This document shows, in pieces, positions 1 through 64,000 of a stretch of DNA of 64,000 nucleotides. Location: assembly GCF_022846255.1 (NCBI RefSeq), contig NZ_AP025682.1. One strand, 5' to 3'. Both the position numbers and the translations under genes were made by a program. Origin of the DNA: Escherichia coli (lineage in GTDB: Bacteria > Pseudomonadota > Gammaproteobacteria > Enterobacterales > Enterobacteriaceae). How positions within the stretch are numbered: position 1 is the stretch's first letter; every line of letters starts with the position of its first letter. Below the pieces are notes generated by a model that was given only the letters and a program-made list of their open reading frames with translations, did not search any database and was not told where the DNA came from.

Positions 1-299
<299 letters not shown>

Positions 300-313
300 A
301 ACCTATTTCTTCA

Positions 314-3274
<2,961 letters not shown>

Positions 3275-3799
3275 TTGTCATCCCTCCTCAGGGACGTAAT
3301 AAGTTGATCCATCAATTATCAATGCATAGAAAACATATTATGTTTCGCGTTGACGATTATGCGGCGTTATAGAGGAATGGTTCAATTATTCTTTCCCCTA
3401 AGTCCGATTGCGGACATATATAAAGCACGTGAACACACACACAGAAAGAAATAACAAAAACACAATATTTCAATACGTTAATGAAAGCGTTAATTTTAAA
3501 ACATAGGCCATGAAAATATAAAACAACCAAAACAGACAAATAATGTATCAATAAGCAATGAACTTTAAGTCATTCACTTTTTGAAAACGTCACCAAATCT
3601 CCAAAAACAATAATCTATAGCTATAAATAAAAATTAAAAATATTTTCAATGAATATAAATTTATTGCTATTTCTATTACAAAGATGTCCTGACCTCTCAT
3701 TCATTCTCTTCTTGTCAACATCGCGACAACTTTCGTAAAACATCCCCACCCTGCTTCAGGTATACTATGCCCCTCGATTCCACAAACATCAGGCAGACC

Positions 3800-4774
3800 A
3801 TGACAGATTTAATCCAACGCCCTCGTCGCCTGCGCAAATCTCCTGCGCTGCGCGCTATGTTTGAAGAGACAACACTTAGCCTTAACGACCTGGTGTTGCC
3901 GATCTTTGTTGAAGAAGAAATTGACGACTACAAAGCCGTTGAAGCCATGCCAGGCGTGATGCGCATTCCAGAGAAACATCTGGCACGCGAAATTGAACGC
4001 ATCGCCAACGCCGGTATTCGTTCCGTGATGACTTTCGGCATCTCTCACCATACCGATGAAACCGGCAGCGACGCCTGGCGGGAAGATGGACTGGTGGCGC
4101 GTATGTCGCGCATCTGCAAGCAGACTGTGCCAGAAATGATCGTCATGTCAGACACTTGTTTCTGTGAATACACTTCTCACGGTCACTGCGGTGTGCTGTG
4201 CGAGCATGGCGTCGACAACGACGCGACTCTGGAAAATTTAGGCAAGCAAGCCGTGGTTGCAGCTGCTGCAGGCGCAGATTTCATCGCCCCTTCCGCCGCG
4301 ATGGACGGCCAGGTACAGGCGATTCGCCAGGCGCTGGACGCTGCGGGCTTTAAAGATACGGCGATTATGTCGTATTCGACCAAGTTCGCCTCCTCCTTTT
4401 ATGGCCCGTTCCGTGAAGCTGCCGGAAGCGCATTAAAAGGCGACCGCAAAAGCTATCAGATGAACCCAATGAACCGTCGTGAGGCGATTCGTGAGTCACT
4501 GCTGGATGAAGCCCAGGGCGCAGACTGCCTGATGGTTAAACCTGCTGGAGCGTACCTCGACATCGTGCGTGAGCTGCGTGAACGTACTGAATTGCCGATT
4601 GGCGCGTATCAGGTGAGCGGTGAGTACGCGATGATTAAGTTCGCCGCGCTGGCGGGTGCTATAGATGAAGAGAAAGTCGTGCTCGAAAGCTTAGGTTCGA
4701 TTAAGCGTGCGGGTGCGGATCTGATTTTCAGCTACTTTGCGCTGGATTTGGCTGAGAAGAAGATTCTGCGTTAA
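3800..4774 (+). CDS. hemB: porphobilinogen synthase (delta-aminolevulinate dehydratase)
   Basis: Translation from ATG 3800 ([24 protein letters not shown]...) matches HemB, 324 aa; ORF-track start at 3767 is an upstream extension. Confidence 0.93.
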
Positions 4775-4782
4775 TGTTCATT

Positions 4783-4806
4783 ATGCCGGGTTATCCAACC
4801 CGGCAT
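4783..4806. terminator. hairpin between convergent hemB and tauD (GCCGGGTT-N5-AACCCGGC)
   Basis: Inverted repeat directly after hemB stop (4772-4774) and before tauD stop (4814). Confidence 0.5.
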
Positions 4807-4813
4807 TTCCCCC

Positions 4814-5665
4814 TTACCCCGCCCGATAAAACGGTTTATCCCCAAGAATCGTCGCCCGATGCATAATCCGCCGCTGTGGCAGGTAATCCGCATTGGCATA
4901 GTGCTGAGTCACGCGGTTATCCCAAATCGCAATATCATTCGGTTGCCAGCGCCAGCGCACCTGAAACTCCGGTTTAGTGATATGGGCAAACAAAAAACCT
5001 AACAAGGCTTCGCTCTCTTTCTCGCTGACATCAACAATTCGTGTGGTAAAACCTTCGTTCACAAACAGCGCCTGTTTACCGGTCACCGGATGCGTTCGCA
5101 CCACCGGATGTAGCAACGGTGGATTTTTCGCGACCGCCTCACGCCAGCGTTGATGCTCAGCCTCGGTTTTGCGGTACTTGTATTCCGGGAACGATTTACG
5201 GAAATCATGCTCCGCACGCAACCCGCTCAACAGCTGGCGGAAGGGAACAGAGAGCGCCTCATATGCGGCAATACCACTGGCCCAGAGCGTATCGCCGCCG
5301 GTCGAGGGTAACTCTTTCGCCGCCAGAATCGCCCCTGCGGGTGGCGTTTGAATAAATGTCACATCGGTGTGCCAGTTGTCGTTATCCGGCGGATTATCGT
5401 TATGGGTATCCAGGACGATGATCTCGTCAACCCCTTCAGCATGAGGGTAAACAGGGTGAATATGCAGCTCGCCAAAACGCTGGGCCAGCGCGCGTTGCTG
5501 CTGCGGCGTAATAGCTTGATCGCGCAGAAACACCACATGATGGCGCAGCACCGCATGGTAAAGCTGTTCAAACTGATTATCGCTTAACGGGCGCGTTAAG
5601 TCGGCCCCCGTAATTTGTGCGCCAATATACGGCCCCAGCGGGGTAATGCTCAGACGTTCACTCAT
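4814..5665 (-). CDS. tauD: taurine dioxygenase (alpha-ketoglutarate dependent)
   Basis: 283 aa [21 protein letters not shown]...; last gene of tauABCD. Confidence 0.95.
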
Positions 5666-6489
5666 TGTACTTCTCCATGCCAGGGCGTCAGGCGGCGCTG
5701 TAACGCGCGCAGACCCAGTTCTAAAAGAAAGGCGATAATCGCAATCACCGCGATCCCCGCCAGCACCACGTCAGTCGCGAGAAATTCACCCGCTGACTGA
5801 ACCATAAATCCTAAACCGCGCGTTGCGGCAATCAGCTCCGCCGCCACCAGCGTAGACCAGCCCACACCCAGACCAATGCGTAATCCGGTGAGGATTTCCG
5901 GCAGCGCGCCGGGCAAAATGACAAACCACAGCACCTGCGCACGGCTGGCACCCAGCGACTGGGCGGCACGAATGCGAACCTGCTGCGCGCTTTTCACCCC
6001 CGCCAGCGCCGACATCGCCACCGGCGCAAAAATCGCTAGATAGATCAGTAAGATCTTCGAGGTTTCGCCAATACCAAACCAGATCACCATCAGCGGCAAA
6101 TAAGCCAGCGGCGGCACCGGACGATAAAGCTCGATTATCGGATCCAGAATGCCGCGCACCGTCGGGCTTAGCCCCATGGCGATCCCGACCGGAATACCGA
6201 TCAACACCGCCGCAAGTAGCGCCAGCAAAATGCGCGTCAGGCTGGCTGCCAGATGCTGCCACAGCGTGGCGTCCATAAATCCCTGCGGCCCGGCAATGGT
6301 GAGCAGTTTTGCCAGTACCTGTTGCGGTGGCGGCAAAAACAGCGGGCTAATCAGTTGCAGCGCCGCGACTGCCCACCATACAGTGAGCAAAACCGCTAAC
6401 GTACCAATGCTTAAGGTCACCTGACGCGAGAGCGGCCAGCGCCATTTCAGCCGATGCGAATGCAGTTTTTCATTAATGAGCACACTCAT
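5662..6489 (-). CDS. tauC: taurine ABC transporter permease
   Basis: 275 aa membrane protein; 4-nt overlap with tauD start. Confidence 0.95.
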
Positions 6490-7253
6490 GAGAACGCCTC
6501 CCGTTGCTCAAATACGCGGCTTAAAACATATTCGCGCATGGCGATGAATTGTGGATTGGACTTGATGCTGCGGCTCGACTCTCCCGCAACAAAGCGGCGA
6601 GCAAAGTTGAGTGGCAGCCGCTCCAGCACGCGGCCTGGGCCGGGTGAAAGCAGAACCAGTTCAGTCGCCATAAACACCGCTTCTTCTATATCGTGGGTAA
6701 TCAACAGCACCTGCTTTCCCGTCTCCTGCCAGAGTTTCAGCAGCAGGGTTTGTATCTGGTCGCGGGTGAAGGCGTCCAGCGCACCAAACGGTTCGTCGAG
6801 TAATAACAGCTGGGGATTTGCCGCCAACGCGCGGGCAATCCCCACCCGCTGACGTTGACCACCGGAAAGCTGCCAGATGTAGCGTTTTTCTGCGCCTTCC
6901 AGCCCGACTTTTTTCACCATCTGGTGTGCGATTTCCAGTCGCTGCATTTTCTCTACACCTGCCAGTTGCAGGCCGAACGCCACGTTGTCCTGTACATTGC
7001 GCCACGGTAACAACCCTTCATTCTGAAAAACTACGCCACGCTCTGCTCCCGGTCCCTGAATACCCTTACCCGCCAGTTGAATGCTGCCATGCTGATAAGG
7101 CACAAAACCAGCAATCAAATTCAGCAACGTAGTTTTGCCGCAGCCAGACGGCCCCAGAACTACCAGAAGCTCGCCGCTTTCCAGCGTCAGGTTGATATCT
7201 TCCAGTGCCGGTTTGCCGCCATAATCGGCGTAAAGATGAGAAATTTGCAGCAT
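6486..7253 (-). CDS. tauB: taurine ABC transporter ATP-binding protein
   Basis: 255 aa; Walker [10 protein letters not shown], signature LSGGQRQR; overlaps tauC start by 4 nt. Confidence 0.95.
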
Positions 7254-7265
7254 CTGCGCCTCCTT

Positions 7266-8228
7266 TTATTGCACGAAGCGCGAGGTAACGTACTGGCTGT
7301 AATCATTCGCTACAGCCGGGACTTTGCCCTGCTCTTTCAAAAACTGCGCGGTGTCGATGATCGCTTTGTTCACCGGTCCGGTCAGTTCTGCCGTTTGCTG
7401 CTGCGGCGTCAGATAGGTATTCCCCTTCACCAGCCCCGGAATGTCACCTTCCGGCACGCCGCTTAACCGCGCCAGTTTGCTGATGTTTTCCGGCTGTTTC
7501 AGCCACGCGTCTGGGTTAGCAATGTACGGTTGCTGAGCATCGATGGCGCTTTTAGCGAACGCTTTCACGACCTCAGGATGTTTCTCGGCAAAATCTTTCC
7601 GCACGACCCAGACGTCCAGTGTCGGCGCGCCCCACTGCCCGACCTGTTCAGAATCGGTCAGCACCTTGCCATCTTTTTCCAGGGCGTTAACCGCCGGTGC
7701 CCAGACATAAGCACCATCAATATCTCCCCGCTGCCATGCGGCGATAATTGCGGGCGGCTGCAGGTTCACAATCTCAACTTGCCCAGGTTTAATACCCCAG
7801 TGTTTCAGCGCCGCCAGCAGGCTGTAGTGGGTGGTGGAGATAAACGGTACGGCGATGCGTTTACCAATCAAGTCTTCCGGTTTACTGATAGTTTTCTTTA
7901 CCACCAGCGCTTCGGAGTTACCCAGTTTTGACGCCAGCAAGAAGACTTCAATCGGCACCTGTTGGCTGGTTGCAACCGCTAACGGGCTGGAACCGAGGTT
8001 GCCGATTTGCACGTCGCCCGAAGCCAGCGCCCGCACGATGCTGGCTCCACTGTCAAACTTACGCCAGTCCACGGTTGCTCCGCTTTCTTTAGCAAAGGTG
8101 TTGTCGGCCTGAGCCACTTTCGCCGGTTCGGCGGAGGTTTGATACGCCACGGTGACGTTCACCGCCTGCGCCTGAAAAGCGATGAATGCCAGTGCGGCAA
8201 GAAATGTGTTACGCGATGAAATTGCCAT
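7266..8228 (-). CDS. tauA: taurine ABC transporter periplasmic binding protein
   Basis: 320 aa with signal peptide MAISSRNTFLAALAFIAFQAQA. Confidence 0.95.
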   Translation of the reverse strand: MAISSRNTFLAALAFIAFQAQAVNVTVAYQTSAEPAKVAQADNTFAKESGATVDWRKFDSGASIVRALASGDVQIGNLGSSPLAVATSQQVPIEVFLLASKLGNSEALVVKKTISKPEDLIGKRIAVPFISTTHYSLLAALKHWGIKPGQVEIVNLQPPAIIAAWQRGDIDGAYVWAPAVNALEKDGKVLTDSEQVGQWGAPTLDVWVVRKDFAEKHPEVVKAFAKSAIDAQQPYIANPDAWLKQPENISKLARLSGVPEGDIPGLVKGNTYLTPQQQTAELTGPVNKAIIDTAQFLKEQGKVPAVANDYSQYVTSRFVQ

Positions 8229-8456
8229 GATTGTCTGCTCCCTTGTCTTGTTATGGGAGCAGTATTTCGTTGCGGGTAAGTTTGATAAAGGAATTAAAAC
8301 GTCTTGTTAATAACAAAGCGTTTTTAGAAAAAAATCGGCAATGGTTAGCGAGTTTGCGCATTTTGCTACTTTTAACAAACATCGCCTGATGTGGCGCTCA
8401 CGCCTCTTATCATGCCTACAAATACAGGGGCCGGATAAATTTTATTCTCCAGTGTT

Positions 8457-8511
8457 ATATACTATAGGGGGGTATGCATTGACATATAGCATACCCCCCT
8501 ATAGTATATTG
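8457..8511. promoter_or_regulatory. frmRAB promoter-operator: palindrome ATACTATAGGGGGGTATGC-N9-GCATACCCCCCTATAGTAT
   Basis: Near-perfect inverted repeat with G6/C6 tracts 25-75 bp upstream of the frmR ATG; this is the operator architecture of the RcnR/FrmR/CsoR family. Confidence 0.7.
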
Positions 8512-8533
8512 CATGCAGATGATGAGGTGCGAA

Positions 8534-8809
8534 ATGCCCAGTACTCCGGAAGAGAAGAAAAAGGTCCTTACTCGAGTTCGTCGTATTCGGGGGCAGATTG
8601 ATGCTCTGGAACGGTCGCTGGAGGGTGATGCCGAATGCCGTGCCATACTCCAACAGATCGCTGCCGTTCGGGGCGCGGCTAACGGGCTGATGGCAGAAGT
8701 GCTTGAAAGCCATATCCGGGAAACGTTTGACCGAAATGACTGCTACAGCCGCGAAGTCAGCCAATCCGTTGACGACACTATTGAACTGGTTCGTGCCTAT
8801 CTTAAATAG
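8534..8809 (+). CDS. frmR: formaldehyde-responsive transcriptional repressor
   Basis: 91 aa from ATG 8534 ([29 protein letters not shown]...). Confidence 0.92.
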
Positions 8810-8813
8810 CTGA

Positions 8814-9953
<1,140 letters not shown>

Positions 9954-10044
9954 TTTCCCGCAGGTTTACCCGTCCAGTTCAGACGGGGTTCTTAATACTC
10001 TCCCCGGGCAGCCGTCCGGGGGATTAACCGTGAGATAATGACTG

Positions 10045-10878
10045 ATGGAACTCATTGAAAAACATGCCAGCTTTGGCGGCTGGCAAAATGTGTATCGGCA
10101 TTATTCCCCATCACTGAAATGTGAAATGAATGTCGGCGTCTATCTCCCGCCAAAAGCCGCAAATGAAAAATTGCCGGTGTTGTACTGGCTTTCAGGCCTG
10201 ACCTGCAACGAGCAAAATTTCATTACTAAATCGGGGATGCAGCGTTACGCGGCTGAGCACAACATTATTGTTGTTGCGCCGGACACCAGTCCGCGAGGCA
10301 GTCATGTCGCAGATGCTGACCGTTACGATCTCGGGCAAGGTGCCGGATTTTACCTGAACGCGACGCAAGCGCCGTGGAATGAACATTACAAAATGTATGA
10401 CTATATCCGCAACGAGCTGCCGGATTTAGTGATGCAACATTTTCCGGCAACGACCAGAAAGTCTATCTCAGGTCATTCTATGGGCGGGCTGGGCGCGCTG
10501 GTGCTGGCGTTACGTAACCCAGATGAATATGTCAGCGTCTCGGCGTTTTCGCCCATTGTCTCCCCATCGCAAGTACCGTGGGGACAGCAAGCCTTTACCG
10601 CATATCTTGGTGAAAATAAAGAAGCCTGGTTGGATTACGACCCGGTGAGTCTTATTTCACAAGGTCAACGCGTTGCGGAAATAATGGTTGATCAGGGGTT
10701 GAGTGATGATTTTTACGCAGAACAGCTGCGGACTTCAAATCTTGAAAAGATCTGCCAGGAGATGAATATCAAGACGTTAATCCGTTATCACGAGGGTTAT
10801 GATCACAGCTATTATTTTGTCTCCAGTTTTATTGGCGAGCATATTGCGTACCACGCCAATAAACTGAATATGCGTTGA
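10045..10878 (+). CDS. frmB: S-formylglutathione hydrolase
   Basis: 277 aa esterase with GHSMGG serine motif. Confidence 0.95.
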   Translation: MELIEKHASFGGWQNVYRHYSPSLKCEMNVGVYLPPKAANEKLPVLYWLSGLTCNEQNFITKSGMQRYAAEHNIIVVAPDTSPRGSHVADADRYDLGQGAGFYLNATQAPWNEHYKMYDYIRNELPDLVMQHFPATTRKSISGHSMGGLGALVLALRNPDEYVSVSAFSPIVSPSQVPWGQQAFTAYLGENKEAWLDYDPVSLISQGQRVAEIMVDQGLSDDFYAEQLRTSNLEKICQEMNIKTLIRYHEGYDHSYYFVSSFIGEHIAYHANKLNMR

Positions 10879-10880
10879 GC

Positions 10881-11094
<214 letters not shown>

Positions 11095-11104
11095 TTATCT
11101 ATGT

Positions 11105-11644
11105 TTACCACATCAAATCATCAGGCACTTTGAAGTCGGCATACGGATCGTCTTCATCCTGCTCTTCGGCGCTGAGCGCGCTGTGCAACACAATACTGCT
11201 GGCATCACGCTGAGCAATTTTATCGGCAACACTGGCGGGAATAATGGCGTATTCACCTTCGCTATTGTTATCGACCAACAAGCGGGCAATCGCCAGACGA
11301 CCATTAATCAACTGCGCCTGTGTGAGCTTATCGACAAAAATCTTCTTAATCAGATTGCCGTCAGTGAAGTTAAAACCAATATCGCCATTGGCAATGGTGA
11401 TTCGGTTCATTTCAATGAGCTGCTTCACCTGGGCTTTATATTCTTTCGCCAACGCCGCTTGTTTTTGCTGTTCGCTAAGCTGTTTATCACGCTCAAGCTG
11501 TGCCTTTTTATTTTCTTCTACCGCCGCCCGAGCTTCACGCGCCTGAACGCGCGATTTTTTCGCCGTTCTCTCGACCTTCGCCGCTTTTTTGCTGGTGACT
11601 AATCCTGCTTTGAGCAACTGCTCTTGTAAGGTAAGTTTTGCCAT
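11105..11644 (-). CDS. yaiL: DUF2058-family protein YaiL
   Basis: 179 aa from ATG 11644 (MAKLTLQEQLLKAGLVTSKK...); ORF-track start at 11761 is an upstream extension. Confidence 0.85.
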   Translation of the reverse strand: MAKLTLQEQLLKAGLVTSKKAAKVERTAKKSRVQAREARAAVEENKKAQLERDKQLSEQQKQAALAKEYKAQVKQLIEMNRITIANGDIGFNFTDGNLIKKIFVDKLTQAQLINGRLAIARLLVDNNSEGEYAIIPASVADKIAQRDASSIVLHSALSAEEQDEDDPYADFKVPDDLMW

Positions 11645-11745
11645 CTTTGTTTCCAAACCCGCTGAATAATTTTTAGCGAGTATACCTGTAAACGCCGTAG
11701 GTGTATTGGGGGCAAGTCCCTTTCGCCCCTGCTTAATAAGGCGCG

Positions 11746-12957
11746 TCAGGCATCGGCGCACGGCTGCATTCGTGATCTCCGGCTCATCAAAATAAATACT
11801 GCCAGGCCAGCAACAAGAATACCCGGCGCAGAAGCGGCCATTACGCCAACCGTGCCAATGCCTAATGCCAGCATTTTCCCGGCCAGTAACGGACCGCTCA
11901 TAGCCCCCAGACGCCCTACCGCCACGGCTGTTCCCACACCTGTTGCGCGGATCTGCGAACTGTAAAACAACGGTGCCAGGGCATACAAAACGCTTTGCCC
12001 ACCTGTCGCAAACAACCCCGCGACGAATCCCGCCAGCAACATACCGTTAAATGACGACACCGTTCCCAGCGCCAGCAGCGAAGCTAACATGCCGCTATAA
12101 ATCAGTAACGACATGGTTACTGGACGCAGCTTATCCATCAATGCGCCCAACATTAACGTCCCGCTTGCCGCCCCCATTTGCAGTGCAAACATCACCCCTG
12201 CCGCCTGCGATGGCTGGAATCCTTGCTCCACCAAAAGCAGCGGTAGCCAGTTGATCAACATGTAGACCACCAGCAGAGTGAAGAAATAACACAACCACAG
12301 CAGCAGCGTCGCGGTTGCCGTTTCTGGCGCAAATAACGCACGCAGTGGTGGCGCAGCCTGTTTTTCGCCAGCGAACACCGCCGACTCCGGCAGCCAGCGC
12401 ATTAATAGCGGCACCAGAATCAACGGCACCACACCACCTACCCAAAACACCGTTTGCCATGCTAAGTTTGCCCCCGCGAAACCCAGTGTCGCCGCCAGCG
12501 CCGCGCCAATGGGGACACCGCAATACATCAGGCTCACTGCCGTCCCACGAAAACGTGGACCCGCGGCTTCAGACGTCAGGGCGATCAGATTCGGCAACGC
12601 CGCCCCCAGCCCGACACCGGTCATCAGCCGCGCAAAGACCAGTGAGGGGAAATCCCAGGCAATCGCCGTTGCCAGTGAGAACAAACCAAACAGCGCAACT
12701 GAGCCAATCAAAATGCGCTTGCGACCATAACGGTCCGCCAGCATTCCGCCAACCAACGCGCCGGGTAGCAAACCGAGTATTCCGGCGCTGAATATCCAGC
12801 CCATTTGCATTTTATCGAGTGCGAAAGCCTGGGCGATGCCACCCGCCGCAATGCCAGCCGCCTGAAGATCCAGTCCTTCCATCAGAGCGACCAAAAAACA
12901 AAGCCCGATGGTCAGCATCAGGCGGGTTGAAGATGATGAAGGGGTACGAGTCGACAT
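11746..12957 (-). CDS. mhpT: 3-(3-hydroxyphenyl)propionate transporter (MFS)
   Basis: 403 aa from ATG 12957 (MSTRTPSSSSTRLMLTIG...); multiple transmembrane segments. Confidence 0.9.
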   Translation of the reverse strand: MSTRTPSSSSTRLMLTIGLCFLVALMEGLDLQAAGIAAGGIAQAFALDKMQMGWIFSAGILGLLPGALVGGMLADRYGRKRILIGSVALFGLFSLATAIAWDFPSLVFARLMTGVGLGAALPNLIALTSEAAGPRFRGTAVSLMYCGVPIGAALAATLGFAGANLAWQTVFWVGGVVPLILVPLLMRWLPESAVFAGEKQAAPPLRALFAPETATATLLLWLCYFFTLLVVYMLINWLPLLLVEQGFQPSQAAGVMFALQMGAASGTLMLGALMDKLRPVTMSLLIYSGMLASLLALGTVSSFNGMLLAGFVAGLFATGGQSVLYALAPLFYSSQIRATGVGTAVAVGRLGAMSGPLLAGKMLALGIGTVGVMAASAPGILVAGLAVFILMSRRSRMQPCADA

Positions 12958-13052
12958 AAGATGAACCTCGTTGCGAGTGCAGGTGAATCGCGGCTGATAC
13001 ATTGTCAGCCGCGTAATCAGAACCATTTAATGACTGCCTACGGGCGAAATAT

Positions 13053-13085
<33 letters not shown>

Positions 13086-13132
13086 GTCGTGCTGGGATGG
13101 GCATACAAAATGCACGTTCTCGGCAGTCATCA

Positions 13133-14142
13133 TTATTTGTTGTTGCGCAGATCCAGCGCCACGTCGACGATCATATCCTCCTGGCCGCCAACCATCCGGC
13201 GTTTGCCCAGCTCAACGAGAATATCCACCGCGCTTAAGCCATAACGCGCCGCCGCCGTTTCACAGTGACGCAGGAAGCTCGAGTAAACACCAGCGTATCC
13301 CAGCGCCAGCGTTTCGCGATCGACTCGTACCGGTCGATCCTGCAACGGACGCACCAGGTCGTCAGCGGCATCCATTAACGCATAGAGATCGGTCCCATGC
13401 TGCCAACCCAGTTTATCCGCGGCGGCAATAAAAACTTCCAGCGGCGCGTTACCTGCGCCCGCGCCCATTCCCGCGAGGCTGGCGTCGATTCGGTCGCAGC
13501 CCTCTTCCACCGCCGCGATAGAGTTCGCCACGCCAAGACTCAGGTTATGGTGAGCGTGTATGCCGGTTTGCGTTTCTGGTTTCAGCACTGCTTTCAGAGC
13601 GCGGAAACGGTCACGGATATCGCTCATGTTCATCGCACCGCCAGAATCCACCACATAAATACAGGTCGCACCGTAGCCTTCCATCAGCTTTGCCTGCTTT
13701 GCGAGATTCTCCGGCGTGGTCATATGGCTCATCATCAGAAAACCAACGGTGTCCATTCCGAGCTCGCGAGCATACTGAATATGCTGGGCGGAAACATCAG
13801 CTTCGGTACAGTGCGTAGCCACACGAACCACCCGCGCGCCAGCCTGCCAGGCATTTTTCAGATCGTGAATAGTGCCGATTCCAGGCAGCAACAACGTCGC
13901 GATTTTGGCGTGCTTCACCACATCCGCCGCCGCTTCAATCCATTCAAGGTCGCTATGTGCGCCGAAACCATAGTTAAAGCTGGAACCTTGCAAACCGTCG
14001 CCGTGGGCCACTTCAATCGAATCCACGCGGGCATCGTCCAGTGCTTTGGCAACCTGGAGAACGTTTTCCAATGAATACTGATGACGAATGGCGTGCATAC
14101 CGTCACGCAACGTGACGTCCGAGATATAAAGTTTTTTACCGT

Positions 14143-14146
<4 letters not shown>
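13133..14146 (-). CDS. mhpE: 4-hydroxy-2-oxovalerate aldolase
   Basis: 337 aa; overlaps mhpF by 4 nt. Confidence 0.95.
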
Positions 14147-15908
<1,762 letters not shown>

Positions 15909-16775
15909 TTAAGGGCGTGCGAGGAAATTCAGCACCAGTTGATTGAAAGCGTCGGCATGTTCCCACTGCGCCCAGTGACCACAGTCGCGGAAGATATGCA
16001 GTTCAGAACCGGCAATGCCGGACAGCAGACGCAGACCCGCATCCATCGGCACAAAGCGGTCGTTGCGCCCCCAGACAATCAGGGTTTGCGCTTTGATTTC
16101 CGCCAGACGTGGGCCAAAATCCGGGAACTGTTTCGGATTGGCTTCCAGGCTCTTAACGAAGTTTTCCAGGTGATCGCGGCGCGACAGCATATTATTCAGG
16201 CGCGCTTCAAACAGGGCGTCGGTCAAATCGCTGGTATCAAAAACGAAGATATCCATCATCAGCTTCAGGTTTTCGATAGTCGGCTGACGATAAAGCTGAT
16301 TCAGTCGCTTAATACCTTCGGTTGGCATCGGCGTAAACAAACTCATGCCGCCCGTACCGCCGCCCATCAGCACCAGTTTGCCGACGCGCTCCGGCCAGTT
16401 AAGGGTGAACGCCACAGAACTGTGGCCGCCCATCGAGTTGCCCAGCAGGTGGATTTTGGCGATATCCAGTTGATCCACCACGCTTTTCAGGATTCGCGCA
16501 TTAAGATCCGATCGTGAACCACTATTAACGATCGAATCGCTCTTACCCCAACCCGGACAATCCAGCAGGATCACCCGATAGCCCGCCTTTACCAGCGGAT
16601 CGATATTGCGGCTGAAGTTCGCCCAGCCAGTAGCACCCGGGCCGGAACCATGCAGCAGGACAACAGTTTCGTCGCCTTGTCCGCAGTCATTAAAATGGAT
16701 GCGCAGCGTTTTACCCGCTTCTTCTACATTCAGAAAACGGCTGGTGGCGGCTTCGGTTTGTGGCTGATAACTCAT
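15909..16775 (-). CDS. mhpC: 2-hydroxy-6-ketonona-2,4-dienedioate hydrolase (alpha/beta hydrolase)
   Basis: 288 aa from ATG 16775 ([14 protein letters not shown]...); GNSMGG nucleophile elbow. ORF-track start at 16838 is an extension. Confidence 0.93.
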
Positions 16776-16792
16776 CATCTTCTCCTGCATAT

Positions 16793-17737
16793 TCAGTTCT
16801 CTGTTCTGGCGCTTAACGAGCCAAATCCGGCAATCCACTCCGGGATTGGGCGGTAATAACGCCCTTCGCTACGCCAGTTGCCAAACGCAGAAATAGCGGC
16901 AAAAGCGGCGACCCAGGTTTTGATTTCATGTGTCGACTTTCCGGCAATGGCGGAAAGCTCTTCGTTACTGACGGCATCCAGTTCCTGTATGCGTCCCTGC
17001 TCCAGCAAAGTCATGAACTGGTTATCCCAAATCGGGTTGAGCGGATGCAGCGTTCTCTGATCCTCAACAAACTTCTCAGCGGCGCTAATCACCCGTTGCT
17101 GACGCAATTCGCGCTCACTGGCGGGTAAATCTTTCCCGCTCCCCAACAGACGGTCGCGCATATGGGCATCGGCTTTCGCCAGTTCTGGCACCGGCGGCTG
17201 ATGGGAAAGCCCACCGGAACCCAGGAACAGCACGCGTTTATTGAGAGTACTGGTGAAACGTCCAATGGCTTCCCCCAACATGCGGGTACGCTGGAAACCG
17301 GGCAACGGCGTGGCGACACCGTTGATGAACACAGGCAGAACCGGCACCTTATCCAGCCCACCGAGCAGGAACTCCAGCGGCTGGGCGAACCCGTGGTCCA
17401 CCTGCATACAGTAAGAAACGGCAAGATCGATTCCGCTCTTCATGACGGCATGCGCACAGGCCTCCGCCAGCTCAACAGGCACGGGCAGCTCTCCTGCCGC
17501 ACTACCGAAATCACCAATTGCCGTCGCTCCAACGCCTAAACAGAACGGTGGCATCACGTCATAGAAAAAGCCGTTGTAGTGATCTGGCGCAAACAGCACC
17601 ACCAACTCAGGGGAGAAAGCCGCAATACGCTCGCGGGCGCTGGCAATCACGCCATTGACCTCATCGAGCACCTCTTGCGCCGGGTCGACATATCCCACCA
17701 GCGGCGAGTGGGAAAGACAGTGAAGATAAGCGTGCAT
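16793..17737 (-). CDS. mhpB: 3-(2,3-dihydroxyphenyl)propionate extradiol dioxygenase
   Basis: 314 aa. Confidence 0.95.
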
Positions 17738-17738
17738 A

Positions 17739-19403
17739 TCAGGCTACCTTTTCGACAGAAACGTCGGCATCAGGGCGGGTCAGCGTCATTACCGACGCCA
17801 GTTTATTCAGCATATTACCCAGAGTTTGCGGAATGGCGGTGGCGGCAACAAAGCGATCCGGGCGCATCACCACCAGCGAAGCATTGTGTTGCGCGAACCA
17901 GCTACGCAGGCGACCTTGCGTATCGCCCACGCGTAGTACGCCGTCGTGGTTATCCTGTGCGGTATGAATTTGCACTTCCGGCACCACCTGAATGAAGCGT
18001 GTGCCCAACGCGCGCCACTGCTGGATTTGCTCGTCGCTCATCCCCCACAGTGGATTGCATCCCCAGCCAATTACCGCGAAGTTCGCGCCGATCGCGTTAT
18101 CGAGCAGCGTCACGTCGCCGTTTTCCAGCGTGACTTTCGGCTGAATAAACATCTTGCCGACCGGAGAGTGCTTCGCTTCGCCCTCACGCACCAGCGCACC
18201 GCCGTAATATTGCGGCATCGGCTTGAAGCGCATTTCGAGGAAGTAGCGTTTTACTGGCGGCAGATAATTCAACAGCCAGGAAACGCCGTCACGTAACGTA
18301 CCCTGCCAGCGTTTCGGCGGAGCCAGCACGTTGCCCGCCGTCACGGACAGGTCAATCATCGCTTTGGCGTGATCGCGACGTTCTTGTTGATAGGTATCGA
18401 GCAGCGCATCGCGGGCTTTCCCCTGGATAACCAACGCCAGTTTCCATGCGAGGTTAAAGGCGTCGCGCATACCACTGTTATAGCCCTGCCCCTGCCACAC
18501 CGGCATGATGTGCGCGGCATCGCCCGCCAGCAGTACGCGATCAATACGAAAACGTTGCGCCAGTCGCGCGTTGTGGGTGTAGACACGCTGGCGAATCAAT
18601 TCAACATTGTCCGGATTAGGCAGCACTTTGCTTAACAGCTTGCGCATATTTTGCGGCTCACGCAGCTGTTCTTCGGTTTCTCCCGGCATCACCATAAATT
18701 CAAAGCGACGTACCGCATGAGGCAGCGCGGCAGAAACATACGGGCGCACCGGATCACAACACAAATAGATATGCGGCGTACTTAACGGATCGTTGGCGAT
18801 ATCTACCACAATCCACTGATTTGGCGCGGTTTTACCTTCAAACGGTACATTCAGGGTGCGACGAACAAAACTTGCCCCACCATCACAGGCCACCAGCCAC
18901 TGAGCTTTGACCGTTTCCCGCTGCCCTTCTGCCGTTTTCAGGTGCAAGGTCACTTCGTCATCTTGCTGGCTGAAGGCCTCCAGCTCGCGGGAAAACAAGC
19001 AGCGCACATTCGGAAAACGCGACAATCCTTCCAGCATCACCGCATCGACCTGCGGCTGAATAAAGGCGTTACGGCGCGGCCAGCCAAATTCATCGGTCAT
19101 TGGCTGAATATCAGCAAAACAGCGGCCTTTTGGAGTAAGAAAACGCATCGCATGCCACGGCGTAGTGTGCGGCAGAACATTATCAACCAGGCCAACCGAC
19201 TGCATGGTGCGCAGCGCCTCGTCATCAATACCAATCGCACGCGGGTAGTCGATCAACTTATCGAGTTTCTCCACCACCAGCACGTCAATGCCCATCTGGC
19301 CGAGATAGTTCGCCATCATCAGCCCAACCGGACCGGCACCAGCGATCGCCACCTGAACGCTATGGTTAACAGCAGGCTGGATGTCAGGGTGTTGTATTGC
19401 CAT
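17739..19403 (-). CDS. mhpA: 3-(3-hydroxyphenyl)propionate hydroxylase (FAD monooxygenase)
   Basis: 554 aa; FAD-binding [13 protein letters not shown] near N-terminus. Confidence 0.95.
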
Positions 19404-19544
19404 TTCAGTACCTCACGACTCGGACAAAATGCCGTTGCGCGCACAGTACGGCGCAACTTATTTTGTTAAAAACATGTAAATGATTTTTTATTGTGCGCTC
19501 AGTATAGGAAGGGTGTTTTCGGCTACAATCAAAACATGCCCGAA

Positions 19545-19561
19545 TGTGCACCATGTGCACA
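19545..19561. promoter_or_regulatory. 17-bp imperfect palindrome TGTGCACCATGTGCACA in the mhpR/mhpA divergent region (candidate MhpR operator)
   Basis: Inverted GTGCAC half-sites read directly; matches my memory of the MhpR site as a 17-bp GTGCAC-containing palindrome. Confidence 0.5.
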
Positions 19562-19593
19562 ACGTTGTTTTAACTATAGAAATGTCAATTAAT

Positions 19594-20427
19594 ATGCAGA
19601 ACAATGAGCAGACGGAATACAAAACCGTACGCGGCTTAACCCGCGGTCTAATGTTATTAAATATGTTAAATAAACTTGACGGCGGTGCCAGCGTCGGGCT
19701 GCTGGCGGAACTCAGCGGCCTGCATCGCACCACTGTGCGGCGACTGCTGGAGACGCTGCAGGAAGAGGGATATGTCCGGCGTAGTCCCTCCGATGATAGT
19801 TTCCGTTTGACCATCAAAGTGCGGCAATTAAGCGAAGGATTTCGTGACGAACAGTGGATTTCTGCACTGGCGGCCCCATTGCTGGGCGATCTGTTGCGCG
19901 AAGTGGTTTGGCCAACAGATGTGTCCACCCTGGATGTTGATGCAATGGTGGTACGCGAAACCACCCACCGTTTCAGCCGCTTATCCTTTCACCGGGCAAT
20001 GGTCGGGCGACGGTTACCGCTTCTGAAAACCGCCTCGGGCCTGACCTGGCTGGCCTTTTGCCCCGAACAAGAACGCAAGGAATTAATCGAGATGTTAGCC
20101 TCCCGCCCCGGTGATGACTATCAACTGGCACGGGAACCGTTAAAACTGGAAGCCATTCTGGCGCGGGCGCGCAAAGAGGGGTACGGACAGAACTACCGCG
20201 GCTGGGATCAAGAAGAAAAGATCGCCTCTATTGCCGTACCGCTGCGCAGTGAACAACGGGTGATTGGCTGTCTGAATCTGGTGTATATGGCGAGCGCAAT
20301 GACCATTGAACAGGCAGCGGAAAAACATCTTCCGGCGCTACAACGGGTGGCAAAACAGATCGAAGAAGGGGTTGAATCGCAGGCTATTCTGGTGGCCGGA
20401 CGGCGAAGCGGCGTGCATTTACGTTGA
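19594..20427 (+). CDS. mhpR: IclR-family activator of the mhp operon
   Basis: 277 aa from ATG 19594 (MQNNEQTEYKTVRGLTRGLMLLNML...); an alternative ATG at 19582 cannot be excluded. Confidence 0.9.
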   Translation: MQNNEQTEYKTVRGLTRGLMLLNMLNKLDGGASVGLLAELSGLHRTTVRRLLETLQEEGYVRRSPSDDSFRLTIKVRQLSEGFRDEQWISALAAPLLGDLLREVVWPTDVSTLDVDAMVVRETTHRFSRLSFHRAMVGRRLPLLKTASGLTWLAFCPEQERKELIEMLASRPGDDYQLAREPLKLEAILARARKEGYGQNYRGWDQEEKIASIAVPLRSEQRVIGCLNLVYMASAMTIEQAAEKHLPALQRVAKQIEEGVESQAILVAGRRSGVHLR

Positions 20428-20503
20428 CACCATCGAATGGCGCAAAACCTTTCGTGGTATGGCATGATAGCGCCCGGAAGAGAGTCAATTCAGGGTGGTG
20501 AAT

Positions 20504-21586
20504 GTGAAACCAGTAACGCTATACGATGTCGCAGAGTATGCCGGTGTCTCTTATCAGACCGTTTCCCGCGTGGTGAACCAGGCCAGCCACGTTTCTGCGA
20601 AAACGCGGGAAAAAGTAGAAGCGGCGATGGCGGAGCTGAATTACATTCCCAACCGCGTGGCACAACAACTGGCGGGCAAGCAGTCGTTGCTGATTGGCGT
20701 TGCCACCTCCAGTCTGGCCCTGCACGCGCCGTCGCAAATTGTCGCGGCGATTAAATCTCGCGCCGATCAACTGGGTGCCAGCGTGGTGGTGTCGATGGTA
20801 GAACGAAGCGGCGTCGAAGCCTGTAAAGCGGCGGTGCACAATCTTCTCGCGCAACGCGTCAGTGGGCTGATCATTAACTATCCGCTGGATGACCAGGATG
20901 CCATTGCTGTGGAAGCTGCCTGCACTAATGTTCCGGCTTTATTTCTTGATGTCTCTGACCAGACACCCATCAACAGTATTATTTTCTCCCATGAAGACGG
21001 TACGCGACTGGGCGTGGAGCATCTGGTCGCATTGGGTCACCAGCAAATCGCGCTGTTAGCAGGTCCATTAAGTTCTGTCTCGGCGCGTCTGCGTCTGGCG
21101 GGCTGGCATAAATATCTCACACGCAATCAAATTCAGCCGATAGCGGAACGGGAAGGCGACTGGAGTGCTATGTCCGGTTTTCAACAAACCATGCAAATGC
21201 TGAATGAGGGCATCGTCCCCACTGCGATGCTGGTTGCCAACGATCAGATGGCGCTGGGCGCAATGCGCGCCATTACCGAGTCCGGGCTGCGCGTTGGTGC
21301 GGATATCTCGGTAGTGGGATACGACGATACCGAAGACAGCTCGTGTTATATCCCGCCGTTAACCACCATCAAACAGGATTTTCGCCTGCTGGGGCAAACC
21401 AGCGTGGACCGCTTGCTGCAACTCTCTCAGGGCCAGGCGGTGAAGGGCAATCAGCTGTTGCCCGTCTCACTGGTGAAAAGAAAAACCACCCTTCCGCCCA
21501 ATACGCAAACCGCTTCTCCCCAGGCGTTGGCAGATTCTTTAATGCAGCTGGCGCGACAAATTTCCCGACTCGAAAGCGGGCAGTGA
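20504..21586 (+). CDS. lacI: lactose operon repressor
   Basis: GTG start at 20504 gives MKPVTLYDVAEYAGVSYQTVSRVVNQ..., 360 aa; the ORF track starts 9 nt upstream in the same frame. Confidence 0.97.
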   Translation: MKPVTLYDVAEYAGVSYQTVSRVVNQASHVSAKTREKVEAAMAELNYIPNRVAQQLAGKQSLLIGVATSSLALHAPSQIVAAIKSRADQLGASVVVSMVERSGVEACKAAVHNLLAQRVSGLIINYPLDDQDAIAVEAACTNVPALFLDVSDQTPINSIIFSHEDGTRLGVEHLVALGHQQIALLAGPLSSVSARLRLAGWHKYLTRNQIQPIAEREGDWSAMSGFQQTMQMLNEGIVPTAMLVANDQMALGAMRAITESGLRVGADISVVGYDDTEDSSCYIPPLTTIKQDFRLLGQTSVDRLLQLSQGQAVKGNQLLPVSLVKRKTTLPPNTQTASPQALADSLMQLARQISRLESGQ

Positions 21587-21598
21587 GCGCAACGCAAT

Positions 21599-21599
<1 letters not shown>
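21579..21599. promoter_or_regulatory. lac operator O3
   Basis: GGCAGTGAGCGCAACGCAATT overlapping the lacI 3' end. Confidence 0.85.
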
Positions 21600-24783
<3,184 letters not shown>

Positions 24784-24789
24784 TAATAA

Positions 24790-26088
<1,299 letters not shown>

Positions 26089-26097
26089 GCAATCAAT

Positions 26098-26128
26098 GTC
26101 GGATGCGGCGCGAGCGCCTTATCCGACC
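26098..26128. repeat. REP element between lacY and lacA
   Basis: GTCGGATGCGGCGCGAGCGCCTTATCCGACC. Confidence 0.75.
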
Positions 26129-26153
26129 AACATATCAGGGCGGAATGATCGCA

Positions 26154-26765
26154 ATGAACATGTCGATGACAGAAAGAATAAAAGCAGGCAAGCTATTTAC
26201 CGATATGTGCGAAGGCTTACCTGAAAAAAGACTTCGTGGAAAAACGTTAATGTATGAGTTTAATCACTCGCATCCATCAGAAGTTGATAAAAGAGAAAGC
26301 CTGATTAAAGAAATGTTTGCCACGGTAGGGGAAAACGCCTGGGTAGAACCCCCCGTCTATTTCTCTTACGGTTCCAACATCCATATAGGCCGCAATTTTT
26401 ATGCAAATTTCAATTTAACCATTGTCGACGACTACACGGTAACGATCGGTGATAACGTACTGATTGCACCCAACGTTACTCTTTCCGTTACGGGACACCC
26501 GATACACCATGAATTGAGAAAAAACGGAGAGATGTACTCTTTTCCGATAACGATTGGCAATAACGTCTGGATCGGAAGTCATGTGGTTATTAATCCAGGC
26601 GTCACCATCGGGGATAATTCTGTTATTGGCGCGGGTAGTATCGTCACAAAAGACATTCCACCAAACGTCGTGGCTACTGGCGTTCCTTGTCGGGTTATTC
26701 GCGAAATAAACGACCGGGATAAGCAATATTATTTCAAAGATTTTAAAGTTGAGTCTTCAGTTTAA
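26154..26765 (+). CDS. lacA: galactoside O-acetyltransferase
   Basis: 203 aa from ATG 26154 (MNMSMTERIKAGKLFTDM...); hexapeptide-repeat acyltransferase. The ORF-track N-terminal extension is a translation of the REP. Confidence 0.95.
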   Translation: MNMSMTERIKAGKLFTDMCEGLPEKRLRGKTLMYEFNHSHPSEVDKRESLIKEMFATVGENAWVEPPVYFSYGSNIHIGRNFYANFNLTIVDDYTVTIGDNVLIAPNVTLSVTGHPIHHELRKNGEMYSFPITIGNNVWIGSHVVINPGVTIGDNSVIGAGSIVTKDIPPNVVATGVPCRVIREINDRDKQYYFKDFKVESSV

Positions 26766-26778
26766 ATAAGCAAAATTA

Positions 26779-26849
26779 CCTGATGCGCTCCGCTTATCAG
26801 GCCTACAATTTCAGTGATCTACGTAGGCCGGATAAGGTGTTCACGCCGC
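26779..26849. repeat. REP pair between lacA and codA
   Basis: CCTGATGCGCTCCGCTTATCAGGCCTAC ... GTAGGCCGGATAAGGTGTTCACGCCGCATCCGGC. Confidence 0.75.
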
Positions 26850-26885
26850 ATCCGGCATAAACTACGCTCGCGGTAGCCCAGCCGA

Positions 26886-28169
26886 TTACCGTTTGTAATC
26901 GATGGCTTCTGGCTGCTCCAGATATACGGTGGTTTGTGCCGGTTGTGTGCTGGCAATCACCTTACCGCCACGTACCGAATAACGTACCGGAACCTGACGG
27001 CGCAACGCATCAAACCCATTTTCAGCCGGCAGGATAATCAGGTTGGCGCTGTTTCCGGCGGCAATGCCGTAATCCTGCAAATTCAACGTCCTGGCGCTAT
27101 GGTGGGTGATTAAATTCAGGCCGTCGTTAATCTGCCCGTAGCCCATCAGTTGGCAAACATGCAGCCCCATATGCAGCACTTGCAGCATATTCGCCGTTCC
27201 CAGCGGATACCACGGATCGAAGACATCATCGTGACCAAAGCAGACGTTAATGCCGGACTCCAGCATCTCTTTAACGCGCGTGATACCGCGACGTTTTGGA
27301 TACGTATCGAAACGTCCTTGCAGATGAATATTGACCAACGGGTTGGCGACAAAGTTAATACCGGACATTTTCAGCAAACGAAACAGGCGCGAAGTATACG
27401 CCCCGTTATAGGAGTGCATTGCCGTAGTATGGCTGGCGGTGACTCGCGCGCCCATGCCTTCACGGTGCGCCAGGGCAGCAACGGTTTCGACAAAGCGTGA
27501 TTGCTCATCATCAATCTCGTCACAGTGAACATCGATGAGACGGTCGTATTTTTGCGCCAGGGCGAAGGTTTTATGCAGCGACTCCACGCCATATTCACGG
27601 GTAAATTCAAAATGCGGAATCGCCCCAACAACGTCTGCCCCTAAGCGTAACGCCTCTTCCAGCAACGCTTCACCATTGGGATACGACAAAATCCCTTCCT
27701 GCGGGAAGGCGACGATTTGTAGATCAATCCACGGCGCAACTTCCTGTTTCACTTCCAGCATTGCTTTCAGCGCAGTCAGCGTTGCGTCCGAAACATCGAC
27801 ATGGGTACGCACATGCTGAATGCCGTTGGCAATCTGCCATTTCAGCGTTTGCCATGCGCGTTGTTTCACATCGTCATGAGTTAATAACGCTTTGCGCTCG
27901 GCCCAGCGTTCAATGCCTTCAAACAGCGTGCCGGACTGATTCCAGTTCGGTTGTCCGGCGGTTTGCGTGGTGTCCAGGTGAATATGCGGCTCCACAAACG
28001 GCGGTAAAACTAAACCTTGTTCGGCATCCAGGCTGTTTTCAGTTACGGGCATCACACCAGATTGCGTATCAATGGCGCTGATTTTTCCGTCGTGAAGATG
28101 AATCTGCCACAGCCCCTCTTTGCCGGGTAACCGGGCGTTAATAATTGTTTGTAAAGCGTTATTCGACAC
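26886..28169 (-). CDS. codA: cytosine deaminase
   Basis: 427 aa from GTG 28169 ([16 protein letters not shown]...); metal ligands HIH..H..D present. Confidence 0.95.
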
Positions 28170-29418
28170 TGTTAGCCTCCACATGCGTCATTGCTGCTGT
28201 CGTTTTACGATTCAAAATCGGGTTAAGGATCAGATAGCTCAGCGCGCCACCTAATACCGCGTTGACCGGAACAATTCCCGGTAACCAGTGGCCTGCGGCA
28301 ATCCCCAGCGCGACCGCCAGAATCGCCACCCAATTGACACTCATCATACGCGTGGTCGCAAAGTGCTCATAGCGGCGACGGTTCATCAGATAATCAGCGA
28401 TGATCACGCCGCCCACCGGAGGAATAGCTGCCGAAAGGAAGGTCAACCAGCCGACAAAATTGTTATACAGCCATAATGCGCAGACCGTACCGATAATACC
28501 GTTAATCACCGAAAGGGTTTTGCTCGACATACCGGTAATGTTGGCGAAACCTAAACCCGACGCATAGAGCGCGTTATCGTTGGTGGTCCAGATATTCAGC
28601 CCCAGCACCACAATCGCAGGCAGCAGCAGGCCCTGAGCAATCATCACATCAGAGATATCCGCCATCCCCAGTGCCGCCGCGCCCGCTGCACCGAAAATAA
28701 ACATCAACGAGTTGCCGAGGAAAAAGGCCACCATCGCCACCAGCACCGCCAGTTTGGCATTACGACCAAACCGGACAAAGTCAGCGGTGAGCGTGCCCGC
28801 ACTGATAAATGACCCCACAACCAGCGCCAGCGCGACATTGAAATCTAACGGTTGTGCGGGAACGACCGCTTTTAATGCGTCCAGGCCGCCCATGCCGTTA
28901 ACGGCCAACCACACGGAATAACCGCCAAGACAGGCGATAGCCGGAACCGCAATCACCGAAAGAACTGTCAGCGCCGAAATGCCAAAGAAGACGGTGACGG
29001 TCATCAGTAAACCGGAGACGGCAATCAGCAAATTAATATCCAGCCCGGTTGCCTTGCCCACCGGAATAGCAAACATCGCCACGCCAACGCCAAACCAGCC
29101 AACCTGGGTGCCGCCCAGCAGCAGTGAAGGCAACCATGAGCCTTTAACACCAAACGAGAAGCGAGCAAGAAGATGGGTGGTCAGGCCGGTTTTTGCGCCA
29201 ATGTAACCAAGAAATGAAGTGTAAATACCGAGGAGAAGATTACCGATGAGAACTGCGAGGAAGAAATCATGATAGCTAAGACCGGTTCCGAGAGTGCCGC
29301 CGGTCCACATACTGGCGGAAAAGAAGGTTAATCCCAGCATGACGAACGTCAATGCCAATACCCCTTTCCGCGCCGACTGCGGGACTGGCCCCTGGCTAAA
29401 GTTGTTATCTTGCGACAC
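28159..29418 (-). CDS. codB: cytosine permease
   Basis: 419 aa membrane protein [19 protein letters not shown]...; 11-nt overlap with codA start. Confidence 0.95.
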
Positions 29419-29574
29419 GAAATTCCCCCTTTTTGCTGTTTGAAACCCAAAAAATCCGCCGCATTCTATTCATCTGAAGATAAAAAGCAATCGTTTTCGT
29501 AGGGGGATATATTTTTTATATGAATGAGTGCAAAAAGGCGGGGGAAACTTATCTGTGTAAAAACAGTGGGTAGG

Positions 29575-29650
29575 CATGATAAGACGCGTCAGCGTCGCAT
29601 CAGGCATCTGCGCACGGTGTCGGATGCGGCGCGAGCGCCTTATCCGACCT
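29575..29650. repeat. REP pair between codB promoter region and prpE 3' end
   Basis: GATAAGACGCGTCAGCGTCGCATCAGGC ... GTCGGATGCGGCGCGAGCGCCTTATCCGACC. Confidence 0.75.
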
Positions 29651-31535
29651 ACTCTTCCATCGCCTGGCGGATCTGATCCAACGACGCCGGATCATCAATG
29701 GTCGTCAGATCCCCCGGATCGCGTCCTTCGCAAATCGCCTGGATCGTGCGGCGCAGCATTTTTCCGGATCGCGTTTTTGGCAATTGCGAGACAAACCAGA
29801 CGTGCGCCGGGCGGCCAAAGTTGCCAATCTGGCTGTCCACCAGCGCCATAATCGCCTTCTCTTGCGAGTGCGCCACCTCACGGTCTTCCAGACTGTCGCT
29901 CTCTTTCGGAATGACAAACGCCACCGCCACCTGCCCTTTCAGCGCATCTTTCACCCCAACCACCGCCACTTCGGCAACGCCCGGATGACTGGAGATACTC
30001 TCTTCAATCTCACGCGTACCCAGCCGATGTCCGGCAACGTTAATCACATCGTCAGTGCGCCCGAGAATAAAGTGATAACCGTCAGCATCGCGGATGCCCC
30101 AGTCAAAAGTGGCGTACACCGGACGGGAAAACAGCGACCAGTACGTCTTCACAAAGCGGTCGTCGTCGCCCCAGATGGTCTGAATACAGCCTGGCGGCAA
30201 TGGCCCCTCCACCACCAGCATCCCTTTCTCATTGACGCCACACGGTTCACCGGTGACTTCATTGAGCAACTGCACGTTATAGCCATACATCGGCACGCCG
30301 GGGCTTCCCAGACGCGTCGGTCTGTCATCCAGACCGCGAGCAATCGCCATAATCGGCCAGCCGGATTCGGTCTGCCAGTAGTTGTCGATGACCGGCACAT
30401 CCAGCGTATTGCTCACCCAACTGGCGGTCGGCTCGTCCAGCGGTTCTCCAGCCAGATAGAGCACTTCCAGCGACGAAAGATCGTGTTTGCGAATTTCAGC
30501 GGTAGGGAATTTTTTCAGCACGCGAATGGCGGTCGGCGCTGAGAACATGCGGCTAACCTGATATTTCTCGACAATTTTCCACCACACGCCGCAGTCCGGC
30601 CAGGTCGGCAATCCTTCGTAAACGATAGTCGCCATCCCCGCCAGCAGCGGCGCGTAAACGATATACGAATGCCCTACCACCCAGCCGATATCCGAAGCAC
30701 AAAAGAACACGCCGCCCGCTTTGCCGCCAAAAATGATGTCCATCGAGGTCGCCAGCGCCACCGCATATCCGCCGACATCACGCTGCACACCTTTAGGTTT
30801 GCCGGTCGTGCCGGAGGTGTAGAGAATGCAGGAGGTTTCGTTGGATTCCAGCCACGCCACCGGCACCCGCGCGCCGATGTGCTGATGGCGCAACGACGCG
30901 AAATCGACATCCCGCCCGCTAACGCGCGCCATTTTCGCCAGCCCGCGATCCACCAGTAAAACGTGACGCGGCTGATGCTGTGCCTGACTTATCGCATCGT
31001 CGAGCAATTTTTTATACGGAATGATTTTACCGCCGCGCGCCCCGGCATCAGCCGAGACAATCAGCACCGGTTTAGCGTCATCAATTCGCGTTGCCACGCT
31101 GTGCGAAGCAAATCCCCCAAACACCACCGAGTGAATAGCACCAATGCGCGCGCAGGCCAGCAGGGTAATATGCGCTTCGGCAATCATCGGCATATACACC
31201 AGCACCCGATCGCCACGCTGCACGCCCAGTGAGCGCAGCATTGACGCCACCGCATTCACTTCGTCATGCAGCTGGCGGAAGGTAAAGGTACGCTCTTCCT
31301 CTGTTTCCGAAGAGACGGCAATCAATGCCAGCGCCCCTGGCTGTTTCTCCAGCCAGCGATCGATAGCGTTGTGACACAAGTTGGTTCGGCCTTCACAAAA
31401 CCAACGGGCAAACGGCGGGTTGCTGTGGTCTAGCGTTTGCGTAAAGGGCGTCTGCCAGTCAATACGCCGGGCCTGCTCGGCCCAGAACTGCTCCGGTTCG
31501 TTAATCGAACGCTGATAAAATTCGCTAAAAGACAT
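29649..31535 (-). CDS. prpE: propionyl-CoA synthetase
   Basis: 628 aa acyl-CoA synthetase MSFSEFYQRSINEPEQFWAEQARRID... Confidence 0.95.
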   Translation of the reverse strand: MSFSEFYQRSINEPEQFWAEQARRIDWQTPFTQTLDHSNPPFARWFCEGRTNLCHNAIDRWLEKQPGALALIAVSSETEEERTFTFRQLHDEVNAVASMLRSLGVQRGDRVLVYMPMIAEAHITLLACARIGAIHSVVFGGFASHSVATRIDDAKPVLIVSADAGARGGKIIPYKKLLDDAISQAQHQPRHVLLVDRGLAKMARVSGRDVDFASLRHQHIGARVPVAWLESNETSCILYTSGTTGKPKGVQRDVGGYAVALATSMDIIFGGKAGGVFFCASDIGWVVGHSYIVYAPLLAGMATIVYEGLPTWPDCGVWWKIVEKYQVSRMFSAPTAIRVLKKFPTAEIRKHDLSSLEVLYLAGEPLDEPTASWVSNTLDVPVIDNYWQTESGWPIMAIARGLDDRPTRLGSPGVPMYGYNVQLLNEVTGEPCGVNEKGMLVVEGPLPPGCIQTIWGDDDRFVKTYWSLFSRPVYATFDWGIRDADGYHFILGRTDDVINVAGHRLGTREIEESISSHPGVAEVAVVGVKDALKGQVAVAFVIPKESDSLEDREVAHSQEKAIMALVDSQIGNFGRPAHVWFVSQLPKTRSGKMLRRTIQAICEGRDPGDLTTIDDPASLDQIRQAMEE

Positions 31536-31574
31536 AATGCTCTCCTGTTGAACTTACGCCTTACCGCCGTTTAC

Positions 31575-33026
31575 TTAAATGACGTACAGGTCGAGATACT
31601 CATTGACCGGCATCTGTTCCAGGCGAGTTCTGTCGAGAGAAACCTCCAGAATGCGCTGCTGCTGGCGAGTCGGGAACTGGCGCGCGAGATTGATTTTGAA
31701 TTTATCGACCAGCTTCGGAATGCCATCCTGACGGCGGCGAGCATGACCAATGGGGTACTCCACCACCACTTCTTCAAAGCGCGTGCCGTCGGTGAACTCA
31801 AGGGTTATGGCATTGGCGATGGCGCGTTTTTCCGGGTCGTGGTAGTCAGCGGTAAACGCCGGATCTTCAAAGCAATTGCTCTTCTCGCGCAGGGCGTCGA
31901 TGCGTTTATCTTGCGCAACGTTGTCCTCGTAATCTGCCGCCGTTAAGCGCCCGAACAGCAGCGGGATCGCCACCATGTACTGAATGCAGTGGTCGCGGTC
32001 AGCCGGGTTATTGAGCGGCCCTTTTTTGTCGATGATGCGAATACAGGCTTCGTGGGTGCGAATGGTCACTTTTTCGATATCTGCCGCCGTTTTGCCTGCT
32101 GCCTGCATCTGTTCATAGAGCGTCATCGCTGCTTCAACTGCCGTCTGGGAGTGGAACTCCGCCGGAAAGGAGATTTTGAACAGCACATTTTCCATGACGT
32201 AAGAACCGTACGGACGCTGGAAGCGGAACGACTCACCTTTAAAGGAGACGTCGTAGAAACCCCACACCGGCGCGGTCAGAGCTGACGGGTAACCCATTTC
32301 GCCCGTTTTCGCCATCAGCGCCAGACGTACCGCGCGGGACGTGGCATCGCCCGCCGCCCAGGATTTACGCGTACCGGTGTTCGGTGCATGACGATAAGTG
32401 CGCAGCGACTGTCCGTCTACCCATGCCAGCGAAACGGCGTTGAGAATTTCCTCGCGGGTCAGGCCGAGCATTTCGGCGACCACGGCGGTGGAAGCCACTT
32501 TCACTAACAGAACGTGGTCGAGACCAACGCGGTTAAAGGAGTTTTCCAGCGCGATGCAGCCCTGAATTTCATGGGCTTTGATCATTGCGGTCAGCACCTG
32601 TTTCATGGTCAACGGCGCTTTGCCGCTGGCGATCGCGTTGCGCGAAAGCCAGTCCGCCGTTGCCAGAATGCCGCCGAGGTTGTCGGAAGGATGCCCCCAC
32701 TCCGCCGCCAGCCAGGTATCGTTGAAATCGAGCCAACGGATCATCGCGCCAATGTTAAATGCCGCCTGGACGGGGTCGAGCTGAAACTGAGTTCCGGGAA
32801 CGCGCACGCCGTTGGGTACGACGGTGCCGGGGACAATTGGCCCCAGCAGTTTTTTACAGGCCGGATATTCGAGAGCTTCCAGACCGCAGCCGAGCGTGTC
32901 GAGCAGGCAGTAATGTGCGGTGTCGTAGGCTACTCTGGAGCTGATTTCGTAGTTCATCACGTAATCGACGATATCAACGATTTCACGATCAAATTCCGGG
33001 CGAATGTTGTTGATTTGAGCTGACAT
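31575..33026 (-). CDS. prpD: 2-methylcitrate dehydratase
   Basis: 483 aa. Confidence 0.95.
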
Positions 33027-33059
33027 TGGGTACGTTTCCTTATTGTTATTCGTAGAGGT

Positions 33060-34229
33060 TTACTGGCGCTTATCCAGCGCGACAAACTGGCGGTCTTCCG
33101 GTCCAACGTAATTGGCGGAAGGACGGATAATTTTGTTGTCCTGACGTTGTTCGATAATGTGCGCCGCCCAGCCAGTGACGCGGGCGATAACAAACAGTGG
33201 TGTGAACATCTCGGTGGGAACACCCATCATGTTGTAGGAAACAGCGGAGAACCAGTCGAGATTGGGGAACATCTTTTTGCTCTCCCACATCACTGTTTCC
33301 AGGCGATCGGCGATGTTGTACATCTTCAGCGAGCCGCCTTCCTGCGAGAGCTGCTTTGCCACGCGTTTGATCACCTGGTGGCGCGGGTCGGCGATGGTAT
33401 AAACCGGATGCCCAAAACCAATGACCACTTCTTTGTTTTCCACCCGCTTACGGATATCAGCTTCGGCTTCGCCCGGCGTTTCGTAGCGTTGCTGGATCTC
33501 CAGCGACACTTCATTCGCCCCGCCGTGTTTCGGCCCGCGCAGTGCGCCAATCGCGCCAATAATGGCGGAATACATATCAGAGCCAGTGCCCGCAATCACC
33601 CGGCTGGTAAAGGTGGAAGCGTTAAACTCGTGTTCGGCGTACAGCACCAGCGAGATATGCATCGCCTTTTCCCAGCTTTGCGACGGCTTTTCGCCGTGCA
33701 GCAGATGCAGGAAGTGACCGCCGATAGAGTCGTCATCAGTTTCCGGCTGGATGCGTTCGCCGTTGTGGCTGTAGTGATACCAGTAGAGAAGAATCGAACT
33801 AAGTGACGCCAGCAGTTTGTCGGCAATATCCCGCGCACCAGAAACAGTGTGCCCCTCTTTTTCTGGCAGCGTGCAGCCGAGCGCGGAAACGCCGGTGCGC
33901 ATAACATCCATCGGGTGTGACGCCGCCGGTAAGGCTTCCAGCACGGTACGCACGTTAGCCGGTAAACCACGCTGGGCTTTCAGTTTCGTTTTGTAGGCGG
34001 CGAGTTCGTCACGGGTTGGCAGTTTGCCGTGGATCAGCAGGTGCGCCACTTCTTCAAATTCACAATGTTCCGCCAGATCAAGAATATCGTAGCCACGGTA
34101 ATGCAGGTCGTTGCCGCTTTTACCCACGGTGCAGAGCGCCGTATTGCCCGCCGGAACGCCGGAAAGTGCCACCGATTTTTTCGGTTTAATGACATGGGTA
34201 CTGTTTTGCAGGATCGTTGTGTCGCTCAT
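33060..34229 (-). CDS. prpC: 2-methylcitrate synthase
   Basis: 389 aa citrate-synthase family. Confidence 0.95.
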
Positions 34230-34271
34230 ATTGTCCTCGTCATTGTTATCATTTGTAGGGTCGAGATTGTT

Positions 34272-34374
34272 GTCGGATGCGACGCTATGCGTCTTATCCG
34301 ACCTACAGTTCAGTTCACCTCGTAGGCCTGATAAGTCGCGTCAGCGGCGCATCAGGCATCGGTTGTCGAATACA
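34272..34374. repeat. REP pair between prpC and prpB
   Basis: GTCGGATGCGACGCTATGCGTCTTATCCGACCTAC ... GTAGGCCTGATAAGTCGCGTCAGCGGCGCATCAGGC. Confidence 0.75.
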
Positions 34375-34388
34375 ACCAACGGGCGTTT

Positions 34389-35279
34389 TTATTTCACCTG
34401 ACCACGGGCAAACAGGTCGTCGAGCTTCTCTTCGTACTGGTAGTAGTTGATGCTTTCGTACAGCTCGTTGCGGGTCTGCATGGTGTCGATGACGCTTTTC
34501 TGTGTGCCTTCCTGACGCAGGATGTTGTAGACATGTTCAGCGGCGCGGTTCATGGCGCGAAACGCTGAAAGCGGGTAGAGCGCCATTGCGACATGGGCGC
34601 TGCGTAATTCGTCGGTGGTAAACAGCGGTGTTGCGCCAAATTCGGTAATGTTGGCGAGGATCGGCACCTGCACCGCATCGGCAAACTGGCGATACATGGT
34701 GAGTTCGGTAATCGCCTCCGGGAACAGCATTTCGGCACCCGCTTCAACATAGGCCTCCGCTCGTTCGATTGCCGCATCCAGCCCCTCTACCGCCAGCGCA
34801 TCGGTGCGCGCCATGATCACAAAATCAGGATCGGTTTTCGCATCCACCGCCGCGCAGATCCGATCCACCATCTCTTCTTTCGAGACGATCGCTTTATTCG
34901 GACGATGACCGCAGCGTTTCGCACCAACCTGATCTTCAATATGCAATCCTGCCGCACCGGCTTTAATCATTGATTTCACCGTACGCGCCACGTTAAAGGC
35001 TGAAGAACCAAAACCGATATCCGCATCCACCAGCAGCGGCAGCGAACAAACGTCGGTAATACGGCGAATGTCAGTCAGCACATCATCAAGAGTAGAAATA
35101 CCGAGATCGGGCAGCCCCAGCGATCCTGCCGCCACGCCACCGCCGGAGAGATAAATCGCCTGATATCCGGCACGCTGCGCCAACAGCGCATGGTTGGCGT
35201 TAATGGTGCCAACAATTTGCAACGGGGTTTCTTTGCTAAGTGCAGCGCGAAACGCTTTACCTGGAGAGTGTAGAGACAT
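34389..35279 (-). CDS. prpB: 2-methylisocitrate lyase
   Basis: 296 aa. Confidence 0.95.
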
Positions 35280-35326
35280 AGCCCATCCTTTGTTATCAAC
35301 TTGTTATTTGCGTTGATAAACACAAA

Positions 35327-35341
35327 GCAAGGGGTGTGCCA
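35327..35341 (-). promoter_or_regulatory. sigma-54 promoter of prpBCDE (TGGCAC-N5-TTGC on minus strand)
   Basis: Plus-strand GCAAGGGGTGTGCCA reverse-complements to TGGCACACCCCTTGC, about 50 bp upstream of the prpB ATG. Confidence 0.8.
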
Positions 35342-35414
35342 CAATTGACTGAATAAAATTAAATGTTTAATTTCAATGAGTTAAAGATAAATTCATGAAG
35401 TAATCCGCAAATAT

Positions 35415-35474
35415 GCGTTTCAGTTAACGTTTCAGGCAATGTTTCACCGCGTTTCATTGCAACAATTATGAAAC
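35415..35474. promoter_or_regulatory. PrpR enhancer (UAS): repeated GTTTCA half-sites and palindrome GTTTCAT-N10-ATGAAAC
   Basis: GTTTCAG, GTTTCAG, GTTTCAC, GTTTCAT then ATGAAAC at 35468-35474; lies 80-150 bp upstream of the sigma-54 promoter, next to prpR. Confidence 0.65.
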
Positions 35475-35517
35475 AAGGCTAAACCCAATATTCGGTTTCT
35501 TAACTTTGCGGTGCGCT

Positions 35518-37104
35518 ATGGCACATCCACCACGGCTGAATGACGACAAACCGGTTATCTGGACGGTATCTGTAACGCGGCTGTTCGAGTTATTTCGCGA
35601 TATCAGCCTCGAGTTTGATCACCTGGCGAATATCACCCCTATCCAGCTTGGCTTTGAAAAAGCGGTGACCTACATCCGCAAGAAACTGGCAAACGAACGC
35701 TGCGACGCCATCATCGCTGCTGGCTCTAACGGCGCATATCTTAAAAGCCGCCTGTCAGTGCCAGTTATTTTGATTAAACCGAGCGGCTACGATGTGTTAC
35801 AGGCACTGGCAAAAGCCGGAAAACTCACCTCTTCTATCGGCGTTGTCACCTATCAGGAAACCATTCCAGCGCTGGTGGCGTTTCAAAAGACCTTTAATTT
35901 GCGCCTCGACCAACGTAGTTACATCACCGAAGAAGACGCCCGCGGGCAAATCAATGAGTTGAAAGCCAACGGCACCGAAGCGGTGGTCGGCGCGGGGCTG
36001 ATTACCGATCTGGCAGAAGAAGCCGGAATGACCGGAATTTTTATCTATTCCGCCGCCACCGTGCGCCAGGCGTTCAGCGATGCGCTGGATATGACGCGCA
36101 TGTCTCTACGGCATAACACTCACGATGCCACCCGCAACGCCCTGCGTACTCGTTACGTGCTGGGCGATATGCTCGGTCAATCACCACAGATGGAACAGGT
36201 GCGGCAGACTATTTTGCTGTATGCCCGCTCCAGTGCGGCGGTGTTGATTGAGGGGGAAACGGGGACGGGCAAAGAGCTGGCGGCCCAGGCGATTCATCGG
36301 GAATATTTTGCCCGCCACGATGCGCGACAGGGCAAAAAGTCACATCCGTTTGTTGCCGTCAACTGCGGGGCGATTGCCGAATCGCTGCTGGAAGCAGAGC
36401 TGTTTGGCTATGAGGAAGGGGCGTTCACCGGCTCGCGACGCGGAGGTCGCGCCGGGCTGTTCGAAATTGCCCACGGCGGTACGCTGTTTCTGGATGAGAT
36501 TGGCGAAATGCCGCTACCTTTGCAGACTCGCCTGTTACGGGTGCTGGAAGAAAAAGAGGTCACCCGCGTCGGCGGGCATCAGCCTGTTCCGGTGGATGTG
36601 CGGGTCATTAGCGCCACTCACTGCAATCTGGAAGAAGATATGCAGCAAGGGCAGTTTCGCCGTGACCTGTTTTATCGGCTGAGTATTTTACGCCTGCAAC
36701 TGCCGCCGCTACGCGAGCGGGTGGCGGATATTCTGCCGCTGGCGGAAAGCTTTTTGAAAGTGTCTCTGGCGGCGCTCTCCGCCCCGTTTTCTGCCGCATT
36801 ACGCCAGGGGTTACAGGCAAGTGAAACTGTGCTGCTGCGCTACGACTGGCCGGGCAATATTCGAGAACTGCGCAATATGATGGAGCGACTGGCGCTGTTT
36901 TTAAGTGTGGAACCGACGCCGGATTTAACGCCGCAATTTTTGCAGCTGCTACTGCCGGAACTGGCACGCAAGTCGGCGAAGACTCCCATTCCAGGCTTGC
37001 TGACAGCACAACAGGCACTGGAGAAATTTAATGGCGATAAGACAGCAGCGGCGAATTATTTAGGTATCAGCCGAACGACGTTCTGGCGGCGGCTGAAAAG
37101 CTGA
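35518..37104 (+). CDS. prpR: sigma-54-dependent activator of propionate catabolism
   Basis: 528 aa from ATG 35518 ([15 protein letters not shown]...); AAA+ GETGTGKE and GAFTGS motifs; C-terminal HTH. Confidence 0.95.
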
Positions 37105-37204
37105 ACTGCCGAATGCAGCGCGAACGCTTTATCCGGCATAAATTTCAATAGATGATGATCACCGATAAACTTACGCATCGGGGATGTTTACATAGGATTC
37201 AGAA

Positions 37205-37480
37205 TTACTTCTTCTTATAAATATTTGCCGTGCCGTGGATCTTATTGTCAGTTTGACCAGAGGTCAGTACCAACACATCAGCCCCTTTTTCATCGGCTTT
37301 TTTGATCAAATCTTCTTTCGCATCTGCGGTCGACATTTCATTACTGGTTGAAATATCACCTATTTTTTCATATTGCGATGCAACCTTTTCAAATTCCGCT
37401 TTGGTCATTAATTCTGCGGCATAGACATTGGTAACGGCAAACGCTAACGCACCGACTAACATTTTAGAGATTATTTTCAT
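37205..37480 (-). CDS. yahO: small periplasmic protein YahO (DUF1471)
   Basis: 91 aa with signal peptide [21 protein letters not shown]. Confidence 0.85.
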
Positions 37481-37626
37481 ATTACGGCTCCAGAGTTGTT
37501 ATCACACTATCACCCACCCACATTATTGGGTTGATTAATAATTAGTTCAGTCAGGGCATAAACGCCAGTAACCGGAAATAAGACACTTTGTGATCTCTCT
37601 CGCACCCGATTATTTTTGGTAGAAAT

Positions 37627-38301
37627 ATGATGAAGTTACTTCACTTATTTATGGATGAAATCACTATGGATCCTTTGCACGCCGTTTACCTGACCGTAGG
37701 ATTGTTCGTGATTACTTTTTTTAATCCGGGAGCCAATCTCTTTGTGGTAGTACAAACCAGCCTGGCTTCCGGTCGACGCGCAGGGGTGTTGACCGGGCTG
37801 GGCGTGGCGCTGGGCGATGCATTTTATTCCGGGTTGGGTTTGTTTGGTCTTGCAACGCTAATTACGCAGTGTGAGGAGATTTTTTCGCTTATCAGAATCG
37901 TCGGCGGTGCTTATCTTTTATGGTTTGCGTGGTGTAGTAGCATGCGCCGCCACTCAACACCGCAAATGAGCACACTACAACAACCGATTAGCGCCCCCTG
38001 GTATGTCTTTTTCCGCCGTGGATTAATTACCGATCTCTCTAACCCGCAAACCGTTTTATTTTTTATCAGTATTTTCTCAGTAACATTACATGCCGAAACA
38101 CCAACATGGGCACGATTAATGGCCTGGGCGGGGATTGTGCTCGCATCAATTATCTGGCGAGTCTTTCTTAGTCAGGCGTTTTCTTTGCCCGCAGTGCGTC
38201 GTGCTTATGGGCGTATGCAACGCGTTGCCAGTTGGGTTATTGGTGCAATTATTGGTGTATTCGCGCTACGCCTGATTTACGAAGGGGTGACGCAGCGGTG
38301 A
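37627..38301 (+). CDS. yahN: LysE/RhtB-family amino acid exporter
   Basis: about 223 aa membrane protein. Confidence 0.85.
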   Translation: MMKLLHLFMDEITMDPLHAVYLTVGLFVITFFNPGANLFVVVQTSLASGRRAGVLTGLGVALGDAFYSGLGLFGLATLITQCEEIFSLIRIVGGAYLLWFAWCSSMRRHSTPQMSTLQQPISAPWYVFFRRGLITDLSNPQTVLFFISIFSVTLHAETPTWARLMAWAGIVLASIIWRVFLSQAFSLPAVRRAYGRMQRVASWVIGAIIGVFALRLIYEGVTQR

Positions 38302-38317
38302 GCAGATAATTTACTCT

Positions 38318-38560
38318 CTACGTAATCAACCTGATTTGCCGAATCCCAACCATCGGCGATGATAGCCCCCGTAATGCGTGGTCCTTATTTCCGATAAGTT
38401 TACTTGAGTCTTTAGCTTCCCATTTCAGCCCACTCTCCCCTGTGTGGGCTTTTTTCATTGTTCTGACCCGTCCTGAATAGCCAAACAATGGCAATGTTCC
38501 ACTTTGCAGGGATGATAATAAGGGGATCTGATTCAGAAAAGTTTTGAAAAGTTGGACCGC
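38318..38560 (-). CDS. yahM: small uncharacterised protein, YahM-like
   Basis: Convergent with yahN; 81 aa from the internal ATG (MAVQLFKTFLNQ...). Identity from memory, start uncertain. Confidence 0.45.
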   Translation of the reverse strand, partial: AVQLFKTFLNQIPLLSSLQSGTLPLFGYSGRVRTMKKAHTGESGLKWEAKDSSKLIGNKDHALRGLSSPMVGIRQIRLIT

Positions 38561-39184
38561 CATCGAGGCCTCGAACCCCGTACCATACAACAATCCTGGT
38601 TGTCGTCTGCTCTTCCTGATGAGCTAATGGCGGTTTTTGATATGAGCCTTACAACATATTTTCTGTCAGGCTTGAGTGCGATGCGTAAGATACAGAAAAG
38701 ACCCCACACAAACATGATGGAATTATGATTTTTTTCATATGAATGTCAACCCACACATTCACAAAACATCTGTATGAGAACATTTTTTATACACCATATA
38801 GCTGCGAAACCACTACTGGTGCTTTTTTAAGCGAAACTCCGCCGTTCACAACAAAATATCGGCGAAAAAGGAGGGGGAATGCCATTTGGCATACAGATAC
38901 ACAGATGAAATGATGACCTGCTTTGCGATTCACTCTCTGGTGGAATAACAACTTGCAGGTGGCTCTCTTAAATAAAAATAAACGTCGCAGATAATAAAGC
39001 TCTGATTAAACCATACACTATCAGAAATCGCTCATAACTAACGTGTAAAGTAGTGGAGTTAATTTAACAATCTGAATTTACGCTATAGGTTTACCACTAC
39101 TTTGATATTATTTCGCTCTCCTTAACTAAAAAGTTAAGTGGAGCGAAGTTAATATGTTAAACCACAGGATGTTTATTAATTTTT

Positions 39185-40234
39185 TCAGTCTGTTAGTGTG
39201 CGATTATCGATAACAAAACGATATTTCACATCACCACGCAGCATTCGCTCATAGGCTTCATTAATTTGATCGGCCCGAATCATCTCTATATCAGCCACGA
39301 TGCCATGTTCGGCGCAAAAATCGAGCATCTCCTGAGTTTCTGGAATGCCGCCAATCATAGAACCAGCTATCGCGCGGCGTTTCATGATCAGGTTGAAAAC
39401 TTCCGGGGATTTATGCGGTGTCGCAGGCGCACCAACCAGCGTTATGGTGCCATCGCGCTTCAGCAAGGTGGTAAAATCGTCGAGATTATGTGGCGCAGCT
39501 ACTGTATTCAAAATGAAATCGAAACTCTTCACATGAGCCGCCATCTCATCGGCATTGCGTGAGTTAACAACTTCATCGGCCCCCAGGGCTTTTGCCGCTT
39601 CGCGTTTTGACTCAGAAGTGGTAAATGCCACCACATGCGCCCCCATCGCGTGGGCCAGTTTAATCCCCATATGTCCCAGACCGCCGATGCCGACCACGCC
39701 CACTTTTTTACCCGGCCCGGCCTGCCAGTGGCGTAGCGGCGAGTACGTGGTGATTCCTGCACACAATAAAGGAGCCACCGCCGCCAGCTGCTCTTGCGGG
39801 TGACGAATACGCAGAACATATCGCTCATGAACGACGATCTGTTGTGAGTAGCCGCCCAGAGTATGGCCCGGTTCATCCGGTGTCGGCGAGTTATAGGTTC
39901 CGGTCATGTGATCACAGTAGTTTTCCAGCCCATCTTCACACTCTTCGCAATGTTTACAACTGTCGACAATGCAGCCGACACCAACCAGATCGCCCGGCGC
40001 ATGTTTTTCTACCTGATCACCAACGGCTACCACGCGCCCCACAATTTCATGACCCGGCACGCAGGGGTAAACCGTCCCCGCCCACTCCGAACGGACCTGG
40101 TGGAGATCGGAATGGCAGACGCCACAGTAAGCGATTTCGATTTTGACATCATGCGGTCCCGGTTCACGCCGGGTGATATCCATCGGTTCAAGGGGTTGTT
40201 TAGCGGAATATGCACCAACAGCTTTGATCTTCAT
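39185..40234 (-). CDS. yahK: NADPH-dependent aldehyde reductase (zinc alcohol dehydrogenase family)
   Basis: 349 aa; CGVCHSDLH and GHEIVG zinc-ADH motifs. Confidence 0.93.
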   Translation of the reverse strand: MKIKAVGAYSAKQPLEPMDITRREPGPHDVKIEIAYCGVCHSDLHQVRSEWAGTVYPCVPGHEIVGRVVAVGDQVEKHAPGDLVGVGCIVDSCKHCEECEDGLENYCDHMTGTYNSPTPDEPGHTLGGYSQQIVVHERYVLRIRHPQEQLAAVAPLLCAGITTYSPLRHWQAGPGKKVGVVGIGGLGHMGIKLAHAMGAHVVAFTTSESKREAAKALGADEVVNSRNADEMAAHVKSFDFILNTVAAPHNLDDFTTLLKRDGTITLVGAPATPHKSPEVFNLIMKRRAIAGSMIGGIPETQEMLDFCAEHGIVADIEMIRADQINEAYERMLRGDVKYRFVIDNRTLTD

Positions 40235-40320
40235 TGTGTTTACTCCTGATTAGCTATGTGTATTTGGCGATGCCTGATATGTCATCGCGGCAAAACGCGT
40301 CCATTGAATATAGCCAATAT

Positions 40321-41277
40321 TTAAACCACCCGATCCAGCCCCAACATGCCGCGAGCCTGAATGAAACAGAGCAGCAACGTTCCCCATAAGGCCATCGTCA
40401 GGTAGGGGCTTATACCGAGAATATTGAAGCCGCTTTCAATAATTTGCAGAAGAAACAGCGCCAGCACCATACCAATTATCCGCCCGCTGCCGCCGTCCGG
40501 ATTAACCCCGCCGAGTACTGCCGCGAGGATTGACACCAGCAAGTACGATTCGCCATAAGAGGCCTTAGCCGAGTTGAGTTTCGACATCATCAAAAATGCC
40601 GCTACCGCACAAAGCAAGGCGGAAATGACATACACCCATATCAGCACCCGACGAGTGTTAATACCGGAGTAAAGTGTTGCTCGTTCGTTAGAACCAATCA
40701 GATAAATGGCTTTACCGAGCGGCGTTTTCTCCAGCAATATCCACAGCCCCAGCGCCACTGCGGTAAACAACCACATCGGTAGCGGAATACCGAACCACTG
40801 TGCATGATTCAACCACAGCACCCATGAGGGATAATTGGCAATGGCGCTACCGCCTGTCACCAGAATATTTACCCCTTTGAGCAACGTCATCATCCCAAGC
40901 GTTGCAAGAATTGGCGACACTCGAATACCAGCAATCAATACGCCGTTACATAAACCGATTATCACCGCCGCGCCAGCGCCTGCCAGTAACGTAGCGACAA
41001 CCGTAGCAATACCCGGTGGATACTGAGTCGCCACCCACGCCATCACCAGTGAACAGGCGTTAGCAGTGGCTATAATTGACAAGTTAATGCCACCGCAAAG
41101 CATGGTCACCGCCATAGCCAACGCCAGAATGCCCAGCACGGGCATTTGCGAAGCGACGGACTGGAAATTACTTATCGACCAGAAAATCTCCGGCATAGTA
41201 ATGCTGAAGGCGGCAACAGTTAGCACCAGCAGGCCGATCAAGTAAAACTCAACGTTATTACGCCACGATTTTTTCAT
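40321..41277 (-). CDS. sugar ABC transporter permease (RbsC/LsrD-like)
   Basis: Polytopic membrane protein; ATG at 41277 overlaps the stop of the upstream permease as ATGA. Confidence 0.8.
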   Translation of the reverse strand: MKKSWRNNVEFYLIGLLVLTVAAFSITMPEIFWSISNFQSVASQMPVLGILALAMAVTMLCGGINLSIIATANACSLVMAWVATQYPPGIATVVATLLAGAGAAVIIGLCNGVLIAGIRVSPILATLGMMTLLKGVNILVTGGSAIANYPSWVLWLNHAQWFGIPLPMWLFTAVALGLWILLEKTPLGKAIYLIGSNERATLYSGINTRRVLIWVYVISALLCAVAAFLMMSKLNSAKASYGESYLLVSILAAVLGGVNPDGGSGRIIGMVLALFLLQIIESGFNILGISPYLTMALWGTLLLCFIQARGMLGLDRVV

Positions 41278-42245
41278 AGCAGACTCCGGTTCTGATGCTG
41301 ACTCCACGCCGTGGCGCTAATGCTGGCAACGATGATGATGCCAGTGATCAATGTTTGCCAGTAAGACGAGACTCCCAATAAATTTAGCCCGTTTTGCATC
41401 ACTGCCAACAACACCACGCCGAGCAAAGTACCGGTTAACGTGCCGCGCCCGCCGAGCAAACTAGTGCCGCCAAGCACCACCGCAGCCAGTACTGTCAGCT
41501 CATAACCCAGAAGAGAATCGGGGGCGACAGTCATCACCGTCCACGACTGCACTACACCCGCAGCACCAGACATCAATCCCATATAGCCATAGACGAAAAG
41601 TTGCAGTTTCAGCACACTAAAGCCGATGCGACTGGCTGATTCGCGGTTCCCGCCAAGGGCATAAATTTTGCGCCCTACACTGGTGAAATTCATGATAAAC
41701 GCTGTTAGCAGCACCACCGTAATCATGGCGATCAGCGGTAGACCAAGGCCATAGTCATAGCCATCAGCATCGGTGTACTTGAACAACATAACCCCCTGCT
41801 CAAACCACGGCGGAAAGTCGTACAGCCACACACCTTTACTCAACCATAACAGCAGGCCATAGAAAATATTCAGCGTCGAGATAGTGATGATGATAGAAGG
41901 CACCCGTAGGCGATTAACCAGTAAGGCGTTAATTAAGCCAAGTAAAATGCCGATGCCGCCCGCCAGTGCAAACGCGACAGCAAAGTTACCACCCATTTTT
42001 TGCAGCAACAGCACCATGCCGTATTGCGCAATGATGGTCATTGCTGGAAACGAAATATCAATTCCACCGGAAATCAACACCACAAACAAACCACAGGCGA
42101 GAATAGTCAACATGGCATAGTTATTGGCGAGATCGTACAAATTACCGAATGTCAGAAACTCGTCGCTGCGCCAGGCAAGGCCGACAAACAGCCCCACAAT
42201 CAGTAATGCCAGCCAGAATTCATGACGTTTTTTCAGTTCAGCCAT
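41274..42245 (-). CDS. sugar ABC transporter permease (RbsC/LsrC-like)
   Basis: 323 aa polytopic membrane protein; start overlaps the ATPase 3' end by 8 nt. Confidence 0.8.
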   Translation of the reverse strand: MAELKKRHEFWLALLIVGLFVGLAWRSDEFLTFGNLYDLANNYAMLTILACGLFVVLISGGIDISFPAMTIIAQYGMVLLLQKMGGNFAVAFALAGGIGILLGLINALLVNRLRVPSIIITISTLNIFYGLLLWLSKGVWLYDFPPWFEQGVMLFKYTDADGYDYGLGLPLIAMITVVLLTAFIMNFTSVGRKIYALGGNRESASRIGFSVLKLQLFVYGYMGLMSGAAGVVQSWTVMTVAPDSLLGYELTVLAAVVLGGTSLLGGRGTLTGTLLGVVLLAVMQNGLNLLGVSSYWQTLITGIIIVASISATAWSQHQNRSLL

Positions 42246-43722
42246 TTACCACCTCCGCAATCCTGGCCTGAGAACTGCTGTCAGGCAGGAAGCTATGGGT
42301 GATCTGACCTTTTTGCATTACCAAAATCCGGTGGCTTTGATACCACGCTTCTTCAATTTCATCGCAGATCATCAATACCGCAATGCCATGAGCCGCCAGA
42401 TCGCTGATAATGCCGTATATTCCTGCTTTGTTGGCGATATCAACACCGACTGTCGGGCTATCGAGAATCAACAGTCGTGGCCCAATCGCCAGCCATTTGG
42501 CGATCGATACTCGCTGCGCGTTACCACCAGAAAGCGTATTCACCGGGAGATGTGGGTCAGAGACTTTGATGGTCAATGCCTTGATTAGCCTGTCCACCAG
42601 GTCACGCACTTTAGCTTCACTCAGAAAGCCGAAGCGATCTTTTACCTTGTGAAAAACAGTGCTAATGATGTTGTCTTCAATAGATTGCGCCATCACCAAA
42701 CCGCGCGACATGCGATCTTCCGAAACATAACCAATACCGTGGCGGATGGCGTCCTGGTTACTATGCAGTGTAACCGGCTGACCGTTGATGAGGATCTCGC
42801 CAGCATCCGGTCGGGTCATACCAAACAGACTCAGACATAATTCCGTGCGCCCCGCACCAAGCAGGCCAATAATCGACACCACTTCGCCCGCTTCCACCCG
42901 CAAGTTAATATTTTGATATTCCCCATGACGACTTAAATTACGCACCTCCAGCACTGGGATGCTGGATTTTCCCTGCCACAACTCTCGTACCTGATATTCA
43001 AACTCCTGGCCGGTCATCAGGAAACCGAGTTGTTTTGTGGTCATCTCTGCAGCCGGAAAGGTCCCGACCAGCTCACCATCTTTCAGCACTGAAATACGGT
43101 CGGAAACTTCCATCACCTCTTCCAGACGATGACTGACGAAGACCACGCAGATCCCGCGTTCCCGCAATTGATGCACCACCTGTAATAACCCTTGCACTTC
43201 CTGATGGGTCAGCGAAGCGGTTGGTTCATCCATCACAATCAACCGTGCGTCCTGCGCCAGTGCACGGCAAATTGCCACCAGCTGACAGCGGGCAATTGAA
43301 AGCTCAGAAACGAGCGTATCCAGTGGCAATGTGACGTTAACACTGGTCATTGCCGCCTGCGCCACCTCACGCAGACGACGTCGGTTAACAAACAGACCGT
43401 GGTGATAGTGATTCACGGCGATATTCTCCCAGACACTCAGGTTAGGAAATAAAGAGAGGTCCTGATAAATCACCTGAATCCCCTGCGCCACCGAAGCGGC
43501 GGGTGTCAGCTTTGACCAGTTTTTCCCACCAAGCGTAATTTCCGCTCCCTCATCCGGGCGATAAACACCGGACATAATTTTAATCAACGTCGATTTACCA
43601 CAGCCGTTTTGCCCGGCAAGGCAGTGCACTTCACCCGACATAAAGTCGAGAGAAACATCGCGCAGCGCTCGCGTGGCATGAAACGTTTTGTTGATATGAC
43701 GAAGGGAAAGGAAGGTTTCCAT
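42238..43722 (-). CDS. sugar ABC transporter ATP-binding protein with two fused ABC domains (RbsA/LsrA-like)
   Basis: From ATG 43722 (METFLSLRHINKTF...), preceded by AGGGGA; Walker A GQNGCGKST, second domain GLLGAGRTEL, signature LSGGNAQR. Confidence 0.85.
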   Translation of the reverse strand: METFLSLRHINKTFHATRALRDVSLDFMSGEVHCLAGQNGCGKSTLIKIMSGVYRPDEGAEITLGGKNWSKLTPAASVAQGIQVIYQDLSLFPNLSVWENIAVNHYHHGLFVNRRRLREVAQAAMTSVNVTLPLDTLVSELSIARCQLVAICRALAQDARLIVMDEPTASLTHQEVQGLLQVVHQLRERGICVVFVSHRLEEVMEVSDRISVLKDGELVGTFPAAEMTTKQLGFLMTGQEFEYQVRELWQGKSSIPVLEVRNLSRHGEYQNINLRVEAGEVVSIIGLLGAGRTELCLSLFGMTRPDAGEILINGQPVTLHSNQDAIRHGIGYVSEDRMSRGLVMAQSIEDNIISTVFHKVKDRFGFLSEAKVRDLVDRLIKALTIKVSDPHLPVNTLSGGNAQRVSIAKWLAIGPRLLILDSPTVGVDIANKAGIYGIISDLAAHGIAVLMICDEIEEAWYQSHRILVMQKGQITHSFLPDSSSQARIAEVVNG

Positions 43723-43770
43723 AACATCCCCTGGCAATAAGAATCGGGGCTTTCGCCCCGAAGAAATGGA

Positions 43771-44757
43771 TTAATAAAGTGAGTCGATATTGTCTTTGTT
43801 GACCAGTAATACCTTATGGAAACGGATAATTCGCTTATCCATATCTACGTCGGCCTTCCCCAGATTCTGCATTTCTAATCCAGGTTTGATCTCTTCACCC
43901 TTCAGCAACGTGCTGGCGACGGCTGCGAGTGCGTAACCTGCAGAGGCCGGATCGTAAGTAATCCCTTCGGTGATATCACCACTTTTAATCAGTGATGCCG
44001 CCTGTGAAGGAATCATCATGCCATAGACTGCGACTTTATTTTTCGCCCGTTTCTCTTTCACTGCACGTCCCGCGCCAATCGGACCGTTTGAACCAAAGGA
44101 GACAACCGCTTTCAAGTCAGGATAGGTTTTCATCAGGTCCAGTGTGGTACGACGTGAGTCATCCACACTCTCGGCAACCGGCATGCGGCGGGTAACTTCA
44201 TGCATATCCGGGTAATGCTCTTTCTGGTATTTCACCAGCAAGTCAGCCCATAAGTTATGCTGCGGCACGGTCAAACTACCCACGTAAATCACATAGCCGC
44301 CCTTGCCACCCATGCGTTTCGCCATATGTTCAACATATTCAGCGGCAAATTTTTCGTTATCAATGATTTCGATATCCCAGTTAGCACTTAGCTGACCGGG
44401 GGATTCGTTGGTCAGAACCACAATTCCGGCATCTCGCGCTTTTTTGAATACCGGTTCCAGCACGTTGGCATCGTTTGGCACAATTGTAATTGCATTAACC
44501 TTACGGGCGATTAAATCCTCAATAATTTTAACTTGTTGCGGAGCATCAGTACTTGAAGGCCCCACCTGTGACGCATTAACACCAAAGGCTTTACCCGCCT
44601 CAACCACACCTTCGCCCATGCGATTAAACCACGGCATACCATCGACTTTAGAGATATTCACCACGACTTTTTCCGCTGCCTGGAGCGGCGCAGAAATTAG
44701 CGCAGCGCCTAATAACAGCGAAGACACCATATTGATAACAAAACGTTTATTCATCAT
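43771..44757 (-). CDS. periplasmic sugar-binding protein, LsrB/RbsB-like
   Basis: 328 aa with signal peptide MMNKRFVINMVSSLLLGAALISAPLQA; N- and C-terminal blocks resemble LsrB (...NKDNID...). Confidence 0.8.
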   Translation of the reverse strand: MMNKRFVINMVSSLLLGAALISAPLQAAEKVVVNISKVDGMPWFNRMGEGVVEAGKAFGVNASQVGPSSTDAPQQVKIIEDLIARKVNAITIVPNDANVLEPVFKKARDAGIVVLTNESPGQLSANWDIEIIDNEKFAAEYVEHMAKRMGGKGGYVIYVGSLTVPQHNLWADLLVKYQKEHYPDMHEVTRRMPVAESVDDSRRTTLDLMKTYPDLKAVVSFGSNGPIGAGRAVKEKRAKNKVAVYGMMIPSQAASLIKSGDITEGITYDPASAGYALAAVASTLLKGEEIKPGLEMQNLGKADVDMDKRIIRFHKVLLVNKDNIDSLY

Positions 44758-45003
44758 TTCAGCCTCATTGCAGGGTAGTCAGGAAGTGTTCGCCCAAATT
44801 AGCGCGCTGGAGAGAATAAGAATTTTCGAATATTTTTATGCAGAATAAACAGCCCTATTTCAGGCAGCTATTAAAAATTTGGTTATAAATATGGACAAAA
44901 CGGGCAGCAACAATAAGTGTGATAATCATCACGTAAAAAACAGCAAAATAAACAAAATTAGCGATACTTTATGTTTGTGAGCTTATTTCGCGTAGAAAAA
45001 TAG

Positions 45004-45418
45004 TTATCTACACAACGTCAATAAGGGCATATTCTTCAAAGATAACGTCCATTTCGGGTGAATAGCATCCTTCTGCCTGGAAAAAACGACGGTGTTCATT
45101 ACGCCAATATTCAAGACTGAGGTCACCTTCACCTTCCTTACGGGCAAGCTCTGCGGTGACATCAGAAAAGCGCAGTAAATGCAGGCCAATCACTCTGATA
45201 ACACAGACAGGCTCACCACGGCTATTTTCTACAATCTTATACTCACCAATCAGCGGAAATGCGTTGTCTTCAATACATCCCGCCAGCGAACCACAGGAAG
45301 CTGTTTTAACACCAGTCGCAATCAACGTTGCGAGGTGATCGGCCAACGCTGCTGAATCGCCAAAAGTACAAAAGGAAGCATGGGGATATTTTTGTGAGAT
45401 TTTTTCTTTTATGGTCAT
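45004..45418 (-). CDS. small cytoplasmic protein, possibly ASCH/PUA-like
   Basis: about 138 aa from ATG 45418 (MTIKEKISQKYPHASF...); fold assignment is a weak guess from motif resemblance. Confidence 0.4.
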
Positions 45419-45717
45419 GAGAATATTTTCGCGATTACGGAAAAACAAATCACATCTTAATTACTGTTGATAACCATCAGCAAGAAGATCATTGGTTTTT
45501 CGATGCTTAATCTTTTTTATCCGAAGCAGGTCACATTTATGGCTTGATAAATATCTTTGTTAAAACTCACTTTTGTGTATTTCTCTCAAATAATCCCCTG
45601 GAAATTACGCCCGGAGATTATAAAGTTCAGGATCATTCATTAGCAAACCATTGCTGCCCCACTCCCTGGGGCTTTAAATCTCTTACTGTTCACCATTGCA
45701 GGCGTTTCAAATGCGTA

Positions 45718-47100
45718 TCAACCTGCCACGCTCCCCCACACCAGTTGCCCTTTATGGAACGTTGCGGTTCTCGGCGAGATACGCGCCACCGCCTCGGCGG
45801 AACAGGAGGCGTCCACCAGCACAAAGCTGGCGTCATCCTGCGCTTTAGGCCACACGCGCTCGCCTTTTTCGTTGAGCGGCAATACATCGCCAGTGGCTAA
45901 AAACAGCGAGCGGGAGAGGTTCTGTTCGTTAGGACGAATATAGAGCTGCGCGTACAGATTGGCTTTTTCCAGCATGTCGCCCAGGCCGTAAGGCGACCAG
46001 TGGTCGATAACGCTGTCGGTGCCGGTCATCACTTTTACGCCTTTGTCGTGCAACTGTTTGAGCGGCATATGCAGCGTGCCAATCGGTACCGTCGAGGCGA
46101 TAGAAATTTGCTGCGCCGCCATCCGGTGCGCCAGTTCATCTACCTGTTGTTCGTTGAGCGTTGCCAGCGCGAAGGCGTGGCTGATGGTCAGCTTGCCCTT
46201 CAGCTGTGGCGTTTTCTCTACCGTTTCAACCATATAATTGATGGCTGCCACGCCTGCCGGAGTGGTTTCGTGCAGGTGAATATCGACGCCTTTGTCGTAG
46301 TCCAGCGCAATCTGGAACATGGTGTCGAGGGATTTTTCCATCGCGCCATCGACACTGGTCGGGTCCAGCCCGCCGACGTAATGCGCGCCCGCCTGCATTG
46401 CTTCACGCATTAAAGGTTCCGATTTCGACAGCAGCAAACCGTGCTGCGGGAAGGCGACAATTTCACACTCGAAGCCCGCCTGACGTCGCGCCAGCACCGA
46501 CTGCAAATTTTGCAGATTTTTCAGGCCGGAAACCGGTTCGATATTGCAGTGGCTGCGGGCAATGGTGGTGCCTTTTGACTGCAATAAATCGATCAGTTTT
46601 TCCGCCCGTTCCTGAGTATATGGTTGCAGCTCCGGCAGCATTTTCTGCTCGAGTTTGATCATGTCCTGGATAGTGGTGCCTGCCGGACGATTGAGCGAGC
46701 GCCACGGCCCGCCGTAGAAGGTTTTATCGAGATGAATATGCATGTCGCGGGTGGTGGGCAGCATCAGCTTACCGCCAGCGTCATAGTGCGGCAGCGTGGC
46801 GTCCGGATGCTGCTTGTTCTCGCGCAGGGCAACAATTTTACCGTCCTGAATCTCCACGGTCTGGCGCGCCGTGCGGGTCTGTACCGCCACGCCATTTTCG
46901 TAGTCAAAACCGGTTTCCAGCAGCACGTTATCGAGATAGTAATGCGGGTCAGTGATTTTCATGGTGTTGTTCGCTTCGCAGTTTAGGGTGCCAGCTACCC
47001 CCGCATGGGCGAGCGGCACTGAGGGACCAAACAGCGCGGCGGCGGTAACCATCTTACCGCTCTGGCTCAGAAATTCACGGCGGCTATTGTTTTCTTTCAT
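45718..47100 (-). CDS. yahJ: Tat-exported metal-dependent amidohydrolase/deaminase
   Basis: 460 aa; twin-arginine signal SRREFLSQSGKMVTAAALFGPSVPLAHA; HIH metal site. Confidence 0.9.
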   Translation of the reverse strand: MKENNSRREFLSQSGKMVTAAALFGPSVPLAHAGVAGTLNCEANNTMKITDPHYYLDNVLLETGFDYENGVAVQTRTARQTVEIQDGKIVALRENKQHPDATLPHYDAGGKLMLPTTRDMHIHLDKTFYGGPWRSLNRPAGTTIQDMIKLEQKMLPELQPYTQERAEKLIDLLQSKGTTIARSHCNIEPVSGLKNLQNLQSVLARRQAGFECEIVAFPQHGLLLSKSEPLMREAMQAGAHYVGGLDPTSVDGAMEKSLDTMFQIALDYDKGVDIHLHETTPAGVAAINYMVETVEKTPQLKGKLTISHAFALATLNEQQVDELAHRMAAQQISIASTVPIGTLHMPLKQLHDKGVKVMTGTDSVIDHWSPYGLGDMLEKANLYAQLYIRPNEQNLSRSLFLATGDVLPLNEKGERVWPKAQDDASFVLVDASCSAEAVARISPRTATFHKGQLVWGSVAG

Positions 47101-47109
47101 CTTACGTCC

Positions 47110-48060
47110 TTAGGTTTTAATAATATGGGTGCCCGTTTCGCCGCGTAGCGCCGCAGGCAGGCATTCCGGCGTGGTGATAATCACTTCTTTGCCGCCTTGT
47201 TCCAGGAACGTCAGGCTGGCGATGATTTTTGGCAACATGCTGCCAGGTGGGAAATGCCCTTCCTGCATATAGCGGGTCATGGTGGCAATATCTACGCGAT
47301 CCAGCGCCTGCTGCTGCGGTTTGCCAAAGTGAATACACACTTTTTCGACGCCAGTGGTGATCACCAGAATGTCGGCGTGAATTTCGCGAGCCAGTAGCGC
47401 GGTAGAGAAATCTTTGTCGATAACCGCGTCCACGCTTTGGTAATCCCCCGCGTCAGTACGCACTACCGGAATTCCGCCGCCGCCCGCGCCAATCACCACA
47501 AAGCCTTGTTGGATCAGCGCCTTAATGGCAGGTGCTTCGACAATACGTTTCGGTTCCGGCGAGGCGACCACGCGGCGATAGCCCCGTCCGGCATCTTCAA
47601 CAAAACGCCAGTCAGGGTTTGCCTTTTGTAGTTCGTCACGCTGGCTTTCATTAAAGAATGCGCCAATGGGTTTGGTGGGATGAGCAAAACCCGGATCGTT
47701 TTTATCCACTTCCACCTGGGTCACCACGGTGACGGCTTTTTTCTCGCCATGACGCGCCAGTCGGTTGTTCAGCGCCTGCTGGATCAGATAGCCAATGCCA
47801 CCTTGCGTATCCGCCACACAGTTCGCCAGCGGCGTTAAGGGCAGCCCTTCGCGCTCGTGGGCAATCTCCGCGCGGCGTAAATCCAGCCCGACCTGCGGCC
47901 CGTTGCCGTGGGTCAGCACAATGTCGTAATCGGAAGCCAGCATTTCCAGCACCGTATCGGCCACGGCTTTCACCGCCTCCGCCTGATGCTCAATCGACTG
48001 GCTGGCGTTATCTTTGATAATGCTGTTGCCACCAATGGCAACGACCACAAGTTCTTTCAT
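47110..48060 (-). CDS. yahI: carbamate kinase-like protein
   Basis: 316 aa MKELVVVAIGGNSIIKDN..., amino-acid kinase fold. Confidence 0.9.
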   Translation of the reverse strand: MKELVVVAIGGNSIIKDNASQSIEHQAEAVKAVADTVLEMLASDYDIVLTHGNGPQVGLDLRRAEIAHEREGLPLTPLANCVADTQGGIGYLIQQALNNRLARHGEKKAVTVVTQVEVDKNDPGFAHPTKPIGAFFNESQRDELQKANPDWRFVEDAGRGYRRVVASPEPKRIVEAPAIKALIQQGFVVIGAGGGGIPVVRTDAGDYQSVDAVIDKDFSTALLAREIHADILVITTGVEKVCIHFGKPQQQALDRVDIATMTRYMQEGHFPPGSMLPKIIASLTFLEQGGKEVIITTPECLPAALRGETGTHIIKT

Positions 48061-48104
48061 GTTGTTATGTCCGCGACAGAGGGTGATGGGGTTATGACCA
48101 ACGC

Positions 48105-48292
48105 CAGACTGCCTGATGCGCTACGCTTATCAGGCCTACAGATTCTTGCGCCACTCGTAGGCCGGATAAGGCGTTCACGCCGCATCCGGCTGTGGTGGCC
48201 AATGCCTGAAGCGCCACGCTTATCAGGCCTACAGATTTCCGCGCCATTCGTAGGCCGGATAAGGCGTTCACGCCGCATCCGGCAGAAACAAC
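48105..48292. repeat. tandem REP/BIME cluster between yahI and yahG
   Basis: Two ~95-bp units, each CTGATGCGCTACGCTTATCAGGCCTACAG...GTAGGCCGGATAAGGCGTTCACGCCGCATCCGGC. Confidence 0.8.
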
Positions 48293-48306
48293 GCGCACTT
48301 TACAGA

Positions 48307-49725
48307 TCAGACGCCGTAACGTTCGCACCAGCCAAAAATGGCTTTCTCGAAGCAGGCGAAGGGTGGATGCACAATGCCCGCGCCAATCATGCCGACGCCC
48401 GCATCTTTATGGGCGATGGCGGTGTTGATCACTGGCAGAATGCCGCTGCTACCCACGCGGGTGATGTCGATTGCCGACGGAACGCCCATAAAACCGAGCA
48501 GCGGAATGGTGACGTTGGGGTTTTCGCCAAGGGTGATTTCACGCATCTGACGGGAGAAATCGATAGCCTCTTCCACCGTGCCACCCACCAGCGCGACGAT
48601 CGCGGGCGCGGTCGCCATCGCAAATCCGCCGATACCGTAGGTTTCGGTGATGGCGCTGTCGCCAATATCCAGCCCTGAATCTTCCGGCTTATAACCGGCA
48701 AACATCGGGCCGATGACCTGCTGCGCCGGGCCGGTAAACCACTGCCCCGGCAGGCCGCTGACCCGCAGGCCGAACTCGACGCCGTTACGCGCCATGGTGG
48801 TCACCACGGTGCTGTATTCGATGCCGTGCGCCGCATCCATCGCCGCTTTACACATCGCCATCCACGTCGGGCCGGAGAAGTAGTCGCTGCTGGCGACAAA
48901 CTCAAACACTTCGCGCTGTTGCTCGACGGAATAACCTGCCTGAATAATCCCCGGCGTCAGCGCCTGAATCAGCAGCGTCGTCCCGGCGTTATTGCGGTTA
49001 TGGCATTCATCGCCCATATGCAGCGCCTGCGCCAGCATTAAGCGCAGATCGATTTCGCCGATAATTTTCATCGCGTCGCGCAGCATGGGTCCCTGCACAT
49101 CGCGCATCCAGTTGAGGCGGTCGATCACGCTCTGGTCGTTAGCGCCCATACGCAAAATCTTCGCCATCTGCTCGCTCATGTTGGTATAAGCGACGTTGCC
49201 ATAGGTTTTGTTTTTCACGATGTGCATAAACATCGAGGCCGAGGTGACGCCCGCCATCGATCCCACACAGTCGTGCTCGTGGCACGGCGAGAAGGTGATC
49301 TCCCCGGAAGCCGCCAGCTCAGCCGCCTCGTCGAGATCTTTCGCCAGTCCTTCAAACACCAGCGCTCCGGTGACCGCGCCTTTCATCGCGCCGCACATTT
49401 TTTCCCAGGTGACCGGCGGCCCGGCGTGAAGAATGGTTTTCGGCGTCATGCCCGGCACCACGTTAATCGCCTGATCAAAACCAATCAGCACCGGATGCGA
49501 CTGGATAATGCGCTCCAGCGCCTGCTGGTTAGCGGCGGTGATTTTGTCCGCCAGCGGCGAATCGGCAATGTTGTCCAGTGCCTGCACCACCTGCATATTG
49601 CCCTGCCCCGGCGGCGTCCAGTCGAGTTGGGTCACTTCTACATGCTGCTTTTTCAGATCATCGCTAAACATGGCGATACCGACGTTAATAACGTTCAACG
49701 GTTGGCTAAACAGTGACTGGCTCAT
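48307..49725 (-). CDS. yahG: DUF1116 protein (YlbE/AllG paralogue)
   Basis: 472 aa. Confidence 0.88.
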   Translation of the reverse strand: MSQSLFSQPLNVINVGIAMFSDDLKKQHVEVTQLDWTPPGQGNMQVVQALDNIADSPLADKITAANQQALERIIQSHPVLIGFDQAINVVPGMTPKTILHAGPPVTWEKMCGAMKGAVTGALVFEGLAKDLDEAAELAASGEITFSPCHEHDCVGSMAGVTSASMFMHIVKNKTYGNVAYTNMSEQMAKILRMGANDQSVIDRLNWMRDVQGPMLRDAMKIIGEIDLRLMLAQALHMGDECHNRNNAGTTLLIQALTPGIIQAGYSVEQQREVFEFVASSDYFSGPTWMAMCKAAMDAAHGIEYSTVVTTMARNGVEFGLRVSGLPGQWFTGPAQQVIGPMFAGYKPEDSGLDIGDSAITETYGIGGFAMATAPAIVALVGGTVEEAIDFSRQMREITLGENPNVTIPLLGFMGVPSAIDITRVGSSGILPVINTAIAHKDAGVGMIGAGIVHPPFACFEKAIFGWCERYGV

Positions 49726-51272
49726 CAGGCTTCCTCCCCTTTGCAGATAAATTCACGCGCCAGCAATCCGGTATTGGTGCTGCTGCTCGCCAGAATCACT
49801 CCGGCATCAAGCAGCATCTGGCTTTGTTGTTCTAATGATGGCGTATCGAGATCGGTGCCCAGCACATAGGCGAGAATGATCAACTCGCGTCCTTCGGCAG
49901 CGGCGATCGCTTTCGCTTCTTTGATCGCCTCGATGGTGGAACCGACCGGATCTTCATGCGATCCAAATCCGAGCACAAAATCCATCACGATCACCGCCAC
50001 TTCTGGATCGCGCGCTTCTTCGATCAAGCGGCTGATACGGTTGGTCGGGTCAATCATTGGATGCGGCTTGCCGTTGGTGAAGTCATCATCGCCAAAATCG
50101 AGGAAGGTGTGTTTGATGCTGCGGTTGATATCTTGCAGGCGGAATTCAGGATCGGGCTGGATATTGCTGTAGACATCGCCATGTTTTTCCATCACCGCGA
50201 ACAGGGTTTCGTCACACAGCGTACCGCCGCAGAACAGACCACGAATGTATTTCTGCTGCGGTTGCAGACGCGCACGCACATCCGCAATCAACGGCTGGTT
50301 AAGCGTATGCAGGTCGAGATGTTCTTGTTTCACGCCGGAGAGCATCACCGCTTTCAATGCCGCCTCTTTGCTGCCGCGAGCAAACTGTAGCCCCTGCTCA
50401 TCCACTGGCGTTTCGCCACGACCGAGGAAGCAGGCCACCACTGGCTTGCGGCAGGCGCGTGCGCGTTCCAGCACTTTGCGGGCCACCGCAGGCGCAGGCG
50501 GTTTGGAGATAAGCACAATGATTTCAGTTTGCGGATCGTTTTCCAGCATCCCGATGGCATCGAGCATCATCAGGCCACCGATTTTCTCGCTCAGGTCGCG
50601 CCCGCCGGTGCCGATCAGTTGTGAAACGCCGCCACCAAATTCATGGATACGGACGCTCAATTCCTGGCTGCCGGTGCCAGATGCGCCAACAATACCGATG
50701 TTGCCGCGACGCACGGCGTTACCAAAGCAGAGCGCCGCGCCGTTGATAATCGCCGTGCCGCAGTCTGGCCCCATCATCAGCAGCCCTTTTTCATGGGCCA
50801 ACTGTTTGAGCGCCAGTTCATCTTCAACTGAGACATTATCGGAAAACAGCATCACGTTGAGGTCATTTTGCAGCGCCTGACGCGCTTCGCGAGCGGCAAA
50901 CAGACCGTTGACCGAAATCACTGCCAGGTTACTTTCCGGGATATGCTTTTTGGCGCTGGCAATAGTGCCGTAACGCGCCTCGTGCGAGCCGCTTTGCGCT
51001 TTGGTGTTGAACAGTTCTTCAATCTCCGCCAGCAACTGCTCGTTGTCCACACCCGATTTACCATTGATGACAATCATCAGGTCGCCGTTTTTCGCCTGCT
51101 CCAGCTCCGGCGTCAGCAGTCCTAAATTCTTCAACACGCCTTTGTTCATTTCGGTCGCCATCGCCACAAATGCCTGCTCGACGCCGTCGAGTTTATTTGC
51201 ACGCGTGGAGATAGACATCAGCGAGACAGAATCAAAATAGGTATTCGGTTTAATGACTATTTTAACTGACAT
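49725..51272 (-). CDS. yahF: FdrA-like CoA-binding protein (FdrA/AllF paralogue)
   Basis: 515 aa; succinyl-CoA-synthetase-alpha-like Gly-rich motifs. Confidence 0.88.
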   Translation of the reverse strand: MSVKIVIKPNTYFDSVSLMSISTRANKLDGVEQAFVAMATEMNKGVLKNLGLLTPELEQAKNGDLMIVINGKSGVDNEQLLAEIEELFNTKAQSGSHEARYGTIASAKKHIPESNLAVISVNGLFAAREARQALQNDLNVMLFSDNVSVEDELALKQLAHEKGLLMMGPDCGTAIINGAALCFGNAVRRGNIGIVGASGTGSQELSVRIHEFGGGVSQLIGTGGRDLSEKIGGLMMLDAIGMLENDPQTEIIVLISKPPAPAVARKVLERARACRKPVVACFLGRGETPVDEQGLQFARGSKEAALKAVMLSGVKQEHLDLHTLNQPLIADVRARLQPQQKYIRGLFCGGTLCDETLFAVMEKHGDVYSNIQPDPEFRLQDINRSIKHTFLDFGDDDFTNGKPHPMIDPTNRISRLIEEARDPEVAVIVMDFVLGFGSHEDPVGSTIEAIKEAKAIAAAEGRELIILAYVLGTDLDTPSLEQQSQMLLDAGVILASSSTNTGLLAREFICKGEEA

Positions 51273-52125
51273 AATTCCCTCCGTAGGTTTGACTCAGCGC
51301 ACAACCATCGGCCATGCCATACAGCATGTCGCAGCCGGAACTGGAGCCAATATGTTTAATTTTTTCTATTGCCTGAGTTGCGTTCCCAGGGATGTCATAA
51401 ATAATGTTGTGAATAAAACGATGAATATTTTCCCGGCAGCGTTGTTGTAATGCGGCTTCCAGCGTGATGGCACTTAATAACGTGGTATTATTTCTGCCGC
51501 GTTGCAAACCGAGATAAAATTCCTCTTTGTATTTTTCCGCCGGATGTCCGGAAATAAATAAAATAAGTACCAGTCCGGTCAGATAATCATCGGCTGATGG
51601 CGTAAGGCCAATCCCTAAGCCCATCATACTGGCGACTGCTGAGGCGATATTTTGTTTATCGTTTACGGCCTGAATAACTGCCCGTCGTTTAATATGTAGT
51701 TCTTTATTTAACGCCTGATAAAACGGATTATCGCCGCGATAATTAAACAGGGTTTCATTTTCCCCCAGGTGCTGATGAATAATGTCGTGCCACTGTTGCC
51801 AGGCGATAAGGTGAAAATTCACAGCGGTCATTTGCAAGGTTGGGGACAGCCAACGCCGACAACGACTCATCTCTATATGAAGATGTTGACCAACCGTAAT
51901 GCCTTGATCGTCAAACTGAACCTTATCACCATGCCGGAACAGACCATTAAAGTGAGTGAGTGCCAACCGACAACTGTTTGGCGCATTGTCGTACTCTTCA
52001 CAAAGCAGCGTTAGCAACTGCTGGCGAGCCGGGAGTGCGATATTTACCGCTCTGGCAAAGACCTGTTCAACCTGTCCTTGCCCCCGCTGCGCCAGAAAAT
52101 CAGCATCCGCAGTTAGCGCCCACAC
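51262..52125 (-). CDS. yahE: DUF2877 protein (YlbF/AllH paralogue)
   Basis: 287 aa; non-ATG start as given by the ORF track; overlaps yahF by 11 nt. Confidence 0.8.
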   Translation of the reverse strand: MWALTADADFLAQRGQGQVEQVFARAVNIALPARQQLLTLLCEEYDNAPNSCRLALTHFNGLFRHGDKVQFDDQGITVGQHLHIEMSRCRRWLSPTLQMTAVNFHLIAWQQWHDIIHQHLGENETLFNYRGDNPFYQALNKELHIKRRAVIQAVNDKQNIASAVASMMGLGIGLTPSADDYLTGLVLILFISGHPAEKYKEEFYLGLQRGRNNTTLLSAITLEAALQQRCRENIHRFIHNIIYDIPGNATQAIEKIKHIGSSSGCDMLYGMADGCALSQTYGGNYVS

Positions 52126-52164
52126 ACACCGTTTTTCTGGTGTGTTGATAGCAAGCCTCCCGGT

Positions 52165-52770
52165 TTATGCACCTGCGGCGATCAGCAACTGCGCAATCTC
52201 TTCAAAGCCCCGTTCCCGCGCCAGTTCCAGCGGCGTTTTGCCATATTTATCGGTCAGATGCGGGCTGGCACCGTGTTCCAGCAATAACTGGACAATCGCC
52301 TGCTGTTTAATCCCGCCATCGTTAAGCACAATCGCTTCCAGCAACGGTGTCCAGCCAACATGGTTAGTCTGGTTAACGTTAATCTCCGTATTTGCCAAAA
52401 GCTCTTTTACAATACTTAAATGGCCTTTTTCACAGGCAGGCGTCAGGCCGACACCGCCAAAACGGGTTACGCAATTAATATCGGGTTTAGCCGGTAAAAT
52501 AATTCGTAGTAGCGTTAAATCATCGTTCAGACAGCTAATTAAAAAAGGATTTAAACAGGTATGATCTTGTTTATTAATATTCGCTCCGGCGTCAATTAAT
52601 GCCTGAACGCAAGCATATTGCTGATATAAACTTGCCAGCGTAATTGCCGTTTTCCCCTGACGATCGCAGGTATTAATATCGACACCCAGCGCAAGGCAGA
52701 TTTTTACTTTATCGATATCCCCCTGTTGCGCAGCCAATAAATAGTCTGCAGGTAGATTTTTTATAGTCAT
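52165..52770 (-). CDS. yahD: ankyrin-repeat protein
   Basis: 201 aa with ankyrin motifs (GKTPLELA, LLEHGA...). Confidence 0.88.
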   Translation of the reverse strand: MTIKNLPADYLLAAQQGDIDKVKICLALGVDINTCDRQGKTAITLASLYQQYACVQALIDAGANINKQDHTCLNPFLISCLNDDLTLLRIILPAKPDINCVTRFGGVGLTPACEKGHLSIVKELLANTEINVNQTNHVGWTPLLEAIVLNDGGIKQQAIVQLLLEHGASPHLTDKYGKTPLELARERGFEEIAQLLIAAGA

Positions 52771-53027
52771 TCACATTCACCTGGTTTTTGTGGCTGTTTT
52801 CGATGAATTGAGAATAGCAACGATAATCTGATAAAAGAACCCGCTTAAATTTAATTCGCCGTATTTCGCCTTTTTGTTGAATGATGTTCAACAATCTTTT
52901 CGCAGTGTGCGGTAGTGCAATATTTGTTTCTTTGACCCGATACCCTTTCACTCAATCAGGTTTTATTTCTCTATAGTCTGTACATGTAAGAGTAGCTTTC
53001 GTCCATGTCTAACCAGAGGGGAACAAG

Positions 53028-53525
53028 ATGAACGGACTCACGGCAACGGGTGTCACCGTCGGTATTTGTGCAGGGCTTTGGCAGTTAGTGTCTTCACATG
53101 TCGGGCTCTCTCAGGGATGGGAATTATTAGGAACCATTGGCTTCGTCGCCTTTTGCAGTTTTTATGCCGCAGGCGGCGGTAAATCGGGGTTTATCAGAAG
53201 TCTGGCGGTTAATTATTTCGGGATGGTGTGGGCCTTTTTCGCCGCGCTGGCTGCCGGCTGGCTGGCCTCTGTAAGTGGGATTTCCGGGTTCTGGGCGAGC
53301 GTGATTATGACTGTACCCTTCTCGGCGGTGGTGGTCTGGCAAGGACGTTTCGGTTTACTGTCTTTTATTCCCGGAGGCTTTCTCGGCATGACGCTATTTT
53401 TTGCCAGCGGGATGAACTGGACGGTGACATTACTGGGTTTTCTGGCGGGTAACTGCGTGGGGATAATTTCAGAATATGGCGGACAAAAATTAAGCGAAGC
53501 GACGACTAAACGCGACGGGTATTAA
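53028..53525 (+). CDS. yahC: inner membrane protein YahC
   Basis: 165 aa hydrophobic protein. Confidence 0.85.
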   Translation: MNGLTATGVTVGICAGLWQLVSSHVGLSQGWELLGTIGFVAFCSFYAAGGGKSGFIRSLAVNYFGMVWAFFAALAAGWLASVSGISGFWASVIMTVPFSAVVVWQGRFGLLSFIPGGFLGMTLFFASGMNWTVTLLGFLAGNCVGIISEYGGQKLSEATTKRDGY

Positions 53526-53616
53526 AAGTTATTCAAAAATGATTATCTATCTTTAACCGATACCTCTACAGTCATAGCTGGAGAAATTCATATTCGATAA
53601 TGGCGGGAATGGTTTA

Positions 53617-54549
53617 ATGAACTCAATTTTTACCGAAGAGAATCTGTTGGCATTTACTACCGCTGCGCGTTTTGGCAGTTTCAGTAAAGCCGCAGAAGAG
53701 TTGGGTTTAACCACTTCCGCCATTAGCTACACCATCAAGCGAATGGAAACAGGGCTGGATGTGGTGCTGTTCACTCGCAGTACCCGAAGCATTGAGTTAA
53801 CGGAGTCCGGGCGTTATTTTTTCCGCAAAGCTACCGACCTGCTGAATGATTTTCACGCCATCAAACGCAGCATCGATACTATTTCGCAGGGTATAGAAGC
53901 ACGGGTGCGCATTTGTATTAACCAACTGCTTTATACGCCCAAACACACCGCACGCTTATTACAGGTACTGAAAAAGCAGTTTCCAACCTGCCAGATTACC
54001 GTGACGACCGAAGTGTATAACGGCGTCTGGGATGCGATTATTAATAATCAGGCGAATATTGCTATCGGCGCGCCCGACACACTGTTGGACGGCGGCGGCA
54101 TTGATTACACGGAGATTGGCGCAATTCGCTGGGCTTTTGCTATCGCCCCGGATCACCCATTAGCCTTTGTGCCGGAACCCATCGCCGAAAGCCAACTGCG
54201 TCTCTATCCTAATATCATGGTGGAGGACACCGCGCATACGATTAATAAAAAAGTGGGCTGGTTGCTGCATGGGCAGGAGTCGATTCTGGTGCCAGATTTC
54301 AACACCAAATGTCAGTGCCAGATTTTAGGTGAAGGAATTGGTTTTTTGCCGGATTACATGGTCCGTGAGGCGATGGCGCAATCCCTGCTGGTTACCCGAC
54401 AAATCCATAATCCGCGCCAGGATTCACGCATGTTACTCGCAACTCAGCATTCTGCTACGGGTCAGGTGACGCAGTGGATTAAAAAACAATTTTCGCCAAA
54501 TGGCATATTAACGGGGATCTATCAGGATTTACTGCATCGGGAGAATTAA
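53617..54549 (+). CDS. yahB: LysR-family transcriptional regulator
   Basis: 310 aa; N-terminal HTH LAFTTAARFGSFSKAAEELGLTTSAISYTIKRME. Confidence 0.9.
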   Translation: MNSIFTEENLLAFTTAARFGSFSKAAEELGLTTSAISYTIKRMETGLDVVLFTRSTRSIELTESGRYFFRKATDLLNDFHAIKRSIDTISQGIEARVRICINQLLYTPKHTARLLQVLKKQFPTCQITVTTEVYNGVWDAIINNQANIAIGAPDTLLDGGGIDYTEIGAIRWAFAIAPDHPLAFVPEPIAESQLRLYPNIMVEDTAHTINKKVGWLLHGQESILVPDFNTKCQCQILGEGIGFLPDYMVREAMAQSLLVTRQIHNPRQDSRMLLATQHSATGQVTQWIKKQFSPNGILTGIYQDLLHREN

Positions 54550-54590
54550 TCGCTGCCAACCTCCCGATGCGCTGTGAATAGCGGTTTACA

Positions 54591-55679
54591 TCAACCACCT
54601 GCTTTCATTACCCATTCAGAGATAAATTTATTACCCGGTACTGGCGGAGAGTACAAATAGCCCTGCAAAAAGTGAACGCCTTTGCCGATCATTAAATCCG
54701 CCTGCTCCTGGGTTTCTACCCCTTCCGCCACGATACTCAGACCAGGCTTACGCGCCAGTTCGACAATATTGTCCACAATATGACCGGATATTTCGTCCAC
54801 GCTCGCCATTTGCACAAATGACTTATCGATCTTAATAAAATCGACCGGGAACGCCTGCAAGTAACGATAGGTCGCATAACCCGTACCAAAGTCATCCAGC
54901 GCAAAGGTAATGTTGTGCTGATGAAGGCTGTCAAATATCGCTCTGGCTTCTGGCGTTACCGGAATAGGGTTACGTTCCGTTAGCTCGAGAACCAGTTTGA
55001 TTTTATCGTTACCTAATTTCTTAACCAGGTTCAGACACTCTTTTTCAAATCCCGCAGCCAAAAAACAACCCGCCGAGACGTTGATGCCAATATGGAAATT
55101 GTCCGGCAGCAAATGTTTTACCGGCATCAGAATATCCGCAGTCTGTTTCATCAACTGGCGAGTCATTATGACGATAAGACCAGATGACTCCGCCAGAGGA
55201 ATAAACTGATCCGGTGGGATAATTCCCGTTTGTGGATGTTCCCAGCGGACAAGCACCTCACAGCCCGTCAGTACCCCAGTCTGCGCGCAGAAAACCGGTT
55301 GGATCCACGGTTTAAATTCATGGTTTTCCAACGCCAGACTGATGGCTTCCGGCGTGACGATATGGTGATAGTGATTATCATTAATATATTTGTGACTATT
55401 ATTACCCGTGGCGGATATGATCTCCGGATTGTACTGAAAGAAAATATCCCGCCAGAAAGTAATATCGCTCTGAATCCCCAGTTTCTCAAAGAGCTGTTTC
55501 TTTTGATGTGAAATGGTCTTTGCACTACGATTTCTGTACTGTGATATTTCTGTTACAGACATTCCCTGCATCAGCAGCTTGAGTAGCAGTCGTTCTTTCT
55601 CGGATACGCTACCAGGCAATGACAAATGAACCGTTGTACCGAACTCTTGCAGAAAAACACGAAAATCACATGAATTCAT
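54591..55679 (-). CDS. pdeL: c-di-GMP phosphodiesterase with LuxR-type HTH and EAL domain
   Basis: 362 aa from ATG 55679 (MNSCDFRVFLQEFG...); ELTE and DDFGTGY EAL motifs. Confidence 0.92.
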   Translation of the reverse strand: MNSCDFRVFLQEFGTTVHLSLPGSVSEKERLLLKLLMQGMSVTEISQYRNRSAKTISHQKKQLFEKLGIQSDITFWRDIFFQYNPEIISATGNNSHKYINDNHYHHIVTPEAISLALENHEFKPWIQPVFCAQTGVLTGCEVLVRWEHPQTGIIPPDQFIPLAESSGLIVIMTRQLMKQTADILMPVKHLLPDNFHIGINVSAGCFLAAGFEKECLNLVKKLGNDKIKLVLELTERNPIPVTPEARAIFDSLHQHNITFALDDFGTGYATYRYLQAFPVDFIKIDKSFVQMASVDEISGHIVDNIVELARKPGLSIVAEGVETQEQADLMIGKGVHFLQGYLYSPPVPGNKFISEWVMKAGG

Positions 55680-56510
55680 GAACACACCTTTTATCTTTTA
55701 TCGCTGTTCAGTATGAGTGATTACCTGTGGATTCCTGAGCACACATAAGGGGTAACCATAAACATTAGCGATGCCATACGTATAACATCCCACATCACTA
55801 TCAAGAAGATTATCTTTACCTCTGATGCTCGCTCAGAAACAGTTACGCTAAATACCTTAAAAAGGTAATCACAAGTCAAAACTCAGGAGATAATCACGCA
55901 AGAATGCAATATTAAAATTCAGATACTCATTATTGGTAATAAAGAAGTAGTTGGACTATTTCGATATTTATAATTTCCCACTACGTATTGACGCCCATTC
56001 ATGAGTAAAGGCGCATTATATGAATTTAACAATCCAGATCAACTGAAAATACCTCAACCTCATAAACACATAGCGTCAACATTCAATGACATAATGAGTA
56101 AAGATGTTGGTTATGCATACACGTCATTACTCTATGCCTATCCCTTAACAACCTGCCTCTTAAGACTGAATCCATTCAGCAATAGATGACCAACATTATA
56201 ACAATGACAATAAAAACAATATTTAAAACAATCAATAAAATATCAGACACAGACAATTAAACCTTAAACAACAAATGGTTACATTGATTTTGGTTGATTT
56301 GCGCTACGCGTTCCCCATGAATAAAGCGTCATTTCAAATTAGCACCAATATTTACATTAATTAAGACTAAGCTTATTGAACATTCACAACAGTCCAAACG
56401 TAGGTTTTGGGCTTCAATAGTTCTTTTCTTTTTTATTATCTGTTGCCTGGCAATCATCAATCTATACTAAGGGCTTAACTGTACAGATATAACGTATCAA
56501 GAGGTAAGAG

Positions 56511-56543
56511 AAACCGCGCCATATGCATACATGGCGCGGTTTT
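56511..56543. terminator. hairpin downstream of betT (AAACCGCGCCAT-N8-ATGGCGCGGTTT)
   Basis: Perfect 12-bp inverted repeat 13-45 nt past the betT stop, with T/A-rich flanks. Confidence 0.6.
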
Positions 56544-56555
56544 ATGCAATAACAA

Positions 56556-58589
56556 TCACGCGTCCGGGAACATCACGCTATGGCCCGGCGCTTCACGATG
56601 GAGATGGATAAAGTTAAGGTGCCGCTCGTACTGGTCGAGAATATCGGTGATCACCTGCTCTTTGCTGTAGTCCATCAGGTCGTTGCCCTGGCTGCCTTCT
56701 AACAGGAAGGTTTCCAGCCGGTAGTAGGTCGATTTCCCGCTACGTGCGCGGTAGGTAAAGCCCGGCACCGAATATTGCTGCGGCCAAATCTGATAGACAA
56801 AGTTTTGCTCTTCGCCCATATGCACCAACAAATCCAGATGCCCCAACTGTTGTCCCTCTTCCGGCGGCAGGTTTTTTAGCTCCACGTACGCGCCGCGCAA
56901 CCGCAGCTCCTGCGCCACTTCTTCCATTGCCGGGTAACAGACCGTCTCCATCATCTGTTTAGTGTAACGCGTGCCCGGATAATTCATCAGGCGCGAGAGA
57001 CGTTTTTTCCAGCTCAGGCGATCCTGAAGCCCCAGCGGTCGCGGCGCGGTATCGCGGTTGGCACTTTCACGGCGGTAATCTTCTACCTTCAGAGATTTAT
57101 ACAACCCCGCCATCACGAAGAAAATCACAAAGCTGAACGGCAGCCCCATGATTACCGTGGTGTTTTGCAGCGCGGATATCCCGTTGGTCATCAGCATGCC
57201 GAGCGTCAGCAGGCCAATCGCCACCGACCAGAAGACGCGCAGCCAGCCGGGGGCGTCGCTGTTGATATCTTTAAGCTGCGAGGTGAAATTCCCCAGCACC
57301 AGCGCACCGGAGTCCGCCGAGGTCACATAAAACAGCAGGCCAGTAATGGTGGCGACGGAGGCGCTAAAGGTAAACGCCGGATACTGCGCCAGCAGGCTGT
57401 AGAAGCCGCGCTCCGGATGGACCATCGCTTCCTCGGCAAATGCCGCGCCGCCGTGGATAATTTCATACAGCGCGCTATTGCCGAATACCGAGAGCCATAA
57501 CAGCGTGAAGGTAAACGGAATAATCAACGTGCCCAGCACGAACTGGCGAATGGTACGCCCACGCGAGATACGCGCCAGGAACAGGCCGACAAACGGCGAC
57601 CATGCCACCCACCATGCCCAGAAGAAGAGCGTCCAGTTATTCATCCACTCAACCGGACGGTCGAAGGCAAAACTGTTGAGCGTCATGCCCATAAAGCGAT
57701 TCACATAGTCGCCAACATTCAGCACCAGTGCATTAAGCAGGAACGAAGTGTCGCCCATAAACAGCACAAACAGGATCAATCCCAGCGCCAGCGCAACATT
57801 AAGCTCCGATAACACACGAATGCCCTTATCGACACCGGAGGTGACAGAGATCGTGGCGATGATCACCGACAAGGCGATCAGTGCCGCTTTCGCCGCCATT
57901 GAATCGGGAATATCAAACAGTACGCTCAAGCCATAGTTAAGCTGCACCACACCAATACCGAGCGTAGTGGCAATACCGAAGATGGTGCCGATCACCGCTG
58001 CAATATCCACTGAGTGACCTATCGGCCCGTTAATCCGTTTACCGAAGATCGGGTACAGCGCTGAGCGGATGGTGAGCGGCAAATTATAACGATAGCTAAA
58101 GTATCCGAGCGCCATGCCCATCAGCGCATACATCGACCAGCCGGTTAAGCCGTAGTGAAACAGCGTCCAGACCATCGCCTGACGCGCGGCCTCAATCGTC
58201 TGACCCGCGCCTTCCGGCGGCTGCATATACTGCGTTACCGGTTCGGCTACGGAGAAGAACATCAGGTCGATACCGATCCCGGCAGCAAACAGCATCGCCG
58301 CCCAACTCAGCAGACTGAATTCCGGTTTTGATTGTTCTGGCCCGAGCTTCACCGAACCAAAACGCGAACAAGCGATACAGACCACAAAGACAATATAGAG
58401 CGTTGCCGCCAGCAGATAGTACCAACCGAAGGTTTTAGAGACCCAGTCCAGCGTGCGTCCAATCCACAGGGCCGAGAAGTCGCGAAACAGGATCGTTGTC
58501 AGGGAAAACAACAAAATCAGTCCGGCGGAAGTGTAAAACACCACCGGATTGATTTTGTCCTTTTCCCTGCTGTGTGAAAGGTCTGTCAT
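56556..58589 (-). CDS. betT: choline transporter (BCCT family)
   Basis: 677 aa. Confidence 0.95.
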   Translation of the reverse strand: MTDLSHSREKDKINPVVFYTSAGLILLFSLTTILFRDFSALWIGRTLDWVSKTFGWYYLLAATLYIVFVVCIACSRFGSVKLGPEQSKPEFSLLSWAAMLFAAGIGIDLMFFSVAEPVTQYMQPPEGAGQTIEAARQAMVWTLFHYGLTGWSMYALMGMALGYFSYRYNLPLTIRSALYPIFGKRINGPIGHSVDIAAVIGTIFGIATTLGIGVVQLNYGLSVLFDIPDSMAAKAALIALSVIIATISVTSGVDKGIRVLSELNVALALGLILFVLFMGDTSFLLNALVLNVGDYVNRFMGMTLNSFAFDRPVEWMNNWTLFFWAWWVAWSPFVGLFLARISRGRTIRQFVLGTLIIPFTFTLLWLSVFGNSALYEIIHGGAAFAEEAMVHPERGFYSLLAQYPAFTFSASVATITGLLFYVTSADSGALVLGNFTSQLKDINSDAPGWLRVFWSVAIGLLTLGMLMTNGISALQNTTVIMGLPFSFVIFFVMAGLYKSLKVEDYRRESANRDTAPRPLGLQDRLSWKKRLSRLMNYPGTRYTKQMMETVCYPAMEEVAQELRLRGAYVELKNLPPEEGQQLGHLDLLVHMGEEQNFVYQIWPQQYSVPGFTYRARSGKSTYYRLETFLLEGSQGNDLMDYSKEQVITDILDQYERHLNFIHLHREAPGHSVMFPDA

Positions 58590-58652
58590 CCAGTATCCCC
58601 ACTGTTATTGTTACCATTTAAAATCAAATTAGTAACAATTAAGACACATTTT

Positions 58653-58672
58653 ATATTGAACGTCCAATCAAT
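58653..58672. promoter_or_regulatory. candidate BetI operator palindrome TATTGA-N8-TCAATA in the betT/betI divergent promoter
   Basis: Inverted repeat midway between the betT and betI starts. Confidence 0.5.
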
Positions 58673-58717
58673 AACCGCTTTAATAGATAAACAACGCTGA
58701 TGAATGGAGTGGCGAAA

Positions 58718-59305
58718 ATGCCCAAATTGGGAATGCAGTCGATCCGGCGCAGACAACTGATCGACGCCACGCTGGAAGCAATAAATGAAGTGGGCATGCA
58801 CGATGCAACGATCGCGCAGATCGCCCGCCGTGCAGGCGTTTCTACGGGGATCATCAGCCACTATTTCAGGGACAAAAATGGTCTGCTGGAAGCAACCATG
58901 CGCGATATCACCAGTCAGCTGCGTGACGCGGTTTTGAATCGATTACATGCACTTCCGCAGGGCAGTGCAGAGCTGCGATTACAGGCGATTGTTGGCGGAA
59001 ACTTCGATGAAACCCAGGTGAGCAGTGCGGCGATGAAAGCCTGGCTGGCCTTCTGGGCCAGCAGTATGCATCAGCCGATGCTCTATCGCTTGCAGCAGGT
59101 CAGTAGCCGCCGCTTATTGTCGAATCTGGTGAGCGAATTTCGCCGCGAGTTACCGCGCCAACAGGCACAGGAAGCGGGCTACGGACTTGCCGCGCTGATT
59201 GACGGATTATGGCTGCGCGCGGCACTGAGCGGCAAACCGCTGGATAAACCTCTCGCACACTCGCTGACCCGTCACTTTATTACTCAGCATTTACCCACCG
59301 ATTAA
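58718..59305 (+). CDS. betI: TetR-family repressor of bet genes
   Basis: 195 aa from ATG 58718 ([26 protein letters not shown]...). Confidence 0.93.
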
Positions 59306-59318
59306 CCGAGGAGACGTG

Positions 59319-60791
59319 ATGTCCCGAATGGCAGAACAGCAGCTTTATATACATGGTGGTTATACCTCCGCCACCAGCGGTCGCACCTTCGAGACCATTA
59401 ACCCGGCCAACGGTAACGTGCTGGCGACCGTGCAGGCCGCCGGGCGTGAGGATGTCGATCGCGCCGTGAAGAGTGCCCAACAGGGGCAAAAAATCTGGGC
59501 GGCGATGACCGCTATGGAACGCTCGCGTATTCTGCGTCGGGCCGTTGATATTCTACGTGAACGCAATGACGAACTCGCAAAACTGGAAACCCTCGACACC
59601 GGAAAAGCATATTCGGAAACCTCAACCGTCGATATCGTTACCGGTGCGGACGTGCTGGAGTACTACGCCGGGCTGATCCCGGCGCTGGAAGGCAGCCAGA
59701 TCCCGTTGCGTGAGACGTCATTTGTTTATACCCGCCGCGAACCGCTGGGCGTAGTGGCAGGGATTGGCGCATGGAACTACCCGATTCAGATTGCCCTGTG
59801 GAAATCCGCCCCAGCGCTGGCGGCAGGCAACGCGATGATTTTCAAACCGAGCGAAGTCACCCCGCTTACCGCGTTAAAGCTGGCCGAAATTTACAGCGAA
59901 GCGGGCCTGCCTGACGGCGTATTTAACGTGCTGCCGGGCGTAGGTGCGGAAACCGGGCAGTATCTGACCGAGCATCCGGGCATTGCCAAAGTGTCATTTA
60001 CCGGCGGTGTCGCCAGCGGCAAAAAAGTGATGGCTAACTCGGCGGCTTCCTCCCTGAAAGAAGTGACCATGGAGCTGGGCGGTAAATCACCGCTGATCGT
60101 TTTCGACGATGCGGATCTCGATCTCGCCGCTGATATCGCCATGATGGCGAACTTCTTCAGCTCCGGTCAGGTGTGTACCAACGGCACCCGCGTCTTCGTT
60201 CCGGCGAAATGCAAAGCCGCATTTGAACAAAAGATTCTGGCTCGCGTTGAGCGCATTCGCGCGGACGACGTTTTCGATCCGCAAACTAACTTCGGCCCGC
60301 TGGTCAGCTTCCCGCATCGCGATAACGTGCTGCGCTATATCGCCAAAGGCAAAGAGGAAGGCGCACGCGTACTGTGCGGCGGCGATGTACTGAAGGGGGA
60401 TAGCTTCGATAACGGCGCATGGGTTGCACCGACCGTGTTCACCGATTGCAGCGACGATATGACCATTGTGCGAGAAGAGATTTTCGGGCCGGTGATGTCC
60501 ATTCTGATCTACGAGTCGGAAGACGAAGTCATTCGCCGCGCTAACGATACCGACTACGGTCTGGCGGCGGGTATCGTGACGGCGGACCTGAACCGCGCGC
60601 ATCGCGTCATTCATCAGCTGGAAGCGGGTATTTGCTGGATCAACACCTGGGGCGAATCCCCGGCAGAGATGCCCGTTGGCGGCTACAAACACTCCGGCAT
60701 TGGTCGCGAGAACGGAGTGATGACGCTCCAGAGTTACACCCAGGTGAAGTCCATCCAGGTTGAGATGGCTAAATTCCAGTCCATATTCTAA
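59319..60791 (+). CDS. betB: betaine aldehyde dehydrogenase
   Basis: 490 aa from ATG 59319 ([15 protein letters not shown]...). Confidence 0.95.
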
Positions 60792-60804
60792 CCAGGAGGT
60801 TTAT

Positions 60805-62493
60805 TTGCAATTTGACTACATCATTATTGGTGCCGGCTCAGCCGGCAACGTTCTCGCTACCCGTCTGACTGAAGATCCGAACACAACCGTGCTGCTGCTT
60901 GAAGCAGGCGGCCCGGACTATCGCTTTGACTTCCGCACCCAGATGCCCGCCGCGTTGGCGTTCCCGCTACAGGGCAAACGCTACAACTGGGCCTATGAGA
61001 CGGAACCCGAACCGTTTATGAACAACCGCCGCATGGAGTGCGGACGCGGCAAAGGTCTGGGCGGTTCATCGCTGATCAACGGTATGTGCTACATCCGTGG
61101 CAATGCGCTGGATCTCGATAACTGGGCACAAGAACCTGGTCTGGAGAACTGGAGTTATCTCGACTGCCTGCCCTACTACCGCAAGGCCGAGACTCGCGAT
61201 GTGGGCGAGAACGATTACCACGGTGGCGATGGCCCGGTGAGCGTCATCACCTCCAAACCCGGCGTCAATCCGCTGTTTGAAGCGATGATTGAAGCGGGCA
61301 TGCAGGCAGGCTACCCGCGCACGGACGATCTCAACGGCTATCAGCAGGAAGGTTTTGGCCCGATGGATCGCACCGTCACGCCGCATGGCCGTCGCGCCAG
61401 CACCGCGCGTGGCTATCTCGATCAGGCCAAATCGCGCCCTAACCTGACCATTCGTACTCACGCCATGACCGATCACATCATTTTTGACGGCAAACGCGCG
61501 GTGGGCGTCGAGTGGCTGGAAGGCGACAGCACCATTCCGACCCGCGCGGCGGCGAATAAAGAAGTGCTGTTATGTGCAGGCGCGATTGCTTCACCGCAGA
61601 TCCTGCAACGCTCCGGCGTCGGCAACGCTGAACTGCTGGCGGAGTTTGATATTCCGCTGGTGCATGAATTACCCGGCGTCGGCGAAAATCTTCAGGATCA
61701 CCTGGAGATGTATCTGCAATACGAGTGCAAAGAACCGGTTTCCCTCTACCCTGCCCTGCAGTGGTGGAATCAGCCGAAAATCGGTGCGGAGTGGCTGTTT
61801 GGCGGCACCGGCGTTGGTGCCAGCAACCACTTTGAAGCAGGCGGATTTATTCGCAGCCGTGAGGAATTTGCGTGGCCGAATATTCAGTACCATTTCCTGC
61901 CAGTGGCGATTAACTATAACGGCTCGAACGCAGTGAAAGAGCACGGCTTCCAATGCCATGTCGGATCGATGCGCTCGCCAAGCCGTGGGCATGTGCGGAT
62001 TAAATCCCGCGACCCGCACCAGCATCCGGGAATTCTGTTTAACTACATGTCGCACGAGCAGGACTGGCAGGAGTTCCGCGACGCAATTCGCATCACCCGC
62101 GAGATCATGCATCAACCCGCGCTGGATCAATACCGTGGCCGCGAAATCAGCCCTGGTGTCGAATGCCAGACGGATGAGCAGCTCGATGAGTTCGTGCGTA
62201 ACCACGCCGAAACCGCGTTTCATCCGTGCGGTACCTGCAAAATGGGTTATGACGAGATGGCTGTGGTTGACGGCGAAGGCCGCGTACACGGGCTGGAAGG
62301 CCTGCGCGTGGTGGATGCGTCAATTATGCCGCAAATTATCACCGGCAATTTGAACGCCACGACGATTATGATTGGCGAGAAAATAGCGGATATGATTCGT
62401 GGGAAGGAAGCGTTGCCGAGGAGCACGGCGGGATATTTTGTGGCAAATGGGATGCCGGTGAGAGCGAAAAAACTGAATCGCGATTTGAACTAA
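60805..62493 (+). CDS. betA: choline dehydrogenase (GMC oxidoreductase)
   Basis: Probable TTG start at 60805, 5 nt after AGGAGG (60794-60799), giving [21 protein letters not shown]...; FAD-binding GxGxxG at N-terminus. Start codon is an inference. Confidence 0.9.
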
Positions 62494-63602
62494 CGCAGGA
62501 ACTTACAAGATTGAGAGTTACCGTTCTACGATGAGGACCGAATCCTTATATAAAAAACATAGGTAACTCTCATGCTTCATATCCGCAGTCCCGCCATCAA
62601 ACTTTAAGCCGATTCGCTCAATCTGGCGGATGATGGTGCTATGGATACGCTGATAAACCACAAGTGTAATGCCACTCAGCTTAAGAATCACGCAACCAGT
62701 GCTCCTGGCTAGGGTTACTTGTTCTTTCCCACTCCCGGTTAGCAGTGGTCAGCGATCAACTGCGTAAGCCGGGCGTATTTATCCCAAAGCGTGGAGTAAT
62801 ATCAGGTCTACGCTAAAAAAGTCAATTTATTCGGTTATCATGCACGAAAAGGGGACTTGTGGCGAGTATAAAAATAAGTCAGACCCAAAAACTACGTGGA
62901 GCTTTAAACACGGTTCGTATAATTTATTAGCAGCGATTTATTTTTACCCTTCTTTAATCAGTCATCATGATTAAATATTTTTTATCACAAGATTATCGCT
63001 TCTCTAACATTTTATTTTTTATTTATTATCAATTGATAAGAAAAAATTGTTAGTACGTTTTTGCAAAAAATTAAAAGTGTTGGGATACACTTAAACAAAT
63101 GAACAAAAACCAAACAAACTGAGATTTGCAATCAGAAAAAATTATTCAAGAGAACATCTCTAATTTATTGGTAGCGTCCATGAACGATGATTTCCTCACA
63201 ACCAAAAAGTAAAGAAAATCTTATGATAAGATATATTTGTAAATTAGTATTATTAACGTCAAAGATCTTTTCTTTTCTGCACCCTTACTTTGCAACGCAT
63301 AAAAAACAAATAAAATCAATAATATATGCAGAAAAAGTTATTTTACGTAAAAATAACATTAAATAAATCAAGACTATTGAACATCACTAAAACATTAGAC
63401 GTAATACACATTCACCCCCGCTCCTTGACTCAGGGTTTTAATATTTTTTGTTTCACATCATTGTAGAAAAAATCGCGCATTAAAAATGAGTTGTAGAAAA
63501 ACCGCACAATAAATATTTCATATTTAATCTATTGCGTAGAACTACTATTCAAAAAATCTTATTAATGAGATAATGAAATTACATCGATAACGTTCTGATT
63601 GC

Positions 63603-63635
63603 AGGCACACTTATCTGGGTGTGCCTCTTTTTTTT
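63603..63635 (+). terminator. strong intrinsic terminator: stem AGGCACAC/GTGTGCCT, 8-nt loop, then 8 T
   Basis: Read directly; ends 20 bp upstream of the recombinase ATG. Confidence 0.7.
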
Positions 63636-63655
63636 ACAACTGTACACGGTGGCGT

Positions 63656-64000
63656 ATGACGAGAAAATATCTCACACAGGATGAAGTCTACAGGCTGATG
63701 GATGCAGCCCAGAGCATGTCCTTTCCTGAAAGAAATCGCTGTCTAATTATGATGGCTTTCATTCACGGTTTTAGGGCCAGTGAACTTCTTGATTTACGTT
63801 TATCCGATATTGATGCATCAGGAAAACAACTTAATATCCGGCGTATTAAAAATGGCTTCTCGACAACACATCCTCTTCTTCCTGATGAATATAATCTGAT
63901 CAAGTTGTGGCTTAAGCAGAGGAAGTTAATTGAAAATGGAGTTGAAGGAGACTGGCTTTTTCTCTCCCGGAAACGCCGCCCTATCAGCAGACAACATTTT
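63656..64000 (+). CDS. FimB/FimE-family tyrosine recombinase, N-terminal 115 codons (truncated by window end)
   Basis: MTRKYLTQDEVYRLMDAAQSMSFPERNRCLIMMAFIHGFRASELLDLRLSDIDASGKQLNIRRIKNGFSTTHPLLPDEYNLIKLWL...FLSRKRRPISRQ; the FIHGFRASE, RxKNGFSTTHPL and FLSRKxxPxSRQ blocks match FimB/FimE. Confidence 0.8.
   Translation, partial: MTRKYLTQDEVYRLMDAAQSMSFPERNRCLIMMAFIHGFRASELLDLRLSDIDASGKQLNIRRIKNGFSTTHPLLPDEYNLIKLWLKQRKLIENGVEGDWLFLSRKRRPISRQHF

Follow-up and report, generated by a model that had tools for sequence, protein, structure and literature searches.

The short tauA–frmR junction of an Escherichia coli genome is probably a pre-existing empty allele of a three-state replacement slot

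The window, a stretch of 64,000 nucleotides of Escherichia coli DNA, carries tauA and frmR next to each other in divergent orientation. The start codon of tauA appears as CAT on the plus strand and ends at position 8228, and the ATG of frmR lies at 8534. An initial annotation had described the two genes as adjacent with about 300 bp between their starts, and our analysis agrees, the exact gap being 305 bp (8229–8533). No credible ORF exists within 8229–8533, and tauA and frmR are collinear and intact without a gene between them. TauA is 99% identical to TauA of K-12 (tblastn) and FrmR is 100% identical to its K-12 counterpart. The region comprises the following features, the three alleles being the empty allele of the window, a K-12-type cassette allele, and an O-island 20 (OI-20) allele.

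7266–8228, minus strand: tauA, taurine ABC transporter binding protein, intact ORF of 320 aa
8229–8266, minus strand: tauA leader, common to all three alleles (blastn, alignments)
8267–8366, minus strand: tauA regulatory region of the family-wide type (alignment; homology with O157 extends to 8366)
8367–8430, plus strand: 64-bp module, present only in empty alleles
8384–8419, plus strand: solitary REP element, GCCTGATGTGGCGCTCACGCCTCTTATCATGCCTAC (REP regular expression, 1 substitution)
8431–8533, plus strand: frmR promoter, operator, and leader (alignment)
8534–8809, plus strand: frmR, intact, 91 aa
8844–9953, plus strand: frmA, downstream of frmR
10045–10878, plus strand: frmB, downstream of frmA

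The K-12 block yaiO - yaiX/IS2 - yaiP - yaiS is indeed missing here, as had been reported in the initial annotation. In K-12 MG1655, 5,350 bp lie between the frmR start and the tauA start, and this stretch holds yaiO, yaiX split by IS2A, yaiP, the small ykiC, and yaiS. The annotation of strain E2348/69 places tauA and frmR at an equal distance of 305 bp. However, the gap is not made up mostly of frmR operator and promoters, as had been thought; these occupy about 80–100 bp, i.e., about a quarter to a third of it, whereas about 138 bp (8229–8366) are tauA leader and regulatory DNA and 64 bp (8367–8430) form the REP-containing module. Our literature search found nothing specific on the tauA–frmR junction or on the function of yaiO, yaiP, or yaiS.

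On the frmR side, position 8431 is the limit of homology in all three alleles (CGGATAAATTT...). The frmR operator contains a perfect 21-nt inverted repeat (8457–8477/8489–8509) with G6/C6 tracts. The -35 element TTGACA at 8479 lies in the spacer of this repeat and the -10 element TAGTAT (8502–8507) in its right arm, the frmR promoter being overlapped by the large inverted repeat that the operator motifs form. Published tandem type I FrmR sites of Pfrm consist of ATAC, a G-C tract, and GTAT (PMC5146963), and the predicted operator of the window for the CsoR/RcnR-type FrmR matches such sites. An Rfam search of the gap gave no match at gathering score; spurious hits of miRNA hairpins to the operator palindrome remained far below it.

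On the tauA side, the K-12-type allele is homologous to the window up to 8266, whereas in the empty and OI-20 alleles homology extends to 8366. An alignment of sequences upstream of tauA from Citrobacter, Klebsiella oxytoca, Enterobacter, E. albertii, O157, the window, K-12, and E. whittamii indicates that the type of regulatory region found at 8267–8366 is common to the OI-20 allele, E. albertii, Citrobacter, Klebsiella, and Enterobacter. Its counterpart in the cassette alleles of K-12 and E. whittamii is divergent (roughly 60% identical by eye), and the tauA regulatory haplotype linked to the cassette (locus L001:9060-9195, K-12) is farther from that of the window than the Klebsiella and Enterobacter versions are. 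A clean deletion of a K-12-type locus, one of two origins that the initial annotation had considered, is incompatible with this arrangement: the 164 bp at 8267–8430, i.e., 100 bp of tauA regulatory region and the 64-bp REP module, have no counterpart in the K-12-type allele, and therefore the empty allele cannot be derived from the K-12 type by deletion.

In blastn-short searches across the compared loci, the 64-bp module matches empty alleles only, and among the 60 matches listed no partial junction match covers 8367–8430. The OI-20 and cassette alleles and 80 outgroup loci were rejected as a source of the module; only an unrelated REP was found there. The REP at 8384–8419 is an imperfect palindrome of 36 nt with a CTAC tail that folds into a hairpin at -11.5 kcal/mol, and it shows about 81% identity to the REPs that lie between yaiL and frmB in K-12. 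It is extragenic, and 14 further REPs occur in intergenic regions of the window, giving at least 15 in all. In E. albertii, the arms of the REP at the junction differ, yet the hairpin still forms. The element resembles the REP/BIME repeats of E. coli in its 36-nt imperfect palindrome, its GCCTGATG...CATGCCTAC layout, and its extragenic position. REPs usually sit at the 3' ends of operons. Unlike a BIME, the REP of the window is single within 8229–8533 and is located not at the 3' end of an operon but between two divergent promoters. Elsewhere in the window, four REPs of alternating sequence types lie between frmB and yaiL (10895–11081) in a BIME-like arrangement, where many indels and SNPs exist with respect to E2348/69, 2015C-4136CT1, and BLSE177-2012.

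The junction shows none of the marks expected of a mobile element scar. There are no direct repeats flanking 8366/8367 or 8430/8431, no target-site duplication, and no remnants of terminal inverted repeats at the breakpoints, the only inverted repeats of the gap being the operator, one tauA-side palindrome, and a leader stem. No tRNA gene occurs within positions 1–20000 and no integrase gene is nearby, the flanking genes being tauABCD and frmRAB. One might expect that a site-specific or REP-targeted mechanism, involving a RAYT transposase or a REP-targeting IS, had left the REP as an excision footprint or attachment site, since the REP is situated exactly at the junction and since two Citrobacter species have non-orthologous REPs upstream of tauA at this boundary. 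We consider this very improbable, as neither target-site duplication nor terminal inverted repeats, transposase, or integrase are found, as the two copies of the cassette described below have only four genes and no ends in common, and as the left breakpoints are unequal between alleles (8266 vs 8366). Orthology between the REP of the window and the Citrobacter REPs upstream of tauA was rejected because the latter are in the opposite orientation.

Slot states were tallied with junction-specific probes in 5,426 complete E. coli genomes, empty-junction matches being counted at a query coverage of at least 80%. The cassette state (yaiS-yaiP-yaiX-yaiO, with yaiO adjoining frmR) is found in 4,279 genomes (79%), the OI-20 state (fusKR, uhpC-like, afuABC) in 519 (9.6%), 451 of them with an O157-type junction, and the empty state in 594 (10.9%), which include E2348/69 and ST131. 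Together, the three junctions account for 99.4% of the 5,426 genomes. A 1.3-kb probe across the gap is matched contiguously in 595 of these genomes, best in the EPEC strain E2348/69 (99.7%), and in all remaining genomes the match falls into a tauA part and a frmR part. The insert of strain 401656 is the yaiS-yaiP-yaiX-yaiO cassette without IS2, and among the matches listed IS2 within yaiX is confined to K-12 derivatives. A 7.8-kb insert with genes for a response regulator, a MASE1 histidine kinase, a UhpC-like protein, and AfuABC is found in O157 and others; it is O-island 20, which comprises FusKR and the sugar-phosphate transporter AfuABC (PMC4546632). An insertion in K-12, the other origin offered by the initial annotation, is refuted by the cassette being the majority state (4,279/5,426) and by its presence in E. 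whittamii as well. Thus, the reported absence of the K-12 block stands but neither proposed origin fits, the choice between clean deletion and K-12 insertion being too simple because the slot has three states.

The mutS-rpoS region of E. coli is a multi-allelic intergenic replacement, in which unrelated inserts or none are found between conserved flanks, and its alleles are patchy across phylogroups and exchanged through flank homology. The tauA–frmR slot resembles this pattern, although locus and gene content differ. It is a gene-content polymorphism of a kind well known in E. coli, at a site catalogued as OI-20, which figures among the replacements of O-islands and K-islands (Perna 2001, as cited in PMC4546632), O-island 20 of EHEC O157:H7 standing against a K-12 island. 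OI-20 of O157:H7 occupies the same slot with the same right boundary (8431 of the window) and has the tauA side in common up to 8366. The window lacks both OI-20 and the K-12 insert and has the 64-bp REP module in their place. The junctions of E2348/69 (NC_011601.1) and ST131 have the same 305-bp gap, REP, and breakpoints at 99.1–99.7% identity, the junction region of the window differing from theirs by 2–6 SNPs; the window possesses the mhp operon, whereas E2348/69 does not. The empty allele is already present in hundreds of public genomes, and the locus is an ordinary slot of the accessory genome. An assembly artefact, i.e., a collapsed contig join, can for practical purposes be dismissed, as 594 complete genomes have the same junction and two other species show it in assemblies made independently.

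A scan for TauA with one genome per GTDB species gave 80 loci, and no genome bearing the name E. fergusonii, E. marmotae, or E. ruysiae was recovered by it. The 305-bp tauA–frmR gap recurs in E. albertii and Escherichia sp. E1V33, with the REP in the same position, and in the alignment the breakpoints of the empty allele and the 64-bp module are alike in the window, E2348/69, E. albertii, and E1V33. The empty allele of E. albertii is 92% identical, and this divergence of about 8% is close to that of the genes flanking it. In E. whittamii, the slot is occupied by the cassette, and in SCPM-O-B-8794, a divergent genome labelled E. coli, by OI-20, so that each of the three states has at least one representative among Escherichia genomes other than typical E. 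coli. A block of fusRK, uhpC-like, and afuABC genes is located directly upstream of tauA in most Citrobacter species, in the Klebsiella oxytoca group, and in Raoultella, as well as in several genomes of Enterobacter, Leclercia, Lelliottia, and Silvania (outgroup loci L012-L072 of our set; OI-20 of E. coli is at L003:9832-17624). In none of the outgroup genomes with this block beside tauA is frmR found within 10 kb. This synteny across genera makes the OI-20/tauA arrangement the oldest detectable state. The empty allele keeps the OI-20-type sequence on the tauA side and is at least as old as the split between E. coli and E. albertii. In contrast, the cassette allele has a divergent tauA regulatory region of its own and would seem to be a replacement that came from a more distant source. 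A review of 2024 describes FusKR as laterally acquired and present in O157:H7 (PMC11644481). Judging from the sequence comparisons, an ancestral OI-20 that was subsequently lost in most E. coli would fit better than an acquisition specific to EHEC.

A cassette probe is matched at a coverage of at least 80% in 4,810 genomes, as compared to 4,279 with the cassette in the slot, and 571 of the best hits are only 90–95% identical. These diverged copies reside in an island adjoining cobU/cobS (for example L006:7944-11150 and L093:6295-9501 of our locus set), which also holds a TonB-dependent receptor, IbrA/IbrB-like genes, and IS66/IS4 remnants. Island and in-slot copies are about 90% identical, with homology restricted to the four genes. 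The cassette proteins are a PIG-L deacetylase, a GT2 glycosyltransferase, a hexapeptide-repeat acetyltransferase, and the YaiO outer-membrane barrel. The PIG-L deacetylase of the island is intact (220 aa), and in the slot it is shorter (YaiS of K-12, 185 aa) or annotated as truncated pseudogenes. The glycosyltransferase is PgaC/IcaA-like (E = 9e-29, below the family cut-off), and the cassette may have an exopolysaccharide-type function. About 30 cassette matches are on plasmids. A probe combining the core of the empty junction with the island flank found 876 genomes at 1,450 places, which implies the island flank in about 856 genomes and the presence of both elements in about 574 of the 594 empty genomes. 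According to these combined-probe counts, about 97% of the empty genomes carry an island copy; in one ST131 genome, the island cassette is intact. However, because a few clones such as ST131 dominate among the empty genomes, this co-occurrence may reflect phylogenetic hitch-hiking and is not independent evidence of selection. That the three states constitute an ancient trans-species polymorphism under selection, the cassette being lost preferentially where the cobU-island paralogue is present, in a functional relocation, is conceivable at best as a speculative reading.

Over positions 1–25 kb, the best match to the window is DETEC-S792 at only 99.0%, and all of the best 40 matches have yaiP. 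In a comparison with DETEC-S792, 12 SNPs occur among 3,269 aligned bp at 4801–8069, 40 SNPs among 2,540 aligned bp at 8070–10773, across the gap, and 3 SNPs among 7,727 aligned bp at 10774–18500; the patch (40/2,540) differs from its flanks (15/10,996) with p = 4e-18 (Fisher). Strain 2012C-4502 has the alleles of DETEC-S792 within the patch and the window alone differs. At 8070–9500, the window differs from the empty strain 2015C-4136CT1 at 6/1,431 sites and from 401656 at 3/1,267 sites, and it is closest to haplotypes without the mhp operon, as in E2348/69. At 9501–10773, the right third of the patch, it is 1.6–2.3% away from every close reference compared, about equally, and among these references no exact donor of the patch was found. 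To the right of 10774, the window matches DETEC-S792/2012C-4502 and not E2348/69-like strains. The 2.7-kb patch (8070–10773) would thus represent a recombination tract carrying the empty allele. The initial annotation had named, as a finding that would refute its reading, the presence of these genes at this position in close relatives with identical flanks, and this is the case, strains with near-identical flanks (DETEC-S792, 2012C-4502, and 401656) carrying them at the slot. The cassette in these strains points to a recent allele swap in or near the lineage of the window, using the ancient empty allele. The direction of the swap is inferred, not proven: it is suggested by the patch being peculiar to the window and by the presence of the cassette in all its local relatives, but an import of the cassette into the DETEC-S792/2012C-4502 haplotype could just as well have produced the patch.

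It should be considered that the whole 64-kb region is mosaic, and “nearest relative” therefore has only a local meaning. Identity to complete E. coli genomes does not rise above 99.0% over 1–25 kb or 97.8% over 39–64 kb, divergence from any single reference varies from 0.05% to 5% per 2 kb, and the nearest reference switches every few kb between DETEC-S792-like and ST131-like segments. DETEC-S792 was rejected as a close relative at the whole-genome level, since it is 2–4% diverged beyond 22 kb. It also has IS200C between frmA and frmB (L088:13866-14324), which the window lacks. Other differences in gene content exist along the window. The cynRTSX operon is absent at 26774–26856, where lacA abuts codA with REP-like elements at the join; this arrangement without cyn is also found in the ST131 strain BLSE177-2012, whereas DETEC-S792 and K-12 have cyn. 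At about 38962/38963, yahL (344176-344991 of K-12) is missing at a clean break in the K-12 alignment. A 5.2-kb segment between yahK and yahJ (40393–45654), absent from K-12, encodes a sugar ABC transporter (binding protein, fused ATPase, and two permeases), rhamnose/AI-2/ribose-like but below family cut-offs, and a 146-aa ORF; the segment is present in DETEC-S792 and only a remnant exists in ST131. K-12 homology ends after betA, and the last 1.4 kb (62585–64000) has no ORF of at least 80 aa; at 62001–64000, about 10% of the aligned positions differ from the ST131 locus (L095). Within the gene for the autotransporter EhaB (1501–2500), the window is nearly identical to DETEC-S792 and shows about 20% divergence over 1 kb from O157, E2348/69, and E1V33, which suggests allelic replacement of a part of ehaB, probably of the portion for the passenger domain.

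The structure of the allele, its population frequencies, its occurrence in other Escherichia species, and the SNP patch across the gap, all of which are direct observations, lead us to the view that the window most likely holds a pre-existing empty allele of a three-state replacement slot, which was placed there by recombination and not by a fresh deletion. The slot lies between the divergent promoters of tauA and frmR, its other states being the yaiS-yaiP-yaiX-yaiO cassette and O-island 20, and the empty allele is composed of an Enterobacteriaceae-typical tauA regulatory region, one REP, and the frmR operator/promoter. Transfer of the allele from one lineage to another would occur by homologous recombination within flanks that are conserved (tauA on the left and frmRAB on the right), and such recombination, rather than a fresh deletion, would have put it into the haplotype of the window. 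Loss of the cassette from the slot may be tolerated since another copy is retained elsewhere in most of these genomes. A fresh clean deletion of a K-12-type cassette in the lineage of the window might be proposed, given that the closest haplotypes on both flanks carry the cassette, but it is highly improbable: 8267–8430 is missing from K-12-type alleles, 594 genomes and two further species of Escherichia possess the identical junction, and the gap sits inside a foreign SNP patch. It is rather unlikely, though worth weighing, that the empty state was inherited vertically in the lineage of the window and that DETEC-S792 and 2012C-4502 imported the cassette. Vertical inheritance would be in line with the great age of the empty allele, with the mosaicism of the entire region, and with the fact that a SNP patch does not by itself reveal a direction. 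However, the cassette gene yaiP is shared by all of the best 40 matches over 1–25 kb, DETEC-S792 and 2012C-4502 agree with each other in the patch where only the window deviates, and the window is DETEC-S792/2012C-4502-like to the right of 10774 and yet E2348/69-like at 8070–9500.

Two further points are of use for the biology of E. coli. Absence of yaiO–yaiS from the slot does not mean absence from the genome. In addition, K-12 is the strain in which the regulation and promoter of tauA were characterized, and its tauA promoter is an atypical haplotype, the form conserved in Enterobacteriaceae being the one carried by empty and OI-20 strains.

Follow-up and report, generated by a model that had tools for sequence, protein, structure and literature searches.

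Gene context and promoter

The stretch of Escherichia coli DNA analyzed here (64 kb in length, the window below) carries the frmRAB operon next to a tauA gene of opposite orientation:

7266–8228, minus strand: tauA, divergent upstream neighbor of frmR
8534–8809, plus strand: frmR, autoregulated repressor of the DUF156/CsoR-RcnR family, 91 aa (PF02583 match, 82 bits)
8844–9953, plus strand: frmA, S-(hydroxymethyl)glutathione dehydrogenase, co-transcribed target
10045–10878, plus strand: frmB, S-formylglutathione hydrolase, co-transcribed target

FrmR of the window is 100% identical to FrmR of K-12, and all 91 residues are matched to the solved structure of E. coli FrmR (PDB entry 5LBM, E=4e-55). 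The regulator of an FrmR operator is expected to have the formaldehyde-sensing residues Pro2 and Cys35, and both are present here together with His60 (MPSTPEE...AEC35R...SH60). The start of frmR lies 25 nt downstream of the right arm of a long palindrome, which is organized as follows:

8457–8477, plus strand: left (promoter-distal) arm, ATATACTATAGGGGGGTATGC
8459–8475, plus strand: predicted distal type I FrmR site, ATAC-TATAGGGGG-GTAT, with the G6 tract, at about -53 to -37 relative to the predicted start of transcription
8478–8488, plus strand: spacer of 11 nt, ATTGACATATA, carrying the -35 TTGACA
8479–8484, plus strand: -35 hexamer TTGACA, consensus, in the palindrome spacer
8489–8509, plus strand: right (promoter-proximal) arm, GCATACCCCCCTATAGTATAT
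8491–8507, plus strand: predicted proximal type I FrmR site, ATAC-CCCCCTATA-GTAT, with the C6 tract, filling the -35/-10 spacer and overlapping the -10
8502–8507, plus strand: -10 hexamer TAGTAT, in the right arm, 17 nt after the -35 (10 of 12 consensus matches)

The -35/-10 pair inside the palindrome is the sole promoter-like site in a promoter scan of 8150–8900. Transcription is predicted to start at about 8512–8514. Denby et al. (2016; Sci Rep 6:38879, PMC5146963) centered the large inverted repeat of the K-12 frm promoter (Pfrm) at -29, which places the start near 8512.

A perfect palindrome with two inverted type I sites

The two arms of the inverted repeat are 21 nt each and 100% complementary. 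An earlier note, made from the sequence alone, had described a near-perfect palindrome over the frmR promoter, at 8457–8511, with 19-bp arms and an N9 spacer. The inverted repeat is indeed present, with the -35 in its spacer and the -10 in its right arm, and it begins at 8457 as described; it ends at 8509 rather than 8511, the arms are longer (21 nt) and the spacer is 11 nt. Among perfect inverted repeats of the 64-kb window with a spacer of up to 30 nt, it is the longest, and the runner-up, at the lac operator, has arms of only 13 nt. In 40 first-order Markov resamples of the window the longest arm is 9–13 nt and never exceeds 13 nt, and analytically 4.5e-7 arms of 21 nt are expected per window. 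These two results rule out a chance origin of the palindrome. As a single strand the stretch folds with -22.2 kcal/mol (z = -7.2), and an Rfam search over the palindrome gives no family match.

The pattern ATAC-N9-GTAT occurs exactly twice in the 64 kb, once in each arm. The G6 tract occupies 8467–8472 and the C6 tract 8494–8499, and the site centers, at 8467 and 8499, are 32 bp apart. The ATA/TAT sequences immediately around each G/C tract are likewise inverted. A type I operator of the CsoR/RcnR (DUF156) family is defined by an uninterrupted G/C tract of 3–8 bp (PMC5146963), and both G6 and C6 are of this kind. Each tract is flanked by ATAC and GTAT, as in type I operators, and the structure lies in the promoter of an operon for a DUF156 regulator, with the -35 and -10 inside it and frmR downstream. 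The assignment of the G6/C6 tracts to an operator of the RcnR/CsoR/FrmR type, also made in the earlier note, is borne out by the PF02583 FrmR gene downstream and by the work of Denby et al. (PMC5146963). The reading of the palindrome, which covers the frmR promoter, as an RcnR/CsoR-type operator for FrmR is therefore supported. We consider it very probable that the palindrome serves the frmRAB promoter as its operator, that it consists of two inverted 17-bp type I sites of the CsoR/RcnR family, and that FrmR bound to it represses the operon and is released by formaldehyde.

Comparison with K-12, RcnR and Salmonella operators

The operator in the window is already known: publications of 2016 describe it and its architecture, as well as the structure of the repressor and the formaldehyde mechanism. 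K-12 Pfrm was described with tandem type I sites with ATAC/GTAT repeats (PMC5146963). The K-12 and window promoters share the locus, the large inverted repeat, the two ATAC-N9-GTAT type I sites and a -35 between them. Alignment with the K-12 frmR promoter, proposed in the earlier note as a check, shows the sequence to be identical from 8431 to the frmR ATG save one base: at 8490 K-12 has GAATAC and the window GCATAC, and the palindrome is interrupted in K-12 while it is perfect over 21 nt in the window. The palindrome is intact here, as had been stated. The upstream neighbor is tauA in the window and yaiO in K-12. We count a center-to-center distance of 32 bp in the window, compared with 31 given in PMC5146963.

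FrmR binds K-12 Pfrm with a Kd of about 220 nM, whereas that for control DNA is about 3600 nM (PMC5146963), as measured in vitro on the K-12 allele (GAATAC), which differs from that of the window (GCATAC) by one operator base at 8490, outside the 17-bp core. Formaldehyde dissociates FrmR from K-12 Pfrm, in-vitro transcription from this promoter is repressed by FrmR and the repression is reversed by formaldehyde, and a mechanism with a methylene bridge between Pro2 and Cys35 was described (PMC5146963). A base-resolution footprint of E. coli FrmR on Pfrm was not found in the literature examined, and the word "footprint" is absent from PMC5146963. Formaldehyde biosensors already use Pfrm as a standard part, and the operator matters little as a discovery. 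A Sort-Seq study of Pfrm was reportedly done by Rohlhill in 2017; two reviews that cite this study contain nothing at the level of single bases.

The operator of E. coli RcnR, which lies between rcnR and rcnA, also has two sites, of the form TACT-G6-N-AGTA (cited in PMC5146963). Its flanking repeat is TACT/AGTA, whereas that of the FrmR operator is ATAC/GTAT; the site centers are 19 bp apart, compared with 32 bp in the window; and RcnR responds to metal (Ni/Co), while FrmR responds to formaldehyde (PMC5146963). The frmRA operator of Salmonella Typhimurium is similar in that the frmR promoter has a C6 tract between inverted T/A-rich flanks and FrmR is formaldehyde-responsive (PMC4528141, PMC5016687), and two tetramers bind per operator (PMC5016687). 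In Salmonella, FrmR no longer binds when one of the T/A-rich flanks of the C6 site is mutated (Osman 2016, PMC5016687). However, the Salmonella operator has one G/C tract instead of two inverted sites, and the protein is only 52% identical. According to Osman et al. (2015 and 2016; PMC4528141, PMC5016687), the operator-promoter sequence is "distinct" and lies at a different place in the genome.

Proposed mode of repression

When formaldehyde is absent, tetramers of FrmR would occupy both sites, presumably one tetramer per site. The -35 is located between the two sites, directly next to the distal one, and the proximal one takes up the -35/-10 spacer and extends into the -10; jointly they would span roughly -55 to -3 of a sigma-70 promoter close to consensus. 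With the promoter covered in this way, RNA polymerase would be shut out, probably by steric occlusion, so that frmR, frmA and frmB are kept off (negative autoregulation). Formaldehyde would then cross-link Pro2 to Cys35 between FrmR subunits, remodel the DNA-binding face, release the protein and de-repress the operon. We infer the contacted bases, the stoichiometry in E. coli and the repression by steric occlusion. The simplest model is that of two independent sites jointly blanketing this region.

Conservation across FrmR homologues

A scan of species-representative genomes gives 80 loci with FrmR homologues of 52–100% identity. An exact ATAC-N9-GTAT is found within 100 bp upstream in 65 of the 80, in three proteobacterial classes. 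The 8,000 bp directly upstream of the 80 homologues contain 83 exact sites (10.4 per kb), compared with 5 sites in the 396,901 bp of the remainder of the loci (0.0126 per kb, for a random expectation of 0.0153 per kb), an upstream enrichment of about 800-fold. The consensus of the proximal site is ATAC-TCCCC-TATA-GTAT-AT. This site is near-universal among the loci, occurs in gamma-, beta- and alpha-proteobacteria, and in most cases is joined to a -35 of sequence TTGACA. The inverted distal site is found, among the 80 loci, only in Escherichia, Pantoea, Edwardsiella, Enterobacter, Providencia, Morganella, Serratia, Aeromonas and Deefgea. Erwinia also has a second site, arranged as a direct and not an inverted repeat. 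All two-site genera have the -35 between the sites, whose centers are 32–35 bp apart. In our reading, Enterobacterales and their relatives acquired the inverted distal site later.

The palindrome could also act as one unit, with a single FrmR tetramer gripping both arms or with a cruciform as the regulatory or bound form. The arms are perfectly identical throughout Escherichia, some tract changes between lineages are mirrored in both arms (GGGGGG/CCCCCC in one, GTGGAG/CTCCAC in another), the single strand folds with the energy and z score given above, and the separation of the sites might let both faces of one tetramer engage (PMC5146963). However, most FrmR homologues have the proximal site alone, so one site is enough for the family. 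The other two-site genera vary in spacing, Erwinia has direct repeats, and outside Escherichia the arms match each other at only 11–19 of 21 positions, so that perfect symmetry is no functional requirement. An 11-nt loop and an AT-rich stem base also make a poor cruciform candidate unless supercoiling is strong, and the K-12 allele is fully regulated despite its imperfect arm (PMC5146963). We find action as one unit very unlikely. Strict arm-to-arm covariation, which would point to selection on the palindrome and not on two sites, is weakly supported outside Escherichia, with 0–3 mirrored and 2–10 unmirrored differences per locus.

A related idea is that the Escherichia arms are strictly identical (21/21) through concerted evolution and that the palindromic superstructure matters, because of either a sandwiched single tetramer or quasi-palindrome template-switch correction; the distal copy would be a lineage-specific innovation, and the K-12 allele slightly defective. 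We think this unlikely. If it were true, the distal inverted copy would change how sensitively or cooperatively the formaldehyde switch responds.

Two further groups of loci were observed in the same scan. A frmRAB cassette whose FrmA is about 93–95% identical to that of E. coli is present on an Edwardsiella plasmid and in Pantoea, Enterobacter, Providencia, Morganella, Serratia and Aeromonas (L016, L017, L019, L021–L024, L026 and L027 in our numbering of the loci). Its operator has two sites with centers 34–35 bp apart, and the tracts are typically GTGGAG/CTCCAC rather than G6/C6. The cassette looks to have spread horizontally. In a Citrobacter freundii MAG (L015), Klebsiella grimontii (L018) and Maribrevibacterium harenarium (L020), at about 2380–4613, a 91%-identical FrmR is found with no frmA after it. 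The next ORF, about 690 bp downstream of frmR, is an iron-containing alcohol dehydrogenase (PF00465/PF25137), and the operator is diverged, with the proximal site ATACTCCGAYGCAGTAT. These three unrelated hosts have nearly the same upstream sequence, which suggests a mobile unit.

Upstream boundary and variable region

Homology to K-12 upstream of frmR starts at 8431, with the boundary at 8430|8431. Two features lie next to it:

8384–8419, plus strand: degenerate Z-type REP (blastn-short), on the tauA side of the boundary and not part of the operator
8431–8456, plus strand: conserved 26-bp stretch from the boundary to the palindrome, common to the yaiO, fbpC and tauA contexts

The upstream contexts were compared using window 8229–8533 and the loci L001 (K-12), L003 (O157:H7), L010, L012 and L014. 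Three contexts with approximately the same boundary are found in E. coli: yaiO (K-12, NU14 and 118UI), fbpC (O157:H7) and tauA (the window; 593 genomes). In other words, the variable region upstream of Pfrm has three states, the yaiO-yaiS block, a ferric-transporter block with fbpC, or nothing, with tauA adjacent. This variable region stops 26 bp short of the operator. The earlier note had placed the palindrome exactly at the junction where the K-12 yaiO-yaiS block is missing. The palindrome is indeed near this junction, although not exactly at it, being separated from it by the 26-bp stretch. The presumed loss of the block from the window does not hold up well. The gene tauA adjoins frmR in E. 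albertii (L010) and in Escherichia sp. E1V33 (L012) as well, and the 305-bp tauA-frmR spacer of both aligns with the window without gaps at 96% column identity. Since these genomes share the adjacency, the K-12 yaiO-yaiX::IS2-yaiP-ykiC-yaiS segment is more likely an insertion than a loss in the window. From the sequences compared, the state without a block is probably ancestral.

The Z-type REP ends 11 bp before the boundary and is also present in E. albertii and E1V33. It is 83–89% identical to REP copies at 29570–29605, 11046–11081 and 34322–34357. On the promoter side of tauA, K-12 and the window differ strongly beyond about 8275.

The strong stem-loop potential of the palindrome, and the fact that yaiO is co-directional with frmR in K-12-type genomes, could point to a transcription terminator or insulator against read-through into frmRAB. 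This is scarcely credible. A scan of 8150–8900 gives 0 terminator-like sites, and no T-run follows the stem, the right arm being followed by TGCATGCAG; the palindrome lacks the combination of a GC-rich stem and a T-run that marks an intrinsic (rho-independent) terminator. In K-12 a GC-rich hairpin belonging to yaiO itself lies further upstream, and the palindrome is unchanged beside divergent tauA in the window, E. albertii and E1V33.

Alleles and copy number in E. coli

The exact 53-bp palindrome is found in 3,554 of 5,426 complete E. coli genomes. The K-12 form, with A instead of C at 8490, is found in 1,033 genomes in a search likewise restricted to the 53 bp; the change is adjacent to the proximal 17-mer and breaks the arm. 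The perfect 21-nt palindrome is the majority E. coli allele, and the K-12 laboratory allele has a one-base flaw. A rare perfect allele (266 genomes with a 76-bp query) was considered and rejected; the query reached past the palindrome and included position 8514, where an A/G polymorphism is common. This polymorphism adjoins the predicted frmR start (TTGCATGC versus TTGCGTGC) and is the most frequent Pfrm difference in an alignment of 10 E. coli sequences, with G in 6 and A in 4.

The yaiO, fbpC and tauA contexts share a boundary just 26 bp from the palindrome, and one might take the palindrome for a mobile-element end or a recombination scar of the adjoining variable region. Copy number in 5,134 E. 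coli genomes argues against this: the palindrome is essentially single-copy, with a median of one place per matching genome and a highest count of 2, it lies upstream of frmR at all loci examined, and just 2 of 5,135 places are on plasmid records. The multiple dispersed copies per genome of a REP/BIME or of a dispersed or terminal repeat are not seen. Furthermore, the position relative to frmR is fixed in distant genera, the promoter hexamers are inside the palindrome, and the boundary is outside it, with the REP element nearer to the boundary. We regard such an origin as extremely improbable.

In the 42.9-kb record NZ_CP195335.1 the frmR promoter palindrome is located at the extreme end, at 42697–42772. 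This match may be one of the two "plasmid" places, and it could be an assembly fragment instead of a true plasmid copy.

Other observations in the window

The lac promoter/operator at 21640–21745 has five differences from K-12. There is a T to G change in the -35/-10 spacer, and a G to A change at -1 (TGTGTGAAATTG) gives perfect 13-nt outer arms, 21664–21676 and 21686–21698, around lacO1. In the lac Shine-Dalgarno region AGGAAACAGCT is changed to AGGATACAGCT, and lacZ has two synonymous changes relative to K-12. The Rfam family naRNA4 (RF02564) matches above the gathering score at 10948–11026 (minus strand), 29573–29649 (minus strand) and 48160–48229 (plus strand). These matches coincide with REP/BIME clusters, such as the one between frmB and yaiL.

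Follow-up and report, generated by a model that had tools for sequence, protein, structure and literature searches.

The analysed DNA, a 64,000-nt window of the Escherichia coli contig NZ_AP025682.1, carries mhpR on the plus strand and mhpABCDFE and mhpT on the minus strand (Table 1). All eight mhp genes (R, A, B, C, D, F, E and T) were full length, and seven of them scored above the cut-off of the expected NCBIfam equivalog or subfamily. The exception was mhpC, which has no NCBIfam equivalog of its own and scored under the cut-off of a related hydrolase model. The mhpR–mhpABCDFE–mhpT set was thus intact, in agreement with the original prediction, and the 4-nt overlaps that it had described at mhpD/mhpF and mhpF/mhpE were present in the ORFs, as in the K-12 annotation. 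Relative to K-12, the lac–mhp region was reversed in the window, with lacI, lacZ, lacY and lacA coming after mhpR.

The regulator itself was almost unchanged. MhpR of the window was identical to K-12 MhpR at 275 of 277 residues, with complete identity over residues 1–159; the two differences (residues 160 and 274) both fall outside the N-terminal HTH, leaving the DNA-binding domain as in K-12. The protein contained the Pfam domains HTH_IclR and IclR_C and scored 345 bits with NCBIfam NF007341 (cut-off 269). The ATG at 19594, annotated as the start codon in both K-12 and E2865, was kept in 17 enteric sequences; a longer ORF of 315 aa from 19480 was rejected as a purely mechanical reading. A search of the PDB for a structure of MhpR returned distant IclR relatives only.

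Several differences between strains were observed in the surrounding region. In the mhpE–mhpT gap (12958–13132 in the window), the copy number of a REP/BIME unit of ca. 101 bp varied by strain, with one copy in the window (175 nt), two in E2865 (274 nt) and five in K-12 (577 nt). The cynR–cynTSX genes, which lie between lacA and codA in K-12, were absent from the window (26766–26885). Here, lacA (26103–26765) was followed by ca. 120 nt with a REP-like palindrome and then by codA (26886–28184, minus strand), codB and prpE, as identified by NCBIfam, with ORFs of the size of prpD, prpC, prpB and prpR beyond prpE. Unlike the window, E2865 was without lacA but had kept cynTSX.

Table 1. Positions of genes and of observed or putative regulatory features in the window
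Feature	Position	Strand	Basis or remark
mhpT, 3HPP transporter, 403 aa with the K-12 start	11746–12957	−	NCBIfam NF008586, 622.7 bits
mhpE	13133–14146	−	ORF; full-length NCBIfam match
mhpF	14143–15093	−	ORF; full-length NCBIfam match
mhpD	15090–15899	−	ORF; full-length NCBIfam match
mhpC	about 15909–16775	−	ORF; full length, under cut-off of related hydrolase model
mhpB	16793–17737	−	ORF; full-length NCBIfam match
mhpA, 3HPP hydroxylase, first gene of the regulated operon	17739–19403	−	NCBIfam NF004827, full length, 1286 bits; K-12 annotation
Second CRP-like block, TGTAAatgattTTTTA	19475–19490		Consensus scan; conserved in enterics, TGTGA in Citrobacter
Putative −10 hexamer TATACT of Pa (mhpA promoter)	19501–19506	−	Conservation; scan candidate
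Putative −35-like hexamer TTGTAG of Pa (CTACAA on plus strand)	19523–19528	−	Conservation; role inferred
MhpR binding site (operator/activator site) of Pa	19545–19561		Exact match, chance test, K-12 alignment, core conservation
Operator, first GTGCAC (flank T19545)	19546–19551		CAT between the two hexamers
Window-specific T, third base of the N3 spacer	19554		K-12 alignment; E. coli and metagenome searches
Operator, second GTGCAC (flank A19561)	19555–19560		
Conserved block TTGTTTTA (TTGnTTTA)	19565–19572		3 nt right of the 17-bp site, 4 nt from the core
Weak CRP-like TGTCAattaatATGCA, centre 19590.5	19583–19598		Overlaps mhpR ATG; 4 of 10 mismatches to TGTGA-N6-TCACA
mhpR, IclR-family regulator, 277 aa	19594–20427	+	K-12 identity, Pfam, NCBIfam NF007341, conserved ATG

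A palindromic site in the mhpA–mhpR intergenic region

The gap between mhpA and mhpR spans 190 bp (19404–19593). The original prediction had placed a GTGCAC-based palindrome at 19545–19561 within it, between the divergent starts and closer to mhpR, and both the sequence and the coordinates proved to be exact: TGTGCACCATGTGCACA occupies these positions, 32 nt from the mhpR ATG (19594, plus strand) and 141 nt from the mhpA ATG (19403, minus strand). The arms of the site, TGTGCAC and GTGCACA, form an inverted repeat of 7 bp without mismatches and are separated by 3 nt. The hexamer GTGCAC is a palindrome in its own right, and the same bases therefore also make up a 9-bp tandem direct repeat, ATGTGCACC / ATGTGCACA.

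The pattern TGTGCACNNNGTGCACA occurred once in the window and in none of 100 dinucleotide-preserving shuffles. The hexamer GTGCAC was rarer than expected in the window (7 found vs. 20.7 expected), and two of the seven copies are those of the operator, 3 bp apart. A search for a second MhpR site across the window, including the region upstream of mhpT and allowing up to two mismatches, returned a single other match, which lies inside lacZ and is at chance level. A larger palindrome, CTACAATCAAAACA / TGTTTTAACTATAG, was considered as an extended symmetric site and rejected, as its centre is 2 bp off that of the operator and its outer part is unconserved.

Correspondence to the K-12 MhpR site

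The alignment with the K-12 mhp promoter, which had been proposed as a check, was ungapped and matched the K-12 site column for column. In MG1655, TGTGCACCAGGTGCACC lies opposite 19545–19561; the two sequences agree at 15 of 17 positions, and the stretches from the operator to both genes are free of indels. The K-12 sequence TGTGCACCAGGTGCACC is the exact reverse complement of GGTGCACCTGGTGCACA, which is given as the E. coli MhpR motif in Table 1 of PMC8222616 (Suvorova and Gelfand 2021), with credit to Torres et al. 2003 (Torres, Porras, Garcia and Diaz 2003, J Biol Chem 278:27575). Since the aligned K-12 sequence is the reverse complement of this tabulated motif, the palindrome at 19545–19561 is, by sequence homology, the known MhpR binding site, i.e., the homologue of the experimentally defined K-12 site. 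The reading as an IclR-type operator was therefore supported, and in the literature examined the published site maps to 19545–19561 rather than elsewhere. One element of that reading needs refinement, namely that MhpR at this site acts as an activator of the mhpA promoter and not as a classical repressor.

The window and K-12 share the locus, the position of the operator between mhpR and mhpA, both intact GTGCAC hexamers and the DNA-binding domain of the cognate regulator. They differ by two substitutions, at 19554 (T in the window, G in K-12) and 19561 (A in the window, C in K-12), which affect the symmetry of the site. The K-12 allele has 7-bp arms around one central base and the common E. 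coli allele is a perfect 17-mer with 8-bp arms, whereas the window allele has 7-bp arms around a 3-nt spacer. Thus, the description as a perfect 7-3-7 palindrome holds for the allele of the window but does not extend to other E. coli alleles.

The operator also resembles the sites of an IclR-family group with the motif GTNCG-N5-6-CGNAC (PcaU, PobR, PcaR, HmgR, GenR and others; PMC8222616). Shared features are an inverted repeat of 15–17 bp, 5-bp half-sites around a centre of ca. 5 bp, a location in the divergent region beside the regulator gene, and the control of an aromatic catabolic operon (PMC8222616). In contrast to this group, the half-site of the window operator is GTGCA rather than GTNCG, and the site is at the same time a 9-bp tandem direct repeat, with three or four units in some strains. 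An external third half-site of the type known for PcaU/PobR was not evident at the window operator, the nearby TTGnTTTA block fitting the hexamer at three of six positions. The element as such is already known, as the site, its regulator and the mode of action were described for K-12 in 2003.

Conservation of the core across species

One genome per species with MhpR was scanned, giving 80 loci. These represented Escherichia, Citrobacter, Kluyvera, Shimwellia, Edaphovirga, Pluralibacter, Pseudomonas, Stutzerimonas, Azotobacter, Azomonas, Zobellella, Marinobacterium, Oceanospirillum, Nitrincola, Xanthobacter and Vibrio. The core GTGCAC-N3-GTGCAC was found upstream of mhpR without mismatch in 69 of the 80 loci and with at most one mismatch in 78, in genera including Escherichia, Citrobacter, Kluyvera, Pseudomonas, Azotobacter, Zobellella, Marinobacterium, Nitrincola and Xanthobacter. 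Among the 80 loci, it was missing from two Vibrio loci only, and neither of these had mhpA nearby. In most loci, mhpA was divergent from mhpR and the core started 36–60 nt upstream of mhpR.

Across the 78 sites, the 12 core positions were essentially invariant, with ca. 1.8–2 bits each. The outer flanks had clear majority states, T at position 0 in 53 of 78 sites and A at position 16 in 57 of 78. The N3 spacer comprised 16 different triplets, the most frequent being TAA (25 sites), CAG (12), TAG (7), TTA (6) and TAT (5). In each of the nine sites with one mismatch, a single arm was altered with no compensating change in the other, and these uncompensated mismatches form the pattern of a sequence-specific protein site and not that of a hairpin. 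The footprint that emerges across genera is one in which the 12 core bases are constrained, the outer T and A are constrained more weakly, and the spacer is free.

In three Marinobacterium loci (L043 at 2671, L048 at 3301 and L057 at 3323), a second exact GTGCAC-N3-GTGCAC was found at or just past the 3′ end of the mhpR match, suggesting that the operon is arranged differently there and that MhpR controls a second promoter.

Putative promoter elements around the operator

A generic consensus scan of the region detected no consensus sigma-70 promoter; the hexamers of Pa were therefore assigned by conservation only. The lack of a consensus is as expected for an activator-dependent promoter. The most conserved flanking element was ACAA (at about 19526–19529; TTGT on the mhpA strand), with 1.2–2.0 bits and invariance in the enterics, and it overlaps the −35-like hexamer of Pa. 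On the side of mhpA, AGTATA, the plus-strand form that covers the −10, was invariant in 17 enteric sequences, and across the 78 loci a TATA-containing block lay 0–2 nt from the E. coli offset, with a −35 to −10 spacer of 16–18 nt. The distance from ACAA to the core was fixed across clades, and the −10 shifted by up to 2 nt. From the position of the −10, mhpA transcription is predicted to start near 19494–19495, placing the operator centre (19553) at −58/−59. The spacing of the operator to the −10 and −35 was identical to that in K-12. The 2003 study of the K-12 promoter by Torres and co-workers reportedly located the MhpR site centred at −58 of Pa, with which the predicted position in the window agrees, and is also said to have located a CRP site centred at −95.5.

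Two CRP-like blocks were found in the gap. The first, TGTCAattaatATGCA, is the candidate upstream CRP site of Pa, judged from its position near −95.5, and its TGTCA was kept in Escherichia, Citrobacter and part of Kluyvera. The second, TGTAAatgattTTTTA, could correspond to a CRP site described for the mhpR promoter and cited as lying at −38 to −59 of mhpRp2 (PMC12132413). The PredCRP supplement contained no mhp entries. The overall arrangement would be that of sigma-70 promoters that depend jointly on a specific activator and CRP, with, according to the literature (PMC8753852), the activator near −58, CRP further upstream, and CRP dependent on the activator. The predicted geometry of the window matches this arrangement, although the candidate CRP site is very weak, lies over the start codon of the regulator gene and is assigned by inference.

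On the plus strand, TACAAT (19524–19529), which overlaps the −35 of Pa and was invariant in the enterics, could serve as the −10 of mhpR.

The block TTGTTTTA to the right of the operator was a further conserved feature. The form TTGnTTTA was retained at a fixed spacing from the operator in enterics, Pseudomonas, Azotobacter and Zobellella. It does not share a centre with the operator, resembles the GTGCAC hexamer at three of six positions, and leaves no space for a promoter between itself and the mhpR start. This block is not accounted for by the model of MhpR as an activator.

Proposed mode of action and alternative explanations

For K-12, the literature has established the identity of the site, the activator role of MhpR, its inducers and the dependence of CRP on MhpR. 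In the window, the site is homologous to that of K-12, the DNA-binding domain is identical, the core is deeply conserved and its spacing to the −35 is fixed. Taken together, it is very probable that 19545–19561 is a docking site for MhpR ca. 58 bp upstream of the mhpA start, from which 3HPP-bound MhpR together with cAMP-CRP activates mhpABCDFE.

In detail, the two GTGCAC hexamers would be recognised by MhpR, with GTGCA and TGCAC as half-sites around a 5-bp centre. Binding would be stimulated by 3-hydroxyphenylpropionate, with phenylpropionate acting in synergy. MhpR bound at ca. −58 would then switch on the weak sigma-70 promoter Pa (putative −10 at 19506–19501, −35-like element at 19528–19523), and the bound regulator would also be required for cAMP-CRP to occupy a weak site further upstream. 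As CRP binding would need bound MhpR, mhpABCDFE would be expressed only in the presence of an inducer and the absence of glucose. These steps are in line with reports that Pa is activated by MhpR in a 3HPP-dependent manner and that CRP requires MhpR for binding at Pa (PMC8753852), and that 3HPP, PP and DHPP bind MhpR singly or synergistically and promote its binding to the operator of the mhpABCDFE promoter region (PMC11237407).

The operator also falls within the promoter region of mhpR or immediately downstream of it. MhpR bound there, 32 nt ahead of the mhpR ATG and probably past the mhpR promoter, could mainly repress mhpR. The much shorter distance to mhpR than to mhpA, which was observed across genera as well, is consistent with this autoregulatory role, and IclR-family regulators generally control their own expression (PMC8222616). 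However, constitutive activity of the mhpR promoter, with or without inducers, has been reported in agreement with Torres 2003 (PMC11237407), and the literature describes MhpR as the activator of Pa (PMC11237407, PMC8753852). Furthermore, the spacing that is fixed is the one to the mhpA-side −35, and the −10 varies by no more than 2 nt, consistent with Pa being the promoter that is activated. We therefore regard autorepression as the main function of the site as improbable, although modest autoregulation of mhpR would be compatible with MhpR activating Pa from this site. Expression of mhpR is also under CRP control (PMC12132413). Repression of mhpR by ArcA has been described in addition.

A second explanation places the function of the palindrome at the RNA level. 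Together with ACGTTGTTTT, it could form an intrinsic terminator or attenuator hairpin on the plus strand, limiting mhpR from within its leader, either instead of protein binding or alongside it. This would need the mhpR transcript to start upstream, near 19536; with the TACAAT at 19524–19529 as a plausible −10, the palindrome would fall within the mhpR 5′ UTR. A consensus scan also flagged 19545–19561 and its T-rich tail as terminator-like, and the T-rich TTGnTTTA directly follows the palindrome in many genera. The predicted hairpin was nevertheless weak and not unusual at −9.1 kcal/mol (z = −1.37), as 22 of 200 shuffles were equally stable, and that of the K-12 allele was weaker still (−7.4 kcal/mol, z = 0.05). 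The U-run begins 4 nt past the stem and is interrupted, and the stem bases are invariant rather than covarying, with the single-arm mismatches left uncompensated. In terms of energy, geometry and covariation, the element does not resemble a Rho-independent terminator, which combines a stable GC-rich hairpin with an immediate U-run, and the site is documented as a protein binding site (PMC8222616). A terminator or attenuator is thus very unlikely.

Finally, the palindrome could be a CRP site, given that its left arm TGTGC fits four of five positions of the CRP half-site TGTGA in a region known to be CRP-regulated, or a chance palindrome of two ApaLI sites. Both readings can practically be discounted. 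At CRP spacing, the 16-mer deviates from TGTGA-N6-TCACA at 5 of 10 positions and fell outside a scan limited to four mismatches; the pattern appeared in 0 of 100 shuffles, and the core is conserved in 78 of 80 loci.

Variation of the operator among E. coli strains

At 19561, where the window differs from K-12, A is the majority state both in E. coli and across species. In contrast, the T at 19554 was private to the window. This position was G in K-12, E2865 and all other E. coli sequences that were read base by base. The 60-mer of the window was not found at 100% identity in any of 4,896 E. coli genomes holding the region, 28-mers with the T19554 allele were absent from 5,426 complete E. coli genomes, and none of 37 JGI metagenome contigs carried it. 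Of 4,900 E. coli records, 2,084 matched the commonest allele exactly over a 60-mer that contains TGTGCACCAGGTGCACA, a perfect 17-bp palindrome, and 1,329 matched the K-12 form exactly. The 37 metagenome contigs comprised 25 with the common form, 11 with the K-12 form and one with a CAA spacer.

In the 78 orthologous sites, the position equivalent to 19554 was A in 48, G in 25 and T in five, all five with T having a TAT spacer; a CAT spacer was found in none of the 78. T19554 disrupts the innermost C–G pair of the symmetry, a pair that is also lacking in 26 of the 78 natural sites as counted from the spacer triplets. Because the N3 spacer is variable and other species also carry T there, T19554 is probably near-neutral with a small effect on MhpR binding, and the CAT allele would be expected to bind MhpR as normally as CAG. 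The substitution makes the two 9-bp units more alike, giving ATGTGCAC twice; speculatively, it could have originated by misalignment between the 9-bp repeats.

Over 17000–22000 of the window, the best identity to complete RefSeq E. coli genomes was 99.5% over 5 kb; only four records reached 99%, and most were at ca. 98.9%. The closest species-representative MhpR was that of Escherichia sp. E1V33 (99%). The window thus probably derives from an under-sampled Escherichia lineage. With no complete genome closer to this lineage than 99.5% over 5 kb, a single private base within 190 bp is nothing unusual.

Variation in the number of repeat units was also observed. One strain carried three GTGCAC hexamers through a 9-bp insertion of GTGCACCAG, and another carried four through an 18-bp insertion. 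These expansions were found in E. coli WP3-W18-ESBL-08 (L003, 391–509) and E. coli Z1323HEC0011 (L121, 170–210), at the equivalent of window 19546–19560. Identity bands suggested ca. 15 records with +9 bp and one with +18 bp among the 4,900. Such expansions would lengthen the distance between Pa and the upstream CRP-like site by 9 or 18 bp.

Implications

The call of an operator from the DNA letters alone was correct, and the value of the site as a discovery is small, since the window carries an orthologous element together with an intact mhp cluster. T19554, a private base in a free spacer, is the sole new point about the operator itself. A broader proposal is that the operator is a hot spot of natural regulatory variation, in which T19554 and the expanded GTGCACCAG alleles would lead to strain-specific inducibility of 3-hydroxyphenylpropionate catabolism in the gut. 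We consider this speculative and on balance unlikely. If it were true, the alleles could change the affinity of MhpR or the helical phasing between MhpR and CRP. Should variants in the spacer or in copy number alter induction, they would provide a modest case of cis-regulatory polymorphism in a pathway of aromatic catabolism that is relevant to the gut.

Follow-up and report, generated by a model that had tools for sequence, protein, structure and literature searches.

The divergent prp locus

The window analysed here, a 64,000-nt stretch of Escherichia coli DNA, carries a prp locus that is complete and presumably functional, with the prpBCDE operon and the regulator gene prpR facing away from each other. 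The prpR-prpB intergenic region spans 238 nt (35280-35517), with prpB on the minus strand on one side and prpR on the plus strand on the other, and the gene order is that of E. coli (codB-prpEDCB / prpR-yahO-yahN). All five prp open reading frames (5/5) are full length and score above their NCBIfam equivalog cut-offs. The preliminary description had taken the promoter layout as confirmation that the operon is intact; the operon is indeed intact, because all five reading frames are full length, and a promoter on its own cannot confirm this. The genes and the elements of the control region are as follows.

29649-31535 (minus): prpE, propionate-CoA ligase; NCBIfam equivalog above cut-off, intact
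31575-33026 (minus): prpD, 2-methylcitrate dehydratase; NCBIfam equivalog above cut-off, intact
33060-34229 (minus): prpC, 2-methylcitrate synthase; NCBIfam equivalog above cut-off, intact
29649..34229 (minus): the prpC-prpD-prpE block, all intact
34389..35279 (minus): prpB, methylisocitrate lyase, gene 1 of the operon; NCBIfam equivalog NF008455, 556 bits
35315 (minus): predicted prpBCDE transcription start (rule of PMC4591121), 36 nt from the ATG at 35279; predicted only
35327..35341 (minus): predicted sigma-54 promoter PprpB, TGGCAC (-24) N5 TTGC (-12); sole exact match in the window
35342..35416 (no strand): AT-rich spacer between enhancer and promoter, 75 nt, 76% AT; presumed bending/IHF region
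35371..35383 (plus): best candidate IHF core, TTTCAATGAGTTA, which departs from WATCAANNNNTTR at one position and follows an A/T tract
35417..35446 (minus): three more TGAAAC direct repeats (35446..35441, 35434..35429, 35422..35417), exact matches; putative PrpR half-sites
35451..35474 (minus): putative distal PrpR dyad, GTTTCA-N12-TGAAAC in prpB orientation; nearly invariant in Escherichia and Citrobacter
35518..37104 (plus): prpR, divergent sigma-54 activator and propionate operon regulator; NCBIfam NF011953, 1007 bits

The PrpR protein contains, by Pfam, a PrpR_N sensor, a sigma-54-interaction AAA+ domain (Sigma54_activat, 221 bits), a lid, and a C-terminal HTH_8 domain. Its loop reads GAFTGS at residue 301, so that the promoter has, encoded next to it, a cognate AAA+ activator whose loop is of the GAFTGA type; the serine agrees with the E. 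coli PrpR sequence as reported (PMC3162934). The intergenic region is approximately 97% identical to that of E. coli K-12 and has the same length of 238 nt in both, with all named elements unchanged. Among 5,426 complete E. coli genomes none (0) is identical to the window at this locus, the closest reaching 97.5-98% in the intergenic region and, across 12 kb (29000-41000), 98.6%; the collection therefore has no member of the window's lineage. The substitutions private to the window lie mostly in the AT-rich spacer.

Promoter, half-site array, and spacer

A -24/-12 element of the form TGGCAC-N5-TTGC had been described ahead of prpB, and it is found there as TGGCACACCCCTTGC at 35341..35327 on the minus strand, 48 nt upstream of the prpB ATG, as the only occurrence with zero mismatches in the 64 kb window. 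The GG and GC dinucleotides are exactly 10 bp apart and oriented toward prpB. Bonocora et al. reported a K-12 sigma-54 ChIP-seq peak upstream of prpB with the motif GTGGCACACCCCTTGCT (PMC4591121), to which the 17-mer at 35342..35326 of the window is identical, and a genomic SELEX study found an RpoN holoenzyme peak within the prpR/prpB spacer (PMC8743547). Table 1 of Bonocora et al. gives a predicted start 36 nt from prpB, and the rule used there, 19 bp downstream of the motif centre, yields position 35315 in the window; EcoCyc also listed the prpB promoter as predicted at the time of that paper (PMC4591121). A TGGCA[CT]-N5-TTGC motif is conserved across 12 orthologous intergenic regions. These matches support the assignment of 35341..35327 as the probable sigma-54 promoter of prpB, with sigma-54 occupancy taken from the K-12 literature.

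Upstream of the promoter, exact hexamers start on the plus strand at 35417, 35429, 35441, and 35451 (GTTTCA) and at 35469 (TGAAAC). The positions given in the preliminary description (four GTTTCA and one TGAAAC) hold, but the naming is reversed when the array is read in the direction of prpB, where it consists of four TGAAAC and one inverted GTTTCA. In that direction the layout is GTTTCA (35474..35469), 12 nt, TGAAAC (35456..35451), 4 nt, TGAAAC (35446..35441), 6 nt, TGAAAC (35434..35429), 6 nt, and TGAAAC (35422..35417). Counted from 35315, the predicted start, the hexamers begin at -107, -119, -131, -141, and -159; the nearest is 75 nt from the -24 element and the far end of the array 133 nt from it. 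The window holds 42 GTTTCA/TGAAAC hexamers in total (0.66 per kb), and the five within 58 nt at 35417-35474 form the sole cluster of at least three within 60 nt in the 64 kb. The palindrome noted earlier at 35451-35474 is real, with arms GTTTCAT/ATGAAAC and 10 nt between them, and is nested within a second pair, TGTTTCA (35440-35446) and TGAAACA (35469-35475). A degenerate third half-site, GTTGCA, with one mismatch, lies inside the distal dyad at 35463..35458 and adjoins TGAAAC. The proximal TGAAAC copies, being 10-12 bp apart, would fall on approximately the same face of the helix.

A review of Salmonella sigma-54 activators gives the PrpR enhancer as CGTTTCATGAAACG, citing a 2004 footprinting study (PMC4987338), and GTTTCA and TGAAAC are the two halves of this consensus. 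The comparison with published PrpR footprints proposed in the preliminary description, made here through that review consensus, shows agreement in the half-sites but not in their arrangement: the window lacks the palindrome in its contiguous 14-bp form, and within the intergenic region nothing comes closer than three mismatches, no better than chance. Since the contiguous form is absent, the case for PrpR binding to the Escherichia array comes from the half-sites and their conservation. These support 35417-35474 as the likely PrpR enhancer, while the number of half-sites that PrpR occupies is something we infer.

The segment between array and promoter was described earlier as AT-rich and suited to IHF-assisted looping. 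It is 76% AT as compared to 48% for the window, so the first part of that statement is correct, but its IHF site is a one-mismatch match. Besides the best core (35371..35383), other one-mismatch cores occur at 35357-35372, and 69 such matches occur in the window; because they are this common, the exact IHF position given here is a provisional placement. Secondary sources state that prpBCDE expression needs PrpR, 2-methylcitrate, sigma-54, and IHF, and they name CRP among the requirements as well.

Conservation and arrangement of the half-sites across lineages

Full-length PrpR orthologues were collected in a scan using one genome per species; the figures cover the matches listed, which do not include Salmonella, and Citrobacter was used as its nearest proxy. 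Among these matches, PrpR identity is 93% for Escherichia albertii, 83-84% for two Citrobacter, 63% for two Photorhabdus, and 58-63% for several Burkholderiales. A complete prpB gene lies immediately divergent from prpR in 8 of the loci listed (E. albertii, Citrobacter, Photorhabdus, and three Burkholderiales), and these eight together with two further loci (L013 and L016) contain a TGGCA[CT]-N5-TTGC promoter with a GTTTCA/TGAAAC cluster 42-135 nt upstream.

An unbiased count of all 6-mers in the 300 nt upstream of prpR, taken over 11 lineages from the matches listed, puts GTTTCA/TGAAAC at the top. Two or more copies occur in 10 of the 11, in a range that reaches from Escherichia to Burkholderiales; ranks 2 and 3 are one-base shifts of the same hexamer. 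The regions upstream of PrpR orthologues contain 0-6 hexamers, with at least three in 11 of 14, where 0-0.4 would be expected from the rest of each locus. When 380-nt stretches in the 3 kb upstream of 35 unrelated sigma-54 activator genes are compared, the richest one per gene holds 0-3 hexamers, mostly 1-2.

Of the 5,140 E. coli records that match the 58-nt array (35417-35474), 4,714 carry it without a single difference (100% identity). For the window's 75-nt spacer, 1,070 complete genomes reach the search threshold and none matches above 94.7%, and in an alignment of Escherichia sequences the spacer varies in sequence and is constant in length. An invariant array next to a variable segment of fixed length is the pattern expected of a protein-binding array joined to its promoter by a bendable segment, and is as expected if length and bendability of the spacer count for more than its sequence.

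The arrangement of the half-sites differs between lineages. Citrobacter has two dyads, a distal GTTTCA-N12-TGAAAC in common with Escherichia and a proximal, perfect GTTTCATGAAAC; in Escherichia the proximal position is taken by direct TGAAAC repeats at steps of 10, 12, and 12 bp, one of which has decayed to TGAAAT in E. albertii. The Photorhabdus counterpart of the distal dyad is GTTTCA-N5-GTTTCATGAAAC. In every lineage but Citrobacter, GTTTCA lies on the prpR side and TGAAAC on the prpB side, and the orthologous loci have 3 to 6 recognisable half-sites. Counting the distal GTTTCA and the degenerate GTTGCA, Escherichia has six half-sites, two facing four, and a layout of two facing several is also seen in Oxalobacteraceae (2 + 4 in L012 and 2 + 3 in L015).

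It is conceivable, although we consider it improbable, that Escherichia remodelled the promoter-proximal PrpR site by replacing a compact dyad with phased direct TGAAAC repeats. If so, the DNA-binding domains of PrpR would be tethered flexibly and read half-sites in either orientation, with up to one half-site per subunit of a PrpR hexamer, and the change might explain why the E. coli prp promoter is reported, in a secondary source, to be about threefold weaker than that of Salmonella. Six half-sites per hexamer was also considered as a general rule and dropped, as orthologues have 3 to 6.

The comparative picture is thus one of a half-site retained from Enterobacteriaceae through to Burkholderiales in a plastic arrangement, of an array that does not vary within E. 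coli, and of a spacer that changes in sequence from strain to strain at a constant length; it could help in redesigning PprpB-based sensors. No statement of this plasticity was found in the literature searched. It would be a modest addition to what is known of the PrpR enhancer, occupancy by PrpR being putative for each copy.

Several loci depart from the common pattern. In two Massilia (L008 and L009) the enhancer reads GTTTCA-N2-GTTTCA-N3-TGAAAC, and the region upstream of prpR has no match to the strict sigma-54 pattern. The operon divergent from prpR in L009 opens with ORFs of 102 aa and 557 aa followed by prpB, and L008 looks similar by sequence; we would guess at a small membrane protein and a transporter for the two ORFs. 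Two Janthinobacterium PrpR sequences (L007 and L010; 59-60% identity) have 0 and 2 hexamers upstream and no prpB within 3 kb on either side of prpR, and since the neighbouring ORF is different, their target operon may lie elsewhere. E. coli SCPM-O-B-9504 (NZ_CP144930.1) carries an IS1 in the prpR-prpB intergenic region together with a prpR annotated as a truncated pseudogene, and is a natural knockout of the prp control region.

Proposed mechanism, alternatives, and neighbouring elements

We interpret the region, with a probability of roughly 93%, as the divergent control region of prpR and prpBCDE, in which PrpR activates a sigma-54 promoter across an IHF-bent spacer. The promoter, the clustered half-sites, and the adjacent prpR are all present, in agreement with the classic enhancer-dependent layout named in the preliminary description. 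Sigma-54 RNA polymerase would sit at 35341..35327 as a closed complex unable to start alone. The N-terminal domain of PrpR would sense 2-methylcitrate, made from propionate by PrpE and PrpC, while its C-terminal helix-turn-helix would bind the GTTTCA/TGAAAC half-sites at -107 to -159. PrpR assembled on the array, whose centre lies some 130 nt ahead of the start, would form an ATPase oligomer that the IHF-bent AT-rich spacer returns onto the polymerase, and ATP hydrolysis would then open the promoter, with transcription beginning near 35315. The elements and their significance, their conservation, the linkage to prpR in distant lineages, and the intact genes were observed in this analysis; sigma-54 occupancy, the dependence on PrpR, sigma-54, and IHF, the 2-methylcitrate signal, and CRP input come from the K-12 and Salmonella literature. 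The exact IHF position, the start site, and the number of occupied half-sites are predictions within this scheme.

An origin of the hexamer cluster and the -24/-12 match by chance in an AT-rich intergenic region has nothing in its favour beyond the shortness of the motifs and is excluded: the Poisson expectation for a cluster of five hexamers is about 3e-5 per window, the promoter match is the sole exact one, the conservation of both elements extends from Escherichia to Burkholderiales, and thousands of E. coli genomes share an unchanged array. The half-site of Cra (FruR) is also TGAAAC, and CTGAAACGTTAAC (35435..35423, minus strand) resembles the Cra consensus, TGAAAC-GTTTCA, so that some or all of the hexamers might be Cra operators instead of PrpR sites. 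A Cra binding site was reported earlier in the prpB regulatory region, as noted in PMC5829826, but gel shift detected no binding of Cra to prpB DNA (PMC5829826), and the hexamers fit the published PrpR consensus (PMC4987338). In addition, hexamer clusters travel with prpR in Photorhabdus and Burkholderiales, a linkage so far from Escherichia that it favours PrpR over Cra and makes the Cra assignment very improbable.

A reading that is partly compatible with PrpR activation of prpBCDE takes the distal dyad (35451-35474) to be mainly an operator for PrpR's own divergent promoter, with a minor part in activation of the operon. With 44 nt between the end of the dyad and the prpR start codon, a prpR promoter would have to overlap the dyad; RefSeq names K-12 PrpR a 'dual regulator', and the two promoters have been described as overlapping and divergent (PMC9452892). 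However, a consensus scan for sigma-70 promoters over 35200-35600 found nothing, so that the prpR promoter was not placed and its overlap with the dyad is a deduction. Palacios and Escalante-Semerena 2004 reportedly identified the distal site as the higher-affinity PrpR site of the prpBCDE enhancer, and a mainly autoregulatory role appears possible but on the unlikely side. Less likely still, the spacer could act through intrinsic curvature or CRP-induced bending in place of a specific IHF site. Its varying sequence and a 75-nt length that is fixed in Escherichia fit such a role, as do the single mismatch in every IHF core present and the literature, where secondary sources have CRP acting on both divergent promoters via a site that overlaps the PrpR operator. 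On the other side, a need for ihf function in Salmonella is reported in secondary sources, and where strains differ within the best IHF core they do so at its four unconstrained NNNN positions. A CRP consensus scan of the region gave matches with 3-4 mismatches, against a background of 394 matches with three or fewer in the window; at this chance level the published CRP site is not placeable from sequence.

The general layout, with a bend separating a -24/-12 promoter from activator sites some 100-160 bp upstream, is that of the NtrC-glnAp2 and NifA-nifH systems, which differ from the prp region in activator, signal, and site sequence. The closest relative is K-12 prpR-prpBCDE (PprpB, as in the pPro vectors), with the same genes in the same order and an identical or nearly identical sigma-54 motif, set of five hexamers, and leader; the few substitutions relative to K-12 are nearly all in the AT-rich spacer, the exceptions being one immediately upstream of the distal dyad and another immediately downstream of the -12 element. 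The feature is the already-known PprpB promoter with its PrpR enhancer, a textbook enhancer-dependent promoter that already serves in propionate-inducible expression vectors and biosensors, and it has little discovery value. Salmonella enterica prpR-prpBCDE (Palacios and Escalante-Semerena 2000, 2004) is alike in its sigma-54 promoter, GTTTCA/TGAAAC enhancer, IHF, and 2-methylcitrate. By the published consensus Salmonella has the contiguous palindrome CGTTTCATGAAACG, and Citrobacter likewise carries the contiguous form GTTTCATGAAAC, whereas Escherichia does not, the window having direct TGAAAC repeats in its place. NorR-norVW of E. coli also pairs a ligand-sensing sigma-54 activator with a divergent target and several enhancer sites that aid oligomer assembly, all three of which are needed for the ATPase-active oligomer (PMC2831303). 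NorR differs from PrpR in its sensor domain and site sequence, and its enhancer consists of three dyads where the window has one dyad and phased direct repeats.

Further elements lie near the promoter. TGTTATCAACTTGTTA at 35291-35306 (plus strand) contains two TGTTA direct repeats 11 bp apart (TGTTA-N6-TGTTA), the core layout of an ArcA box, which occurs once in the 64 kb against 0.07 expected. It lies in an inverted repeat (35293-35319) and, counted from the predicted prpB start, occupies roughly +10 to +25. The 13 nt TAACAAGTTGATAACAA at this site are invariant in Escherichia and Citrobacter and are an exact match to the IHF consensus as well. Park et al. 2013 mention an ArcA site upstream of prpR, predicted by weight matrix and lacking a ChIP peak; the site in the window may be an anaerobic repressor site acting on prpBCDE. 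The inverted repeat folds as an 8-bp RNA hairpin with a z-score of -1.9. A function as RNA is disfavoured, since the z-score is weak and the predicted start at 35315 would leave half of the left arm untranscribed. An Rfam search of the intergenic region returned no RNA family. A near-perfect palindrome, AAACCCAATATTCGGTTT (35481-35498), lies between the distal dyad and the start codon of prpR; it is largely conserved in Escherichia and Citrobacter, and may belong to the prpR promoter or leader or else be a site for a regulator. Elsewhere in the window, Rfam naRNA4 (RF02564) matches occur at 10948-11026 (minus), 29573-29649 (minus), and 48160-48229 (plus); these are presumably REP-type repeat elements, and the one at 29573-29649 lies directly downstream of prpE.

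Follow-up and report, generated by a model that had tools for sequence, protein, structure and literature searches.

The 621-bp gap between yahM and yahK in the Escherichia coli sequence analysed here is the scar of a single, ancient and clean deletion of 835 bp that removed yahL, and it is not a decayed gene. The deletion lies on the branch to a large E. coli clade that includes phylogroup B2 reference strains. In our full account, yahL was cleanly deleted, a hairpin in the gap is the 3' stem-loop of yahK and a nearby inverted repeat is neutral; we put the probability of this account at about 0.8. The locus is then ordinary, combining the clade-wide clean loss of an orphan gene with known elements, namely the stem-loop at the 3' end of the yahK mRNA and the xtpA unit.

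The window, i.e. the whole stretch of 64,000 nucleotides that was analysed, is in reverse orientation relative to K-12. Alignment with K-12 by blastn gave two collinear pieces, 38200–38962 at 96.3% and 38963–39300 at 92.9%, and exactly 835 bp (K-12 344170–345004) is missing between them. The missing segment starts 6 nt ahead of the yahL ATG, directly after the yahL Shine-Dalgarno sequence, which has stayed behind in the window, and ends 13 nt beyond the stop codon. Over its whole length, the gap can be aligned to the intergenic DNA found on either side of yahL in K-12. One part is the former yahL–xtpA spacer, and the other, 38963–39184, is the former yahK–yahL intergenic region, where both the hairpin and the inverted repeat lie, together with invariant blocks and the Shine-Dalgarno sequence left without its gene (Table 1). 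No microhomology, direct repeat, target duplication, IS trace or mobile-element feature was found at the ends of the deletion.

Layout of the locus

The original prediction, made from the window sequence alone, placed the gap between yahM and yahK and noted that K-12 has a 271-aa yahL at the same place. Both statements are borne out; the order in the window is yahN, yahM, gap, yahK, and the K-12 order is yahK, yahL (271 aa), xtpA, yahM, yahN. The gap, whose limits are the yahM start at 38563 and the yahK stop at 39185, is AT-rich as described, with a GC content of 38% compared with approximately 50% in the flanking genes. The further claim that it holds no ORF of 60 aa or more is wrong, because a 60-aa ORF on the minus strand begins inside the gap and is the orthologue of xtpA. 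The absence of yahL therefore stands, but the gap does have content: its yahM-proximal third is occupied by xtpA and the embedded tRNA-like sequence, both of which had been overlooked.

Table 1. Features of the prpR–yahK region, in window coordinates
Feature	Position	Strand	Basis or remark
prpR	35506–37104	+	Gene order in the window
yahO	37205–37480	-	Gene order in the window
yahN	37627–38301	+	Gene order in the window
yahM, 81 aa, left edge of gap	38318–38563	-	75/81 aa identical to K-12 YahM; annotated yahM in near-identical genomes
xtpA orthologue, 60-aa ORF overlapping the yahM start	38533–38715	-	59/60 aa identical to K-12 XtpA b4845
tRNA-like sequence within xtpA	38553–38633	-	ARAGORN call tRNA-Ser(gga)
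Former yahL–xtpA spacer	38716–38962	-	K-12 345005–345251, collinear, approximately 92% identical
xtpA promoter-like site, TTGACA, 16-nt spacer, CATAAT	38722–38749	-	11/12 consensus positions
Deletion junction GCAGGTGG/CTCTCTTAAAT	38962–38963		blastn breakpoints
Orphaned yahL Shine-Dalgarno sequence AAGAGAG	38963–38969	-	6 nt upstream of the yahL ATG in K-12
Invariant block TTATGAGCGATTTCTGATAGT, former yahL upstream region	39017–39037	-	Identical in the five-sequence alignment (the window, strain 104, K-12, L008 and the cryptic-clade L006)
Inverted repeat IR1, AAAGTAGTGG/CCACTACTTT, perfect 10 bp, 37-nt spacer	39047–39056, 39094–39103		Inverted-repeat search
Equivalents of K-12 RNA 3' ends 344013 and 344011	39107–39109	-	Mapped from PMC7815308
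Hairpin 2, stem-loop in the yahK 3' UTR, core 39114–39145	39105–39155	-	Starts 39 nt past the yahK stop
yahK, 349 aa, NADPH-dependent aldehyde reductase, right edge of gap	39185–40234	-	ORF, annotation, homologues

In K-12, the xtpA mRNA is reported to be leaderless and to have a tRNA-like sequence within it, and the title of that report names an effect on GcvB (Muto et al. 2022, J Biochem 171:459, as cited in PMC10767902). In the window, the -10 element of the promoter-like site ends 7 nt before the ATG at 38715, and the same site is present in K-12. This short distance fits a leaderless transcript of xtpA, the expression of which is predicted here. In the window, K-12 and L006 the tRNA-like sequence is the same. 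It is 85% identical to a stretch between ileZ and argO of the Stx2e phage phiP27, and a plasmid homologue of it is annotated as 'tRNA-OTHER'. As a functional tRNA gene it is not supported, since ARAGORN alone calls a tRNA and Rfam gave no tRNA match at E ≤ 10 for 38553–38633. The orthologous ORF, the embedded tRNA-like sequence and the promoter adjacent to the ATG together identify 38533–38715 as xtpA.

Two other candidate readings of the gap were rejected. It does not behave as a repeat or mobile element, having a median of one copy per genome; among the matches listed, the sole one away from the chromosomal locus was on a plasmid and covered the tRNA-like sequence only. A 54-codon ORF with a TTG start (38787–38951, minus strand) lies 3' of the orphaned Shine-Dalgarno sequence, and every E. 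coli lineage examined keeps it open. We do not accept it as a gene, since the window and K-12 disagree at 12 of its 54 residues; at approximately 92% DNA identity this means that nearly all of the changes are non-synonymous.

The 3' end of yahK and the inverted repeat

Both structures that the original prediction had marked in the gap are present at the positions given, i.e. a hairpin with arms at 39114–39127 and 39132–39145 and two mismatches, and a 10-bp inverted repeat with a 37-nt spacer (39047–39103), referred to here as IR1. The hairpin is stronger than first described, with 16-nt arms and an outer AU stem. It folds at -20.6 kcal/mol on the minus strand (z = -7.5) and at -22.3 kcal/mol on the plus strand, and its K-12 counterpart folds at -22.9 kcal/mol. 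The two structures modestly exceed chance. Among dinucleotide shuffles of the gap, 1.3% contained a hairpin with 14-nt arms and at most two mismatches, and 2.7% contained a perfect inverted repeat of at least 10 bp. The observation that neither structure is followed by a U-run, and that they are thus not classic intrinsic terminators, also holds. A U tract is absent on both strands, and a scan of both strands found no terminator-like site.

The hairpin sequence is invariant in all sampled E. coli alleles that carry yahL, apart from single variants, and within E. coli its core, CTTAACT-N4-AGTTAAG, is kept as a perfect 7-4-7 palindrome. The ancestral hairpin has a 16-nt 5' arm with a 2-nt bulge. 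In the window-type hairpin TC has been lost from this arm, and in another sub-lineage with the empty site CA has been lost from it, which leaves a perfect 14-bp stem of -28.3 kcal/mol. L008 has one compensatory change from U-A to C-G. The cryptic-clade hairpin contains three G-U wobbles and folds at -19.0 kcal/mol in the yahK-sense RNA and at -10.1 kcal/mol in the antisense. K-12, L008 and L006 all retain the hairpin, with 94.8% of cells paired. The covariation amounts to the one compensatory pair, and 137–230 of 500 shuffles do as well. The structure is conserved, but covariation by itself is no proof of this, and simple sequence conservation could explain its persistence.

Experimental RNA 3' ends lie directly behind this hairpin in K-12. 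Term-seq placed 3' ends at 344013 (+) and 344011 (+), and the sequence context printed for them is that of the hairpin (Adams et al. 2021, PMC7815308, supplementary files 1 and 3). The hairpin core corresponds to K-12 343973–344006, and the 3' ends fall 5–7 nt after the stem. Their read counts are modest (745–1132), and they are classed as 'orphan', without assignment to yahK (PMC7815308). The same study lists a region of Rho-dependent termination at 344049 (+), with a Rho score of 3.6 and p = 1.8e-5 (supplementary file 2), 36–38 nt downstream of these 3' ends. Rho-dependent transcripts of E. coli end just after stable stem-loops that lack a U tract, and such stem-loops protect against PNPase and RNase II (Dar & Sorek 2018, PMC6061677). 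The hairpin is best read as a U-less stem-loop that ends or protects the yahK mRNA. Transcription on the minus strand would most likely run past the hairpin and be stopped by Rho, and 3'-to-5' exonucleases would trim the yahK mRNA back to the stem-loop. Trimming of this kind would explain the absence of a U-run. The 'orphan' K-12 3' ends 344011 and 344013 now gain an assignment, to a conserved hairpin of the yahK 3' UTR. By extension from K-12, the same 3' ends would be expected to form in this strain, and termination here would likewise be expected to depend on Rho. An 11-nt deletion in this lineage took part of a C-rich patch downstream of the hairpin (C/G 0.88 here compared with 1.18 in K-12), and Rho loading may differ in this lineage.

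A close alternative to Rho-dependent termination followed by trimming is that the hairpin acts as a weak, non-canonical intrinsic terminator and that the 3' ends at +5 to +7 are true points of termination. The stability of the stem matches that of intrinsic terminators, the 3' ends are at a distance of 5–7 nt from it, and possible mixed or transitional cases have been noted by Dar & Sorek (PMC6061677). However, the tail AAAUAAUAUC contains no U tract, the scan gave no terminator-like site, and a significant Rho region follows 36–38 nt downstream in K-12. We regard intrinsic termination as unlikely, although it deserves to be kept in mind.

The suggestion that the structures form a regulatory RNA is correct in that the hairpin is a genuine RNA structure, but this structure reads as the 3' end of yahK, and IR1 is not conserved. 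A wider form of the suggestion, in which the hairpin, with or without IR1, serves as a cis-regulatory RNA, a small RNA or a palindromic DNA operator, e.g. a transcription-factor site in the former yahL promoter region, is quite improbable. The perfect palindrome of the conserved core, the invariant blocks nearby and the nearly equal folding of both strands in E. coli alleles would suit such a role. A covariance-model scan against Rfam, however, found no known family, with best E-values of 0.2–4 and all scores far below the gathering scores. The best score, 20.3 bits against a threshold of 50, belonged to the yahN terminator, and the matches over the hairpin (MIR6274) and IR1 (c-di-GMP-I-UAU) reached 17–18 bits against thresholds of 65–80. 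The cryptic-clade allele keeps the structure on the yahK-sense RNA only, by means of its G-U pairs, which would be needless for a DNA operator. The RNA 3' ends directly behind the hairpin and the lack of conservation of IR1 also argue against this role. Our data favor the hairpin as the stem-loop at the 3' end of the yahK mRNA.

IR1 has a different history. Its fold on the minus strand is modest (-14.5 kcal/mol, z = -3.0), and in the alignment it is absent from K-12, L008 and L006. Relative to all alleles with yahL, it was created by the 11-nt deletion and a few substitutions. Its 5' arm occurs in 19 of 19 alleles with the empty site and in 0 of 115 alleles with yahL, which dates it to the branch on which yahL was deleted. 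The IR1 arms carry four substitutions, each of which improves pairing, somewhat more than neutrality predicts. Quasipalindrome template-switch mutation is a 'correction' of imperfect palindromes by replication slippage, and templated mutation of this kind or selection is possible as the source of the bias. IR1 is probably without conserved function, and we infer that it is neutral.

A more consequential reading of the same changes is that the deletion and IR1 together rewired the locus in B2-type E. coli, where xtpA/yahM is now at a distance of 247 bp from the former upstream region of yahL, or from read-through of yahK. IR1, in place of part of the C-rich patch, would be an RNA element particular to this lineage and would determine the amount of transcription that arrives at xtpA. 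If true, this would alter XtpA-dependent control of the small RNA GcvB in extraintestinal pathogenic lineages. We consider rewiring a long shot.

Direction and spread of the yahL loss

We conclude that the common ancestor had yahL and that the gene was deleted on the branch to the clade of the window, and not gained in K-12. Outgroup lineages were reached through divergent YahL variants (87% and 79% aa identity) and the contigs that carry them. These contigs share the order ABC transporter, yahK, yahL, xtpA/yahM region, yahN, yahO, prpR, and the xtpA/yahM stretch in them was confirmed by blastn. The nucleotide identity of yahK to K-12 is 96.1% in L008 and 88.9% in L005–L007, and the latter value is at the level expected of a separate cryptic-clade lineage, judging from sequence. 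Between K-12 and L006, dS is 0.665 for yahL and 0.623 for yahK, and dN/dS is 0.17–0.20 for yahL compared with 0.02–0.04 for yahK. The match in dS and the dN/dS of yahL indicate that yahL was inherited vertically, diverged with its neighbours and was under purifying selection. Other routes to an outgroup gave less. When contigs were scanned with a wobble-degenerate pattern taken from the 3' end of yahK, one contig was recovered, from an E. coli-like MAG with yahL, and no outgroup species. YahK homologues at 86–91% identity were in unrelated genomic contexts or other genera.

A neighbour-joining tree of yahK and xtpA/yahM/yahN was built from 79 haplotypes and rooted with the 89% lineage. In this tree L008 branches first, followed by several lineages with yahL, and the empty alleles are nested among alleles that carry the gene. 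Twelve of the 14 empty alleles form one clade; the other two fall outside it, and recombination or noise in the tree is needed to account for them. The retention of yahL in position in divergent lineages and the nesting of the empty alleles among those with yahL point to loss and not gain.

The reverse order of events, in which the ancestor had the empty site and yahL came in by a later insertion in the lineage of K-12 and most other E. coli, would agree with the character of the gene itself. yahL is an AT-rich orphan restricted to Escherichia. No family in Pfam, PHROG, NCBIfam or PADLOC matched YahL at the curated cut-off or with a convincing E-value (best 0.0018), tblastn gave no phage homologue, and an exhaustive search of 1.84 billion cluster representatives returned only fragments of YahL and a single distant homologue cluster. 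This homologue is a rare E. coli protein with 24–26% identity; it was also considered as a relative of the neighbouring DUF2686 protein and is unrelated to it. The AlphaFold2 model of YahL had a mean pLDDT of 46 and was unusable. The indel is also almost exactly the size of the gene, and it is free of microhomology. However, lineages outside the empty clade have yahL at the same place, among them the one with yahK 88.9% identical to K-12, the dS of yahL equals that of its neighbours, and the ends carry no repeats, target duplication or mobile-element features. An insertion is thus very improbable.

The idea in the original prediction that the gap is the remnant of a decayed gene, i.e. a frameshifted or otherwise degenerate yahL pseudogene, can practically be dismissed: yahL does decay independently elsewhere, through an IS1 insertion, a replacement by ISApl1/IS5 in strain SEV4 and truncated forms, but tblastn with YahL found no recognisable frameshifted yahL in the gap (best E = 0.97), blastn with the yahL segment found no match in the whole window, and the gap is accounted for in full by the K-12 intergenic flanks.

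The clean deletion of yahL is widespread. The flanks are present in 5176 of 5426 complete E. coli genomes, yahL was matched in 4076 of them, leaving approximately a quarter without a match, and a 100-mer across the junction was found at full length in 1072 (19.8%). Carriers of the exact junction include UM146 and clone D i2, and CFT073 has the same layout of yahK, 621-bp gap and yahM. We take these three to be phylogroup B2 reference strains. Loci retrieved from metagenomes with the invariant 21-mer TTATGAGCGATTTCTGATAGT as the pattern comprised 115 with yahL and 19 with the same empty junction. The junction and the length of the segment were identical in all 17 empty alleles measured, 16 of which came from metagenomes. 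This uniformity suggests that the deletion occurred as a single event.

Implications and comparison with known systems

In a published qPCR scheme, yahL serves as a signature gene for E. coli/Shigella; genes of this class are defined there as unique to all strains of a taxon (PMC11057252). The primers and probe of the yahL assay lie entirely inside the deleted segment. The assay is therefore blind to approximately a fifth to a quarter of sequenced strains and under-counts the lineages concerned. The junction sequence, on the other hand, provides a simple single-event marker for the clade.

The absence of yahL resembles the lineage-specific loss of accessory and orphan genes in the E. coli pangenome in that a single non-essential gene is polymorphic for presence, its absence is fixed in one large clade and independent disruptions are seen elsewhere. 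Unlike typical losses of this kind, the deletion is unusually tidy, removing approximately one exact ORF with ends that show no IS, repeat or microhomology.

The hairpin shares with the protective 3' stem-loops of Dar & Sorek (PMC6061677) its stability, the lack of a U tract, K-12 3' ends a few nt after the stem and, in K-12, a bicyclomycin-sensitive termination region just downstream. It differs from that class in that it has had no individual description, its 3' ends being listed as 'orphan', and in that the C-rich patch downstream is partly deleted here. With a canonical intrinsic terminator it has in common a stem-loop of comparable energy after a stop codon, but it has no U-rich tail on either strand and the upper half of its stem is fairly AU-rich.

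The sequence changes in this region recall quasipalindrome mutation. In sub-lineages, the 16-nt 5' arm of the hairpin has been shortened to the length of its partner by either of two distinct 2-nt deletions, and each of the clustered changes behind IR1 makes pairing better. Unlike in quasipalindrome mutation, the IR1 changes are on both arms, so a single template switch would not be sufficient. The xtpA unit compares directly with that of K-12. The ORF is identical at 59 of 60 residues, the tRNA-like sequence is unchanged and the promoter is the same, whereas xtpA is here 247 bp from the yahL upstream region compared with approximately 1.1 kb in K-12.

Polymorphic genes and the yahL interior

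The ABC transporter operon is a second presence/absence polymorphism, directly adjoining that of yahL. It lies beside yahK not only in the window but also in strain N3 and the divergent outgroup loci L005-L008; K-12 and CFT073 lack it. Its presence or absence shows no linkage to the yahL state. Genomic SELEX found strong binding of RNA polymerase holoenzyme within K-12 yahL (old coordinate 343660), with values inside the gene of 27.1 for RpoF, 17.8 for RpoE and 5.6 for RpoH (PMC5493296). The lineage of the window is without this bound DNA. The sole distant homologue of YahL is P0147, a rare E. coli protein whose neighbouring genes code for a DUF2686 (YjfZ-family) protein, a gp25-like protein and a large invasin-like adhesin.

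Features of the region
Feature	Location	Strand	Remarks
tRNA-like sequence inside xtpA	window 38553-38633; L006 ~6280-6370	(-) in the window	
Further loci matching the tRNA-like sequence	L139 1501-1582; L003 3001-3081		
yahN intrinsic terminator	window 38427-38456	(+)	antisense within yahM coding sequence; GCCCAC, 10-nt loop, GTGGGC, then TTTTTT
54-codon ORF	window 38787-38951	(-)	TTG start; 11 nt downstream of orphaned yahL Shine-Dalgarno
yahM, strain 104 and CFT073	L002 2517-2761; L138 30053-30296		annotated frameshifted
ABC transporter operon	window 40321-44757	(-)	four genes, between yahK and yahJ
yahJ	window 45718-47100		
P0147 (YahL homologue)	L140 6001-6828		275 aa, 24-26% identity

yahM, yahN and the 54-codon reading frame

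The intrinsic terminator of yahN is a good one, and it accounts for a weak Rfam match to 'Betaproteobacteria toxic sRNA'. Both the window and UM146 have an intact yahM. The frameshift annotations in strain 104 and CFT073 indicate that decay of yahM may be under way in part of the deletion clade, the genomes that share the yahL deletion junction. Downstream of the orphaned Shine-Dalgarno sequence, the 54-codon TTG frame is open across all E. coli lineages checked, and the stretch carries a 'hypothetical protein' annotation in some RefSeq genomes. The substitutions in the frame are mostly non-synonymous, so it is unlikely to be a gene.

Termination and the tRNA-like sequence in xtpA

The transcript of yahM and xtpA, the 60-aa leaderless gene overlapping the yahM start, appears to be prematurely terminated. 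K-12 data of Adams et al. 2021 (PMC7815308) point to this. In all three growth conditions a Term-seq 3' end falls within the tRNA-like sequence (K-12 345390 (+), about window 38577 (-)), a strong Rho termination region with a score of 6.2 lies within yahM (K-12 345585 (+), about window 38382 (-)), and their 'yahM 5' UTR + ORF' reporter begins at the xtpA ATG. Across the window, K-12 and L006, a cryptic-clade locus, the tRNA-like sequence has 0 substitutions despite 10-13% divergence of the adjoining genes (dS ~0.6), which implies that it is under very strong constraint. The tRNA-like sequence shares 85% identity with the ileZ-argO interval that precedes stx2e in phage phiP27, and an E. coli plasmid 'tRNA-OTHER' also matches it at 85% identity; the anticodon arm is not the same. 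These matches suggest that the xtpA element originated in a lambdoid-phage tRNA cluster.

Follow-up and report, generated by a model that had tools for sequence, protein, structure and literature searches.

The yah operon of Escherichia coli

The window analysed here is a 64,000-nucleotide stretch of an E. coli genome (NZ_AP025682.1) that is 99.4% identical to many E. coli genomes, in which the same genes are annotated. Within it, yahDEFGIJ is an intact E. coli copy of an ancient and strongly conserved operon. The genes and associated features are as follows:

45718–47100, minus strand: yahJ, metal-dependent aminohydrolase of the AtzC/CodA subgroup, 460 aa, probably periplasmic
47002–47100, minus strand: predicted Tat signal peptide of YahJ, residues 1–33, SRREFL ... 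AHA, from the translation
47110–48060, minus strand: yahI, carbamate kinase paralogue, 316 aa
48061–48306, no strand: REP/BIME-filled gap, the former 'yahH', with two GCCGGATGCGGCGTGAACGCCTTATCCGGCCTAC / TGTAGGCCTGATAAGCG units
48307–49725, minus strand: yahG, AllG-family (DUF1116) subunit, 472 aa
49725–51272, minus strand: yahF, AllF/FdrA-family subunit, 515 aa, succinyl-CoA-synthetase-alpha-like, without the catalytic histidine
51262–52125, minus strand: yahE, AllH-family (DUF2877) subunit, 287 aa, GTG start
52165–52770, minus strand: yahD, ankyrin-repeat protein, 201 aa, identified by ankyrin matches
52771–53027, minus strand: yahD promoter/operator region with conserved blocks
52809–52821, yahD 5′ region: −10-like GTTGCTATTCT
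about 52840–52860, yahD 5′ region: promoter block TTTAAGCGG
52874–52894, yahD 5′ region: promoter palindrome TTGTTGAA-N5-TTCAACAA
52907–52920, yahD 5′ region: promoter block TTGCACnnnCGCAC
53028–53525, plus strand: yahC, small polytopic membrane protein, DUF1097, 165 aa, translation almost wholly hydrophobic
53617–54549, plus strand: yahB, LysR-type protein closest to AllS and PunR, candidate regulator of the operon

All six yah reading frames are intact on the minus strand at the positions given for them in an earlier note on this DNA, and the overlaps described there are exact: yahF and yahG have base 49725 in common, and yahE and yahF overlap by 11 nt (51262–51272). These overlaps and the conserved promoter region 5′ of yahD fit the single operon that the note proposed. 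Ribosome footprints from EHEC are found within the operon and span the yahG–yahI gap, and the authors of that study likewise regard yahDEFGIJ as one operon.

The cluster is widespread in the species. In our own search, which left out the gap, yahD–G were found in 5005 and yahI–J in 5035 of 5426 complete E. coli genomes, a prevalence of ∼92–93%. An initial figure of 3111 of the 5426 genomes is an artefact of including the REP-filled gap; with positions 48061–48306 the query matched a median of 32 places per genome, as against one without them, and yahD–G and yahI–J were then searched separately. Relative to K-12, dN/dS is 0.03–0.10 for all six genes (two E. coli lineages), which are under strong purifying selection. 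The decay across strains that the earlier note had named as evidence against its reading is thus not seen.

Relationship to the allantoin enzymes

AllFGHK of E. coli form a biochemically proven oxamic transcarbamylase and carbamate kinase (Kim & Kim 2022, 2024; PMC11326118, PMC9843812). With the experimentally characterised K-12 proteins as references, BLASTP aligned YahF with AllF at 39% identity (E 1e-102), YahG with AllG at 45% (E 6e-119), YahE with AllH at 24% (E 4e-10) and YahI with AllK at 38% (E 2e-57). Profile searches agree: YahF scores 492 bits against NCBIfam PRK06091 (cut-off 433), YahI scores 649 bits against the carbamate kinase model PRK12352 (cut-off 266), and YahE matches Pfam AllH (PF11392, E 2e-28) and has the invariant GxGxGLTPSxDD and IGSSSGxD motifs in common with AllH. 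The paralogy of YahF/G/E/I with AllFGH/AllK claimed previously is therefore upheld, and this homology is already on record in public annotation. The chemistry that we would assign to the Yah proteins rests on their 24–45% identity to AllFGH, and the proposed passage from carbamoyl phosphate to ATP is borne out as far as homology can predict it. The F/G boundary is shifted between the systems. The N-terminal ∼50 residues of YahG correspond to the C-terminal tail of AllF (direct match, E 4e-8; YahG residues 8–52 match FdrA model positions 509–553), and the segment that forms this tail in the all system is the N-terminus of every Yah-type G protein.

Judged by sequence identity, the Yah set is a separate orthologous group ('Yah-type'), a far more conserved sister of the allantoin enzymes; a recent-paralogue reading of the set was rejected. 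YahG is 86–99% identical across Enterobacterales and Aeromonas, and 71–78% identical from E. coli to Bacillales and alpha- and betaproteobacteria. In Brevibacillus, Janthinobacterium, Bosea and Paenibacillus, the G proteins are 71–78% identical to YahG versus 45–47% to AllG, the F proteins 61–72% to the Yah versus 36% to the All counterpart, and the kinases 46–63% versus 35–40%. Because the Yah and All sets coexist at 24–45% identity, whereas the Yah group is itself 60–78% conserved across phyla and its G protein exceeds 70%, we argue that the two are under distinct constraint.

The ankyrin protein YahD is a constant fourth partner that the earlier note missed. Its gene lies beside the F and G genes in every Yah-type cluster seen and is absent from the all cluster. 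YahD is 68% identical to its Janthinobacterium counterpart and 54% to that of Brevibacillus. The Bosea and Paenibacillus proteins are fusions with a C-terminal half that is rich in repeats and appears TPR-like by eye. Across 80 loci retrieved with YahG peptides, a sample biased to close relatives, a carbamate kinase gene always adjoins the yahF/G-type genes. The least conserved component is yahE, which is 35–64% identical in other genera and missing from ∼25 of the 80 loci. Full OXTCase activity depends on AllH, so the Yah enzyme may differ in which subunits it requires.

YahJ and a probable deaminase step

The N-terminus of YahJ reads MKENNSRREFLSQSGKMVTAAALFGPSVPLAHA. The twin-arginine signal recognised there by the earlier note is real and conserved in every orthologue examined: the RRxF[LI] motif and a hydrophobic stretch occur at each of ∼76 loci from >25 genera, and the motif is also kept in Pasteurella testudinis. 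YahJ is among the predicted Tat substrates listed in PMC7549933. The signal sits in a ∼75-residue N-terminal extension that distinguishes YahJ from AtzC and CodA, so YahJ should act in the periplasm. The coupling of a periplasmic deaminase to cytoplasmic enzymes is an unusual arrangement.

YahJ scores 717 bits against NCBIfam PRK06846 (cut-off 447) and carries Pfam Amidohydro_3/_1. Its closest solved structures are 6nbo (E 2.5e-44), the N-isopropylammelide isopropylaminohydrolase AtzC (3e-30) and the cytosine deaminase CodA (1e-16 to 4e-20). It aligns with AtzC and CodA over the whole catalytic domain and, by alignment, retains all of their metal-binding and catalytic motifs (HxH...K, SH, Q, HxHE, SH and D..W align with AtzC). 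Against cytosine deaminase equivalogs it reaches 71–104 bits, far below the cut-offs of 403–483. Amidohydrolases of the AtzC/CodA type act on triazine or pyrimidine rings, from which they cleave an exocyclic amino or alkylamino group.

A deaminase recurs in Yah-type clusters in three forms: the Tat-exported YahJ, a signal-less, cytoplasmic AtzC-like enzyme in Bosea, and a 152-aa CDA-fold enzyme (HAE, PCxxC) at the place of yahJ in Brevibacillus. No deaminase was found in the Janthinobacterium cluster or the ColV plasmid copy. Elsewhere the place of YahJ is taken by deaminases that are not homologous to it, and the reaction of this amidohydrolase is therefore most likely a deamination as well. 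YahJ is accompanied only by yahD and yahB in Pragia and is solitary in Shewanella, and it may therefore have an independent role.

A lost transporter and a candidate regulator

The Yah system has its own transporter, a 515-aa permease of 7+7 fold that has been lost from the E. coli chromosome and was likewise overlooked earlier. Among 76 informative loci, 58 have its gene between yahG and yahI, and the gene is also present in all distant clusters; the E. coli yahG–yahI gap holds no remnant of it. The predicted structure (pLDDT 72) matches SVCT1, UraA, BicA, SLC26 and AZG2, a fold that fits nucleobase-like substrates and small anions alike, and the permease profile matched neither the Pfam permease family PF00860 nor any PDB sequence. 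The yahC gene is present in all 18 permease-less loci whose sequence reaches the yahB–yahD side and in none of the 58 permease-bearing loci. This permease-less, yahC-bearing layout is also found in Kluyvera, Klebsiella, Raoultella, Pseudocitrobacter and C. amalonaticus. The correlation, drawn from a single lineage, is the basis on which YahC might be given a role in the system. Without a dedicated transporter, the E. coli chromosomal copy may work poorly or need another carrier.

YahB is a plausible candidate for the regulator of the operon. With the NCBIfam AllS model it scores 268 bits (E 7.7e-80), short of the cut-off of 372, and it also matches PunR (E 8.6e-71). It is 74–95% conserved, adjoins the cluster in all loci and is divergent from yahD in 58 of 58 transporter-type loci. 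Aligned across 10 genera and the ColV plasmid copy, the blocks 5′ of yahD vary little or not at all between Aeromonas and E. coli, and they may constitute a YahB site.

Proposed mechanism and alternatives

We judge it slightly better than an even chance that the Yah-type operon, with yahB and yahC, encodes an oxamate-carbamoyltransferase and carbamate-kinase module that acts on an acyl-ureide other than allantoin-derived oxalurate. A cytoplasmic YahF–YahG complex, in which YahE and the ankyrin protein YahD would have an accessory or scaffolding part, would phosphorolyse the carbamoyl group of this compound to yield carbamoyl phosphate, and YahI would convert carbamoyl phosphate and ADP to ATP, NH3 and CO2. 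In most genera the substrate would enter through the dedicated NAT/AzgA/SulP-fold transporter; the Escherichia/Kluyvera/Klebsiella lineage appears to have lost its gene, with REP elements now in the gap, and bears YahC instead. YahJ would serve as an accessory front end: in the periplasm, ahead of uptake, it would turn an amino or imino analogue of the substrate into the oxo form. The LysR regulator YahB, which resembles AllS and PunR, probably acts at the conserved promoter 5′ of yahD to switch the operon on.

It is possible, though rather unlikely, that the Yah set is instead a second oxalurate (oxamate) carbamoyltransferase and carbamate kinase. With its own transporter it would scavenge oxalurate from outside the cell, or a close precursor, and its regulator would differ from that of the allantoin regulon. 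Homologues of all three subunits and the kinase are present with their invariant motifs, AllS is the best match of YahB, the transporter fold takes in SulP/SLC26 carriers of small anions (oxalate, bicarbonate), and distant Yah-type clusters adjoin PucR regulators, an allantoin-permease-like NCS1 carrier and an M20 (AllC-like) hydrolase. Cross-complementation by Yah could also account for the residual oxamate seen with allH deleted (1.2 mM) and for the 7% and 16% made with only allFG or allGH (PMC11326118). However, K-12 deletions of allF, allG or allFGH produce no oxamate from allantoin with the yah cluster intact (PMC11326118); non-induction could explain this result, but under the tested condition (K-12, allantoin) the yah cluster is not redundant with allFGH. 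The coexistence of two divergent sets in the same genomes also speaks against a common substrate, and oxalurate would leave the recurrent deaminase and the obligatory ankyrin partner unexplained. The idea that the chromosomal cluster is a crippled remnant, silent or functionless after losing its transporter and kept by linkage or drift, seems less probable still. REP elements do stand where 58 other loci have the permease gene, K-12 records give no function or phenotype for these y-ome genes, and 65 E. coli plasmids bear a complete, transporter-bearing copy, as if supplying a missing function. Such a remnant is hard to reconcile with six intact frames under purifying selection in ∼93% of genomes, with a permease-less layout maintained in five other taxa, with ribosome footprints within the EHEC operon, or with the mild attenuation of a yahJ deletion in a mouse competition assay (CI 0.70, p 0.02).

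The earlier note had envisaged periplasmic hydrolysis of some ureido or carbamoyl compound by YahJ, import of the product by an adjacent ABC transporter inserted at the locus, and its processing by YahEFG and YahI. Periplasmic hydrolysis, uptake and carbamoyl transfer would be compatible with the conserved Tat signal, and in this strain the ABC operon does lie 270 bp 3′ of yahJ on the same strand, and it is found in 2211 of 5426 E. coli genomes. This route is nonetheless largely refuted by synteny, and we give it very little credence: none of the 80 non-K-12 loci from other genera is flanked by related ABC genes, and the conserved transporter of the Yah system is a different protein. The ABC binding protein is of the CUT2 sugar type (best models RhaS/LsrB, below their cut-offs), matching rhamnose, AI-2, allose and ribose models, and a promoter-like site (10/12 matches) separates yahJ from the ASCH gene. 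Nor was the importer inserted; it is ancestral, since a deletion has left its scars in K-12-like strains, in which the yah cluster persists without it: the 3′-terminal 72 nt of the ABC permease gene and 48 nt of the ASCH gene are still there. The sugar-type importer and the ASCH gene 3′ of yahJ are unrelated neighbours. We consider it equally improbable that YahF is an acyl-CoA synthetase, as NCBI names it, in a cluster that activates or cleaves acyl-CoA with no carbamoyl transfer. YahF does contain CoA_binding and Ligase_CoA domains, and it matches succinyl-CoA synthetase alpha (E 4e-20), but in the alignment the position of the SucD phosphohistidine (His246) is occupied by Tyr in YahF and by Phe in AllF, a carbamate kinase gene always adjoins, and a purified enzyme containing AllF needs no CoA to interconvert oxalurate and carbamoyl phosphate plus oxamate (PMC11326118).

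Comparison with related systems

The favoured module acting on another acyl-ureide resembles AllFGHK in its tightly linked homologues of all three subunits and the kinase, its nearby AllS-like LysR regulator and its expected output, carbamoyl phosphate and then ATP, NH3 and CO2. The gene order is E-F-G-(transporter/REP)-I in Yah versus F-G-H-K in All. Unlike AllFGHK, the Yah system comes with an obligatory ankyrin partner, an associated deaminase and a 7+7-fold transporter of its own. Many genomes dispense with YahE, and there are no upstream allantoin genes. The ygeW–yqeA region of E. coli, an anaerobic purine/urate cluster, pairs a carbamoyltransferase with a third carbamate kinase, presumably making ATP from a ureido intermediate. 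YgeW is a classical transcarbamylase of the ATCase/OTCase fold rather than the F/G/H type, and the region has no ankyrin or Tat component.

Two further F/G/H/kinase sets in E. coli are mobile. The ColV/IncF plasmid copy (LysR, Ank, DUF2877, FdrA, DUF1116, 515-aa transporter and kinase) is Yah-type; unlike the chromosomal cluster, it still encodes the transporter, has no yahJ and carries IS1 and Tn3 at its flanks. The copy in the tkt1 pathogenicity island has yahE/F/G-like genes and a kinase, here paired with an isochorismatase-family hydrolase and a different permease. The yah operon itself probably splits a carbamoyl group off a nitrogen-rich compound, making ATP, and the differing partners of the plasmid and island sets suggest that the same ATP-yielding end module has been plugged into different upstream enzymes.

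Organization and retention of the yah cluster

The earlier note described six yah genes on the minus strand at 45718–52770, joined by short overlaps. The gene set, coordinates and overlaps all stand, and the six ORFs are intact. Two further genes, yahC and yahB, adjoin them on the other strand:

45718–47100, minus: yahJ, intact ORF
47110–48060, minus: yahI, intact ORF
48061–48306 (246 bp): yahI–yahG gap, the former 'yahH', filled with REP/BIME units
48307–49725, minus: yahG, intact ORF
49725–51272, minus: yahF, intact ORF
51262–52125, minus: yahE, intact ORF with a GTG start
52165–52770, minus: yahD, intact ORF
53028–53525, plus: yahC, DUF1097 membrane protein
53617–54549, plus: yahB

yahF shares base 49725 with yahG and overlaps yahE by 11 nt. 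In EHEC, ribosome footprints run across the yahG–yahI gap, and that study took yahDEFGIJ as a single operon. Many complete E. coli genomes match the window at 99.4% identity over 7 kb and have the same genes annotated. In the best E. coli match, yahD–G (48307–52770) is 99.9% identical and yahI–J (45718–48060) just 98.3%, a split that points to a recombination breakpoint in the REP-filled gap or close to it.

Searched separately, yahD–G is present in 5005 and yahI–J in 5035 of 5426 complete E. coli genomes. These searches overturn a figure of only 57% of E. coli carrying the cluster, which was an artefact of the REP elements. Decay across strains, which the earlier note had named as a sign against its reading, is contradicted by the intact frames, by these counts and by dN/dS values of 0.03–0.10 for all six genes (window strain versus K-12).

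Homology to the allantoin-pathway enzymes

The window proteins were compared by BLASTP with the biochemically characterised K-12 All proteins, namely the oxamate carbamoyltransferase AllF/AllG/AllH and the carbamate kinase AllK. YahF is 39% identical to AllF (E 1e-102), YahG 45% to AllG (E 6e-119), YahE 24% to AllH (E 4e-10) and YahI 38% to AllK (E 2e-57). YahE also matches the Pfam AllH family (E 2e-28) and shares with AllH the invariant motifs GxGxGLTPSxDD and IGSSSGxD, and the Pfam HMA_AllF_N and AllG domains are present in Yah orthologues. Homologues of all three subunit families are co-encoded in the window, and the proposed paralogy of YahF, YahG and YahE to the allantoin-pathway set is borne out by these values. 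YahI is likewise a carbamate kinase paralogue: it passes the NCBIfam subfamily model PRK12352 (649 bits, cut-off 266) and scores slightly under the cut-off of the arcC equivalog TIGR00746 (347.6 against 358.25). The paralogy itself is not new: newer RefSeq records label yahG 'AllG family' and yahE 'AllH family'. Literature searches on yah gene names, DUF1116/DUF2877 and FdrA with ankyrin returned no functional study of any yah gene, and a 2024 y-ome review counts these genes as uncharacterised.

NCBI names YahF an NDP-forming acyl-CoA synthetase or succinyl-CoA synthetase alpha subunit. We think this assignment unlikely in view of the catalytic phosphohistidine: at the position of SucD His246, in the MGHAGA loop, YahF has Tyr and AllF has Phe, in an alignment that spans large insertions and calls for caution. 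The missing phosphohistidine speaks against the database name. The predicted structure of YahE is confident (pLDDT 88), and no structural neighbour of the model was found in the PDB.

In K-12, deletion of allF, allG or allFGH abolishes oxamate formation from allantoin despite intact yahEFG (PMC11326118). Under the conditions used, the Yah set thus fails to stand in for the All set, owing either to a different specificity or to a lack of induction. The same study reports residual oxamate of 1.2 mM without allH, and of 7% with allFG alone and 16% with allGH alone (PMC11326118). It is speculation that this residue could come from cross-complementation by Yah subunits.

A separate orthologous group

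A YahG scan over one genome per species gave 473 relatives, of which the best 80 loci were examined and the window proteins tabulated against them by tblastn. Among these best 80 of 473, the arrangement yahB(←) yahD–[yahE]–yahF–yahG–[515-aa ORF]–yahI–yahJ recurs in more than 25 Enterobacterales genera and in Aeromonas, with identities of 86–99% for YahG and 76–98% for YahF. No allantoin genes were found near the cluster in the window or in the best 80 of 473 loci. The 515-aa protein led to more distant clusters in Brevibacillus, Janthinobacterium, Pasteurella, Bosea and Paenibacillus, and identities were compared for all of these but Pasteurella. In the four genera, the G proteins are 71–78% identical to YahG versus 45–47% to AllG, the F proteins 61–72% to YahF versus 36% to AllF, and the kinases 46–63% to YahI versus 35–40% to AllK. 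Since the distant F and G proteins are nearer to YahF/G (61–78%) than to AllF/G (36–47%), the 'paralogue set' is an old, independently conserved system and not a recent duplicate. Compared with AllFGHK, the Yah-type group is a distinct, widely conserved sister system with extra components; an ankyrin gene stands next to F/G in Yah-type clusters, whereas the all cluster has none.

The two groups also differ in their F/G gene boundary, as every G protein has at its N-terminus a segment homologous to the AllF C-terminus. In AllF (555 aa), the final ∼45 residues are homologous to the first ∼50 of YahG (472 aa; AllG is 419 aa), with YahG residues 8–52 (window 49546–49725) matching the AllF C-terminus (locus L002, 8100–8348). 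This suggests that the segment may lie at the F–G interface, or that the genes may once have been fused.

The ankyrin protein YahD and the subunit YahE

A YahD homologue lies beside F/G in every Yah-type cluster seen, among the best 80 of 473 loci and in the distant clusters. In Bosea and Paenibacillus it forms the N-terminal half (37% identity) of a 387–410-aa protein, the other half of which looks repeat-rich and TPR-like. YahD also stands beside F/G in clusters that lack YahJ, and on this ground we dropped the idea that it serves YahJ as a Tat hitch-hiker or chaperone. An upstream ORF in Shewanella was ruled out as an ankyrin homologue, as no similarity between it and the ankyrin protein was found.

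yahE is the least conserved gene (35–64% identity across the best 80 of 473 loci). About 25 Yah-type clusters appear to lack an AllH/YahE gene, although the allantoin enzyme needs AllH for full activity. For these roughly 25 of the best 80 of 473 loci, a search of the surrounding ±10 kb gave no AllH-like gene, even at E 1e-2. They include loci from Enterobacter, Leclercia, Lelliottia, Silvania, Huaxiibacter and Aeromonas (L037–L064 and L084), and yahD is there followed by yahF across a gap of ∼100 bp. The Aeromonas 515-aa ORF was considered as a hidden YahE and rejected; it lacks similarity to YahE and encodes the membrane transporter.

The 515-aa transporter and its absence from the E. coli chromosome

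Of the 76 loci (among the best 80 of 473) whose sequence extends far enough, 58 encode the 515-aa membrane protein between yahG and yahI, and its gene also lies in or adjoining all distant clusters. Searches against Pfam, NCBIfam and PDB sequences found no match. Its AlphaFold model (pLDDT 72, pTM 0.70) matches the 7+7 elevator fold of SVCT1, UraA, BicA, SLC26 and AZG2, and fits NAT, AzgA and SulP carriers equally; as modelled, the fold does not separate nucleobase-like substrates from small anions. The source name is 'xanthine permease', an NCS2/AzgA nucleobase permease. We rejected that assignment at the sequence level, as the family profile is unmatched, with an hhalign probability of 0.7% to a PF00860 permease; the match is one of fold.

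The 18 loci without the transporter (best 80 of 473) belong to Escherichia, Kluyvera, Pseudocitrobacter, Klebsiella/Raoultella and C. amalonaticus. Across the best 80 of 473 loci, the transporter and yahC are mutually exclusive: yahC lies between yahB and yahD in the transporter-less loci whose sequence extends there, and in 0 of the 58 transporter loci. The exclusivity may reflect functional replacement, or merely one lineage-specific rearrangement. The transporter position in E. coli (48061–48306) holds REP elements, and no gene remnant was found there.

A second Yah-type set is found on 65 plasmids of E. coli and 6 of Klebsiella, most of them large, conjugative and of IncF/ColV type (e.g. 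plasmid copies L093, on pAPEC-O2-211A-ColV, NZ_CP030791.1 87785–96218, and L092). It comprises LysR, ankyrin, DUF2877, FdrA, DUF1116, 515-aa transporter and carbamate kinase genes, without yahJ, and is flanked by IS1 and Tn3; aerobactin genes adjoin it in one contig. A further yahE/yahF/yahG-like set with a carbamate kinase lies in the ExPEC tkt1 pathogenicity island (APEC O1, NC_008563 4322434–4327992), partnered with an isochorismatase-family hydrolase and a permease (PMC3349570). This pairing suggests a modular ATP-yielding end unit joined to varied upstream enzymes.

YahJ and the probable deaminase step

The closest solved structures to YahJ are 6nbo (E 2.5e-44), AtzC (3e-30) and cytosine deaminase (1e-16 to 4e-20). 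The HxH...K, SH, Q, HxHE, SH and D...W segments all align with AtzC: YahJ DMHIHLDK, SHCN, PQHG, DIHLHE, ISHAF and GTDSVIDHW match their AtzC counterparts, keeping the metal ligands and catalytic residues. YahJ fails the cut-offs of the cytosine deaminase models (71–104 bits versus 403–483), and the sole curated model it passes is the unnamed 'amidohydrolase' subfamily PRK06846.

YahJ in the window carries the Tat motif SRREFL...AHA, and RRxF[LI] followed by a hydrophobic region occurs in every orthologue inspected. The twin-arginine signal claimed previously is thus real and conserved, and a periplasmic location is, by prediction, a conserved property of YahJ. One study lists YahJ among predicted Tat substrates and reports a yahJ mutant as mildly attenuated in mice (CI 0.70, p 0.02; PMC7549933).

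In nearly all of the gammaproteobacterial loci (best 80 of 473), yahJ comes after yahI. Brevibacillus encodes a 152-aa CDA-fold zinc deaminase at the yahJ position, Bosea has an AtzC-like amidohydrolase without a signal (30% identity to YahJ), and Janthinobacterium and the plasmid copy have no deaminase gene. Replacement of YahJ by a non-homologous deaminase argues that its step is a hydrolytic deamination and is accessory. Pragia fontium (locus L004) has yahD, yahJ and yahB together with F, G and the kinase absent, and a Shewanella sp. (L006) has yahJ by itself, so a YahJ-type amidohydrolase can persist without the carbamoyl-transfer module.

Regulation

Four blocks of the region upstream of yahD (52809–52920) are conserved in ten genera, from Aeromonas to E. 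coli, and in the ColV plasmid copy. They include a candidate regulator-binding site, the perfect 21-bp palindrome TTGTTGAA-N5-TTCAACAA (52874–52894), and the -10-like GTTGCTATTCT. The best family matches of YahB are AllS and PunR, both under cut-off. In every transporter-type locus (best 80 of 473), yahB and yahD are divergently oriented, and YahB is a plausible activator of the operon. A promoter and terminator scan was uninformative, giving fewer sites than shuffled sequence and no terminator after yahJ.

The neighbouring ABC importer

40321–45448, between yahK and yahJ: ABC importer genes (two permeases, ATPase, binding protein) and an ASCH-domain protein gene

The earlier note regarded this importer as inserted here and as the import step of the substrate route; neither view survives. 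The intergenic regions of K-12 and KC-Dl-1 still contain the final 72 nt of the distal permease gene and the final 48 nt of the ASCH gene, and a 75-nt pseudogene is also annotated. These 3′ remnants indicate that presence of the importer is the ancestral E. coli state of this site, and that two deletions removed it from K-12-like strains. The window positions concerned are 40321–45448, 40119–40392, 44986–45055 and 45655–45826. The five importer/ASCH genes occur in 2211 of 5426 E. coli genomes, and no importer-related genes were found beside the cluster in other genera among the best 80 of 473 loci. The binding protein has matches, each under cut-off, to sugar-binding models for rhamnose, AI-2, allose and ribose. 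Judged by genomic context, the importer is a neighbour and not a component of the yah system.

We rejected the ASCH protein as a YqfB-like N4-acetylcytidine amidohydrolase: it has the Pfam ASCH domain (1.3e-21) in common with YqfB, but no pairwise similarity to YqfB was found. A promoter-like site, TTGCTA-18-TATAAT (10/12 matches), lies on the minus strand between yahJ and the ASCH gene (45617–45646), consistent with possible separate transcription of the ASCH/ABC genes.

Proposed pathway and significance

The gene set of the earlier note is thus confirmed and its interpretation supported in part, with the importer removed. Starting from the observed homology, synteny, Tat motif and purifying selection, we infer the following route. 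The 515-aa carrier would import an acyl-ureide-type compound; in the E. coli lineage, uptake would take another route, perhaps YahC. YahF/G would move a carbamoyl group to phosphate, with YahE and the ankyrin protein YahD as accessory or scaffold subunits, and YahI would convert carbamoyl phosphate and ADP to ATP, NH3 and CO2. YahJ would deaminate an amino or imino analogue in the periplasm to an oxo form able to enter.

Related clusters lie near genes for PucR regulators, an allantoin-permease-like NCS1 carrier, an M20 hydrolase, and AtzC-like and CDA-fold deaminases, and isochorismatase-family hydrolases occur in the related E. coli island and in nitrifier clusters. This context hints at purine- or pyrimidine-derived ureides, triazine-like rings or biuret-type compounds as the substrate class. 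We also conjecture, as an idea that we think improbable, that ankyrin, F, G and, where present, H form a four-component enzyme that phosphorolytically cleaves, and possibly ring-opens, a nucleobase-like cyclic acyl-ureide or its open form supplied by the dedicated 7+7-fold carrier. With the kinase, this would be an undescribed, oxygen-independent, ATP-yielding catabolic route in most Enterobacterales and also in Bacillales and alpha- and beta-proteobacteria, with interchangeable periplasmic or cytoplasmic deaminases widening its substrate range. Candidate substrates would be oxidised or aza-pyrimidine/triazine diones, parabanate and biuret-type compounds.

The yah genes are part of the y-ome of the most thoroughly studied bacterium; they are nevertheless near-core in E. 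coli, and their 70–90% identity across phyla is typical of important enzymes. Their homology was already annotated; what is added is a well-defined, experimentally tractable y-ome system with comparative data to guide its study. Vague paralogy becomes a testable system of ankyrin protein, F, G, H, kinase, specific transporter, deaminase and LysR regulator with a conserved candidate operator, and the transporter-bearing versions (Citrobacter, Enterobacter, the ColV plasmid copy) suit experiments better than K-12. If the proposal is true, a new ATP-yielding ureide pathway would bear on nitrogen and energy metabolism under anaerobiosis in the gut and the urinary tract, and could help to account for the second copy on ExPEC virulence plasmids.

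Follow-up and report, generated by a model that had tools for sequence, protein, structure and literature searches.

It was found that the intergenic region upstream of yahD in Escherichia coli contains a conserved 25-bp box built around a perfect palindrome. This palindrome is probably the high-affinity operator of yahD, most likely bound by the LysR-type regulator YahB, in a two-site activator model. The proposed control of the yahD-J genes by YahB is well supported by comparison. YahB is favoured as the binding protein because of the co-occurrence of the box and its gene, the LysR geometry of the site, the presence of a related box (box 2) near yahB, the conservation of the YahB recognition helix in parallel with the box and the gene linkage of YahB homologues. 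The first-pass annotation of this DNA had put YahB forward as a plausible local regulator of the yahD-J operon. Synteny, co-occurrence and LysR geometry speak for this proposal, but the locus has no YahB peak in a ChIP-exo experiment, which speaks against it.

The locus was analyzed in a 64-kb stretch of DNA (hereafter, the window), in which its orientation is opposite to that in K-12. Gene names were assigned on the basis of 98% identity to the annotated K-12 locus and of Pfam. The region 52771-53027 corresponds exactly to the 257-bp gap between the ATG of yahD (minus strand, 52770) and the ATG of yahC (53028). The neighbours of the box are genes for an ankyrin protein, AllF/G/H-like proteins, a carbamate kinase and an amidohydrolase. 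Pfam assigns YahE to the AllH family and YahG to the AllG family (oxamate carbamoyltransferase subunits), and YahF contains CoA-ligase and CoA-binding domains that are also present in AllF-type proteins; the products of yahI and yahJ are a carbamate kinase and an amidohydrolase, respectively. Within the allantoin regulon, the fdrA-ylbE-ylbF-ybcF part is paralogous to the yah cluster. Full-text literature searches on yahB and yahC-J returned no study of the yahD promoter or of a YahB motif, and, apart from lists, the literature searched mentions YahB only in the ChIP-exo set of Gao et al. (2021). The coordinates of the features are given in Table 1.

Table 1. Coordinates of genes, conserved blocks and proposed control elements at the yah locus, numbered as in the window.
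Feature	Position	Strand	Basis or remark
yahG, yahF, yahE	48307-52125		
yahE	51262-52125	-	Pfam AllH
yahD, ankyrin repeats, first gene of the yahD-J cluster	52165-52770	-	ORF list, K-12 identity, Pfam
Block D, GTTGCTATTCTCA, predicted yahD core promoter	52822-52810	-	near-invariant in all genera
Weak -35, TTCTTT	52836-52831	-	
Block C, consensus GATGAATnAAtTTTAAGCGGATTCTTTT (yahD sense), proposed ABS abutting the -35	52860-52833	-	alignment, 78 loci
Block B, full conserved 25-bp box, consensus GATTGTTGAA-N5-TTCAACAATC, proposed YahB RBS	52872-52896	.	alignment conservation; about -80 from the predicted yahD start
Perfect inverted repeat TTGTTGAA-TGATG-TTCAACAA, centre 52884	52874-52894	.	arms 52874-52881 and 52887-52894
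Block A, TTGCACnnnnCGCACA (yahD sense)	52920-52906	.	alignment conservation
yahC, DUF1097 membrane protein, lineage-restricted	53028-53525	+	Pfam
Box 2, GGGTATTAAAAGTTATTCAAAAATG (TTAAA-N5-TTCAA), possible autoregulatory site	53517-53541	+	12.5 bits on the box matrix
yahB, LysR-type regulator	53617-54549	+	Pfam HTH_1 and LysR_substrate
pdeL/yahA	54591-55685	-	

A 17-bp palindrome resembling a LysR-type T-N11-A box had been described in the first-pass annotation. The palindrome (GTTGAATGATGTTCAAC) is present exactly at 52876-52892, and the resemblance was confirmed, with T52878-N11-A52890 located inside perfect 8-bp arms. Its length, however, had been underestimated: the arms TTGTTGAA and TTCAACAA, separated by 5 nt, form a longer inverted repeat, and the functional box extends over 21-25 bp. 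Comparison with first-order Markov shuffles showed that the 64-kb window contains two perfect inverted repeats with 8-bp arms and an N5 spacer (0.67 expected) and 32 with spacers of 0-12 nt (13.6 expected). For the 257-bp region, the expected numbers are about 0.003 (N5) and about 0.05 (any spacer of 0-12 nt). One such repeat anywhere in the window is unremarkable by count, and the decisive support for the palindrome is its conservation across genera rather than the repeat count. Two other exact TGAA-N5-TTCA sequences are located in the window, at 37631 and 53843, one of them within yahB. Neither scores on the 25-bp matrix described below, and the number of such sequences in the window (3 vs. 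1.3 expected) is within chance.

A search for YahB using one genome per species yielded 80 loci, and the box alignment comprised the 78 loci with a YahB orthologue. A symmetrised weight matrix was built from 68 unique 25-mers (consensus GATTGTTGAAnnnnnTTCAACAATC, about 30 bits). The window and K-12 boxes scored 26.6 and 32.7 bits, respectively, and one box per locus was found at 25-37 bits in the 78 loci, from Escherichia to Providencia, Serratia and Aeromonas. In nearly all of them it reads TTGAA-N5-TTCAA or a one-mismatch variant, with the flanks ATTR...YAAT. Scanning of 816 kb at a threshold of at least 18 bits gave 79 matches upstream of yahD and one elsewhere; as a measure of specificity this count is partly circular, since the matrix was built from the sites scored, while the off-target rate is not circular. 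The single other match belongs to a YahB homologue with 71% identity that adjoins an ankyrin and amidohydrolase gene pair, and is located in the corresponding intergenic region there. In 355 kb of shuffled sequence, no box match of at least 18 bits was found. Conservation of the palindrome in other strains was also checked, and it was present in at least 20 genera, always together with yahB.

The spacer takes 38 different sequences among the 69 unique sites and the arms are conserved. The N5 spacing is invariant (69/69), with the T-N11-A register also kept. A-4 and T+4 are invariant, G-5 is found in 68/69 sites, position -7 is T in 67/69 and position +7 is A in 69/69; the outer ATT/AAT of the box is conserved as well. 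Within Escherichia, the spacers TGATG (window), TAATA (K-12) and TATCA (E. albertii) occur with intact arms in all three, and the sole arm change is a G→T substitution of the outer left-arm base in E. whittamii. With the TAATA spacer, the K-12 site becomes a perfect 10-1-10 palindrome of 21 bp. The window and K-12 differ at five positions in the 257 bp, two of which are within the 5-bp spacer (52882-52886). The yahD/yahC intergenic region was found in 5,084 of 5,426 complete E. coli genomes; as for the spacer alleles, the window-type 45-mer was present in 3,253 genomes and the K-12 type in 1,543. Judging by this pattern, the box behaves as a two-half-site protein target rather than a hairpin, because the arms are kept, the spacer is free to vary, the changes in the arms are one-sided and uncompensated, and no terminator was called.

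An alignment of the 200 bp upstream of yahD from the 78 loci, evaluated by per-column information content, revealed four conserved blocks designated A-D, with the 25-bp box as block B. Block D was interpreted as an extended -10 comprising TG (52819-52818), a C at position -13 and the hexamer TATTCT (52816-52811), and this extended -10 element, TGCTATTCT, is near-invariant across the loci. Measured from the box centre, the -12 base of the TGCTATTCT hexamer is located at 68 bp in 70 loci and at 69 bp in 6 (76/77), while the yahD ATG may be anywhere from 105 to 190 bp away from the box. The position of the box thus follows the promoter element instead of the coding sequence. Within block C there is a second, degenerate dyad centred at 52852, with the consensus TGAA-N5-TTTA and the sequence CGAA-N5-TTTA in E. 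coli. The centre of this dyad, which is the second-best match to TTGAA-N5-TTCAA, lies 32 bp nearer yahD than the palindrome centre, and the dyad is located directly before the poor -35.

The yahD transcript is predicted to start at A 52804, which is at about 335246 in K-12 NC_000913.3, and to have a 34-nt leader, which puts the two dyads at -80 and -48. Textbook positions of LysR sites are about -65 for the RBS and about -35 for the ABS. The predicted sites would thus lie about 15 bp further upstream than the textbook ones, and this was counted against the YahB model. A consensus scan of 52600-53750 found no sigma-70 promoter and no terminator-like site. Since no sigma-70 match was obtained, it is conservation on which the -10 assignment rests; the absence of such a match fits an activator-dependent promoter. 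The Cappable-seq supplement, which is possibly incomplete and whose coordinates may differ, contains no start near the predicted position under either version of the genome, and this was regarded as a weak negative result.

Block A is conserved as strongly as the palindrome and is located 29 bp past its centre, on the yahC/yahB side. The assignment of this block as a sigma-54 or NtrC site was rejected on inspection by eye, because a GG at -24 is lacking and its half-sites do not form an inverted pair. No convincing match to a sigma-70 -10 was found in block A either.

A comparison of gene order indicated that yahB is divergent from yahD in all 77 loci with a readable neighbour. The yahC gene is located between them only in Escherichia, Kluyvera, Raoultella, Klebsiella and Pseudocitrobacter, and the yahB-yahD intergenic region without yahC is 180-760 bp long. 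Thus, the divergent yahD/yahC region named in the first-pass annotation is a true feature of the window, but the conserved pair is yahB/yahD, most genera being without yahC. This gene looks like an insertion, or later arrival, that separates the yahD control region from the yahB-proximal promoter. The yahC-yahB unit named in the same annotation was seen as a gene order, but it gives an incomplete picture, as yahB has a promoter-proximal box of its own.

This second box (box 2) overlaps the yahC stop codon, and its centre is 88 bp upstream of the yahB ATG in the window. Its relatives with the sequence TTAAA-N5-TTCAAAA, scoring 10-16 bits, were found upstream of yahB in 60 of the 78 loci, with or without yahC. 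In Enterobacter, box 2 is TGTTAAAAT, an extended -10 located 34 bp from the yahB ATG. Box 2 may be an operator that overlaps the yahB core promoter, as is usual for LysR autorepression. Given box 2 at yahB, the latter need not depend on the yahC promoter. A published ChIP-exo peak of YfeC labelled 'yahC' (signal/noise 55.9; MG1655 334131-334162, apparently in version-2 coordinates) corresponds to approximately 53112-53143 of the window, that is, to the 5' part of the yahC coding sequence (codons ~29-39), off the palindrome.

The genera spanned by YahB include Escherichia, Citrobacter, Kluyvera, Raoultella, Enterobacter, Leclercia, Buttiauxella, Serratia, Providencia and Aeromonas. Its identity is 79-99% from Escherichia to Providencia and Serratia, which is high for an uncharacterised LysR regulator; it is about 80% to Providencia and 84% to Aeromonas cavernicola. 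The neighbouring proteins are less conserved than YahB (66-80% for YahD and 36-64% for YahE). The 84% identity of the Aeromonas YahB suggests horizontal transfer of the yah cassette. Conservation of the box is paralleled by that of the YahB recognition helix, TTSA(I/V)SY(T/A)IKR(M/I)E.

More distant YahB homologues (53-71% identity) adjoin AllF/G/H-like, carbamate kinase, amidohydrolase or ankyrin genes. At the Neisseria locus, which encodes a 59%-identity homologue, weak matches of the ATTAGTGA type (9.8-11.3 bits) were found in AT-rich intergenic DNA adjoining such genes and are suggestive only. Three further loci of distant homologues, L083, L084 and L086, had no box within the locus DNA examined; at L083 and L084, yahB ends a co-directional operon, the promoter of which is beyond that DNA. 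A PDB sequence search with YahB returned generic LysR matches alone (E ~1e-13 to 1e-15), which were uninformative on specificity.

These characteristics allow us to propose the following mechanism. A YahB tetramer would bind two sites, namely the 25-bp dyad about 80 bp upstream of the predicted start and the degenerate dyad 32 bp closer to it. The yahD core promoter combines a strong extended -10 with no usable -35 and should therefore depend on an activator. A co-inducer would shift YahB at the proximal site, and yahD-yahEFG-yahI-yahJ would be switched on; through the related box at the yahB-proximal promoter, YahB would also control its own gene. A carbamoyl or ureido compound is the probable inducer, because the cluster encodes the AllH/AllG proteins YahE and YahG, YahF with its AllF-type domains, the carbamate kinase YahI and the amidohydrolase YahJ.

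Even without inducer, a LysR-type regulator is usually found at its primary site. In the only experimental data set found for YahB, a ChIP-exo experiment with YahB-8myc in glucose M9, three peaks were reported (ygjD, nlpI and yhcC; signal/noise 1.29-1.99), none of them at the yah locus (PMC8464067). Since occupation of the primary site would have been usual, this result counts against the model. It was nevertheless graded as a weak negative because the peaks are near noise, yahB expression is low (mean count 76) and the tag is C-terminal. The coordinates of this data set apparently refer to the older MG1655 version, as the positions of rpsU, lpp and yfeC fit version 2.

In naming YahB as the reader of TTGAA-N5-TTCAA, the first-pass annotation had left MetR out of consideration. 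The MetR consensus TGAAnnTnnTTCA, extended to ATGAA-N5-TTCAT (PMC5002191), shares the TGAA-N5-TTCA core, and the box could be bound by MetR or by another trans-encoded LysR regulator with the same core, which would tie yah to homocysteine/methionine status. The palindromes of the window and K-12 both fit the 13-bp MetR core perfectly, and TGAATGATGTTCA fits TGAAnnTnnTTCA on the other strand with T as the centre base. MetR is found in all the genera concerned, and conservation of the box alone is compatible with its binding. However, the yahD box has T/A at ±7 (67/69 and 69/69) where MetR has A/T and departs from the extended consensus, the conserved outer ATT/AAT lies outside the MetR consensus and the metE-metR control region scores below 0 bits on the box matrix. 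In addition, the box travels with yahB, including in Aeromonas and at the locus of the 71%-identity homologue, MetR and YahB share 25% identity and differ in their recognition helices, and the neighbouring genes are not methionine, glycine or NO-stress genes. Recognition by MetR is considered quite unlikely. An operator of some other, non-LysR transcription factor, with YahB acting elsewhere or inactive on yahD, would agree with the ChIP-exo result, and conserved block A (52906-52920) indicates that more than one factor may act here. Nevertheless, the T-N11-A dyad, the second dyad 32 bp off beside the -35 and the divergent LysR gene make up a LysR pattern, the spacings of FNR (N4) and CRP (N6) are, by their established consensus, unlike N5, and the box shows no consistent linkage to any other regulator gene. 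We regard such a factor as unlikely.

The palindrome could also act as a nucleic-acid hairpin, i.e., a terminator, an attenuator or an RNA stability element, as it can form a stem of 8-9 bp (about -7 kcal/mol) on either strand and is followed by a short T-rich run on the plus strand. Against this, the stem is AT-rich, no terminator-like site was called and the palindrome is located upstream of both predicted promoters. Moreover, the 69 unique sites show 35 one-sided arm changes at -5/+5 and 25 at -3/+3, with no compensatory double changes at ±11-±9 and ±7-±3 and only 4 at ±8 and 9 at ±12. One-sided changes in the arms are the opposite of a selected stem, and a hairpin function is very improbable. 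By chance, 64 kb should contain one or two such repeats, and the palindrome might be a functionless feature of AT-rich intergenic DNA. Its presence in about 20 genera, where the arm positions are invariant, the spacers vary and the distance to the promoter is fixed, leaves this explanation with practically no weight; conservation together with the fixed spacing effectively refutes it. An operator read by YahB remains the preferred interpretation.

The arrangement upstream of yahD was compared with known systems. MetR at metE/metR and GcvA at gcvB/gcvA act on two-site LysR promoters with an RBS and an ABS (PMC5002191). As at yahD, the metE and gcvB promoters combine a conserved distal site with a degenerate proximal one by the -35, and the regulator gene is divergent. 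The yahD box shares with two-site LysR promoters a T-N11-A dyad with a 15-bp core, and its half-site TGAA/TTCA is identical to that of MetR. Unlike the MetR and GcvA sites, it is 25 bp long, has a conserved outer ATTG/CAAT and carries T/A instead of A/T at ±7. The sites predicted at yahD (-80/-48) also differ from those of the MetR and GcvA systems (about -63 and -35-adjacent), as does the long yah intergenic region with its separate box at the promoter of the regulator.

FNR and CRP recognize TTGAT-N4-ATCAA and TGTGA-N6-TCACA, respectively. Like the yahD box, these are AT-rich dyads starting with TTGA or TGTGA and located upstream of catabolic promoters. Compared with these generally known consensus sequences, the yahD box differs in its inner bases and in the N5 spacing, invariant in 69 sites.

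From its sequence features, the box is a previously undescribed example, in terms of the literature searched, of an ordinary LysR-type operator. The mechanism is that of textbook LysR regulation; the conceptual surprise is small and the value is practical. The yahB and yahC-J genes are still 'y' genes in the best-studied bacterium, and the operator gives a usable experimental handle on them. Together with the predicted activator-dependent promoter and the link to AllF/G/H and carbamate kinase, it turns a vague guess into concrete experiments. The picture of the operon is also corrected, the conserved unit being yahB/yahD, with yahC coming later. It can be tentatively suggested, at slightly less than even chances, that yahB, together with the 25-bp operator and yahD-J, makes up a self-contained, horizontally mobile cassette of switch and pathway, used to ferment a carbamoyl or ureido compound. 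If so, the cassette would parallel the oxalurate branch of allantoin degradation (AllFGH and AllK), and few LysR regulators of Enterobacterales would be as constrained in sequence as YahB. The operator would then serve as a ready reporter for finding the inducer and, through it, the substrate on which this long-standing y-ome cluster acts.

In the allantoin regulon of E. coli, the allD operon is activated by AllS. This protein was the closest characterised paralogue of YahB found (38% identity over 290 residues), and the recognition helices of the two proteins are similar (TTATISYRIKLLE vs. TTSAISYTIKRME). An operator common to both was considered and rejected, since the match at allD-fdrA reached only 9.5 bits and allS-allA also had no convincing match. 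The paralogy includes structural genes of the all cluster: fdrA/ylbE/ylbF, i.e., AllF/G/H, correspond to YahF/G/E, and ybcF corresponds to YahI, while the ankyrin protein YahD has no counterpart there. By analogy, the paralogy with fdrA-ylbE-ylbF-ybcF suggests a pathway of carbamoyl transfer and carbamate kinase for the yah cluster. In some databases, YahB orthologues are labelled 'AllS'.
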